From the NCBI GenBank assembly GCA_965645245.1, contig OZ287070.1, positions 3,100,001 through 3,133,369 on the forward strand: 33,369 nucleotides of DNA. The letters run 5' to 3'. The position numbers and the translations under genes are program-made. This document shows positions 1 to 33,369 of the stretch, one piece after another. Every line of letters starts with the position of its first letter. Positions within the stretch are counted from its first letter, which is position 1. The notes under the pieces are model-generated. The model saw nothing but the letters and a program-made list of their open reading frames with translations, searched no databases and had not been told where the DNA came from. This DNA comes from Massalongia carnosa (lineage: Eukaryota).

Positions 1-2
1 GT

Positions 3-900
3 AATAACGAGAGGCATCACAATCGAATCCAATTAGCCGAATGCGAAGATAGGGACGGTATCTTGTATTTTCGAAACAAGAAATACGTACCTCGATCCGA
101 TCGTCTGAGGCTTCGTATCATTCAACTCGCTCACGATAGCGTCGCCGGCGGACATCCGGGCCGTTCCAAATGCCATGAGTTGGTAAATCGATCCTACTGG
201 TGGCCCAGCATGCATCAGTCCATCAAGCGATTTATCCGAAACTGCCACACTTGCAGAAGATCAAAACCATCCCGCCAGCGCTATCAGGGCTGGCTACGCC
301 CACTCCCCCCCCCCCGAGCGCAGATGGCGGGATATTTCCATGGATTATGTAGGCCCCCTGACCCCCAGCACCTTCATGGGAATCACTTATCGCTACATCT
401 TGGTGGTTATAGATCGCCTGTCCAAGATGCGACATTTCATTCCTATCACGTCCATGGAAGTTGAAGACGCCGCCGATGCGTTCTATCAGAATGTCTGGAA
501 ACTACATGGGCTTCCCGAAGCCATGGTTTCTGATCGTGGCCCCCAATTCGTCTCCGATTTCTGGCAGCTCATGTGCAAGAGGCTGAAAATCGACGCCAAG
601 CTATCCACCGGATACCACCCGGAGACCGACGGGCAGACCGAGCGAGCCAACGCCACCATGGAGCACTACCTAAGGGCTTATGTCAACTACATGCAGGATG
701 ACTGGGCACAATGGCTTCCTGGCGCCGAATTCGCCAGCAATAACACCGATTCATCTAGTATCCTGGCCTCCCCCTTCCTAGCCAACTTCGGGCAACATCC
801 CCGCATGGGATTTGAACCGGAGGAACCCCTGCCGCAAGACCTAACCGCTCAGGGCAGAGCAAACCTAGTTGCAGCCAATCAGTTCGTGAATAAGATGCAG
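3..900 (+). pseudogene. pol: Gypsy pol: integrase H2C2 zinc-binding domain and DDE core (N-terminal piece)
   Basis: AHDSVAGGHPG...[37 protein letters not shown]. One frameshift in the 11-C run at 305-315 (10 C would restore the frame). Interrupted after NKMQ at 900. Confidence 0.93.
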
Positions 901-1084
901 CTAGTTCGTGTCAATCTCGTTATATTGCTACTAAGTATGTTTGGGCTATTGCTCACAGCCCCCGGCCTCGAGAGGGGGACTCGATAAGGGCCTTGCTGTC
1001 TACTAATGTAAGACCCTCTCGCAGGCCTTGGGCTGTGAACAGACTCCCAATCCCCAACATGGAACGACCCGCTTGCGGTGTTGT

Positions 1085-2140
1085 TCAGGACCTAGTGACT
1101 GGATTGTGAGGTTCCGTGGGTAATGTTTGAAGGCGTTTTGAGGCGTTAAGAAGGTAAGTGGGGTGGGTTTGTATGTAAAGCTTGTATGCGTCTGACTTCC
1201 ATCTTCCTAGCATCTGAATCTCGTCTTCGGTGAGTCCTGCCCGTCGCGCTGTTGTTGCCGCACCTCTTCTGAACGAGTGGCCAGAGAAATTTCCTATATA
1301 GCCCAAGTTCCTTAAGGTGGATTTCATCGCTGTTGTAATGTAGTCTCGAGTGAAGGACTGACCGTTTTTAAAGAGTGGTGCGGCCGGAGAACTTGGGAAT
1401 CGCCTATATAAATTTGTAAGAGAAGCTAGTGCACAAGCAACATCGTTGGTAGCCGCAATTGTCAGTGTTATGCCTCGGCGAAAGGGATCGGTTTTGGAGA
1501 CTGGTAGAGAGAGCTGTAGGTGATCTGCTTCGAACCTAATAGATTTTCTGGTGAGGTGCCATTGATCAAAGCTTGGGTCTAGTACATCTTGCGTTGTGTA
1601 AGTAAATTCTCCGGCTCGTAAGAAGCCTGCAAACGCTAAGCAGTACGCCGCATGTAAATTTGCGCCTTTCTCTTTCGTTTGATCAAGACGACTTAGCAAT
1701 TTGATTAAGATCTCTCTAGTAATTGGTAACCTTTCACGTTTCTCGGCTTCACCGTTCTTTCGCTTTATGCCAGTAAGGATGCGATCTAACACCGGGTGAT
1801 GAAATACGTCGAGATTACCGAGGCCCATATCTATCTGGCATGATCTTATGCCCGTCAAGTAGCTCTTAATAGTTTTTGGTTGCAGGCGTCGTTCACCCAA
1901 CGCTGCGATCCACGAAGACAGCGTCCGGATGTTGGCTGGAAATGGTGGCGCGTTGAGGTTTACCCTACAGTAAAGAACGTATCCCTTTCTTGCCGTTGTG
2001 TATAAAGATCTTGTCTTAGTGGCCAGGCCCCACCAGAGGTATCGTGCTGCGATTTCGTCTAGAGGTACCTCACTGTACCAAGATGGGGGTGGATCGCGTC
2101 CTATATTGCTGAGGGTAGAGCCTGAAACTGAGGGATTTTG
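1085..2140 (-). CDS. Tyrosine recombinase of the YR retrotransposon; frame is open from 2140 with no ATG near its start
   Basis: AFAGFLRAGE (R), SKTDP (K), GHSFRRGAAT (HxxR), GRWKSDAYKLY (W, Y). The frame extends stop-free upstream of the called TTG at 1900 (...YLWWGLATKTRSLY...). Confidence 0.92.
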   Translation of the reverse strand, partial: QNPSVSGSTLSNIGRDPPPSWYSEVPLDEIAARYLWWGLATKTRSLYTTARKGYVLYCRVNLNAPPFPANIRTLSSWIAALGERRLQPKTIKSYLTGIRSCQIDMGLGNLDVFHHPVLDRILTGIKRKNGEAEKRERLPITREILIKLLSRLDQTKEKGANLHAAYCLAFAGFLRAGEFTYTTQDVLDPSFDQWHLTRKSIRFEADHLQLSLPVSKTDPFRRGITLTIAATNDVACALASLTNLYRRFPSSPAAPLFKNGQSFTRDYITTAMKSTLRNLGYIGNFSGHSFRRGAATTARRAGLTEDEIQMLGRWKSDAYKLYIQTHPTYLLNASKRLQTLPTEPHNPVTRS

Positions 2141-3717
2141 TCAGCCAGTTTCTTCAAAAGTCCTCTAGACAAGAGATCAGCAATATAATTTTCTTTGGAT
2201 GATATCCATCGCGCTTCTATCTGGATATCATGTAATGCAGCTAGCATTGTAATTGCCCGCAGGGCATGCATTGCTTGGCCTCGTATAGAGGTTTTATTCA
2301 CTCCTTTCGTGACAGCGTAGCTATCACAATAGAGGATTAAATGACTACCCTTGCATATAGGTAGCCACTTTTTCATAGCTTGAAGAATTGCTGTCATTTC
2401 TTTGACGTTGATATGCTTTGCCCTAAGGCGCGTAGTAAAGCGTGTGCTAAAAGCCTGCCGGGCTGCTTGTATATTATGCAAATTTTGATCCTCGCTGAGG
2501 ATAAAGCCGCCCATACCATATGAGCCGGACGCATCTGTCCATATTCTCATAGTATGTCTAGTACGGTTGAGCAGATGTATGCCATTCCATTTAGGTAGGA
2601 AATGATGCCACCATAGAAGATCAGCCCTCATGTCCTTGTTAAGATGGATTAGTTTAGAGGTTACGCTTGCCGTAGCATTGAAAAGACGGCGTAGAAAGGC
2701 TCTTCCTGGTTTTACCACTCTGGCTGCAAAGCATAAGAATCCTAGAAGAGAGTCGAGTTCCTTCCTGGGTATGGCTTTTTTATTCAAAGCTGCCGATACT
2801 AGGGTCTTTGCTTTTAGTAACTTTTCGGAAGGCAAGCGTGCTTCCATGAGCGCGGTATCGATTTCAATGCCGAGGAAATCGCAAGTCGTTCCAGTTCTGT
2901 TCTTTTCGAGCTTGATTTTCATGCCAAGATCTTTACAAATGTTGTGGAAAACTTGATCAAACTTTTCAGCATCTGGTCCGGTGCTGACTATTATTAAAAA
3001 ATCATCCAAGTAATGAATAGCGTCTTTCCAACCACAGTTGTACAATATCCAGTTGATACCCTTCGCGAACAGATCAAAAAGGAACGGCGACGTTCTCAGC
3101 CCAAAGGGTAAGTATTTATCCATCCAAAAGGAATCCTGCCACTTGAAACCTAGTAACCACCAATCGCTTTTTGCTACTGGTATGTGGCGAAAAGCGTCCG
3201 CAAAGTCTCTTTTAATAAGAATACACCCTGGCCCGCGTTGCTCAATCAACCTAATGGCTTCGTCGAAGCTGGTATATTCCAGGGAGCCCCAGTCTTCCGG
3301 TATGTGGTCGTTGACTGAGCTACTCTCCGGATACGATAGATGATGGATTCGCCGCCAACCACCGTTAGCCTTTGGTACAAGGCCTAATGGGGAACATATA
3401 AAGCAAGAAGGAATGTTGTTGACTTTCTCCAACCGATTACTAGCTATTTGTTCTTCGAGGTCATTGGTAAGAACTTCCGGTGCCTCATTTGCAGAGGCAA
3501 GATTATCGCTAATAATGAGTTGATGTGGTCCTGTATAATCAACTTTGGCACCGTAGGTGATGATATCGATAATTGTTTGTGTGTAAGTGCGATCCGGGTG
3601 ATTGGCCAAATGTTTCTCCCAGCCTTCTTTCTTCAATGGGCCCGGTGGGATCTTTGTTAGATTGTCCGTCAAGGTGTATGGAAAGGACTCCGCGATGGAT
3701 AAGAATGGGGCGGTTAG
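2101..3717 (-). CDS. pol: Reverse transcriptase + RNase H of the YR retrotransposon
   Basis: KRDFADAFRHIP, LPFGLRTSP, HYLDDF, FLGIEID; RNase H motifs WTDASG, HINVKEM, YCDS, ADLLSR. The frame is open from immediately after the gag stop. Confidence 0.95.
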   Translation of the reverse strand, partial: LTAPFLSIAESFPYTLTDNLTKIPPGPLKKEGWEKHLANHPDRTYTQTIIDIITYGAKVDYTGPHQLIISDNLASANEAPEVLTNDLEEQIASNRLEKVNNIPSCFICSPLGLVPKANGGWRRIHHLSYPESSSVNDHIPEDWGSLEYTSFDEAIRLIEQRGPGCILIKRDFADAFRHIPVAKSDWWLLGFKWQDSFWMDKYLPFGLRTSPFLFDLFAKGINWILYNCGWKDAIHYLDDFLIIVSTGPDAEKFDQVFHNICKDLGMKIKLEKNRTGTTCDFLGIEIDTALMEARLPSEKLLKAKTLVSAALNKKAIPRKELDSLLGFLCFAARVVKPGRAFLRRLFNATASVTSKLIHLNKDMRADLLWWHHFLPKWNGIHLLNRTRHTMRIWTDASGSYGMGGFILSEDQNLHNIQAARQAFSTRFTTRLRAKHINVKEMTAILQAMKKWLPICKGSHLILYCDSYAVTKGVNKTSIRGQAMHALRAITMLAALHDIQIEARWISSKENYIADLLSRGLLKKLADKIPQFQALPSAI

Positions 3718-4872
3718 TCATTGCCTTGATGGGAGAGGCATCGAATTTGGGTTAGAGGGTTGATTTTTTCCATTTGTACAGTCCATCGCCCGATGTTGCT
3801 TTCCACATTTCTCACACACATGTTGGAATCTACAATATACGGGACAGTCTTTGCCATAGTTGTATTTCTTACAGATAATCTTTTCGCCTGAGGTTTTGAA
3901 AGCCGTAGAATTATCGTCCGGTTTTGCAAAGTAAGCGGACGGTTTCCGCACAAGATGCCTTTCCAAGGAATGGTCCATTTCTTTCCATCCATCCGGGTTG
4001 TCAATCCCGCGAAAGGCTCGAGATTTGTGGAAATTCAAATGAAAGATGCGAACCGAGTCCCAGGTGTAGAAGGCGTATAATGATAGAAGATGGTCCTGAT
4101 AAGCCATGAAGGCTCTCATCAGGTTTATCTGGAGACCGGGGTGTGCAAAGTGTAGTAGTATCATCCAATATACCCCGAGACATCGTATCAAATGAACTAT
4201 CCCTTTGATATCTTTTAAGGAGCCATCTTCTTCTCTCGTGGCGATTTCCAGACCTTCTCCGAGTTTGACGTATCTAGAGTTGGTTTGAACTCCGTCGATG
4301 TCGGTACATAGCTTGGTAATGTTGATTGGGTCAAACGTATTCTCGGAGATTTGCTTTATCCATATGGGCTTGATAGTGGGATATTCGTTCATAAGAGAAA
4401 CAAAACGAGGATCCATACCTTCTGTATACAATGAGTTTGGTCGATGCGGTCGAAATGATGTCGGAAATAATAGGGAAGGCTGTTGAGCTGAGGCTACTGG
4501 CCCAGGGACCACGTCTCGGGCACGTGCTTGTTGGGTTTCGATATCCCGCCTAAGACTTACTCTTTCTCTTTCCTCGGCTTCCCTGCGGGACATTTCGCGT
4601 TGTGCTCTAAGTTCAATAATGTCATCAGGGGTGCGAGAACGGGTTTCCGGTATAACAGGCCCTTGTGAGGAGGAATTAAACGCTGAAGATGGAAGAGGAG
4701 AAGGTTGAGGATGGCTTTGAAGGGTTGCCGTGCTGTCTTGTGAGTCGGGTACTTCGACGTCTGGGTTGGAGTTGGCTAGATTTGCCCTAGCTCTAGTTCT
4801 AGTACGGGCTAGAGTGCTGCCTTGTGTGCGGGAGGTAGGCTTGGTGATTCTGTTGGAGATGCGGGTGGCCAT
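3718..4872 (-). CDS. gag: Gag-like ORF1 with C-terminal CCCH/CCHC zinc fingers
   Basis: First ATG at 4872 (MATRISNR); C-terminal CKKYNYGKDCPVYCRFQHVCEKCGKQHRAMDC; lies upstream of RT. Confidence 0.85.
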   Translation of the reverse strand: MATRISNRITKPTSRTQGSTLARTRTRARANLANSNPDVEVPDSQDSTATLQSHPQPSPLPSSAFNSSSQGPVIPETRSRTPDDIIELRAQREMSRREAEERERVSLRRDIETQQARARDVVPGPVASAQQPSLLFPTSFRPHRPNSLYTEGMDPRFVSLMNEYPTIKPIWIKQISENTFDPINITKLCTDIDGVQTNSRYVKLGEGLEIATREEDGSLKDIKGIVHLIRCLGVYWMILLHFAHPGLQINLMRAFMAYQDHLLSLYAFYTWDSVRIFHLNFHKSRAFRGIDNPDGWKEMDHSLERHLVRKPSAYFAKPDDNSTAFKTSGEKIICKKYNYGKDCPVYCRFQHVCEKCGKQHRAMDCTNGKNQPSNPNSMPLPSRQ

Positions 4873-5033
4873 TTTTGGAGGAGAGGGATTTGAATAGAGT
4901 AAATTTAAGTGTAGTGGTTGTATAAATTTGAATTGGGTGAAAAGAAAACGTTGCAAACAGTGCTATCAAAATGCTATGCTTTTTGATTGTCTTGAGATGT
5001 GAGATGATGAGGGATACCGTCTGGGACCTCCTC

Positions 5034-5041
5034 TTTATATA
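5034..5041 (-). promoter_or_regulatory. Probable TATA box of the YR retrotransposon
   Basis: TATATAAA on the minus strand about 160 bp upstream of the gag ATG. Confidence 0.5.
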
Positions 5042-5145
5042 TCTTCTTCCTATTCTCCTTGTCCTACTCTACCATCCCAGTATGCCCCATCAACGCGGCC
5101 CATAGCAAGGCATACACAAATCCGAAACCTAACTGTCGTCCGAAG

Positions 5146-5238
5146 GATCGATGCGGTGCTAAGATCTCTATGCCGTGCTGAGACATCCTTATGGTGCTGA
5201 GACATCTATGCCGTCCGAGAGATCCATGCGGTGCCGAA
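5146..5238. repeat. About 5 degenerate 17-20 bp tandem units near the 5' end of the YR element
   Basis: gatcgatgcggtgctaa / gatctctatgccgtgctga / gacatccttatggtgctga / gacatctatgccgtccgaga / gatccatgcggtgccgaa. Confidence 0.7.
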
Positions 5239-5296
5239 ATCAAAGCGGGAGCTGTCTCGATTAACGACGCACTAGCTCTCAGCATAGCCGAACTAG

Positions 5297-5878
5297 GATA
5301 TCGACACTCATCTTCGAGACGAAATGCTGATGGCCCAAGCTTCGTACGAAGCAACTGCAAATGCTAACCGACGTCCCTGCCCCCGCTATTTCGTTGGCGA
5401 TATGGTGTGGCTAAGCACCAGAAATATCCAAACCGCTCGCCCCACAGTCAAGCTGGATGACCGAAATATCGGCCCCTACCGCGTCAGCAAGGTGTTTTCC
5501 AACCCCTTGATCGTACAGCTGGAGCTTCCCGATACCGTCAAAATCCATCCCGTCTTTCACGTCAATCTGTTGCAGCATAATGCCAATGACCCCCTCCCCG
5601 GGCAGAGACCGGAGCCTAGAGACCCCGTCATCGCCGAAGATGGCCAACGAGAATGGTATGTCAATAGGGTATTGAATTCCAAGCTCGACCGACGTTTTCA
5701 ACCCCCGCTTCTGAAATACCTAGTGGATTGGGAAGGGCATCCTTCCACCTGGGAGCCTTTCAACTATCTCATCAATTGTCAGCAAGTCATAGACGAATAC
5801 CACCAAGCCTATCCCAATGCGGCCGGCCCTCATCTAAACCCCTGTCAAATTCCCCGTTGCCAATGCCACGAGGCATAG
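5297..5878 (+). pseudogene. pol: Gypsy integrase C-terminus with GPY/F region and chromodomain
   Basis: GPYRVSKV...HPVFHVNLL; EWYVNRVLNS...KYLVDWEGHPSTWEP; in frame with 340-900. Confidence 0.93.
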
Positions 5879-5921
5879 ATAAGATGGCATCGCAGGAGCT
5901 CTGCCTTGAAGGGGGAGCTAC

Positions 5922-6408
5922 TGTCATGAAATGCCTCCGACCTCACCGCGTGCCTCTACCACGTGCCTTGATCTGATGACTACTCACGGACGTCGTGCCA
6001 TGCCTTCGGGACCCTCATATCATTCTTCGAATTCGCCGATTACTGATCATTAATCAGCCTCGCATTGATGATTTATTCCCGTCTTTCGACTATTATCATG
6101 TCTAATAGCTTCGCATTGATGTTTGACATCTCCCGTCTCCTCGCTGACCCCATCGTGCTTATTGCCGCTATAATGCCCCTCATTCATCATCGCACTGACT
6201 AGACATCATTCGCCGCCACCCTAGAAAGATGAATATGGGAGGACAAAGATATAAGAAAGAAGTCGAATCATGGAAGTTCTGATTCTTTGTCGAACGTCTT
6301 GAATAGCCAACCTAGCCTAGCCTAGATTCATAGCTATAGACTCAATCAATAAGCTTGACCATCAACCCACCTTGCCTTTGCCCTTGCCCTCGACCTGATT
6401 TCGTGACA
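5922..6408 (+). repeat. 3' LTR of the Gypsy element (487 bp)
   Basis: Starts TGTCATGAAAT and ends ATTTCGTGACA (10/11 inverted match); preceded by PPT GAAGGGGGAG at 5908-5917. Confidence 0.9.
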
Positions 6409-6965
6409 AATGCCAGGAATGCCCTCATCTACGAAAATTTCCATTTCCAGTGCAAAAGCTTATAGTTGATCAATGGAAGCTAGCTGCTAAAAGCCTAGCA
6501 GACGGTGAAGCACCGGCAGGTGAAATGCCAGATGAGCTGACATGTCCTGTAGATTGTTTATTTTATCGACAATATCAACTTCCATGCAGGCATCTATGGC
6601 ATTATCACATCGTTTTCGAGACGTTTCAGGAGTCCGATTGGTTGGCTTGGGCCGAGATGTTTGAAAATAGCGGCTTTGAAGTGTATGAAACGTCGGCTAG
6701 ACTGAATATTGAACGTCACGAAGATATCGAGGAACCTGATCGTCATATGCTGCAGATGAGGGAGGTTATAGACACTATAAAAGAAAAATTCTACGAAGTT
6801 ATGGAGCACACCCCTGTTTGGACAGCTGAGGAAAGAATTCCTCAAATAGAGAGATGGCTTGGCTGGCTGGAGAAATTGACTGGCCCAATAAGAAGACAGG
6901 GGGTGGAGGAGGCCTTGCAAGAGCTGAAAGGTGAGGCGGCGACGGGGGGGTTTTGGAAGCGGTGA
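6409..6965 (+). pseudogene. C-terminal part of a Mutator-like (MULE) transposase with SWIM zinc finger, cut off by the Gypsy insertion
   Basis: CPVDCLFYRQYQLPCRH SWIM-like motif; the frame is open right up to the LTR end; followed by subterminal tandem repeats. Confidence 0.7.
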
Positions 6966-6986
6966 CGAGATGAAAATGATGACTAA

Positions 6987-7095
6987 GGGGGGGGTTTTCT
7001 ATGTTGCGCCGGGGGGAATTTTCTATGTTGGCACCGGGGGTAATTTTTCTATGTTGGCGCCGGAGGAAATTTTATATGCTGGCACCGGGGGGGGG
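6987..7095. repeat. Four ~29-31 bp tandem repeats, probably subterminal repeats of the MULE
   Basis: Consensus ttttctatgttggc(a/g)ccgggggg(aa) repeated four times. Confidence 0.8.
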
Positions 7096-7524
7096 ATCTA
7101 AGCAGCAAGAAATTTACTATACTTATGTGGGATTGAATAGTGTATGTTCATTAAACATAAGCCAAGTTCATTGAATATAAGCCTGGTGATGTAAGTAAGC
7201 AAATGGGGCTGACTAATGGTGCTGCGGGAGCTACGTGGTATGAAAAATAGAAAACGTCTGAGGTATAGAAGCTCCCCGGGAACTGCGGTCCCTGCGCCAG
7301 GCCAACAAGGAATTCCATGTCTACCTCTCGGACTTCCAGCGTATTGCCCCGGATACCAATTTCGACGAGGACGCAATGCGCTCAGCTCTGCTGGAAGGCA
7401 TCAGTGACGAGCTGAAGCAGCTCATGGTTACCCAAATCACTCCCGAGGACCTCGACGAACTGGTGACCCTCCTCCAACGGCTAGACACCCGCCAACGGAA
7501 TGTCAATGCTTCCCCTCCGGAAGC

Positions 7525-7716
7525 TGTCAAATATATAAGGGTCAAAAGGCATAATCAGGGAATTGGGTAGATGTTGATTGTATTGTGGAGGATGTGGAAA
7601 AGTGGGAATCTATCTAAGGGGGGAGGCCACGTGTCTAGTCGGGCCGGAATAACCCTTCGGATATATCATCCTGAGTTACCACTGATGTTTAGGATTAGTT
7701 ATCCTATAATTTGACA
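7525..7716. mobile_element. Solo LTR (192 bp)
   Basis: TGTCAAAT...ATTTGACA termini; 5-bp TSD GAAGC at 7520-7524 and 7717-7721. Confidence 0.9.
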
Positions 7717-7933
7717 GAAGCCATACTCCCCCCGGTCCACCCCACCTTCTTCTGGTGTGGTGACCCCCCTTCATAACCCCCGGTCGGGAGGAGTCGCCCT
7801 CCCCCGATCCGTCTCTTCTTCCGCCGCCTCCCCGTCTCCCCTTCCGGCCGCCGAGCCGATAGACCTCTCCGCCACACACAGAGGTAATTATCTCAAGCAA
7901 AAGTCACCCGTCGGATGAACGAAGGGTTGTGCC

Positions 7934-8792
7934 TGTTGGAATACTCGCTTAGCCCCATTAGTTCTAGCTCAGCCCTGCAGGCTGCCATGACTGCTATAAG
8001 CAGTCATCTCCGTAGTAATTTCAACATTATGCCGTCAACTGTTTATTTAACAGGTTATGAGTCCCGGGTTTGTGCTTTGCGCCCCTCCGACGGCATCCTT
8101 CATGCATAGACTACGTACTATCATGTCGTATCAAGAAGATGGTGAGGTGAAAGTTCAGACGTGGAAAGCGCGAAAACGAAGCGGAAACGACATCGAAAGG
8201 GATGAGAAACGAAGCGGAAACGAAGCGGAAACGTCATCGAAAGTGGTGTACGTACGAAACGTGCTGAGGAGGACATCTACAACGGGCGGTGCCTCGAAGA
8301 CTTCACATCTTGCAATACTGGTCAGATCAGCAAGGGGAGATAAAAGCCCTGCGATCAGGCCACCAACGTCAATGGTCTGCGGGAAAATGTCTAACAGAGA
8401 CATCGAGAAAAGCCCTGCTCAGGCCATCAATAAAACACGTCCATAGTACTCTTCCCATCCACCCATACACTCACAAAAGCTACGTCTCGAGAGATAGTTA
8501 TGGGTTTAATGAGGCTACAAAGCAGGACAACAAAAGACATAAGAAAGAACTACGTGCTTAGGGAAAATGGAGCCAGAGGGAGCTAGATTCGTTCCGCAAT
8601 GGACACAGCTGGATGAATCACTTCGCAAGGGGAGTGATAAAAGCTGGATAGTTCAATTTTGGAGGCGAAAGGGGAGCCACGCTCGAAGGGGAGTGTTGGA
8701 ATACTCGCTTAGCCCTGCAGGCTGGCATGACTGCTATAAGCAGTCACCTCCGTAGTAATTTCAACATTATGCCGTCAACTGTTTATTTAACA
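7934..8792 (+). mobile_element. Miniature non-autonomous copia-type LTR element (TRIM-like, 859 bp)
   Basis: LTRs at 7934-8052 and 8694-8792 (TG...CA); TSD GTGCC; PBS-like GGTTATGAG at 8053; PPT GAAGGGGAG before the 3' LTR; no pol motifs inside. Confidence 0.9.
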
Positions 8793-9562
8793 GTGCCGCT
8801 ACTGTGGGGGGTCAGGACATTTTGCGGCCGTCTGCCCTCGAAAGGGAGAAACCAAGCCGCGAACCTCTCGGCTGAACGAGTCCTCTCTAGCTGAGGTCTC
8901 GGAAAACGCGTCGTCTTCGGGCTAAGTCGCCCCCGAAGACGTTCAGAAGGGGTCCCTGTGTCGATTTCAGCCTTTTCTCTCTCAGAAGATTCGTTAGACG
9001 GTAGACATTGTGTCATATCTATAGCACTCTCTATGGAAAATCGAGTTATACACACCCATTCTTTGAGTGATTGCGGTACCTCGAGCTACGCATTCATTGA
9101 TTCATCCTTCGCGCGAAAACAATTCGCTGCCTTTCACCCATCTTGTCCGTCCTCGTATCCTCGAAGTAGTCGATGGTCGCCCCGCGGCGGCCGGAAAACT
9201 TACTCATCTGATCAAGTCAAGGATGCGAATAAACCGTCATTCCGAGCAAGGCTCGTTCTTAGTTACCCAACTGGGTCATTATCCTGTCGTCCTGGGAGTC
9301 AAGTGGACCAAATTCCGGTTTTTTCCTGTATTTCTCATGCGAATCCTAATCCTAACTACGAGAAGTGATCGATCATGCGATGATGTGAATAATTTGATCA
9401 TGCGATGAGATCATGCGATGAGTAACTTAGACCTGTCATTGATTTTACATTCTTAGCTACCGTTCTTTTCTCGTTTCACCTACCGCGCTAACCGAATTAG
9501 GGTTTTTTCCTAAATTCCTCATCTCTAGAACTTCAACTGCTCAGCGTCACTCTTCCTCGATC

Positions 9563-10677
9563 ATGCCTTTTACGGAGTCATTGAAAAAATTATGTGGTAG
9601 TCCTCGAAAGTACTCTACTGCTGATGAAGCTGCAGCGGCCAAGAGACGGCAGAGTCAAGGTTATTACCACAATCTATCGCGCCCAGTTGGTCTTGCAGGT
9701 CCCGTCGACTTTGTGCCTACGAGCCTCTATCTACATCCGATTTCCCTAGCGACACCCTGCCAGCCATTGGTCTGCGAACCAGCCTCCACATACCAATCCC
9801 TCCGGATCGCGATATAGCGGAAGAATGTGAGGAAGAGATTGAGCCCGAAGCATACTTAGGATAATCCCCCTCGAACTGTAACTCCAAATTCCCTACCCGA
9901 GGAACCCAAAATCGTTCAACAAGTTGAGAAAATACGAACAGAGGAGGTGACAAATACTGAAGACGCAGACTATGATGTGGAGGTCACGGCACGCTTGGAG
10001 GAGTCGGCAGCCTATCTCGAGGCAGCAGAAGTGCTCTAGGCACTACGAATTGGGGAACAAGAGAGGCAGGAGAGCAGCAAGGCCGGGTCACCGTATTCTG
10101 ACTACGCCGCCCAGCAGTTTAGTGATGTCGAATCAGCAGCACCTAGACACAACAGCACACCAATTCATAGTCCACCGAATACAGATATACAACGGGGCAG
10201 TTCACCGCATACTGCAGGTACATGACGCAGTCACAGCAGGACTTCCAAGCCTCAGTCAAGTAGCACCAGTAGTAGACGTGGGACTTCGTTCCCAACGCCG
10301 ATAAACACGCTATTATCATGGATGAAGCCCATGACAGATGTCGATTCTAGCCCTACTTCGCCCACTTCACGCCCATCTCCAAGCATTGCTATATCTACAC
10401 CTCCGCCCTCGGATTTTCATCAACCTGCTGGATCTGTCGAATCACCACCACCCGTGCCTTCAAGAGAACCCCCCCTAGGCCAAAGTCCACAACCAGCAGT
10501 ACAGCAGGCACCGCGTAGCGCGCAGAGTGCCCACATCGCAAATCCAAGCCCCGATCGACTAGAGAGCACATCCTCTAAGCTGACCAAGCAGCTACGTAAA
10601 TTCCGGTGCTGCACTCATGAGCAGCATACCGAAGCCGATCGGCAGCATGAAGAACACCACCAACGCCGAGGTGTGCA
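9563..10677 (+). pseudogene. Family X copy A1 (5' quarter only, frameshifts and stops)
   Basis: Colinear with 26268-27388; its leader is shared back to about 9307. Confidence 0.85.
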
Positions 10678-11065
10678 AGCGTTGTTGGTTGAGTTGTGAT
10701 AGATAAATGTAAGGTGTCCTTGAGAATTACATGAATTGGAAAGGCGGTCGTGTAACTAACTCGATTCTGCAGGAGCACATTGCCCAATTGAGTTTATTCC
10801 TGATTTTTAGTAACACATAATCCCGATCTGATTCAAGTGATCAAGTGATGTAACTACGAGAAGTGATCATGCGATAAGTAGCTTAGACCTACCATTGATT
10901 TTAAATTCTTAGCTGCCGTTCTGGAGGATTTTATTGATGTGTTCTAGTGTCGCGTACCGCGCTAACCGAATTAGGGTATTTTCCTGAATCCCCCATGTTC
11001 AAGAGTTATCGCGGTCGCTAGTCATCTCTAAGACCTCGACTGCTCAGCGTCACTCTTCCCCGATC

Positions 11066-13818
11066 ATGCCTTCTACGGAGCCATAGAAAAAACCAGGTGG
11101 TAGGCCTCGAAAGTACTCTACTGCTGATGAAGCTGCAGCGGCCAAGAGACGGCAAAGTCGAGGTTATTACCACAATCCATCGCGCCCGGTTGGTCTTGCA
11201 GGTCCCGTCGACTTTGATGCCTACGAGCCTCTACCTACATCCGATATCCCTAGCGACACCCTGCCAGCCATTGGTCTGCGAAGCAGCCTCCACATACCAA
11301 TCCCTCCGGATCGCGATATAGCGGAAGACTGTGAGGAAGAGCTGGAACCCGAAGCATTCCTAACCCAGATCAACCCCCCTCGAACTACAACTCCAGATTC
11401 CCTGCATGAGGAGCCCGAAATCATTCGACAAGTTGAGAAAATACGCACAGAGGAGGTGACAAACACTGAAGACGCAGAATTTGATGCGGAGGTCACGGCA
11501 CGCTTGGAGGAGTCGGCAGCCCATCTCGAGGCAGCAGCAGTGCTCCAGGCACTACGAATTGGGCAACAAGAGAGGCAGGAGAGCAGCAAGGCCGGGTCAC
11601 AGTATTCTGACTACGCCGCCTAGTAGTTCAGTGATGTCGAATCAGTAGCACCTAGACACAACAGAACACCGATTCATAGTCCACCGAATACAAATATACA
11701 ACAGGGCAGTTCACCGCATACTGCAGATACAAAAATACAGCATACCGCGTAGCGCGCAGAGTGCCCACATCGCAAATCTGAGCCCTGATCAACTAGAGAG
11801 CACATCCTCTAAGCTGGCAAAGTAGCTACGTAAATTCCGGTGCTGCACTCATGAGCAGCATACCGAAGCCGATCGCCAGCATGAAGAACACCAACAACGC
11901 CGAGATGTGCACTCAGAGTGCTCATCTATACCTGATATTACTTCCATTGTTAAACGGTTACACAATGGGGGCATTCCGCTTCCCGATGTCCTCAAAAGCC
12001 CCGGCCTGATGAGAGCCACCGATATCCAGATCGTCGGCTGCAAGGCGGCATTCGAAGGCACTGCTAGTGCTCGCCTGGACGAAGCCACTCCCCATAACGA
12101 TGGACTACCTCCGTGTCTTTGCCTGTCCAAGAAATACGCTACGAGTCGGAAGAATCGTCAACCAAGGGTTAGTTTCGACATCGACAGCACCTGTTGTTTC
12201 CCCAAGAGTCTCGGGTTTGCGCGTCGCGGGATAGAGTGGTTCCCCAAGGCCCATCCCGTCCTCAATCTCACGGGCGACATACACTTTGGGTTGAAGGTCC
12301 TGGTTACACGATCAAGGACAATCCATTCCTAAGCTATGTCCCGCTGCATAAGACACCCCACTACTGCTTTGGGTGCGTGGTTGGCATGATCGATCTTCTC
12401 ATTTTTATCTTCTTTCCCGCCCTGCACAAAGAGAACGATCATGAGCATACCTCGTATCTCAGTAAGTGCGACGAGCAGCTCTGGTTGGATGACATCCTCC
12501 TTCCCTGTATCACCAAGGTTGTTAAGTCTTCCAACATACTGCTGAACTATCCGGCCTCTTCTCGCATAGCCGACCTTGCATTCACGGCGATATCTGCAGA
12601 GAGCCTCAAACGGAAGGAGTCTGCCAACCAGCAGTTAGTTGCCCATACGATCCAGCCATGGTACCTCGATGAGCTCTTTACCTGGGTTGGTAGGACCATA
12701 GATGAGAATCCTAGGTTTCATCGGTTCCAAGGCGCAACACTGTTCACGCAGTCCAAGAGCACCAAGCTGGCAACTAATAACTCTACTGGTTTGGTCGAAG
12801 CATACAATGGCTGGAAGAGGCAGTGGCTGGATGCAGCAGATCCGGAATTCTACAATCCAGATCGCACCTTTGTGGACATTGCAAAGCAAATCACCTCATA
12901 GGACAGCGCGCTTCCTTATGATTAGATACAAGGGAACCACGAAGCCGAGGTGTTCCTGTGGAAGAAATGCTGCCTAGATGGGTATTGCAGGACGAGGATG
13001 ATCCTCAACCCGGATGGAAGCAAGGCTAAAGGGAACCCGAAGCGTACTGTATACTCCTCGGCTACCATGCGAGATACGATGAGCCAGACGCTGTTTGCTG
13101 CACCGCAGGGTGACGAGACCAAGGATGGGCTGATATATTCTCAGTTCTATATGCTGGCCAAGACTCTATTCGACTCTTCGAAAATGTACGTCTTTACTAA
13201 CGACTCAGTGGAGAACCTAGCCCTGTACTCTGGATATGTGCGTTCTCTGCAATAGGATGGCGGAGGTATCACGTTCTCTAGGGGCGTGTGCGAGTTTGCC
13301 TATCTCCACAGCAAGAAGCGGGCTCATGCAAACCTCATGGACAGTCGCTGGAAGTCTTATGGAGTGAGGGAAGAACATCGGATATCCCTAATCATGATGG
13401 TGGAGATATATGAACAGTGGTGCCAGTGGGACCTCTACGACGCAGACGACATAGCAGACATCCCGTCTCCACTGCCATATTACGTTGTACCTACAAGCGA
13501 CTTTGTATGCCTCCTCCACGCATAGATCAACAAATACTGCTTCCTGTTCAAGCATGTCCTTGCCCACACAACTAAGACGTACTCCCTGCCAGAGATGATC
13601 ATCATGGTTGTTGCGCTGCGGGGACTCCGCTTCTGCTACGGTGGAAATATGCTGGTGCGGGAGTTCCTACTGTTTAAGGACCGGTGGAGGGTTGTCCAAG
13701 GAGGGAAGACCATCGTCAAGGAAGGACTCGGGATGAAGGAGAGTATAGAGCTATCCAGGTTAGGGTGGTTCAAGCCTAAGATCAACTGGGAGACGTGGCG
13801 TCTAACCTATATGCTTAA
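11066..13818 (+). pseudogene. Family X copy A2 (two internal deletions, several CAG->TAG stops, retains the native stop codon)
   Basis: Colinear with 26268-29278; deletion near 11731; at 13800/13801 it jumps to the last 18 nt of the gene (tctaacc.atatgcttaa). Confidence 0.9.
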
Positions 13819-13914
13819 TTGAATTGGGGGCTCCATTCAATAAAACTCTTTGTGATCAGATTTACTTAAGCGGCGTACTAGTCATCTGGGGGGGCCCCAT
13901 TCAATTAATTTCAA
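13819..13914 (+). other. 96-bp 3' terminal module of family X, variant A
   Basis: Gap-free alignment to 30549-30644; homology stops after TTTCAA. Confidence 0.75.
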
Positions 13915-13974
13915 CCCAATTCATTTACAAGAAGAGCCCAGATTTATTCCAGAAACTTGGAGCAGATAGCCTCC

Positions 13975-15012
13975 TGCCAGGGTTGCTAGCACCCGCACCA
14001 TGTGCTCATGGGATTTCGGGACCTGGTTTGAACTGAATTCGGTGTTGATACTGGGACGAATGTTCTCCAGTGCTCTTTGACTGGGGACCCTTATTCGTCC
14101 AGATCTTCGAGGTTCGATGGGCTGGCGAGGAATGTCCTCCACTTCATCGGAGTCACTCTCCTCCCCATTCTCCTCTTCTCGGCCTCCCCCCGAAGCATTT
14201 ACTCCTATTGGATGTAGCATTATCCGTGGTGCTGGTGGGGCCGCTTCATTTTGAAATTCCGAACTTCTCGATAATTCAGAGCTCGGAGTTTTCGGAGACA
14301 AAGAAGATGGCGGATTATGACTTTTGTTTTCATCAATAAAATCATCTGGGTCATCAAACAAAGCATCATCGTCTCCCTCCCATGGAATGTCGGCTAGGTC
14401 CTATGCCTTTTTGTCCTTGGAATCATATATATTGCCTTCGTCGACGGTGATATCGCGACAAACTTGGACTTTTCCAGTGAGAGGATCGTAAATTCGATAC
14501 TGATTGTTTCCTTTATACCCAACAAATATCCCCCGCCAGGACTGATCGTTCAGCTTCTTGCGCTTCTCTTTTGGGATATTTACCCACGTCCTTGCCCCGA
14601 CCGTTCTCATATGGCCGAGGAAGGGTTTCGCATTGTTCATGCGTTCATATGGAGTGACCTTCTCGACCCCAGGACTTCTATTCTTGATGTACCCGGCCAT
14701 CTTCAGGACCTCCCCCCAAAGGGACTTTGGGACTTTTTTAGCCTTCATCATGGACCGAGTGGGGACCATGAGGGTATAATTTTGCCTTTCGGCCTTCCCA
14801 TTCTGTTCTGGCACATTTGGTGCCCGGGCCTCCCACTGGATGGCTTCACTCTTTAGGAATTCCTGAAAGTCACCACTGGTGTACTCCCCTCCTCCATCAG
14901 CTCGGAGTATCATTATTTTCTTTCCCGATTGATTTTCTATCCATGTCTTGAACTGCTTAAAACATTCGAAGGTTTGACCCTTTGTTTTCAGCAGGTAGAT
15001 CCACACTACCCC
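13975..15012 (-). pseudogene. Ty1/copia integrase core and downstream linker fragment
   Basis: WIYLLKTK...ILRADGGGEYTS...PEQNGKAER...LWGE...GIFVGY...YRIYDP; internal TAG at 14401; no LTRs; boundaries approximate. Confidence 0.9.
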
Positions 15013-15213
15013 TAACTGTAGAAATCGCCCGTTGTGCGGCGTAACACGAAACGCGTAAGGCGTGATTGGCTGATTTCCCCCCGCTTCGGCGTCGGCACGC
15101 ACCGCTGCACCGTAAAACGTGCACCATAACACGAGAATCCCCGTCGCTGGCAACGCGACCTCTAATCGCCCCACGAGGGAGCTGGGAAGCGGCTAGGGCA
15201 TAGGGAGAGGATC

Positions 15214-18200
15214 ATGAGCGCCCGTTTGGTCTATCTGCCGGAATGGCGGGTGCTGGTGTGCGAAGAGTGCGGCTTTGGCCTCCGTCCCGGTCGCGGCGTT
15301 TGGGTTCGGCACCTGAGGCAAGCACCGCATTGCTTGAAGGGCCCCGAGCTCCGGGCCCAGGTCGAGCTGTTCGAGAGATACGACCTCTGCGCGCCGGAGC
15401 AGGAGCTCGCGCAGCTGCCGGCCCATGCGATCCCCGGATTACGGCTCCTCGACGGTTTCCAGTGCTTGACCTGCGCGGCTGGTCTTACCCAAAGCCTCCA
15501 AGCTATCGAACGGCACGTGTCAAAAGCCCACCAGCTCAAGCCTGCATGGCATAAGAAGAACCCCCTCTGGCGGTCGTGCAAACTCCAGACTGTCTTTGCC
15601 GAGAATCGCTTAGTTCGGTATTTTGTGGTAGAGGATGAGGGAAGAGCAGAGGACCAGGGAGCTCCGGATACAGGAGCGCGGATAGCTTGGGTTCAGGGGA
15701 CGAAGACTTCTTTCAGCTGCTCGACCAGGACGCCGCTGTTGCAGAGGAGGATGCTAAGGCAGAGGCCAACATCGTTCATGGCTTCGATGGTCACCGATCC
15801 GCTGTGGTGCCGTGGCTGAGACGGACGGGCATCGAGGAGCACACGCGGGGCTTAAAGAAGGACGAGATGCACGCCTCTTTTGCAGTACTGAAGGCTGCCG
15901 AGAGCGAGCCCGAGCCGTTCCTGATGCTAGAGGTGATGGACGAGATCTTTCTAGAGGCGCACAGCTGGTGCTTCGATGGCCCCAACTGCATGCTGACCTG
16001 GCCACGGCAGCTGGCATTGAGCCGCTTCCATACTGCCGCTGCCCCAGGGCAGAAGACGCGCGTTCGACCCGAAGAAGGAGCCTAATACGCTCAAGACCAA
16101 CTTCGGCTACTGGAAGCAGTTCTTGACCTACAGCTACCGGGTGGCCTACTGGGGCGACCACTTCACCGCGGCCGACAGCGACCAGCGGACCCCCGAGAGC
16201 CATATCCAGCTCACGGGTGCTCAGGAGAATGCGTGGGAAGTGGCTTTCCAAAATGCCGTCGAGCAAGACGGGCCTGCGCTGAGAAAGGCCATGTCGGTGC
16301 TCTCAATAGCGCTGATCTGCCACGAATTTGGAGGCAATCGGTACAGCTCCTCACTGCTCAGCTTCTGCGCCATGCTCAGCGTCAAGCCACACACCAAGAC
16401 TTGGAAGGAGCCGGGCAATTACAATAGCTGCTTGTCCGGCGTAATCTGGATTGTGCAGCTAATCATCTTCCACGCCAGCGCCTGTCTGGAGAAGGCGGAG
16501 CTAGGGGATACACTCGAGCGCATTGAGCAGTATTGCGGGCAGTTCTTGAAGCAGGACACCGAGACTCCTATGGGCGAGATCCTCGGCTGGCGCTTGCTGC
16601 TGTTTACTGTCTCGAAGGCGGTTGTTGGGCCGCACCAAGCGCAGTGGGATGTGGACGAGAAGGTCCTGACCTACCGAGACGTTGATTTGCATATGGATCA
16701 CGTGCCGCGGCTCTTACTCTCCGAGTTCCAGCAAGCCCAGCACCTACTCTACGACGAGCTGATATTCGGGACCCAGAACCTTCCGCGGATGCGTGCTTGG
16801 GCATTAAAGGACAACTTAGACGCCGATGCCTTTGGCTAGTTCTTGGCCAGCACCGGGTGAACTTTGAGCTGGTAAAGCCACTGGCGAGGTCTTTGCTAAC
16901 CGTTATCCAAGACTCGAAGCCGTTGCGGGACTCGTTCCTGGATGCCAACGCGGATGGCGCTAAGGTCTGGCGGGAGAAAGCGATTGAACGGTATGAGGCC
17001 GTGGCTAACGAGTTCCTGATAAGGCTCTTAGTCTTGATCCACATGGGCTCTGGCCAGCCTCTGCGCGAGAGTGAACTGTTCTCCGTCACCTGGCGTAACA
17101 CCCAGCGGCGGCGAAGCGTCTACCTCAAGCACGGGCTAGTCATGCTGCACACCACATACCACAAAGGTCAGCAGCAGACGGGCAAGTTTAAGGATAATAT
17201 CCGGTTCTTGACTGCACCTATTGGAGACCTCTTGCTGGACTACTTGGTAGTTGTAGTCCCGCTCCTCCAGGTCTTCCTCCGCCGGTCTGCCCCGCATGCC
17301 CTTATCTCTCCGTACTTGTGGTGGCAAGACGGCAAGGTCTGGGCGGAAAACCGGCTCACGCGGTGCATGGAGCAGGCGTGTAGTCGGGCCAGCGTCCCCC
17401 GGCTACACATTGCCAACTGGCGGCAGATGACGGTCAATATCGTCAAAACTAAGTTTGCAGCTGACGTTGGGTGCTTTGAGGTTGACGACGGGGCTAACGA
17501 CGAGGATGCAGAAGAGATCGAGGCGGACATTCGGATTATGACCAAGCAGCGGAGCCATAGTACGCGGACTGTCAACCGGGCATATGCAAACCAGCACAAT
17601 GCTAACTTTGGGAACGTGTGGGATGGCCTTATCCGCCGGAATCTGCGTGCTTCAACTCTGTGGAAGGACTTGTGGGGGCTTGACCAGCTGCTTGGACCTG
17701 CTGGGAAGAGGAAGCGGGATGGTGAAGACATTGGTGGTCCGCAAATGCTCAAGAAGATCGCCATGGGGGTCTACCGGCCACGGAAGAAGTGGTCAGCTGC
17801 GGCTCTGCTGAACAGTGCAAGAAAGCTGTACCTAGATAACACGCTGAAGTGGAAGTCAGCAGCGCAGGAGCGGGCTATGACTACTATCATGTCATGGACT
17901 GAGCAGGTGGTAGTTATCATGGCTACTGGCGAAGGGAAGAGCCTGCTGTTCATGCTGCCTTGCATCCTCCCGGACGCTGGGGTGACGATCTTGGTCTTGC
18001 CACTCGTATCTTTACGAGGAGATCTCCTCCGCCGAGTTGGAGAATTGGGGATCGATTACTTGGTGTGATCGCCTAGCGAGCAAAGAGATGCGCCTTTGCT
18101 GTTTGTCACAGTTAAAGCAACATGTACGGAACAGTTTCGGACTTACGCCCACAAGCTCGCGGCTACGCAAGACCTCGGGCGCATTATATTGGACGAGGCT

Positions 18201-19532
18201 CACTTGACTATCACAGCGTCCGACTATCGCGAGGCTATGGTTGACCTCGCCCTGATCCGCAACGTCCGTACGCAGTTTGTTTACTTAACAGCTACTCTAC
18301 CACCGACAATACAAGCTAGATTTGAAGAGCAGAACAACTTGGTGAACCCCAAGGTGATTCGAGCATCGACGAACCGGCGAAATCTGTTCTATATGGTACA
18401 GCGGGCCACTGGGCGAGGAAGTCTGCTCGAAGAGGGCACGCGGAGGGCAAGGGAGGCGTGGGAGAATAGCCAGCTCTTGGATCGGGCTCGAGATAAGATC
18501 ATCTTATACGTTCGGACAAAGGAAGATGCTGCTACGCTGGCTGAGCTACTCTGCTGCTCCCAGTACACAGCTGATATAGGCACGGCTGAGCAGAAGGAGG
18601 AGCTGCTGAGAATGTGGCCTGCCTCCTCGGACCAGCCGTACATGGTGGCCACGTCTGCATTAAGCGCTGGCTTCGACTATGCCCACGTTCGCTTAGTTGT
18701 GCATGTCAAGGAGCCGTCGTCTTTAGTCGACTTCGCCCCTGAGTCTGGTCGGGCCGGGCGGGATAGAAAGGAGGCGTACTCGCTAGTCCTTCTCTCACCT
18801 ACATGGAAGCCGCAAGCCGCTGAGAGAACCGCGGTCGAGAGAAGAGCGCTGCACCGCTACCTCCTCGGGCAGGACTGCCGCCGGGCATGCTTGAGTGAGC
18901 ACCTCGACTCGGAGCCGTATTGGCGACAGTGTCAGGCTGACGAGGACGTTGTATGCGACGTATGCAGCGCCGGCCCAGCTCTCGCTCCGTCTTCCGCTCC
19001 GTCTCCCGAGCCGGCTCTTCAGTATACTGGCAGTGCAGCTATTCAGGAGAAGCGACGTCGAGCCGAGCTCGAGTTAAGCGGGTACCAGGAGGACCTGCTC
19101 GCAGTTCAAGGCACGCGTCTGCTCTGCCGGGCATCCGACGATGCCTGAGACCACGTCTTCCCTACGTGCTGGCGTCGGTTCGAGTTCTTTGAGGCTCGCA
19201 ATCGTGTTAAAAAAGCGAAGCAAGGAGGGCAGTGGATTACTCCGTACCACGCATGCTACTGGTGCTATAATCCCAAGGCGGTCTGTCCGCGAGCGGACCC
19301 AAAGAGTAACTGCCAGAGCTGCCTCTACGCGGACATTGTCATGCCGCTCTGCTATGGCATCTTCCACGGAGGCGGGGCCGAGCAGTGGCTAGAAGAGCGG
19401 TTTCAGCGGACGTTTACAGACGTCGATGACTTTCTTAAGTGGTGTGGTCAGGCAGCTAGCTTCGGCGGGGGTAAGGCAATCTGGGGAGTCTGTGTAGCTG
19501 CGGCTGCCTTAATTCAATTTAAGTTATACTAG
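15214..19532 (+). pseudogene. TLH: Telomere-linked RecQ-like helicase (TLH family), ~1440 codons: N-terminal Zn fingers, YR-like domain, SF2 helicase, Cys-rich C-terminus
   Basis: CEEC..HLRQAPH and CLTC..HVSKAH; Walker A ATGEGKS, LDEAH, TAT, ESGRAGRD, CRR..C..CDVC. Three frameshifts (~15680, ~16060, ~16845) and TGG-derived stops at 16837, 18066 and 19146. Confidence 0.88.
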
Positions 19533-20007
19533 GCTAGGTGTAAGGTAAAACGGGAGTTTAGACTAGGGTTGAGTTAATTATAAATTTAAAGTATAAAGTA
19601 TCGAATAGAGAAGGATTAATTATGAATAGGCAAATAGGCCTTAGGGTCGATGCCTACTCCCCAGATTTCCTTCGCTTTTGCCTTTGCCTCAACTAATATA
19701 CGGGCGTGAGTAAGCCGAGGCACAGCCTACGACCCCCCCCTCGGCCGCTGACCCAATCCCTGGCGAGGTGCCCACGCCAGCCAGACCTAGGGTATTACAT
19801 GATAGCCTAGATCCTACAAACACTGATTCTCCTCTATCCGAGCGGACGGCTCTACAGCTAGCCAAGCAGGTCCAGAAATTTTCGGGCTGTACACACGAGG
19901 AACATGCGGAGGCAGAAGGCAAGCACCAGACACATCACCGACGCCCCGATGTACATTCAGAGTACTTCTCTATTCCGGGGATCACCTCGATACTTAGGGG
20001 GAGCTAT

Positions 20008-22758
20008 TGAAGAAGGGTAGTCATGCGTGCTAATGGAAGGTGGTGGTACGTAATGATAGATGGCGAACTGAGCAGTGAACACACACACACACAAAACGAC
20101 TGAATGGACCTTCAACTGCATAGACATGAAAAGAACTCGACGACTGAACGACTAGTTGATGCATGAAATGAACATGGGTCGATGACTACGTGACACGACG
20201 ATGATGATGACAGCGTAGGTGATAGAAGATGATGTCCGGAGATGATGAAGAAAACGCCAGCAAAAAACCCGTTTTATCCCCACACAGGCCTGCCATGTCA
20301 CCTGACCATAGATGACACATGTCGCCCCACCACATAGCCTCACACCCCAAAGATGCCGTCCCCTGGCATCTGTCAACACTTCGCCAGCTCACCTCTCCTG
20401 ACCGATCAGATCTCGTCTCTGAGCCCTCGCCTCGCCTCTAGTCTGTCCGCCTTACTAGTCTGCCCTGCGGGCCAATCACAGGTCACATGATCACTTCACA
20501 TGTGAAAAACACGACTCACATCGACCCCTTTCCGCTGCTGAATAGCCTCTATCATCGTCACTATTGCCTGCCAGCCCTCGGGCGTGGACACGAACTGAAT
20601 AAATCGTTGTTGACTGACTGATGGGTCTGTTGACGGTGATCCGGACGACTGCATGGAGTTAGCCTGAGGCGGAATGAACGCACCGCTCGCCCGATAGGCC
20701 TCAAATGTTGACGACGTGACCGTTTCAGGTAATGGCAAGGCATCAACCGGTGGTGCAGCTGGTAGGGCTGATGATAACGACGGAGGTGCTGACGATGCTG
20801 GTGCTGACGCAGACTGATTAGATATGCCGGGCCTGTCAAATGGAGCGGAACAATATGAAGCCGGAGGTGCAGGTAGTGTCCAGCGCGTACGTTTTACACG
20901 TCTAGCCCGTGCGTGCCTAGCTCGGTCTGACTACCATGGCCCTGACCTACATGGAGGTGGAAACGACCTCACCCGATTGGCTGACACGGTGGCACTAGCT
21001 GATAACCGTGCGAGAATTTCTTTCACTTTTGTCAGCAACTCGGTCAAAATCTCTCGACCCACGACAGTGTGCAGCAATATTTTCGTGTTATCAGCACCTG
21101 CTAGTTGATTTAGGGCTTCCGAAAGGGGAAGGCTAGACAGTCGACATATAGGAACTATCCAGGTGGAGGACTGCAAATATAAAAACCCTAGTGCTCGACG
21201 AGAGATAGCTGACTGAATGAGCGGCATTGTAGACAGATATTCATCGACATTTGCCGAAACGAGGTCACTAATTGAACGAATGATGACGCTGAATGTGTTG
21301 AACGTGCTGAACGAGAAGGTGCTAAATAGTCGTCAATTTCGACGTAGCTGACGTCCGGAAGACGTCCGGCTATAGCTAGCTCCACATTGGCCTCAGAGGC
21401 TGAATGAAATGATGTTGATTTTGGCCCTTCCGGCCCACGTGTAGATGACTCAATTGCTGACTCAGTATCAGCTGACTCGATAGCGGTGATGACAGGTGCC
21501 GAAGACACGGCAGAACGAAAAGCGGTGACGGGTGACGGTGGTGCGGTAGACGGTGCAGACATGAACGGTGCAGACGGTGCAGACGGTGCAGATATATTGA
21601 CCGGTTGTGACACGGCGACTGCTGGACAAATAGGCAGCGATTCTGGACAGTTTGTATGGGCCACATAGGCCATTTGTACCCCATATTTCGCGAACAATTC
21701 CACCATGCTCATGTATGACCTTGTTGATGCAACCGAGGCAGTTGATGATGACACTGACGGTGCTAATGAATTGACAGACGATGCCCTCGACACGGAGATG
21801 GACCGGCGCTGTCTCGACAGATGACGTCGCTGTCGCTTGCTCATAGGTGCGCTGGGTGAAGAAGATGAAGCAGATAAAGGTTAAGATGTAGATGGAGGTG
21901 TACTAGTGCTAGAGCTTGGTGCACTAGTGGTGGACGTGGAAGTGGACGACTCGAACGACTCGGACGACTCGGAGGCAGAAACGGATGCTCTTTTGGTAGG
22001 CCTACCACGTTTCGCTCGATTATGGTGTCGCTGTCGTTGACGTGCTCGTTTTGATGGTAGTGGAGTAGGTGAGGTCGGTATAGTACTCTCGGACACGGTC
22101 GCATTGGCCCAAATGCAGAAGGTAATGCACGAGGACATGGCCATCAGCGCAGTGAAAAGAATGATTAGAGAGTTCCTGGAATGTACGTCTAAAACGCATG
22201 CAGTAGGTGCTGGGATGGTAACGGAAGCGGTAGCGGTGGTAAAGAAGCTGATGGGGGCCATGTTGCTCGATTTGGTGCTGAAGGACTCGGTCGTGCACGG
22301 TCGGAGGTAGAGTAGTCAGAGTGATCAGAGGTGAAACAAGGAGGTTTTTCGACGTTTGATGCTCAGTTCAACCGCTCAATTGTACCAGTACAATCATATA
22401 TCGCACCGTGGTCGCGAATGAAGATTGGTAGTCGTGCGTGCTAATGGAAGGTGGTGGTACGGGATGATAGATGGCGAACTGAGCAGTGAACATACACACA
22501 TACACAAACGTCTGAATGGACCTACGACTGTATAGACATGAAATGAACTCGACAACTGAACGACTAAACGACTAGCTGATGCGCGAAAAGAACCTGTATC
22601 GATGACTACGTGACACGACGATAATGATGACAGCGTAGGTGATAGAAGATGATGTCTGGAGATGATGAAGAAAACGCCAGCAAAAAACCCGTTTTATCCC
22701 CACACAGGCCTGCTATGTCACCTGACCATAGATGACACATGTCGCCCCACCACACCAA
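20008..22758 (-). mobile_element. Non-autonomous LTR element without pol; complete LTR 20008-~20520, truncated LTR 22419-~22754
   Basis: Direct repeats 20008-20334 and 22419-22754, both starting TGAAGA; minus-strand PPT-like GGAAAGGGG just before TGTGAG at 20520; degenerate Ser/Thr/Pro-rich ORF inside. Confidence 0.75.
20496..22261 (-). pseudogene. Degenerate Ser/Thr/Pro-rich ORF of unknown function with an N-terminal hydrophobic segment
   Basis: 22261-21881 and 21844-21188 are in the same frame across one TAA; further ORF pieces run to 20496. Confidence 0.45.
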
Positions 22759-22882
22759 GCCGGAGGAAGGCCACTGCCGGATGTCCTCAGTAACAGCAAC
22801 AGCCTTGGATTTGCATGCCGAGGTGTCGACTGGTTTCCTAGAGTCTACCCTTTACTCAAACTTACGGCGAATATACATTTTG

Positions 22883-22993
22883 TACGCAGCGGAATAGGTT
22901 TGGTTGGGTTCGGTTATTAAAATCAGAACCCAACCAAATAGGTTTTTTGTTGGGTTGGGTTATCGTTGGGTTACCCAACAGAAAAAATCTGCG
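22883..22993. mobile_element. Possible DNA-transposon terminus with clustered TTGGGTT/AACCCAA motifs
   Basis: Starts abruptly where copy C homology ends; about five short motifs in both orientations, as in hAT-type subterminal regions; no partner end found. Confidence 0.35.
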
Positions 22994-23327
22994 AGTGTAA
23001 ATGATGACTACTAGCATGACTACCACAAAACACGAATGCAACTTTTATTATATAAGTTAGGATTTTTAATTATTAGTAGATTTATTTTAATGACTATCAC
23101 AAAGTAAAGTGTAGATTGTAGATGAAATATTCACTTCGTTGACGTCGAACCAACAAAAAGACTATTACAAATTCATATGCTATCTTCTATCTTCTATCGA
23201 AGTATGTCGCCTATTCATCTCTTTCTATTCAAAACTTGTAAAGAAAGTCTCCCTCATGATGTCGGAATCCGGGGTGAAGGTTAGAACACAAGTGGTGGAT
23301 TTTTTGGGCGCAATCGGTCGGCAAGAA

Positions 23328-24339
23328 TGTAATACGGATGGCGTTAGAGGGATACGTGATCGCCTATGGCGGTTGCGGGATTAAATAGCGTGGACCATGC
23401 CGTAGTACGAAGTCGAATAAGCCGTCGAGGCTGACACACTGCCATCTTGCCCCGAAACTTCGGAGTTATTGTTATCACGTTCTTCACTACTTACAGATCA
23501 AACACCTGTCGAGGCCGTGGTGGTAGATTGCCATGGAGTGTAAGGCGGACTCCTGTGGAGACGCCGAGGAACTCTATATGGGATCTACTGGCCTACTCGG
23601 AGCTACTGGATCTCTTGATGGATCAAGAGAGGTAGCAGGAGGCACGGCTCGCTGGACGCAGCTTGAGCTAGGCTCCCCGGTGTAAACTTCAGCTTCAACC
23701 TTTATTACTACGTTGGTAGTGATGTCGGCTGAATGAACCTACATGACCTCGTTGTCTAGACCTTGTGTCTAGAGGCAGGTCAGCAGTGTAGCGAGGTATT
23801 CAGTCGGAGGTAACCTTCCATCACTAGGTAGTGGTGACGGCGAAATGAAGCTACATAGCCTGAGGCATGTAGTGAGGGATCTAGCCGGGGGTGGAATTGT
23901 TCTACCTTGCAAGGGAAGGTCTAGAAGGCTGCTCGAGGCTGACTAGATAATCCAGCGAACGCCGAGTTCGTGGATGGATCCTGAGGGATGGTTGGATGTA
24001 ATGCGATAAAGTCGGATGTGGATTGCAAGGCTGTAATTCTCGCAAGGCTCCTAAGGTTCCAAGGCTCCCAAGGCTATAGGCTTGGGGTGAGTAGGATAAA
24101 TACCAGAACGAATCTTGTAGTATTCGTTAGCAATTAGTCTTTATTCTATGAACAACCTACGTTTGGGTCTCGGACGAGATCTCTTGGTCTAAGCACTTCC
24201 ACATCCATTAGTTCTTTGGATCACGTACACTCTCGGAGACTAGCACGTAGTAGCTATCTTCCTCCTCTCACGCTGAGCATTTCCCCTTTCGAGATCAGTG
24301 TCGCTCGTGATAAGCTTACTGGTCTCGTAGCCCATTACA
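23328..24339 (+). mobile_element. Solo LTR (1012 bp)
   Basis: TGTAAT...ATTACA termini; 5-bp TSD AAGAA at 23323-23327 and 24340-24344; second copy at 32213-33220. Strand inferred from a TATA-like GATAAATA near 24095. Confidence 0.92.
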
Positions 24340-24735
24340 AAGAACTTCTATCGTCATTCTCATTCAGTCGTTAACCATTGTAAGCGTTGTTGGTTGCGTT
24401 GTGATGATTCAAAGAGGAGAAGTCGTGTCACTCGATTCCGCCGGAGCACCGTAACGCGCTAACCGAATTCGGGTTTTTTCCTGTATTTCTCATGTTAATA
24501 CTAATCTTAACCACGAGAAGTGATCGATTATGCGATGATATGAATGATGTGATTATGCCATGAGATCATGAGATGAGTAACTTAGACCTGTCATTGATTT
24601 TACATTCTTAGCTGCCGTTCTGGTAGATTTTATGGATTTTTTCTCGTGTCACCTACCGCGCTATCCGAATTAGGGTTTTTTGCTAAATTCCTCATCTCTA
24701 GGACTTCGACTGCTTAGCGTCACTCTTCCTCGATC

Positions 24736-25850
24736 ATGCCTTCTGCGGAGACATTGAAAAAATTATAAGGTAGGCCTCGAAAGTAATCTACTGCTGATGA
24801 AGCTGCAGCGGCCAAGAGACGGCAGAGTCGAGGTTATTACCACAATCCATCGCGCCCGGTTGGTCTCGCAGGTCCCGTCGACTTTGTTGCCTACGAGCCT
24901 CTACCTACATACGATATCCCTAGCGACACCCTGCCTGCCATTGGTCTGCGAACCAGCCTCCACATACCAATCCCTCCGGATCACGATATAGCGGAAGACT
25001 GTGAGGAAGAGCTTGAACCTGAAGCATACTAAGGATAATCCCCCCCGAACTGCAACTCCAAATTCCCTACACGAGGAACCCGAAGTCATTCAAAAAGTTG
25101 AGAAAATAGGCACAGAGGAGGTGACAAGTACTGAAGACGCTGACTATGATGTGGAGATCACGGCACGCTTGGAGGAGTCGGCAGCCTATCTCGAGGCAGC
25201 AGCAGTGCTCCAGGCACTACGAATTGGGCAACAAGAGAGGCAGGAGAGCAGCAAGGCCGGGTCACCGTATTCTGACTACGCCGCCTAGTAGTTTAGTGAT
25301 TTGAATCAGCAGTCCCTAGACACAACAGCACACCAATTCATAGTCCACCGAATACAGATATACAACAGGGTAGTTCACCGCATACTGCAGATACATGACG
25401 CAGTCACAGCAGGACTTCCAAGGCTCAGTCAAGTAGCACCAGTAGTAGACGTGGGACTTCGTTCCCAACGCAGATAAACACGCTATTATCATGGATGAAG
25501 CCTTTGACAGGTGTCGATTCTAACCCTACTTCGCCCACTTCACGCCCATCTCCAACCATTGCTATATCTACACCTACGCCCTCGGATCTTCATCAACCTG
25601 CTGGATCCGTCGAAGCACCACCACCCATGCCTTCAAGAGAACCCCCCCTAGGCCAAAGTCCACAACTAGCAGTACAGCAGGCACCGCGTAGCGCGCAGAG
25701 TGGCCACATCGCAAATCCGAGCCCTGGTCAACTTGAGAGCACATCCTCTAAGCTGGCCAAGCAGCTACGTAAATTCCGGTGCTGCACTCATGAGCAGCAT
25801 ACCGAAGCCGATCGGCAGCATGAAGAACACCACCAACGCCGAGGTGTGCA
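24736..25850 (+). pseudogene. Family X copy B1 (5' quarter only)
   Basis: Colinear with 26268-27388; breaks at the same nucleotide as A1 (cgccgaggtgtgca|agcgttg). Confidence 0.85.
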
Positions 25851-26267
25851 AGCGTTGTTGGTTGAGTTGAAATAGCTAAATTTAAGGTGTCCTTGAGAAT
25901 TACATGAAATGGAAAGGCGGTCGTGTCACTCGATTCTGCCGGAGCACCATACCGCGCTAACCGAATTCGGGTTTTTTCCTTTATTTCTCATGTGAATCCT
26001 AATCCTAACTACGAGAAGAAATCGATCATGCGATGTGAATGATTTTATCATGCGATGAGATCATGCGATGAGTAACTTAAACCTGTCATTGATTTTACAT
26101 TCTTAGCTGGCGTTCTGGTGGATTGTATTGATGTTTTCTGGTGTCACGTACCGCGTCGTGCGCGTTAACCAAATTAGGGTTTTTTCCTAATCCCTCATTG
26201 TTCAGAGCTATCGCGGTCTCTAGTCATCTCTAAGACTTCGACTGCTCAGCGTCACTCTTCCCCGATC

Positions 26268-29200
26268 ATGCCTTCTACGGAGCCATTGAAAAAACCAGGT
26301 GGTAGGCCTCGAAAGTACTCTACTGCTGATGAAGCTGCAGCGGCAAAGAGACGGCAGAATCGAGGCTATTACCACAATCCATCGCGCCCAGTTGGTCTTG
26401 CAGGTCCCGTCGACTTTGTTGCCTACGAGCCTCTACCTACATCCGATATTTCTAGCTACACCCTGCCTGCCATTGGTCTGCGAACCAGCCCAGACATACC
26501 AATCCCCCCGGATCGCGATATAGTGGAAGACTGTGAGGAAGAGCTTGAACCCGAAGCATACCTAACCCAGGACAACCCCCCTCGAACTGCAACTCCAAAT
26601 ACCCTACACGAGGAGCCCGAAATCATTCGACAAGTTGAGAAAATACGCACAGAGGAGGTGACAAATATTGAAGACGCAGACTATGATGCGGAGATCACGG
26701 CACGCTTGGAGGAGTCGGCAGCCCATCTCGAGGCAGCAGGAGTGCTCCAGGCACTACGAATTGGGCAAAAAGAGAGGCAGGAGAGCAGCAAGGCCGGGTC
26801 ACTGTATTCTGACTACGCTGCCCAGCAGTTTAGTGATGTCGAATCATCCGCATCTAGACACAACAGCACACCAATTCATAGTCCACCGAATACAGATATA
26901 CAACAGGGCAGTTTACCGCATACTGCAGATACACACCGCAGTCACCGCAGGACTTCTAAGGCTCAGTCAAGTAGTACCAGTAGTAGACGTGGGACTTCGT
27001 TCCCAACGCAGAGAAACACGCTATTATCGTGGATGAAGCCTTTGACAGGTGTCGATTGTAACCCTACTTCGCCCACTTCACGCCCATCTCCAACCATTGC
27101 TATATCTACACCTATGCCCTCGGATCTTCATCAACCTGCTGGATCCGTCGAAGCACCACCACCCGTGCCTTCAAGAGAACCCCCCCTAGGCCAAAGTCCA
27201 CAACCAGCAGTATAGCAGGCACCGCGTAGCGCGCAGAGTGGCCACATCGCAAATCCGAGCCCTGGTCAACTAGAGAGCACATCCTCTAAGCTGGCCAAGC
27301 AGCTACGTAAATTCCGGTGCTGCACTCATGAGCAGCATACCGAAGCCGATCGCCAGCATGAAGAACACCACCGACGCCGAGGTGTGCACTCAGAGTGCTC
27401 ATCCATACCGGATATTACTTCCATTGTTAAAGGGTTACACAATGGGGGCACTCCGCTTCCCGATGTCCTCAAAAGCCCCCGACTGATGAGAGCCACCGAT
27501 ATCCAGTGCGTCGGCTACAAGGCGGCATTCGAAGGCACTACTATTGCTCGCCTGGACGAAGCCAATCCCCATAACGATGGACTACCTCCGAGTCTTTGCC
27601 TGTCCAAGAAACACGCTACAAGTCGGAAGAATCGTCAACCAAGGGTCAGTTTTGACATCGACAGCACCTGTTGTTTCCCCCAGAGTCTCGGGTTTGCCCG
27701 TCGCGGGATAGAGTGGTTCCCCAAGGCCCATCCCGTCCTCAATCTCACGGGCGACATACACTTTGGGTTGAATGTCCCTGGTTCCACGATCATGGACAAT
27801 CCATCCCTAAGATATGTCCCGCTGCATAAGATATCCCACTACTGCTTTGGGCGCGTTGTTGGCATGAGCGATCTTCTCATGTTTATCTTCTCTCCCGCCC
27901 TGCACAAAGAAAGCGATCATGAGCATACCTCGTATCTCAGTAAGCGCGATGAGCAGCTCTGGTTGGATGGCATCCTCCTTCCCTGTATCACCAAGGTTGT
28001 TAAGTCTTCCAACATACTGCTGAACTATCCGGCCTCTTCTCGCATAGCCGACCTTGCATGCACGGCGATATCTGCAGAGAGCCTCAAACGGAAGGAGTCT
28101 GCCAACCAGCAGTTAGTTGCCCATACGATCCAGCCGCGGTACCTCGATGAGCTCTGGACCTTGGTTGGTAGGACCATAGATGAGAATCCTGGGTTTCATC
28201 GGTTCCAAGGCGCAACACTGTTCACGCATTCCAAGAACACCAAGCTGGCAACTAATGACTCTACTGGTTTGGTCGAAGCATACAATGGCTGGAAGAGGCA
28301 GTGGCTGGATGCAGCAGATCCGGAATTCTACAACCCAGATCGCACCTTTGTGAACATTGCAAAGCAGATTACCTCACAGGACAGCGCGCTTCCTTATGAT
28401 CAGATACCAGAGAACCACGAAGCCGAGGTGTTCTTGTGGAAGAAGTGCTGCCTAGATGAGTATTGCAGGACGAGGATGGTCCTCAACCCGGATGGAAGCA
28501 AGGCTAAAGGGAACCCGAAGCGTACTGTATACTCCTCGGCTACCATGCGAGATACGATGAGCCAGACGCTGTTTGCTGCACCGCAGGGTGACGAGACCAA
28601 GGATGGGCTGATATATTCTCAGTTCTATATGCTCGCCAAGAATCTATTCGACTCTTCGAAAGTGTACGTCTTTAATAACGACTCAGTGGAGAACCTAGCC
28701 CTGGACCCTGGATATGTGCGTTCTCTGCAACAGGAGGGCGGAGGTATCACGTTCTCTAGGGGTGTGTGTGAGTTTGCCTATCTCCACAGCAAGAAGCGGG
28801 CTCATGCAAACCTCATAGACAGTCGCTGGAAGTCTTATGGAGTGAGGGAAGAACATCGGATATCCCTAACCATGATGGAGGAGATATATGAACAGTGGTG
28901 CCAGTGGGACCTCTACGACGCAGACGACATAGCAGACACCCCGTCTCCACTGGCATATTACATTGTACCTACAATCGACTTTGTATGCCTCCTCCACGCC
29001 CAGATCAACAAATACTGCTTCCTGTTCAAGCATGTTCTTGCCCACACAGCTAAGACGTACTCGCTGCCTGAGACCATCATCATGGTTGGAGCGCTGCGAG
29101 GACTCCGCTTCTGCTACGGTGGAAATATGCTGGCGCGAGAGTCCCTACTGTTTAAGGACCGGTGGAGGGTTGTCCAAGGAGGGAAGACCATCGTCAAGGA

Positions 29201-30548
29201 AGGACTCGGGATGAAGGAGAGTATAGAGCTATCCGGGTTAGGGTGGTTCAAGCCTAAGATCAACTGGGAGACGTGGCGACTAGCAGCACCACATGGTGAG
29301 AACATCCTGGTTGGGAACATGCTTATGCACGAGGAGTATAAGCGAAGGTGGAGAGTAGTAAAGGATCTCCGCGACGTCTTCATTCGTTTCAACCAAGCGG
29401 CGTCATGGTATGAGAGGTACAATGTGCAGGAGAACCCTCGATTGCTTAAGTCCTGGCTGGAGTACCTTCACGTTCTTAACCTCGAGCAGTTTGACGCAGA
29501 TATCTGGAAGGCCATGCACAAGATCAACAAGCAGACTATGGAGCTAAGACGCGAAGGTGCAAAGCCGCCTGCAGAGTTTAGGTTCTGCTACCGTGACATG
29601 AAGAGGATGTTCCTAGTCGACGCAGTTACTGGACAGCCAGGTTCACCGCACATGGACACCGGGAACAAGATGCGGTTCGACAAGGCTATAGGTCTCCTCA
29701 ACTTCCTATTCCTATCCGATGAGGAAGAGCGGCGTGGCTGGGGTAACAAGCCGTACCGCGTGATCCTGAACAAGACCTTCGTGATGCTAGAACAGCGTCT
29801 TGGGTACGACCTGGCGGATCGATGGCTTAATGACTTCTTACACCTCATCCGGCTGACGCACTGGATCCTTCCATACCCGTCTAATGGGGGTCTCATTACG
29901 TCGACCAAGACCAGTCAGAGCCGGGGACTTAGGCGGCAGATGATGTGGTTCTCGATGGTCTACGCAGACCCAGCGCACGCCGAAGTCCCGTTCAAGCACC
30001 CTCCTTCAACGCTGTATAGTCTTTTGAGCCGTGCCCGGGCACAAACATTTGGACGTTCCCAGGAAGAGCCGCGATGGGGCACGGCACAGCTCCTAGCAGC
30101 ATTCAAGGTGGAGGGGGTCCTGGCCAGTGGGCAGGAGGATTTCTGGGTTGCCGGAAAGATGAGCATAGGATATGGGGGACTCGAGCCTCTCTGGGAGCGT
30201 GGGCATCCACCGAGGCTGAAGATGCTCGAGGAGATCCGGCAGAAGAGCCTAGATGAGCTTGAAGAGCTGATGGCTGGACAGAGTGTCGAGCCGGCAGCTA
30301 ATGGCGCGGCGGCAGACGACGAGCCAGAAATTGACGACGTAATAGATCATCAAGCCCAGGGTGGCGAGGCTGGTAGGGGGGCCGATGCACCAGCTCCGCG
30401 TGCAGCTGCCATTGCGGCTGTTGCTGCTGGCCGTAGCGTGTTTGCCGCGTTTGCCAGGAGTTCTAATGCTAGCCAGAGTGGTGACAGTCTAGCTGCTGGG
30501 AGTAACAGTGGCAGTAGCGTGTTTGTCCCATCTAACCCATATGCTTAA
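26268..30548 (+). pseudogene. Family X copy B2: full-length ~1426-aa uncharacterised protein with one in-frame TAG
   Basis: The 315-aa and 1054-aa ORFs share a frame. The only interruption is TAG at 27213-27215, where A1 and B1 have CAG. N-terminal GGRPRKY AT-hook-like motif. Confidence 0.9.
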
Positions 30549-30644
30549 ATGCACCGTAGGTACGGTGGAATATAACTCTTAGGGACCAGATTTACTTAAG
30601 CGGCGTACATGTCATCTGGGGGGGTACGGTGGAATAACTTTCAA
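30549..30644 (+). other. 96-bp 3' terminal module of family X, variant B
   Basis: Hairpin caccgta-gg-tacggtg; exact 14-bp direct repeat ggtacggtggaata at 30559 and 30623; core shared with 13819-13914. Confidence 0.75.
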
Positions 30645-31214
30645 GGGTTGGGTGCTATTCTACCCTCTGGGCCGATTTTCTTGATTCAAGCGGTCATAGA
30701 TAGCCCGTCTTCGAAATTGTAACATATACTTCAAGGGAAAAATTCCGATCATTCCTTGATTTTAGAAAAATCGCGGCGAAAAGGGTGTTTGAGGAGGTTT
30801 TGAGCGGTGAAAGTACAGGAACATCAAAACGCGCCGCCGCTTAACATCAGCAGATGATGAGTACCGTGAAATATAATGTATATATAAATTGTACAGTTTC
30901 ACTCGGCGATTCCGAATATGCAAAAATGAACGTTGTCGCATTAAAATATAGTTGTCAATTCCATAAAACCATTCAACTTCATTCAACATGAGATCCCGCT
31001 TGCGCCCACTTTGCGAATAAGCGAGAGCCCATATCCCTAACCACACAATGGAAAGCAAAACTTTCGCACTTTTTAGCTAGCACTAGAAATAGCATTCGTT
31101 ACCAATACAAGCCCTCAATAGTCATTGTGATCAGGTAGAATTGCTCCCCGACTCTGTAGCTATCTTGGCCGAAAGTTATATCGTCCCTTCTGTTGTGGCT
31201 GCATTGTTGCAACC

Positions 31215-32212
31215 ATGGGGAGCTCTTTTGTCATGCCCAACGACGCCCTCCCCGATTCACTAGACGAGCATCGTCACTTCCTCACCAATGTGTTTAATAA
31301 CATAATTAACTGCGAGGCATATCAGAAGCAAAGACCTATGAAGGTTTAGTCTTACACCCTGTTACTCTCCAGTATGCTCAGCCTACTGGAGAAGATGCGC
31401 AACCAGCCCACGATTGATCAGCTCCAAGCTACCATCAACCAAATAAAGAACACTACAGAGCAAACGCTCACTAAAGTCACCTATGTCGAGCGAAAGCAAG
31501 ACACCCCCCGCACAACACCCACTACCTCCTCCGCGGCCACTACTGGCTACAAGAGGACGATGACCTGGGCAGAACGGGCAGCCTTTGCTGCCTCGGCCCC
31601 AACGATCTCTACACTTTCGGGGACGTCCATCCCTGCTCCTATACTAGAAGAGAAAGCTCGTGAAATCGTCGTCAAACTGAACAACGAAGCCATAGCAAAG
31701 GATCTGGCCAAACTGGCCTCCTCAGCGCTCAAAGAAAGAATCAACGCGGCAATATCTAACGCGTTAAAGGATCATAACAACACGAGAATTCCGACCAATC
31801 AAAACGCTCCGGCCCCCCCTATTTCCAATGGCACAGCCACGGCAGCAGCCGTAGCAATAGCAGCAAGGGTCCTCCCTATCGGAGACCTACAGGTAATAGT
31901 CAACAACGCCTCAGACACGGAACGCTAAGAAAAGACACCCGATGGGCCATCAGCCTATCGAGCAAAAGCTACTATAATACAGCCAAGCTTCGGTTTAATC
32001 GCGCACTTTGTACCGGCTAATGTAAGCATGACAGACATCAAGGAACGCCTCTGGGAGGAAAATAAGTCACATATGCCCGTTAGGAATAGGGTAACAGAAG
32101 TAGAATGGTTGTCCCGCACGAGTAAGATAGGAGCCACAGCTAGATGCATGGTGGTATACTTTGAGAACGAATTAGACTGCAACACCATTTTGGCCTCGCA
32201 GCTATATTTGGA
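31215..32212 (+). pseudogene. Non-LTR retrotransposon (Tad1-like LINE) ORF1, truncated by the LTR insertion
   Basis: Coiled-coil-like region, TWAERAA, REIVVKL, ARVLPIGDL, FGLIAHFVP, CMVVYF..E..CN.IL; TAG at 31347 and a frameshift near 31925. Confidence 0.7.
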
Positions 32213-33220
32213 TGTAATGGGCTACCAGACCAGTAAGCTAATCACGAGCGACACTGATCCCGAAAGGGGAAATGCTCAGCGTGAGAGGTGGAAGATAGCT
32301 ACTACGTGCTAGTCTCCGAGAGTATATGTGATCCAAAGAACTAATGGATTTGGAAGTGCTTAGACCAAGAGATCTCGTCCGAGACCCAAACGTAGGTAGT
32401 TCATAGAATAAAGACTAATTGCTAACGAATAATACCGGATTCGTTCTGGTATTTGTCCTACTTACCCCAAGCCTATAGCCTTGGGAGCCTTGGAACCTTA
32501 GGAGCCTTGCAACGCACATCTGACCTTATCGCCTTACATCCAACCATCCCTCAGGATCCATCTACGAACTCGGCGTTCGCTGGATCATCTAGTCAGCCTC
32601 GAGCAGCCTTCTAGACCTTCCCTTGCAAGGTAGAACACTTCTACCTGCGGCTAGATCCCTCATTACATTGCTAGCCTGCCTCTAAACATAAAGTCTAGAC
32701 GCCGAGGCTATGTAGCTTCATTTCGCCGTCACCACTACCAACGTAGCGATGGAAGGTTACCTCCGACTGAATCTCTATCTACACTGCGGATCTGCCTCTA
32801 GACACAAGGTCTAGACCACAAGGTCATGTAGGTTCATTCAGCCGATATCACTACCAACGTAGCAATAAAGGTGGAAGCTGAAGTTTACACCGGGGAGGCC
32901 GAGCTCAAGCTGCGTCCAGCTAGCCTTGCCTCCTGCTACAACTCTTGATCCAATCAAGAGATCGAGTAGCTCCGAGTAGGCCAGTAGATTCCATATAGAG
33001 TTCACGGCTTCTCCACAGGAGTTCGCCTTACTCCATGGCAATCTACCACCACGGCCTCGACAGGTGTTTGATCTGTAAGCAGTCTAGAACGTAGTAACAA
33101 CTAATTCGGAGTTGTGTGGCAAGGTGGCGTCGTGTCAACCTCGACGGCTGTGCGACTAAGTACTACGGCCTGACTCATGCTAGTTAATCCCGCAACCGCC
33201 GTAGGCGATCACGTATCCCT
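32213..33220 (-). mobile_element. Inverted second copy of the 1012-bp LTR, lacking its last 20 bp
   Basis: Reverse complement of 23348-24339 with substitutions and indels; intact terminus TGTAATGG at 32213. Confidence 0.92.
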
Positions 33221-33369
33221 TAGGGTTAGGGTTAGGGTTAGGGTTAGGGTTAGGGTTAGGGTTAGGGTTAGGGTTAGGGTTAGGGTTAGGGTTAGGGTTA
33301 GGGTTAGGGTTAGGGTTAGGGTTAGGGTTAGGGTTAGGGTTAGGGTTAGGGTTAGGGTTAGGGTTAGGG
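33220..33369 (+). repeat. Telomere, (TTAGGG)25
   Basis: Perfect TTAGGG array to the end of the window, G-rich strand running outward. Confidence 0.99.

Follow-up and report, generated by a model that had tools for sequence, protein, structure and literature searches.

The stretch that we analyzed (the window, 33,369 nt of Massalongia carnosa contig OZ287070.1, forward strand) is a chromosome end, with the telomere repeat (TTAGGG)n at its right side (33220 to 33369, plus strand). The subtelomere in this window is a mosaic of truncated Gypsy, Copia, and DIRS-like pieces, fragments of a gene that we call X, and inverted terminal copies. A telomere-linked-helicase-like gene lies at 15214 to 19148. 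The terminal 1 kb (32213 to 33220) is present again, inverted, at 23348 to 24339; this inverted copy begins exactly at the telomere junction, and the repeat itself is almost wholly gone. Telomere-like 7-mers number 38 in the window versus about 24 expected.

Two copies of gene X, both defective, lie on the plus strand. Copy B (26268 to 30548) is a full-length gene interrupted by a single in-frame stop near 27216-18 and ending in TAA at 30546-48; a partial N-terminal duplicate (24754-25839) lies upstream of its body. Copy A (9581 to 13822) consists of a partial N-terminal duplicate and a body with a 1.25-kb 3' deletion. It is truncated at about residue 958, corresponding to copy B 29278-82, where it is joined to an A-type version of the module described below, and its frame, shifted by the deletion, stops at a TGA at 13820-22 within that module. 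X belongs to a multicopy, telomere-linked family and faces the telomere, with telomeres 2.7 to 5.2 kb downstream in the window, the L007-L012 group, and L032. Its N terminus carries a GRPRK AT-hook-like motif. No Pfam family was found in eight X proteins, a profile search of Protein Data Bank sequences found no relative of X, and a fold search with a poor X model gave no match.

The initial annotation described a 96-bp module at the 3' end of both X copies, in which a fixed core is combined with three 8-nt blocks replaced in concert. This description held. Positions 13819-13914 and 30549-30644 align without gaps, both close with TTTCAA, and are identical at 70 of 96 positions, leaving 26 that differ. 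The core is bracketed by CAGAT/ATCTG and followed by a G7 run; the 22-mer CAGATTTACTTAAGCGGCGTAC is exact in both copies and occurs at just two window sites (13857 and 30587), with no further match in the window at up to three mismatches and none in shuffles. Seventeen of the 26 mismatches fall within the three blocks, which cover 24 positions (hypergeometric P = 1.5e-7, a value that presumes blocks chosen in advance). When the best three 8-nt windows were instead picked post hoc from permuted mismatches, 17 was reached in 1 of 300 permutations. Identity between the copies is 7/24 (29%) in the blocks, which is the random level, 63/72 (87.5%) in the module outside them, and 1432/1502 (95.3%) in the adjoining X coding sequence. 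Within each copy, block 2 matches block 3 (TACGGTGG at both places in B; CTCCATTC and CCCCATTC in A), as had been claimed. Block 1 is a near-perfect reverse complement of both: 13 of 14 cells are paired in either comparison and both sides have changed in 4 of 7 pairs, versus 14 to 50% paired in slid controls.

The module had also been placed directly after the X stop codon. This is true of copy B, but A/B homology resumes 18 nt before the module, at 13801/30531 (TCTAACCyATATGCTTAA) within coding sequence, and the copy A stop lies inside the module. Beyond TTTCAA, the two window copies cannot be aligned (an equal or higher score was reached by 256 of 500 shuffles).

The layout of copy B (all features on the plus strand) extends well past the module. 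The left boundary at 30531 to 30548 (TCTAACCCATATGCTTAA) encodes the last four X codons (NPYA) and the TAA stop, and contains CTAACCC, the telomere C-strand heptamer; joints and loose ends in three public sequencing runs (X1, X2, and X4) also fall here. Block 1 (GCACCGTA, 30551 to 30558) is inverted relative to blocks 2 to 5. Block 2 (30561 to 30568) lies inside a 14-nt repeat, GGTACGGTGGAATA (30559-72), and block 3 (30625 to 30632) lies inside a second copy of it (30623-36). The conserved core (30573 to 30624) holds the stem CAGAT (30587-91)/ATCTG (30614-18), a 22-nt loop, and the G7 run at 30618-24. The conserved patch AATAACTTTCAA (30633 to 30644) is the last stretch alignable between the window copies. 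It is followed by a B-type segment (30645 to 30802) that is skipped partly or wholly in some other copies (joints 30624->30698, 30625->30809, and 30659->30810), the right end of which (30780-30802) is conserved in A-type copies. Block 4 (30803 to 30809, AGCGGTG in the window) is about 180 nt downstream and is type specific, with A-type contigs having CCCATTC at the exact place between the same flanks. The distal part of the unit (30810 to 31047) is conserved and high copy. It includes an inverted 10-mer of the core (30596-605) at 30835-44, CGCCGCTTAA; a fifth B-type word site, block 5 (AGTACCGTGAAATA, 30860-73); and a repeat of the left-end motif at 31028-40, CCCATATCCCTAA, with the telomere-like C-strand octamer CCCTAACC at 31035 beside another occurrence of the CCCATAT motif. 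Other contigs depart from the window sequence at 31031/31047, and run X1 has a loose end just before 30810.

The A-type module of copy A (13801 to 13914, plus strand, joined to the truncated X) has its core at 13843-94. Its blocks are GAATTGGG (13821-28), CTCCATTC (13831-38), and CCCCATTC (13895-902). Immediately after TTTCAA, CCCAATTCA (13915 to 13923) is a perfect reverse complement of TGAATTGGG (13820-28, block 1) and matches block 3 plus the next base at 8 of 9 positions. Due to this perfect complementarity, we count it as a further type-specific block and the sixth A-type word site.

In contigs of the three runs, other copies are represented by short consensus strings at loose ends (18 of the 107 loose ends and 40 of the 231 variant places); the two window copies are the only full ones alignable. 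The runs include a lichen metagenome, and their contigs are not all assignable to one genome. In these contigs, the boundary at 30531-34 has at least five different partners, among them the full-length X, X truncated at 29282 or at 29615, and two unrelated sequences. It is also joined to module position 30579, forming a 49-nt partial head duplication. The junctions have 3 to 4 nt of microhomology (CTA/TCT); the boundary has CTAACCC or, in a single further context, CCTAACCC, and the same nontelomeric T (TCTAACC) is kept in three or four junctions. Depth in bin 30540-30626 exceeds that of the X 3' coding bins several-fold (2891 versus about 800 in X1, 56566 versus 1776-10272 in X2, and 144 versus 0-10 in X4). 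Types A and B are both encountered again in these runs. A-type letters occur in blocks 1 and 2 in X1 and X4 and in block 3 in X2 (four contigs) and X4 (two contigs), and A-type tails are attached at other junctions. The module is also found without X upstream, and indel variants end at blocks (for example, 30625->30809 and the head duplication).

Two expectations of the initial annotation did not survive these comparisons. One was that homology generally ends at TTTCAA. Another copy carries the B-type flank as far as at least 30659, A-type copies share the patch before 30810, and block 4 lies downstream; thus, TTTCAA is no general terminus. The other was that the core is tied to X genes. Among X-homolog loci of other fungi with a 3' end, 0 of 33 carry the module or its core, and the C-terminal ending ...PSNPYA is found in 0 of the 120 X homologs listed.

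The comparisons show that the unit is discrete, with two types, extra blocks, a recurrent boundary, and absence from other X lineages. Our preferred reading, held with somewhat less than even confidence, is that a subtelomeric repeat element of some 0.5 kb has its left end in the module. Its hairpin and subterminal words would be specific to the subfamily, with the closest resemblance to Helitron2/Helentron-type termini. The element would be lineage specific and present in many copies, would span 30531 to about 31047 in copy B, and would have the 96-bp module at its X-proximal (left) end. This element would have been joined to the 3' end of telomere-linked X and would now provide its last four codons and stop. 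It would exist in two or more old subfamilies (A and B) with conserved patches in common (the start, the CAGAT/ATCTG stem-loop core, AAT.A.TTTCAA, 30780-802, and 30810 onward). Each subfamily would have its own 7- to 9-nt word, inverted once beside the left end and repeated in direct orientation three to five times farther inward. That the copy A end comes from a sister subfamily had been suggested and fits our data, including the A-type tails at other junctions. The copy A tail appears to be recombinant; identity is 95% in the X body versus 87.5% in the module outside the blocks. Copy A would have acquired a whole A-type tail via a junction at the left boundary of the unit, in which case the three-block swap would be no in-place mutation.

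The initial annotation had inferred the end of a mobile element with subfamily-specific sites. The repeated unit, the single boundary with its several partners, the two types, and the word at blocks 4 and 5 all agree with this, but no transposase or Rep gene tied to the unit was found. Neither an empty site nor a pattern of target sites was seen. Since B-type copies share sequence beyond TTTCAA, it may be segmental duplication of chromosome ends, rather than transposition, that spread them.

Among known systems, we tentatively place the architecture of the unit closest to Helitron2/Helentron-type terminal sequences. In the published descriptions, the FoHeli1/FoHeli2 termini form hairpins whose stems are specific to the subgroup; the 5' termini are duplicated, and an inverted repeat lies 38 to 51 bp from the 3' end (PMC5148889). 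In DINE-1/HINE elements, a conserved core accompanies subterminal inverted repeats of 12 to 15 bp and another inverted repeat close by (PMC4067079). Compensatory changes occur in the right-terminal stem-loops of Helitrons, which are located at chromosome ends (PMC13085455), and a Helitron-like element occupies nearly all subtelomeres of one Botrytis cinerea strain (bioRxiv 10.1101/2022.03.07.483234). The unit resembles Helitron2/Helentron-type elements and their derivatives (FoHeli, HINE, and DINE-1) in its fixed end beginning TC, its hairpin near the end with a subfamily-specific stem and a retained architecture, its subterminal inverted word copy near the other end with a conserved core, its partial 5'-terminus duplications with no target-site duplication seen, and its subtelomeric residence, which has precedents. 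Unlike them, it has no Rep/helicase partner that we could find, and its mobility is putative. Its boundaries lack T-runs and a TT or A|T insertion site (neither target was present at the left-boundary flanks), no hairpin follows block 3 before the putative 3' end, no stem-loop separates the 3' inverted repeat from the terminus, the word is repeated as several direct copies over about 300 nt, and only about 70 nt separate blocks 1 and 3.

The unit also resembles yeast X/Y' elements and fungal telomere-linked helicase regions. It is at most 3 kb from the telomere, multicopy, and modular with insertion/deletion variants; it adjoins a telomere-linked gene family and the telomere-linked-helicase-like gene, and it has telomere-like remnants at its boundaries. 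In contrast to those regions, its remnants are C-strand and only 7 to 8 nt long. To our knowledge, a type-specific word reiterated around conserved patches is not a described feature of subtelomeric repeats bounded by relic telomeres; our search of the literature on lichen subtelomeres found nothing relevant.

Such remnants would be expected if the unit were former telomere-adjacent sequence captured in inverted orientation, with the left boundary as the old chromosome terminus. Three to eight nucleotides of C-strand repeat would be left, eroded X-bearing ends would have been repaired by microhomology joining, and the words would be features of telomere-adjacent DNA and no transposon signals. 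We consider this unlikely. The boundary heptamer and the octamer at 31035, a point of divergence from other contigs, fit an eroded captured end equally well as a transposon end. The junction microhomology, the telomere-facing orientation of X, and the window's own inverted terminal copy point the same way, as does a telomere-like G-strand 12-mer within 300 nt of the stop in 6 of 23 distinct X tails (background, 0.06 per 300 nt). However, a 7-mer is weak evidence in a window with 38 of them, the recurrent nontelomeric T suggests a fixed end and not variable erosion, and neither the retention of at most 8 nt every time nor the matching of words within types is explained. It is unlikely, too, that the types have no function and represent two old paralogs of a subtelomeric flank that evolves fast, with blocks 1 and 2 arising by quasi-palindrome template switching, blocks 2, 3, and 4 by short or target-site-like duplications, and all spread by ectopic recombination. 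The mosaic of truncated elements, the block-bounded indels, which show slippage or recombination at words, and the rarity of hairpins (2 of 23 X tails; 0.22 per kb versus 0.20 per kb in coding sequence) would suit this. Yet ordinary gene conversion does not suit words so short (7 to 9 nt) and so far apart (64 to 240 nt), the same type-specific word stands at four to six sites per type with the intervening patches conserved, block identity is at the random level beside 87.5% flanks, and random rearrangement would not predict five partners at one 4-nt boundary.

A folded RNA element of the X 3' untranslated region or of a subtelomeric noncoding transcript, with blocks 1 and 3 forming a long hairpin around CAGAU/AUCUG and block 2 as an alternative partner, is quite improbable. 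The module begins at the X stop codon, RNAalifold on the two copies picks this hairpin (4 of 20 pairs compensatory), and the long stem is the minimum-energy fold of copy A (z = -2.35). The minimum-energy fold of copy B differs, however, and its energy is no better than that of shuffles (z = +0.82; 166 of 200 fold equally well or better), as the no-function reading would have it. Rfam gave no match at the gathering threshold, nor within the module at E <= 10, and this alternative raised in the initial annotation is thus without thermodynamic or Rfam support. In addition, one hairpin needs no three to five direct word copies, some of them 180 to 310 nt away, the module also occurs without X in front, and the changed pairs, Watson-Crick save for one G-U (copy A, block 1-block 2), suit double-stranded DNA equally. 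Geminivirus and pT181-family double-strand origins have a conserved stem-loop flanked by short replicon-specific direct or inverted words. Compared by general description and not by sequence, the module would be like them in that its words differ coherently between relatives around a conserved stem-loop; its architecture is iteron-like, with the word inverted once and direct several times, and X is multicopy with an AT-hook-like motif. In contrast to those origins, the module is chromosomal and subtelomeric and has no HUH Rep gene and no known nick motif. No Rep/HUH or other known domain or fold was found in the neighboring protein X; therefore, the analogy to a rolling-circle origin or terminus with a nick-site stem-loop and X as the Rep-like enzyme lacks its protein side. 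With both window X copies defective, the module detached from X elsewhere and missing at the X loci of other lineages, and tail hairpins not enriched across the X family, we regard it as very improbable.

Returning to the left end of a subtelomeric element as the preferred reading, the words would be the element's own recognition or hairpin motifs, comprising a terminal hairpin with subterminal inverted and direct repeats. They would stay matched within a subfamily because of one trans-acting specificity or pairing with block 1. We infer that these words are bound or paired and that the element either is or once was mobile or undergoes processing as a free DNA end.

The 96-bp modules at the ends of the two window copies of gene X (copy A, 13819 to 13914; copy B, 30549 to 30644) were aligned without gaps, and 70 of the 96 positions were identical. 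Three type-specific 8-nucleotide blocks held 17 of the 26 mismatches, a clustering that was reached in 1 of 300 rounds of a post hoc permutation control. Block 2 matched block 3 at 8 of 8 positions in copy B and at 7 of 8 in copy A. Block 1 was complementary to block 2 or 3 in 13 of 14 cells, with four of the seven pairs altered on both sides, while slid-partner controls gave 14 to 50% pairing. Between A and B, the adjoining 1.5 kb of X was 95.3% identical, the module outside the blocks was 87.5% identical, and the blocks themselves were only 29% identical. This step in identity, the mismatch clustering, and the block pairing imply that the blocks were replaced in concert and did not decay, as the initial annotation had proposed.

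The architecture of the module is richer than first described. Homology between A and B resumes 18 nucleotides earlier, at TCTAACCyATATGCTTAA inside the coding sequence, so the module supplies the last four codons of X (NPYA) and its stop. We rejected a branch-point or intron reading of CTAAC because type A has no AG acceptor. The CAGAT/ATCTG stem with its 22-nucleotide loop was nearly invariant between the two copies (n = 2), and a comparison of both found no known nick motif in it. Within a subfamily, one word recurs at four to six sites over 300 nucleotides, with conserved patches in between, as expected of replicon-specific iterons. Type A blocks 1 and 2 read GAATTGGG GG CCCCATTC. Type B has a fifth site at 30860, AGTACCGTGAAATATAA, which agrees with GGTACGGTGGAATATAA in 14 of 17 positions, and TTAAGCGGCG of the core has a perfect inverted copy at 30835 to 30844. 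In copy A, CCCAATTCA follows TTTCAA directly and repeats the block 1 region perfectly in inverted orientation; beyond it, on the opposite strand, lies a truncated fragment of a Copia integrase, and the flanks of A and B past TTTCAA share no significant homology. The left-end motif CCCATATGCTTAA returns as CCCATATCCCTAA at 31028 to 31040, where contigs of two public sequencing runs (X1 and X2) diverge (31031 and 31047). Reading this pair as a target-site duplication around an element at 30549 to 31027 was rejected, since the boundary elsewhere is 30531 and not 30549. Two possible type-specific words near the 5' end of X, GCACCGTA (24446) and CCCAATT (10783), were set aside as unreliable, because GAATTGGG turns up 10 times in the window where about 1 would be expected and the orientations disagree.

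Eleven public runs matched 29600 to 31000, the best of them from a lichen metagenome (X1) and from two coded organisms; none of the runs listed was an RNA run. Contigs of runs X1, X2, X4, and X6 were compared with 28800 to 31400 at 80% likeness. In each of the three informative runs, depth in the bin at 30540 to 30626 exceeded that of the X 3' coding bins several-fold, so many copies lack that part of X; in X2, 649 contigs matched the 2.6 kb, and both summed depth and the number of variant contigs were high. The left boundary (30531 to 30534) was joined to X cut at 29282 (as in window copy A, and in X4 with A-type letters), to X cut at 29615 with A-type letters (X1 and X2), to two unrelated sequences (X1 and X4), and to module position 30579, which gives a 49-nucleotide head duplication (X4 and X2). 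These junctions showed CTA or TCT microhomology, and the public-contig flanks CCCTGTGATGTTCACTC and TTTCTACCCCACCAAT were absent from the window. A-type blocks 1 and 2 were found in X1 and X4, and A-type block 3 was found in X2 (four contigs) and X4 (two contigs). There is also a fourth block: the window reads GGTTTTG AGCGGTG AAAGTAC, whereas X1 A-type contigs read GGTTTTG CCCATTC with the downstream sequence unchanged. Joints of 30624 to 30698, 30625 to 30809, and 30659 to 30810 mark copies missing part or all of 30625 to 30809, and these variants are delimited by the blocks. This variant evidence comes from 18 of 107 loose ends and 40 of 231 variant places, and further types are possible. 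TTTCAA had been proposed as the terminus of the family, but one other copy continues to match the B flank for at least 15 nucleotides beyond it, and further type-specific sites lie downstream. Thus, TTTCAA is a conserved patch between blocks, and the repeat unit runs from 30531 to approximately 31047.

The drop in identity from 95.3% to 87.5% at the module, together with A-type tails at three different X positions, indicates two old subfamilies of the unit, and it fits the earlier suggestion that the end of copy A came from a sister subfamily. Copy A acquired a whole A-type tail at the left boundary of the unit, so three simultaneous in-place changes are not needed. Words of 7 to 9 nucleotides spread across 300 nucleotides are poor substrates for gene conversion. 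We infer that functional coupling, either through one binding specificity or through pairing with block 1, would be the simplest cause of word matching within a subfamily.

The module had also been expected to accompany X genes generally, and here the expectation failed. We fetched 44 X loci from metagenomes, 33 of which reached the 3' end, and neither the core nor anything alignable to either module was found in any of the 33 (best blastn-short matches, 11 to 15 nucleotides; E of at least 0.42). None of the 120 X homologs listed ended in an NPYA-type module tail. A perfect hairpin of at least 7 bp was present in 2 of 23 distinct X tails, a density of 0.22 per kb that equals that of coding sequence. 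Five other loci had no terminal inverted repeats around X except for one unrelated pair in locus L027. The core had no match in viral contigs, and a 17-mer taken from it did not occur in the literature searched. The module is a young, lineage-specific addition. Loci L021 to L027, from a different X lineage, have their own palindrome, GGCATGTTNANATGCC, 122 to 144 nucleotides past the X stop and again about 410 to 430 nucleotides further; it also lies upstream of X in L023 and at four places in L027. This palindrome may be an unrelated small element or that lineage's counterpart of the module.

X itself is a multicopy, telomere-facing family of about 1,400 amino acids in Leotiomycetes, Dothideomycetes, and lichen-associated fungi. 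We found 166 relatives at E of ≤0.001, all annotated as hypothetical, with hosts in Leotiomycetes (Hyaloscypha, Pseudogymnoascus, and Botrytis) and Dothideomycetes (Pyrenophora, Plenodomus, and others). The family shares an N-terminal GGRPRKY, a Cys/His-rich motif, and a C-terminal SGSVFVPS. Telomere repeats lie downstream of X at 2.7 kb in the window, 5.2 kb in loci L007 to L012, and 4.2 kb in L032. Of 23 distinct tails, 6 have relic G-strand telomere repeats 27 to 212 nucleotides past the X stop (L001, L002, L006, L015, L028, and L035; in L028, TAGGGTTAGGGTTAG at +82 to +97), which suggests that X was often the last gene before the telomere. X may be a second telomere-linked gene family besides the helicases.

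In the window, X copy B (26268 to 30548) is full length with a single in-frame stop, and the 3' part of copy A (11087 to 13807; 9581 to 13822 with its upstream duplicate) is short by about 1.25 kb. A partial duplicate of the first ~320 codons precedes each copy. A 1.5-kb tandem duplication that covers the promoter region and these codons is shared by both copies (9307 to 12350 and 24462 to 27500), with spacings of 1,503 to 1,538, so the duplication predates the A/B split. The 5' region of X reiterates a motif of about 35 nucleotides, CGCGCTAACCGAATT(A/C)GGGTTTTTTCC, at approximately 9300 to 9500, 10790 to 11000, 24450 to 24700, and 25940 to 26200. A single telomere unit (TTAGGG) lies within this motif, which may be a promoter site for a telomere protein.

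The window ends in (TTAGGG)n from 33220 and is therefore a chromosome end. The telomere is 2.6 kb from the module, which is multicopy and lies within a few kilobases of telomere repeats, as subtelomeric repeats or telomere-associated sequences do. An inverted internal copy of the terminal 1 kb (23348 to 24339 versus 32213 to 33220, 85 to 96% identity) begins precisely at the junction of telomere and unique sequence (GGGATACGTGATCGCC...), with a repeat remnant of at most 4 to 5 nucleotides; X copy B sits between its arms. The inverted copy resembles a scar left by a fold-back event or an end-to-end fusion. A telomere-linked-helicase-like gene at 15214 to 19148, with an OrsD zinc-finger region and DEAD and Helicase_C domains, is spread across at least four open reading frames and is probably a pseudogene for that reason. 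Between this gene and the inverted copy are further short X fragments (19747 to 20004 and 22801 to 22881) and two direct repeats separated by about 2.4 kb (20003 to 20334 and 22414 to 22754). The window also holds truncated Gypsy, Copia, and DIRS-like pieces. At 1085 to 3672 on the minus strand, a DIRS-like retroelement has reverse transcriptase and RNase H adjoining a weak tyrosine-recombinase (Phage_integrase) match.

The initial annotation had compared the module with rolling-circle origins, for which X would be the Rep protein, a role for which we found no sign in the protein. None of the eight X proteins tested had a Pfam family, no relative was found among Protein Data Bank sequences, and the ESM Atlas gave no usable match. 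The AlphaFold2 models of X (1,054 amino acids; pLDDT, 56.9) and of residues 80 to 340 alone (pLDDT, 45.6) were poor, the latter too poor for a fold search, and missing fold matches therefore do not count against an HUH Rep fold. With the former, Foldseek against the Protein Data Bank returned nothing at E of ≤0.001, and a wide VIA-align search peaked at Z of 5.3 on helical segments only, which is not above noise. The sole Rep or helicase candidate in the window is the RecQ-type telomere-linked helicase, and no head-to-tail joint of unit ends was among the joints listed from run contigs. We consider it very improbable that X together with its tail is a new kind of mobile element, associated with telomeres in Leotiomycetes, Dothideomycetes, and lichen-forming fungi, whose ~1,400-amino-acid protein recognizes subfamily words at the element end and copies or joins the element onto eroded chromosome ends. 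That protein would have an AT-hook-like N terminus and Cys/His-rich conserved motifs, the words would be set around the conserved stem-loop, and the A and B words would mark coevolving protein-site specificities. A structured RNA had been offered as the other option. RNAalifold does pick block 1/block 3 pairing around CAGAU/AUCUG, and copy A folds modestly better than shuffles (z = −2.35), but copy B does not (z = +0.82), and the minimum-energy folds of the two copies differ. Rfam 15 gave no match at the gathering threshold across the window and only two chance-level rows at E up to 10 in 30400 to 31200, both outside the module. The extra direct copies of the words, and modules present without X, also argue against a simple 3' untranslated region element.

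A fixed boundary joined to many partners through microhomology means that a DNA end arises at the left boundary. One source could be a transposon-like terminus. The end of the unit begins with TC, a hairpin with a subfamily-specific stem adjoins it, an inverted copy of the word lies subterminally about 12 nucleotides from TTTCAA, and unit copies have head duplications. These terminal features are described for fungal Helitron2-type elements in PMC5148889 and for HINE/DINE-1 elements in PMC4067079; compensatory changes in Helitron terminal stem-loops and Helitrons at chromosome ends are likewise on record (PMC13085455; bioRxiv 10.1101/2022.03.07.483234). The subterminal inverted repeats of 12 to 15 bp and 5' hairpin of HINE/DINE-1-like elements have counterparts here, blocks 1 and 2 forming the adjacent hairpin. 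Blocks 1 and 3 are complementary at 7 of 8 bases in both types, and their match reaches about 14 bp in type A (TTAATTGAAT.GGGG / CCCCATTCAATTAA) but only 7 to 8 bp in type B. Unlike Helitron2 or Helentron ends, which have a stem-loop 8 to 35 bp from the 3' terminus, the unit has none between block 3 and TTTCAA; its sole conserved stem-loop is 5' of block 3, and its 3' end, at about 31047, is uncertain. Instead of a TT or T(T/C) target, the last base before the left boundary is A, G, T, or C, and boundary T-runs and target duplication are absent. Membership of the unit in a Helitron-type family is not established, given that it lacks a TT or A|T target, a stem-loop where the 3' one is expected, and a partner gene. 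We also rejected a piggyBac-like terminal inverted repeat element or MITE with TTAA duplication: both arms of type A are flanked by TTAA, but the type B right site is TAAC and the repeat boundary in public contigs is 14 to 17 nucleotides outside TTAA. Alternatively, the DNA end could come from a chromosome end that eroded and was captured in inverted orientation. A telomere C-strand heptamer forms the left boundary of the unit, the other boundary is marked by a C-strand octamer, and the terminal 1 kb of the window recurs within the window as an inverted copy that begins exactly at the telomere junction. We rank this below the transposon-like terminus because the latter also explains the words. 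On balance, the feature is most aptly described as the end of a subtelomeric repeat element that comes in two subfamilies, each with private words of putative function.

Should the words prove to be genuine recognition sites, the unit would be a chromosome-end repeat with a private address code around a fixed core, and it would offer a handle on how a fungal, probably lichen-associated, subtelomere is rebuilt after erosion, by transposition, end capture, or both. If they are neutral, the pair is a clean example of recombination between repeat subfamilies mimicking covariation. TCTAACC is a precise junction hotspot that can be traced across genomes, and gene X is a widespread, uncharacterized telomere-linked family with no known domain, alongside the classical telomere-linked helicases.

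Follow-up and report, generated by a model that had tools for sequence, protein, structure and literature searches.

The window analysed here, a stretch of 33,369 nt of Massalongia carnosa that ends in telomere repeats, contains a gene for a telomere-linked helicase (TLH), and it raises the question of what the domain in front of the helicase does and whether the gene belongs to the host or to a mobile element. To our knowledge, TLH genes have been discussed for more than 20 years without a mechanism. A sequence-only reading of the window proposed that the protein is a fusion of a zinc finger, a tyrosine recombinase (YR) or telomere resolvase and a RecQ helicase, encoded by its own mobile element. 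We consider it rather probable that this 'TLH domain' is a divergent member of the tyrosine recombinase/type IB topoisomerase superfamily with a complete-looking active site, which would serve in strand exchange or resolution at chromosome ends and in part in mobility of the unit that encodes it.

The architecture as such is not new: two C2H2 motifs, a TLH domain of ~250 aa before the helicase, RecQ-like motifs and a subtelomeric location are described in the sections of a recent account that were available to us, as are TLH-containing regions that occur singly or in arrays with telomere repeats at both sides (10.1101/2024.02.27.582403). In the parts of the literature at hand, most chromosome ends of some fungi are reported to carry TLH genes, a role of these genes in telomere maintenance is under discussion, and the TLH domain is a family-specific motif with no assigned function. 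It is the best-conserved family-specific part of TLHs, and relative to those parts of the literature its placement in the YR/topoisomerase IB superfamily is new; literature searches aimed at a link between TLHs and recombinases found no paper connecting the two.

The TLH gene and its domain architecture

The gene was located by tblastn with an intact homologue of 1439 aa (P0001), which aligned to the window in four collinear pieces with 67-92% identity. Its main features, and the chromosome end, are:

15214-19532, + strand: TLH gene (tblastn with homologue P0001)
15226-15534, + strand: N-terminal OrsD-type C2H2 zinc-finger domain (Pfam PF12013, E 7.6e-13, residues 5-107 of ORF 15214-15819)
16899-17696, + strand: predicted YR-like catalytic domain, the 'TLH domain' of the literature (AlphaFold2 model, VIA-align, Foldseek)
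17859-18764, + strand: SF2 helicase core, DEAD plus Helicase_C (Pfam PF00270, E 9.4e-7 and 1.9e-3; PF00271, E 2.3e-8)
17928-17942, + strand: Walker A motif (GEGKS), inside the SF2 helicase core
33220-33369, + strand: terminal (TTAGGG)n telomere repeats (23 overlapping matches vs 0 expected)

The stop codon lies 13.7 kb from the (TTAGGG)n chromosome end in the window, and 2.0 kb and 2.9 kb from telomere repeats at two further loci (L002 and L014, respectively), confirming a subtelomeric position. All three loci that show telomere repeats, the window copy among them, read towards the telomere. The reading frame of the window copy is broken by three frameshifts (about 15652, 16056 and 16842) and contains two in-frame TGA codons (18066 and 19146). 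Exactly at the three frameshift sites, contigs from three public runs have +C, +CG and +T, and intact ORFs of 1429-1455 aa are present in five of seven loci. The YR-like domain is under purifying selection, with a median dN/dS of 0.12, the same as that of the helicase core.

The fusion of zinc finger, YR-like domain and SF2 (RecQ-like) helicase proposed from the window holds across the family, the YR part being a predicted fold: among 33 long TLH representatives, DEAD directly follows the YR-like domain in 30 and OrsD is found in 19. RecQ_Zn_bind gives a weak Pfam match in the window gene. One homologue (P0107) carries the source label tlh1, and the features of the TLH family (N-terminal C2H2 motifs, TLH domain before the helicase, RecQ-like SF2 helicase) are all present, published TLHs being compared by description. 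In the portions of those descriptions available to us, the same architecture is given for TLH genes, which include M. oryzae TLH1, S. pombe tlh1/2, U. maydis UTASa and F. oxysporum TLH; the yeast Y' element may be comparable. A language-model look-up with residues 330-575 of P0001, the middle region of the protein, returned a single match, an unnamed fungal cluster (0.82), and a cluster look-up of ten distant TLH representatives included no named cluster.

Candidate active site and predicted fold of the TLH domain

The sequence-only reading had picked out, upstream of Walker A, five residues in the order of the tyrosine recombinase catalytic set, R-K-(H)xxR-H-Y. They can be read from the sequence where it had placed them, in ORF 16797-18068 (+ strand):

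17064-17075, + strand: box-I-like R-E-S-E, with candidate Arg I, R90 (17064-17066, in HMGSGQPL-R-ESEL), and the Glu of RxxE, E93 (17073)
17163-17165, + strand: candidate catalytic Lys, K123, in TTYH-K (conservation, model position)
17421-17423, + strand: candidate Arg II, R209, in IANW-R-QM, with a conserved Trp before it (conservation, model position)
17556-17585, + strand: H-S-T-R-T-V-N-R-A-Y, with candidate His III, H254 (17556), and candidate Tyr nucleophile, Y263 (17583)

Five common residues in a given order over 180 aa are by themselves no more than chance, and we count the pattern as non-random because the residues are conserved and the fold matches. All 49 homologues aligned, the most distant of which have 46% identity, contain R90, E93, K123, R209 and H254; Y263 is present in 47 of them, the remaining two rows being truncated. 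Conservation extends to a distant set, the best 146 representatives of 50%-identity clusters, in which each of the five residues is kept in 92-97% of the rows that have a residue at the column (R90 104/110, K123 116/125, R209 114/118, H254 99/108, Y263 100/107; E93 104/110). In the few rows that deviate, the substitutions are of several kinds and are spread over different proteins, with no common replacement. Together with E93, the five residues make up six of the ten best-conserved columns among 277, and all fall within the 13 nearly invariant columns of a 79-sequence alignment (A5).

One element of the proposed catalytic set did not stand: the His of HxxR is absent, position -3 from R209 being A, S or N in the 49-homologue alignment. 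H254 and Y263 are nine residues apart, and we take G-x-x-x-R-x-S-E-L (box I) and H-S-x-x-T-x-x-x-x-Y (box II) to fit the Xer/Cre pattern. The spacing from R209 to H254 is long because an acidic insert of variable length lies between them. An alternative register, in which H254-x-x-R257 would be the HxxR motif, was dropped; R257 occurs in 34/49 of the close homologues and in no more than 48/105 of the distant rows, which weakens this register, and no conserved Tyr would be left in it.

A template-free AlphaFold2 model of the domain (mb4a38d210858; pLDDT 87.1, pTM 0.83) was searched against 48,161 chains with VIA-align. Ranks 1-29 belong throughout to the YR/topoisomerase IB superfamily (Xer, Cre, integrases, IntI, Flp, topoisomerase IB and the YR-derived Ndc10 and QRICH1), with Z from 12.0 to 5.1, and the next row, which is unrelated, has Z 3.5. 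The top match is XerA (4a8e_A; Z 12.0, rmsd 3.2 over 151 residues). Foldseek, which had been suggested as a check on the fold, likewise gave YRs throughout the best 37 rows of matches listed (best E 6.9e-4, probability 1.00), and an earlier, poorer model matched the same families with Z up to 7.9. The model is a mixed alpha/beta fold in which K123 lies in a turn or hairpin between strands 80-87 and 98-103, and R209 within helix 171-185; the H254/Y263 segment, after the variable acidic insert, is a low-confidence part (pLDDT 48-63). A language-model look-up of the domain, which we treat as a lead only, placed Phage_integrase, NDC10_II, Integrase_2 and ResT-TelK_cat first (0.82-0.85). The domain upstream of the helicase is thus predicted to have the catalytic fold of tyrosine recombinases.

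Sequence-level searches for this relationship were negative throughout. No YR family of Pfam was found in the ORFs of the window at E up to 0.1 or in any of the 33 long TLH representatives, and none (including Phage_integrase, PF00589, and DUF3435) in any of 27 sequences, the window domain and 26 other short members, at E up to 10; PF00589 does match the window's own DIRS-type YR (E 2.2e-4). Neither phmmer with the domain nor a HMMER search with an HMM of the 27 short members gave a match to PDB sequences at E up to 10. Comparison by hhalign with DIRS-type YR profiles gave a probability of 0.1% for a 30-sequence profile built from the window's retroelement and 0.5% (P 0.11) for a cleaner profile of 126 sequences. 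The low-confidence hhalign path places R90 and K123 on the DIRS Arg and Lys, and H254-x-x-R257 on the DIRS HxxR, with no Tyr remaining.

These negative searches would be expected if there were no relationship to recombinases at all, the residues having arisen by chance and the structural matches reflecting a common helical arrangement, and a Z below 8, such as the 7.9 of the first model, can indeed mean no more than a common arrangement. However, Z rises to 12.0 with the better model, the top 29 rows all belong to one superfamily before the fall to Z 3.5, and the best 37 Foldseek rows listed are independently YRs only. The fold is moreover mixed alpha/beta, with the hairpin in the right place, and the conserved columns fall on the catalytic positions. 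We therefore regard coincidence as very improbable.

It is also conceivable that the fold is YR-derived but no longer catalytic and now only binds DNA or protein, as it does in Ndc10 or QRICH1/ZMYM. Such domesticated folds are among the structural matches (Ndc10, Z 6.0-5.2; QRICH1, Z 5.3), the sequence is unrecognised by any YR profile, and His II is missing. However, the catalytic residues are gone from Ndc10 and from the animal genes derived from Cryptons, whereas in TLHs the five catalytic-type positions and the RxxE Glu rank within the top ten columns and remain at 92-97%, which would be unexpected after loss of catalysis, and the scattered substitutions of the deviant rows share no replacement. 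A purely binding role thus seems quite unlikely.

Relation to known enzymes and a proposed mode of action

The best structural matches of the TLH domain are Xer/Cre-type recombinases (XerA, XerH, XerD and Cre; Z 12.0-9.2, rmsd 2.9-5.1 over 134-151 residues), with which it shares Arg I in an R-x-S-E-L box, a hairpin Lys, Arg II on a helix and a candidate His-Tyr pair nine apart. It differs from them in having no detectable sequence similarity, in the replacement of the HxxR His by A, S or N, in the acidic insert between Arg II and His, and in its fusion with a zinc finger and an SF2 helicase, all within one eukaryotic, telomere-linked protein of ~1440 aa.

Type IB topoisomerases have the same superfamily fold and match less well than Xer/Cre (Z 7.0-5.1). 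Their catalytic pentad is R-K-R-H-Y, with no His at the HxxR position, and in this the TLH domain resembles them; it contains neither their N-terminal nor their linker elements. Because topoisomerases IB also lack this His, its absence bears on the recombinase subfamily and not on membership of the superfamily. Accordingly, one alternative is that the domain is a topoisomerase IB-like swivel or resolvase that would act together with the helicase to maintain host telomeres, for instance when eroded ends are rescued by recombination, and would be a single-chain analogue of RecQ-Top3, with no site-specific recombination and no self-mobilisation. The pentad is consistent with this, as is the R-to-H spacing of 45 residues, which is nearer to the ~42 of topoisomerase IB than to the ~23 of Xer/Cre, and so are the location of TLH genes at most chromosome ends in some fungi and their discussion as telomere-maintenance factors, as far as the available parts of those sources go. 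However, the long spacing stems from the variable acidic insert, and Xer/Cre enzymes are clearly the better matches (Z 12.0-9.2 vs 7.0 or less). Taken with the structure of the unit described below, this makes the topoisomerase-like alternative unlikely in our view.

Telomere resolvases (TelK, TelA, ResT) are YR-superfamily enzymes that act at chromosome ends, and ResT-TelK_cat is a language-model neighbour of the domain (0.82). The kinship to them suggested in the sequence-only reading was nevertheless not borne out: the structural matches are weak (TelA, Z 3.1, rank 49; TelK, E 0.58), and the chromosome end in the window consists of ordinary TTAGGG repeats, with no hairpin.

If the domain is a YR/topoisomerase IB member with a complete-looking active site, as we favour, the TLH protein would therefore be a three-part machine. 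The C2H2 zinc finger would target DNA; the YR-like domain of ~260 residues, with its candidate Arg I in the RxxE box, Lys on a beta-hairpin, Arg II and His-x8-Tyr, would cleave and rejoin DNA via a 3'-phosphotyrosine link; and the SF2/RecQ-like helicase would open or branch-migrate branched or paired DNA at chromosome ends. The most likely mode would be strand exchange or resolution by the YR-like domain on DNA opened by the helicase, and this activity may serve at least partly to move or copy the ~4.6 kb unit between chromosome ends. In contrast to the accounts of TLHs available to us, the TLH domain is here placed in the YR superfamily, and its predicted recombinase fold and active-site residues imply that TLH genes may cut and rejoin DNA besides unwinding it. 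What has been a 'helicase at telomeres' would then be a helicase joined to an enzyme that breaks and rejoins DNA. A YR-helicase fusion would be a new enzyme architecture, and the assignment makes it possible to ask whether families of subtelomeric helicases are selfish, serve the host in rescuing its telomeres, or do both.

The TLH unit, its ends and its flanks

The gene had been described as a compact unit of about 4.6 kb between unrelated fragments of transposable elements, and we find such a unit from 15006 to about 19630 (~4.6 kb), with a copia-type integrase fragment upstream and high-depth repeats downstream:

14401-15012, - strand: copia-type retrotransposon integrase fragment abutting the 5' terminus of the TLH unit (Pfam SH3_retrovirus, E 2e-21; rve, E 4e-5)
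15006-15025, + strand: conserved 5' terminal motif of the TLH unit (nine-locus alignment, read-based contigs)
15026-15213, + strand: 5' non-coding region, with TAAMACG copies and a conserved block
19533-19628, + strand: short 3' tail, found in the closest relatives only (blastn homology to L001 and L002 stops at 19628)

The 5' terminus is sharp and common to eight of nine loci, about 190-210 nt before the ATG, and the DNA beyond it is unrelated between loci. In relatives the terminal motif reads CTACC[TC][CT][TC]AG[CA]A[TA]T, and the window copy contains a 3-nt insertion. Read-based contigs coming from the copia side depart from the window after 15012, and the overlap at the junction is unequal between loci, with 7 nt in the window against 2 nt in L003. 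What adjoins the terminus upstream varies: in the window it is copia, L003 has a truncated TLH paralogue there and L001 a fuller one, and still other partners occur elsewhere. Within the 5' non-coding region, three TAAMACG copies (15042, 15113 and 15127) surround a conserved block, GGCACGCACCGCT (15094-15106); the whole window contains 11 TAAMACG sites on both strands, three of them inside these 92 nt. Relatives show the same layout with other 7-14-mers (TAAATCC, CACCGCAATAAGTG, TTGACCATAATGACC). These repeated motifs resemble binding sites, and the region includes palindromes, such as GGATTT-N7-AAATCC in the L001 type. There is a single CCCTAA inside the 5' motif and a degenerate ATAGG/TTAGGG near 19640-19660, both too short to tell from chance.

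The 3' side is different in that no 3' terminus is conserved across subfamilies, whose 3' flanks cannot be aligned with each other. A search for terminal repeats gave only short pairs at chance level around the unit, with no terminal inverted repeats, and no target-site duplication was seen. The contig joints listed include none that skip or circularise 15006-19630, being elsewhere or in single low-support contigs, and contigs of this kind cannot show absence. The TLH unit does not look amplified in the runs compared, from which the small-share metagenome runs X5-X19 and X21 were left out: its contig depth in run X2 is about 2,900-3,400, against 3,800-4,200 for neighbouring low-copy DNA, and the summed contig depth of the copia fragment is ~10x that of the unit. 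L001 and L003 have a common upstream flank of 3.9 kb, which is itself another TLH paralogue.

The proposal of a separate mobile element is therefore upheld in part. Aligning the copies gave a sharp 5' end in 8/9 loci, with unrelated flanks and element-specific repeated motifs; a 3' end shared by all subfamilies, a target duplication and raised depth were not found, the junction overlaps differ, and L001 and L003 share a long flank. The lack of amplification is what would be expected of a topoisomerase IB-like host factor, but such a factor leaves both the sharp 5' terminus with its unrelated flanks and the subfamily-specific motifs unexplained.

We tentatively suggest, as a possibility to which we give limited credence, that TLH units represent a kind of eukaryotic mobile element that has so far gone unrecognised, namely telomere-homing recombinase-helicase elements. 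Recognition of the conserved 5' terminal region and its subfamily-specific repeats would fall to the zinc finger and the YR-like domain, and the helicase would open the DNA. Cleavage would occur at the fixed 5' end of the unit, which would then be attached to chromosome ends that are eroded or broken, in every case oriented towards the new telomere. Subtelomeric helicase families (TLH, perhaps Y') might then descend from such elements and not be host telomere genes.

Two groups of eukaryotic YR elements invite comparison. Cryptons of fungi are YR-encoding DNA transposons with no terminal inverted repeats; Cryptons are not known to encode a helicase, and the fungal ones carry a GCR1_C domain. 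Like them, the TLH unit is eukaryotic, has no terminal inverted repeats that we could find, and would have the YR-type domain as its sole DNA-breakage enzyme; unlike them, it encodes a helicase, gives no Pfam match to GCR1_C, shows no target repeats and is telomere-linked. In Starships, a YR-type 'captain' gene (DUF3435) stands at the extreme 5' end and reads inward. The TLH unit differs in having no DUF3435 match, in its size of ~4.6 kb with no cargo, in the helicase fusion and in its subtelomeric location, but here too the gene lies at the 5' end and reads inward, with the terminus a short distance before its start codon.

The TLH gene at a chromosome end

The window is a chromosome end of fungal type, with (TTAGGG)n at 33220–33369 of the forward strand (23 overlapping matches in a repeat count over the window, compared to 0 expected). 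Among its other features are the telomere-linked helicase (TLH) gene, retroelement sequences and two further ORFs.

Features of the window (strand where assigned)
340–987: LTR-retrotransposon integrase fragment (rve)
1085–4956, minus: DIRS/Ngaro-type retroelement
1085–1900, minus: its tyrosine recombinase (YR) ORF, weak Phage_integrase match (E 2.2e-4)
2101–3672, minus: its RT and RNase H ORF (Pfam)
3718–4956, minus: its ORF without Pfam match
5324–5878: LTR-retrotransposon integrase fragment (SH3_Tf2-1 and chromodomain)
14401–15012, minus: LTR-retrotransposon integrase fragment (copia-type SH3/rve)
15214–19532, plus: TLH gene, spread over several frames in the window sequence
N-terminus of TLH gene, plus: OrsD-type C2H2 zinc-finger domain (Pfam, E 7.6e-13)
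Further downstream in TLH gene, plus: DEAD and Helicase_C (Pfam)
26268–27215, plus: 315-aa ORF without Pfam match
27384–30548, plus: uninterrupted 1054-aa ORF without Pfam match

The window TLH gene contains three frameshifts (15652, 16056 and 16842) and two in-frame TGA codons, both at Trp positions. Contigs from three public sequencing runs (X2, X3 and X4, from two studies), in which about half of the window's sampled words are present, carry an additional C after 15652, CG after 16056 (two runs, X4 having no cover there) and T after 16842, exactly the insertions needed to bring the ATG and the whole recombinase-like domain into a single frame. As the contigs are free of the frameshifts, these are assembly errors or strain differences, and the window assembly itself may be wrong by an indel at each of the three positions. 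Intact ORFs of 1429–1455 aa are present in five of seven metagenome TLH loci, and P0001 (1439 aa), the nearest of the intact homologues, aligns with the window in four collinear pieces of 67–92% identity. One search returned 158 homologues, most of about 1430–1500 aa with OrsD, DEAD and Helicase_C, including one named 'helicase tlh1' in its source record. A 3.3-kb contig from a root metatranscriptome, 94% alike, spans 16334–19550, possibly through DNA carry-over.

Predicted fold and conserved residues of the TLH domain

The approximately 770 residues between OrsD and DEAD have no Pfam match. They include a domain whose position and size identify it as the published 'TLH domain', reportedly defined by Rehmeyer et al. 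2009. Among 33 long representatives DEAD directly follows this domain in 30 and an N-terminal OrsD is found in 19 (Pfam), a single architecture throughout all those scanned. Median dN/dS is 0.12 in the domain and in the helicase core alike, thus purifying selection on the former is as strong as on the latter.

Structure prediction indicates that the TLH domain very probably belongs to the tyrosine-recombinase/topoisomerase-IB superfamily. A first AlphaFold2 model, built from 49 close homologues, was of middling confidence (pLDDT 67.8), with Xer and Cre recombinases as top matches (Foldseek E 2e-3, VIA-align Z 7.9). A second model, of residues 35–300 with a more diverse 79-sequence alignment, reached pLDDT 87.1 and pTM 0.83, and in a VIA-align comparison with 48,161 chains its ranks 1–29 all fell in this one superfamily (Z 12.0 to 5.1), followed at rank 30 by an unrelated chain (Z 3.5). 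The best match was archaeal XerA (Z 12.0, rmsd 3.2, 151 aligned), the others being XerH, Cre, XerD, phage and transposon integrases, IntI, Flp, type IB topoisomerases, and two YR-derived proteins, Ndc10 and QRICH1. Foldseek with the second model gave the same picture, the first 37 rows listed being exclusively tyrosine recombinases (best E 6.9e-4). A protein-language-model look-up, which serves as a lead only, ranked the Phage_integrase, NDC10_II, Integrase_2 and ResT-TelK_cat clusters first (0.82–0.85).

Sequence-level comparisons did not recover this relationship. Pfam gave no YR family in the window ORFs at E≤0.1, in the window domain and 26 other short members at E≤10, or in any of the 33 long representatives, and HMMER against PDB sequences gave no match with either a single TLH-domain sequence or a profile as query. 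The control was the YR of the window's DIRS-type retroelement, which matches Pfam Phage_integrase and has 1691 relatives at E≤1e-5, 30 of which were used to build a profile; hhalign of the TLH-domain profile against it gave a probability of 0.1–0.5%. The low-confidence path placed R90 and K123 on the DIRS Arg and Lys and H254-x-x-R257 on the DIRS HxxR, a register we set aside because R257 is kept in only 48 of 105 sequences and no Tyr remains.

The sequence-only reading had picked out a YR-type catalytic set upstream of Walker A, and all five of its residues are present, at the positions it gave, in the ORF at 16797–18068 (R90, K123, R209, H254 and Y263); the optional His of its HxxR motif is absent, the position three before R209 being A, S or N. 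Such letters in such an order would be expected by chance, and the weight comes from their conservation. R90, E93, K123, R209 and H254 are invariant in 49 aligned sequences with identity down to 46%, and Y263 is found in 47, the remaining two rows stopping short of it. Scanning 1.84 billion cluster representatives in full with HMMER yielded 1402 proteins at E≤1e-3 (496 at E≤1e-10); among the best 146 new representatives, taking the rows not gapped at each column, conservation was 104/110 for R90 and for E93, 116/125 for K123, 114/118 for R209, 99/108 for H254 and 100/107 for Y263. All six lie within the top ten of 277 columns by conservation in a 126-sequence domain alignment, and make up six of just 13 nearly invariant columns in the 79-sequence alignment, many members of which are at 25–35% identity. 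In the model K123 lies in a turn joining two strands and R209 within a helix, while a short helix, which follows a variable acidic insert, lies between H254 and Y263 in a stretch where pLDDT is just 48–63.

Since no columns of the domain are better conserved than the catalytic-type positions, we lean towards catalytic activity. The pentad without a second His and the long Arg–His spacing resemble type IB topoisomerases, whereas the predicted fold is nearer to Xer and Cre. We infer the substrate: fusion to a RecQ-like helicase suggests that the domain would work on branched DNA, in strand exchange, junction resolution or relief of torsion during unwinding. A full-text search of openly accessible papers found none joining 'telomere-linked helicase' with 'tyrosine recombinase', and the connection may have been noticed earlier; the one TE survey in which Cryptons and telomeric RecQ genes both appear (PMC4522978) handles them separately.

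Boundaries and arrangement of the TLH unit

Homology by blastn to the closest metagenome relatives (L001 and L002, 90–92%) extends from 15213 to 19628 only, and multiple alignment adds a more diverged 5' region, shared sequence starting at 15006 with CTACCCCTAACTGTAGAAAT. Of nine loci, eight, which represent at least three subfamilies, have the terminal motif CTACC[TC][CT][TC]AG[CA]A[TA]T about 190–210 nt upstream of the ATG, and the eight have no shared sequence upstream of it. In the window the upstream partner is a copia-type integrase fragment. L003 has a 3'-truncated TLH paralogue at this place, L001 has that paralogue with 328 additional nt, and L005, L008, L013, L014 and L017 have other DNA there. 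Contigs of two public runs, coming from the multi-copy copia side, part from the window right after 15012, therefore the junction lies within the 7-nt overlap CTACCCC; L003 has an overlap of 2 nt.

Downstream of the terminus each subfamily has its own repeated 7–14-mer in a constant layout, with one copy near the terminus and at least two after a conserved block (GGGCACGGACCAGT in most): TAAATCC in L001, L003 and L005, CACCGCAATAAGTG in L013 and L004, TTGACCATAATGACC in L014, and TAAMACG in the window (3 of 11 sites inside 92 nt). A constant layout with changing words is expected of binding sites co-evolving with an element's own DNA-binding protein, although a conserved autoregulated promoter would look similar. 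L001, L003 and L005 also share a palindrome about 20 nt inside the terminus (GGATTT-GCGGCGT-AAATCC, L001 4617–4635) and, about 40 nt deeper into the unit, a second (CCCTGA-N-TCAGGG type); either could be a site of protein binding or crossover.

At the 3' side, about 100 nt after the stop codon are common to the closest relatives only, the 3' flanks do not align across subfamilies, and a search around the unit revealed neither inverted nor direct terminal repeats. Telomere repeats are present in three loci (the window, L002 and L014), and in each of them the TLH gene is oriented towards the telomere. Four loci contain same-orientation pairs of diverged TLH genes, each on one contig.

Tandem TLH genes in metagenome loci
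L001: 2–4378 and 4791–9107
L003: 2897–7279 and 7442–11626; the second unit's 5' terminus adjoins the 3'-truncated first gene
L008: 1120–5418 and 6352–9864
L018: 374–3829 and 5297–9201

According to a F. oxysporum preprint (10.1101/2024.02.27.582403), TLH-containing regions lie at 79–92% of chromosome ends, single or arrayed, and are flanked by telomere repeats on each side.

The TLH unit does not seem to be amplified in this organism: in the public runs contig depth over the unit is like that of its low-copy neighbours (in X2 about 2,900–3,400 vs. 3,800–4,200), while the copia fragment and two downstream stretches exceed it ten- to eightyfold in summed contig depth, which is not copy number. 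The proposal that TLH is encoded by its own mobile element is supported in part. Given the sharp conserved 5' terminus, varied upstream partners, constant orientation and element-specific repeats, a unit that propagates itself and is directed to chromosome ends has to be taken seriously, though it falls short of probable; a defined 3' terminus, target repeats, equal junction overlaps and high copy number are missing.

GC content is 0.56–0.61 in the unit and about 0.46–0.50 in its flanks. Just past the end of homology, 19636–19660 reads AATAGG-CAAATAGG-CCTTAGGG, which may be a decayed telomere-repeat remnant but is too short to tell from chance. Directly past the TLH stop, L019 (6480–6561) has three repeats of the TAGGGGA type and about 20 nt of A-rich sequence before the contig ends. 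The entire 5349-nt contig L026 is a near-perfect inverted duplication of a TLH 5' half (95% self-complementary), either an assembly fold-back or a genuine palindromic rearrangement. The 1054-aa and 315-aa ORFs of the window, 2.7 kb from the telomere repeats, could represent another chromosome-end gene family.

Follow-up and report, generated by a model that had tools for sequence, protein, structure and literature searches.

A decayed family gene at a chromosome end

The window, by which we mean the whole 33,369-nt stretch of Massalongia carnosa DNA that was analysed (GCA_965645245.1 OZ287070.1:3100001-3133369), ends in a TTAGGG telomere that had been overlooked in the initial annotation. An orphan gene at 26268-30548 reads toward this telomere. 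The features, with the evidence for each, are as follows.

9307..10676, plus strand: A unit 1, a 5' fragment (blastn, profile matches, junction alignment)
10677..13894, plus strand: A unit 2, a decayed gene beginning with AAGCGTTGTTGGTTG (blastn, profile matches)
14401..15174, minus strand: Copia-type integrase fragment between copy A and the helicase gene (Pfam rve, SH3_retrovirus)
15214..19531, plus strand: telomere-linked helicase (TLH) pseudogene (Pfam, PDB sequence matches, translation)
19717..22881, plus strand: remnant C, diverged (profile matches)
23328..24339, minus strand: solo LTR-like repeat of 1012 bp, left inverted-repeat arm (TG...CA ends, 5-bp duplication AAGAA)
24382..25849, plus strand: B unit 1, a 5' fragment beginning with AAGCGTTGTTGGTTG (blastn, profile, junction alignment)
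25850-30624, plus strand: B unit 2, the only near-full copy (blastn, profile, junction alignment)
25850..26267, plus strand: 5' end of B unit 2 with a 418-bp leader before the ATG (junction alignment)
26268..30548, plus strand: orphan open reading frame (ORF) of 1426 codons (translation, family alignments)
26301-26318, plus strand: GRPRKY, N-terminal AT-hook-like basic motif (translation)
27213..27215, plus strand: in-frame TAG (paralogous units with CAG)
27318-27338, plus strand: CCTHEQH, Cys/His cluster (translation)
27651..27665, plus strand: FDIDS (family alignments)
28344..28367, plus strand: TFVNIAKQ (family alignments)
28614..28640, plus strand: YSQFYMLAK (family alignments)
28833..28862, plus strand: SYGVREEHRI (family alignments)
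30531..30624, plus strand: 3' flank common to copies A and B (blastn)
31374..31928, plus strand: 184-aa ORF in a separate high-copy repeat outside the unit (no Pfam match)
32213..33219, plus strand: second LTR-like repeat copy, right inverted-repeat arm (repeat comparison)
33220..33369, plus strand: telomere, (TTAGGG)25 (repeat scan)

The orphan ORF was found as the initial annotation described it, a single plus-strand frame of 1426 codons with its terminal stop at 30546, and the motif coordinates given there were exact on the translation. Its one internal stop, the TAG at 27213, had been read as an original CAG, and CAG was indeed present in the two paralogous 5' units spanning it. From the N- to the C-terminus, the protein consists of the GRPRKY motif, a disordered linker, the Cys/His cluster, a core of ~920 aa, an acidic tail, and a GSxFxPS motif, with the core and the C-terminal GSxFxPS being the conserved parts. 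In addition to the TAG, the window copy carries four substitutions at conserved positions and shows a dN/dS of 0.6-0.7; at position 380 in TFVNIAKQ it has Asn, where Asp is present in at least 90% of the family members. The 1426-codon ORF is a degenerating family copy that was probably inactivated recently.

The gene is multi-copy in the window, as had been noticed, but the “five copies” counted earlier were not five genes: one is near-full, one is deleted, two are 5' fragments, and one is a remnant. Unit 1 of copy A lacks the first ~80 bp of the unit and extends to the coding equivalent of 27388, the position at which B unit 1 is also cut. A unit 2 is interrupted by 5 stops and a frameshift and has lost 1248 bp, the equivalent of 29283-30530; copy A lies 19 kb from the chromosome end. 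In remnant C, whose 5' end is truncated, positions 274-371 of the profile map to 19717-20010 and positions 451-479 to 22795-22881; the two parts are separated by a 2.4-kb insert with ~330-bp direct repeats at its edges (20003-20334 and 22414-22754). The 3' flank at 30531..30624 is 80% identical to 13801-13894; the homology between A and B stops at 30624, beyond which other genomes continue like copy A, with loose ends at 30624 in the public runs X2 and X5. The unit start AAGCGTTGTTGGTTG occurs 3 times in the window (0.02 expected by chance), preceded once by unrelated sequence and twice by a truncated unit, and the window scan detected no interstitial telomere repeats at the unit junctions. 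The window holds head-to-tail arrays of distally truncated units. Repeat-induced point mutation as the source of the copy divergence was rejected, with a transition/transversion ratio of 1.4-1.8 and no CpA bias.

Downstream of copy A lies the TLH pseudogene. Its translation begins with an OrsD/DUF3505 zinc-finger domain, followed by a RecQ-type core (DEAD and Helicase_C) and a C-terminus rich in Cys. The pseudogene is split over several frames and is GC-rich (GC3 0.63-0.71), and its best PDB sequence matches were RECQ5, BLM, WRN, RECQ1, and E. coli RecQ. The absence of terminal inverted repeats (TIRs) and target duplications around the orphan gene, asserted earlier, was borne out: the only large inverted repeat, of ~1 kb (23348-24339 vs 32213-33220), is an LTR pair. 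Its arms were tried as a TIR and rejected, being LTR copies of which the left has its own duplication. The empty site of the left copy (joint 23322->24340) was present in contigs of three of the four public runs (X2, X3, X5), and this solo LTR-like repeat lies outside the element. Since the telomere repeats cut the right LTR copy 21 nt early, the chromosome end has been truncated and healed. Summed depth of the public-run contigs, which are short unitigs whose depth was not read as copy number, was high over 31184-32206. Rfam and tRNA scans gave no match.

A large conserved protein family without known domains

The protein belongs to a large family in the Pezizomycotina, for which 1955 cluster representatives were retrieved at E<=1e-3 and, under the stricter limit of E<=1e-30, 607 (clusters defined at 50% identity), and every one of 124 homologues was labelled “hypothetical”. 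The initial description of a multi-copy orphan with no reverse transcriptase (RT), DDE, HUH, YR, or helicase domain agreed with Pfam, which assigned 0 families to the window protein and no domain to the core of diverse members (35 of 35, E<=0.001). NCBIfam gave no match, PDB profile searches with alignments A1 and A3 only chance-level matches, PHROGs only singletons, and the ESM Atlas no usable match for the window protein or P0017. Neither longer fused forms of the protein nor relatives on viral contigs were found, and a search seeded with a Sordariomycete-like member retrieved only 4 proteins. No description of the family was found in the searchable text of published work, where “Bcin11g06560” is not mentioned either; the supplementary figures of 10.1101/2022.03.07.483234, which give the gene content of a 15.5-kb “Helitron-like” repeat, might show a homologue.

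Intron-free open frames of 1166-1448 codons with no stop were present in 15 of the 24 genes checked. The dN/dS between intact copies was 0.09-0.13, and these copies are under purifying selection. The tree (FastTree) mostly tracked the fungal classes, with copies from the same genome being nearly identical. Named genomes each carried many near-identical copies whose locus tags suggest contig ends; in one genome, at least 13 such named copies were found on different large contigs, again with locus-tag numbers suggestive of contig ends.

The three motifs singled out earlier proved to be the most conserved of the family, and conservation among homologues, proposed there as a check, showed that they hold invariant or near-invariant residues, most of which persist in an alignment spanning 20-62% identity. 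In the numbering of the 1110-aa core, K383 of TFVNIAKQ is invariant in alignments A1 and A2. In YSQFYMLAK, Y471 is invariant across the three alignments (A1, A2, and A3), while in A1 and A2 the same holds for Y467, Q469, and K475, the last two of which reach >=90% in A3. R544, E546, and R548 of SYGVREEHRI are invariant in all alignments, the invariant or near-invariant set being S540, G542, R544, E545, E546, H547, and R548. A further motif, FDIDS, contains D147, D149, and S150, which are invariant even at 20% identity and represent the best candidate for a metal-binding site.

The AT-hook-like basic N-terminus, the Cys/His cluster, and the invariant D-x-D, K-x-x-K, Y, and R-x-E-x-R suggest that the protein may be a DNA-binding, metal-dependent nucleic-acid enzyme, either a nuclease or a nucleotidyl-transferase. 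Archaeo-eukaryotic primases (AEP) have a primase-polymerase fold with motifs I (hhhDhD), II (sxH), and III (D), and FDIDS (D147, D149), H182, and D380 or D251 are conserved in this order; no AEP family was detected by Pfam in 18 + 39 members at E<=10, and no primase in the PDB profile searches.

Telomere linkage and pairing with helicase genes

Linkage to telomeres and pairing with a RecQ helicase gene, both missed in the initial annotation, are the dominant property of the family. Among 80 related metagenome loci from short-read assemblies, many of them redundant, (TTAGGG)n was found downstream on the gene strand in 7 and upstream or inverted in 0. These seven loci span lineages of 27-62% identity, and together with the window the gene was oriented toward the telomere in 8 of 8 cases. 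A TLH-type (OrsD/RecQ helicase) ORF lay directly downstream on the same strand in 19 of the 80 loci, or in 18 of the 41 with at least 1.5 kb of downstream sequence, and upstream on the opposite strand in 2; all seven downstream ORFs tested had an OrsD domain. The identities of the family protein and its TLH-type partner co-varied in 10 of the 10 pairs compared, and the pairing persists over 27-71% identity. Although common, the linkage is either not universal or not always a close one, since 18 of the 41 loci with >=1.5 kb downstream showed neither a TLH-type ORF nor a telomere. The partner gene of the L012 lineage has no helicase core, and in L061, L062, and L080 either the family gene alone was intact or it was the terminal gene and TLH was absent. 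In the window, copy A is followed by the OrsD and RecQ-type helicase pseudogene.

In one lineage the family gene, the TLH-like gene, and telomere repeats form a unit of 10,020 bp, which was seen in six samples from one study (L007-L012), with 99.99-100% identity in five contigs (L008-L012) and 99.95% in the sixth (L007). Both genes of the unit are intron-free. The unit starts with TTGAAGC in the L012 lineage and with AAGCGTT in the window, and it ends in TTAGGG repeats. Its fixed start TTGAAGCTCG joins flank X at 3 cut points, flank Y at 2, a third flank, and a telomere tract; the last case was L007, where a second unit lies beyond the tract. Altogether the unit was found on at least 6 different left flanks, which are unrelated and variably truncated. 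In L060, L062, and L064, TTAGGGTTAG was found near the left border. The unit is discrete, with an exact proximal end on variably truncated flanks or on a short telomere tract, although part of the junction series could represent strain alleles because the assemblies are short-read metagenomes. No RT (RVT) domain was present in the protein or the 10-kb unit, and no poly(A) or other mark of retroposition at the unit ends; an RVT_1 ORF on the opposite strand was located just past the telomere repeats in L008 and L010.

The earlier proposal of an undescribed rolling-circle element has to be divided. Because the exact 5' end joins many flanks, the unit resembles an element more than an ordinary host gene that is single-copy and syntenic, and this part stood; the Rep and rolling-circle part gained no sequence support. 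No Helitron-type ends were found, and the far end of the unit is a telomere.

Nature of the chromosome-end unit

We favour, at a probability of roughly 0.6, the reading that this is a widespread, telomere-linked family of filamentous ascomycetes whose gene forms, with a TLH-type gene, a chromosome-end unit of ~10 kb that has been multiplied among ends. The partner would encode OrsD zinc fingers and, in some but not all cases, a RecQ helicase core, and the unit would always face the telomere and end in telomere repeats. Spread would occur by addition of the unit to eroded or broken chromosome ends, through capture of unit-length DNA or cDNA or through break-induced copying, and would be followed by homogenisation among ends. 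The protein may act with the helicase in propagation of the unit or in back-up maintenance of the ends. The 5' truncation of remnant C runs against a precise 5' addition and is left unexplained by it, and the lack of interstitial telomere repeats at the unit junctions of the window also speaks against this reading.

The Y' elements of S. cerevisiae are subtelomeric, oriented, helicase-encoding tandem units with short telomere tracts between them, amplified among chromosome ends. They are not known to encode a counterpart of the family protein, and the relationship between the helicases is only a distant one. A parallel between fungal TLH regions and yeast subtelomere domains is drawn in the accessible text of PMC1635262. 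The closest known systems are TLH region I of M. oryzae, the TLHcr of F. oxysporum, the DHX_G198 repeats of C. higginsianum, and BcTLH of B. cinerea Vv3, which, as far as the available text describes them, resemble the unit in adjoining the telomere in a fixed orientation, with the 3' end of an OrsD/DUF3505 and RecQ-type helicase gene facing the telomere, and are multi-copy and form arrays with telomere repeats between units and truncated copies. In these parts of the sources, the TLH regions of F. oxysporum measure 6-13 kb and occur as arrays with telomere repeats on their flanks (10.1101/2024.02.27.582403); all 24 ends in C. higginsianum bear oriented subtelomeric repeats, 11-18 kb long, that contain helicase and DUF3505 (PMC5576322); and B. 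cinerea Vv3 has BcTLH with a “Helitron-like” repeat of 15.5 kb (10.1101/2022.03.07.483234). A second large conserved gene upstream of the TLH gene does not appear in these parts, whereas here a domain-less protein of ~1400 aa is the constant partner; having no Pfam domain, its gene would be invisible to domain-based annotation of the 11-18 kb repeats. In M. oryzae the TLH genes also face the telomere, and the accessible text of PMC1635262 places tandem repeats, not a gene, directly upstream of them, which means that not every TLH-bearing fungus has the pairing. On the published descriptions available to us, the unit, with its fixed orientation next to terminal telomere repeats and its OrsD and RecQ-type helicase gene, is the counterpart of the known fungal “TLH-containing regions” and Y'-like subtelomeric elements, with the upstream partner gene newly recognised.

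A domesticated host gene for end maintenance or regulation, such as an AT-hook regulator, copied only through duplication of subtelomeres and taking no part in how the unit spreads, is rather unlikely. Purifying selection, a tree largely congruent with the classes under concerted evolution, and the basic N-terminus and Cys/His cluster are consistent with it, and TLH genes are discussed as possible telomere-crisis factors in the available text of PMC1635262. On the other hand, the gene is absent or decayed at many ends, including both window copies, simple segmental duplication would not be expected to leave an exact 5' end on many flanks, and invariant acidic, basic, and Tyr residues over ~900 aa appear enzymatic rather than regulatory, as judged from the alignments. 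We give somewhat less credence still to the idea that the protein and the RecQ-type helicase drive an autonomous chromosome-end element that is based on DNA and would be a non-retroviral analogue of HeT-A/TART. Here a nuclease or primase-polymerase of new fold would make or copy unit-length DNA with one exact end and one telomere-repeat end, the addition of which to eroded ends would both spread the element and cap the chromosomes.

MoTeR, FoTeR, and HeT-A/TART share with the unit the head-to-tail terminal arrays, telomere repeats at junctions such as that of L007, and an exact proximal end next to a variably truncated, more proximal element; they differ in that the unit has no RT and that its coding strand runs telomere-ward, opposite to the RVT_1 ORF of L008. 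This pattern of array junctions could also arise if the protein were mere cargo, the unit transcript being copied in trans by the RT of a telomeric retrotransposon and the resulting cDNA joined to chromosome ends, a route that we regard as improbable. Mobilisation of Y' by Ty1 occurs in yeast survivors. Both genes are free of introns, the opposite-strand RVT_1 ORF lies beyond the telomere repeats in L008 and L010, and FoTeRs co-localise with TLH regions in F. oxysporum according to the available text of PMC12857005. However, no retroposition mark such as poly(A) was seen at the unit ends, and priming on the 3' OH of a chromosome end would demand an RNA antisense to both genes.

The initial annotation compared the protein with Rep_trans/MOBT initiators, which in this setting would nick the 5' end of the unit while the helicase unwound toward the other end. 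Helitrons encode one RepHel protein with an HUH nuclease and a Pif1-type helicase, and have 5'-TC...CTRR-3' termini with a 3' hairpin and insert into AT. The unit shares with Helitrons a helicase, a single defined end (the 5' one), and what looks like gene “capture”; an exact end 5' of both genes with a helicase downstream resembles a split RepHel, and the invariant D, Y, K, R, and E could suit a nuclease or transesterase. It differs from Helitrons, though, in that the protein has neither an HUH Rep nor a helicase domain, the neighbouring helicase being encoded by a separate RecQ-type gene that lacks its core in some lineages, and in that the far end is a telomere without Helitron-type termini and attachment is at chromosome ends, not internal sites. 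No Rep_trans (PF02486), HUH Rep, relaxase, or transposase match beyond chance-level singletons was obtained in 18 + 39 members (Pfam, E<=10), one such singleton being REP_ORF2-G2P (E 0.61 in 1 of 39), and the PDB profile searches gave no match above chance. Rep_trans proteins are roughly a quarter as long as the family protein. The likeness to RepC, RepD, NicK, and MOBT lies in the by-eye order of an acidic strand, Tyr-Lys, and Arg/Glu motifs, all of them conserved, with no sequence similarity, and an initiator of this kind is very unlikely. TE classifiers have labelled subtelomeric TLH repeats Helitron-like, as far as the available text of the published work tells. Least probable is a transposase of a cut-and-paste (TIR) DNA transposon, which would fit the protein's large size, its multiple copies, and its invariant D-x-D, set in a hydrophobic stretch and followed further on by acidic residues, since no TIRs (including in the seven telomere-bearing loci) or target duplications and no DDE match (window protein; 18 + 39 members, E<=10) were found and the orientation was constant in 8 of 8.

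Under the favoured reading of a telomere-linked unit multiplied among ends, a second, much larger, and strongly conserved protein accompanies the TLH genes and sometimes stands alone beside the telomere. Fungal telomere-linked helicase genes have been known for over two decades, and we know of no account of their function or mode of spread. The family protein is a new component for this field, overlooked by domain-based annotation, and its ~2000 clusters at 50% identity mark a considerable gap in fold or family annotation. How subtelomeric units move becomes a testable question, given that the unit has an exact 5' end on flanks eroded to varying degrees.

Unit arrays at a chromosome end

The open reading frame at 26268-30548 (+) comprised 1426 codons with a single internal TAG at 27213, and its translation placed the three motifs of the initial annotation (TFVNIAKQ, YSQFYMLAK, and SYGVREEHRI) at exactly the coordinates reported. 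Self-comparison showed that the gene is multi-copy, as had been claimed, but the supposed five copies were pieces of one head-to-tail array, all on the + strand, and not five genes. The array fell into two groups of units, A and B, and a diverged remnant, C.

Features of the window (window coordinates)
1-987 and 5324-5878 (+): Gypsy integrase and chromodomain gene, split by the DIRS-like element (Pfam)
1085-4956 (-): DIRS-like element with RT, RNase H, and tyrosine recombinase (Pfam)
9307-10676 (+): A unit 1, 5' fragment (self-comparison)
10677-13894 (+): A unit 2, gene interrupted by 5 stops and a frameshift, with the counterpart of 29283-30530 deleted
14401-15174 (-): copia integrase fragment (Pfam)
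15214-19531 (+): TLH (telomere-linked helicase) pseudogene, GC-rich and broken, directly downstream of copy A (Pfam OrsD/DUF3505, DEAD, Helicase_C)
19717-20010 and 22795-22881 (+): remnant C, short and diverged
24382-25849 (+): B unit 1, 5' fragment (self-comparison)
25850-30624 (+): B unit 2, holding the open reading frame

The window terminated in 25 TTAGGG repeats and thus represents a fungal chromosome end. The 15-mer AAGCGTTGTTGGTTG formed the start of three units, at 10677, 24382, and 25850 (chance expectation, 0.02 matches). In two of these positions, 10677 and 25850, the 15-mer immediately followed a unit truncated at the identical coding position, which indicates that A and B inherited one structure of a truncated unit plus a unit; at 24382 the preceding sequence was unrelated. 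Just past the stop codon, both copies kept a core of ~45 bp (CAGATTTACTTAAGCGGCGTAC...GGGGGGG; 30549-30650 and 13810-13920), presumably the “3' module” described initially, and the short direct repeats around it differed between copy A and copy B.

Both window copies are decaying. The TAG site was CAG in both paralogous units covering it, and copy B carried the substitutions P207S, F226S, D380N, and W441S (numbering of the 1110-aa family core), each replacing a residue that at least 90 % of family members share. The dN/dS of B versus A was 0.62-0.71. RIP was rejected as the source of the A/B divergence, since the transition/transversion ratio was 1.4-1.8 and CpA bias was absent.

An inverted repeat of ~1 kb around copy B was considered as element termini and rejected, because its arms were two copies of one repeat. 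The left arm (1012 bp, TG...CA ends, 5-bp duplication AAGAA) was missing from contigs of three of four public runs, which joined 23322 to 24340. The right arm was the second copy, which the telomere cut 21 nt before the arm's end, showing that the chromosome end was truncated and healed. Remnant C was interrupted at 20003-22754 by a 2.4-kb insert between direct repeats of ~330 bp (89-94 % identity), which may be a small LTR-type element; its 218-aa ORF (21188-21844, -) was without a Pfam match. In the DIRS-like element, RT and RNase H lay at 2101-3672, and the tyrosine-recombinase match at 1085-1900 was weak (Pfam). A tandem repeat of period 25-26 bp (~4 copies) was also observed at 6987-7093.

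Conservation of the protein family

There were 124 homologues with 28-74 % identity, every one “hypothetical”; the named ones belonged to Leotiomycetes and Dothideomycetes, with Sordariomycetes found in a later search. Profile search recovered 1955 cluster representatives (clustering at 50 % identity) with E<=1e-3, of which 607 reached E<=1e-30. No Pfam domain was detected in the core of 35/35 diverse members, weak Pfam matches in 18 and 39 members were singletons only, and no relative was found in NCBIfam, PHROGs, PDB sequence profiles, the ESM Atlas, or viral contigs.

Twelve residues, G107, D147, D149, S150, K340, K343, G464, Y471, R544, E546, R548, and G663, were invariant in an alignment spanning 20-62 % identity, which makes the three motifs real family signatures. 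Judged by its conserved residues, the protein would be an enzyme that needs metal, either a nuclease or a nucleotidyl-transferase, and its front end would be AT-hook-like with a zinc finger. The D-x-D, H, and D residues and the K-x-P-F motif may recall primase-polymerases, a likeness without support from any search. A short motif, GSxFxPS, followed a variable acidic tail at the extreme C-terminus (30510-30533). Members with as little as ~55 % identity conserved this motif, which may serve for docking.

Frames were stop-free in 15 of the 24 genes checked, and the intact intron-free ORFs comprised 1166-1448 codons. The dN/dS among intact copies was 0.09-0.13, including one unsaturated pair (dS 0.24). 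Dothideomycete, Leotiomycete, and Sordariomycete sequences separated in a FastTree analysis of 36 rows with one exception, Zopfia, and same-genome copies were nearly identical; together these point to inheritance that is old and mostly vertical, with copies homogenised inside each genome. Many copies were present in named genomes (at least 13 in Hyaloscypha variabilis, where locus-tag numbers hint at locations at contig ends).

Telomere linkage and the TLH-type partner gene

Among 80 metagenome loci carrying the family gene, seven ended in (TTAGGG)n on the gene's strand, 1.5-7 kb downstream, and none had telomere repeats upstream or in the opposite orientation. These seven represented distinct lineages (27-62 % identity), and with the window the orientation towards the telomere was 8/8. 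A TLH-type ORF, from a family to which the window's helicase gene belongs, immediately followed the gene on its own strand in 19/80 loci, or 18 of the 41 with at least 1.5 kb downstream; it was upstream on the opposite strand in two loci, and 18/41 had neither such an ORF nor a telomere. The OrsD domain was present in all seven TLH-type ORFs tested, and the identities of the family protein and its partner co-varied in 10/10 pairs compared. The partner in the lineage of L012 (a telomere-bearing locus) retained both ends, an OrsD N-terminus and a Cys-rich C-terminus, without the helicase core. Helicase pieces of the window's pseudogene best matched RECQ5, BLM, WRN, RECQ1, and E. coli RecQ, and the gene is of the TLH type described from M. 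oryzae, F. oxysporum, B. cinerea, and C. higginsianum.

Several loci showed further features. Locus L031 was 99.5 % identical to L030 over 9.7 kb and terminated in TTAGGG repeats; from that point on, L030 carried GGGTTCCGGTCC-like repeats (last 60 bases compared), which could represent a variant of the terminal repeat or an artefact of assembly. Head-to-head TAGGGTTA-TA-CCCTAACC occurred just inside the telomere, ~100 bp before the 3' end, in L060, L062, and L064. In a distant lineage (L068:7810-9270), the downstream ORFs held a SNF2-related helicase domain without a TLH-type gene.

Unit junctions and class of the element

Six loci, L007-L012, had a 10,020-bp block in common with 99.95-100 % identity, in short-read assemblies of six samples of one study whose contigs are not independent genomes. 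The block contained a 478-bp leader, the 1432-aa gene, a 595-aa TLH-like gene, a 3.1-kb stretch of non-coding repeats, and telomere repeats, which were terminal in L012 and in L008-L011 consisted of an interstitial (TTAGGG)2 with other DNA beyond it. Its start was constant, TTGAAGCTCG, and its left neighbours were one flank cut at three points, another cut at two points, and a third flank. In L007 the block abutted a short telomere tract, behind which a second unit began, and in another lineage interstitial TTAGGGTTAG adjoined the left border. An exact proximal end with variable truncation of the proximal sequence is the junction pattern that terminal addition to eroded ends would leave, and it matches the window's arrays of distally truncated units. 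Such addition could proceed by capture of linear DNA or cDNA, by break-induced copying, or by an element-encoded cut. Past the two interstitial repeats, a 999-aa RVT_1 ORF lay on the opposite strand (L008:10064-14811, L010:10144-13785), a position distal to the unit that fits an attached MoTeR/FoTeR-like telomeric retrotransposon. The ~180 bp that immediately precede the gene in the L016 lineage were tandemly repeated several times in L017 (L017:5314-6768), which is reminiscent of the variable tandem repeats found ahead of TLH genes and telomeric retrotransposons.

The best-supported reading places the ORF in chromosome-end units of the TLH-containing, Y'-like class. A bolder possibility is a chromosome-end element that is DNA-based and autonomous and encodes an enzyme of new fold. 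The Rep_trans-like initiator of a rolling-circle element, proposed initially, was without sequence support and is at odds with a helicase of RecQ type, with a unit whose far end is the telomere, and with the absence of Helitron termini.

Passages of the literature (PMC1635262, 10.1101/2024.02.27.582403, PMC5576322, 10.1101/2022.03.07.483234) describe TLH genes, regions of 6-18 kb that contain them, and subtelomeric repeats termed “Helitron-like”. No description of the partner family was found in those passages; the B. cinerea preprint may show it, in its supplementary figures, as a “captured gene”. As a member of the TLH-containing, Y'-like class, the family gene is best explained as its previously unremarked, conserved second gene.
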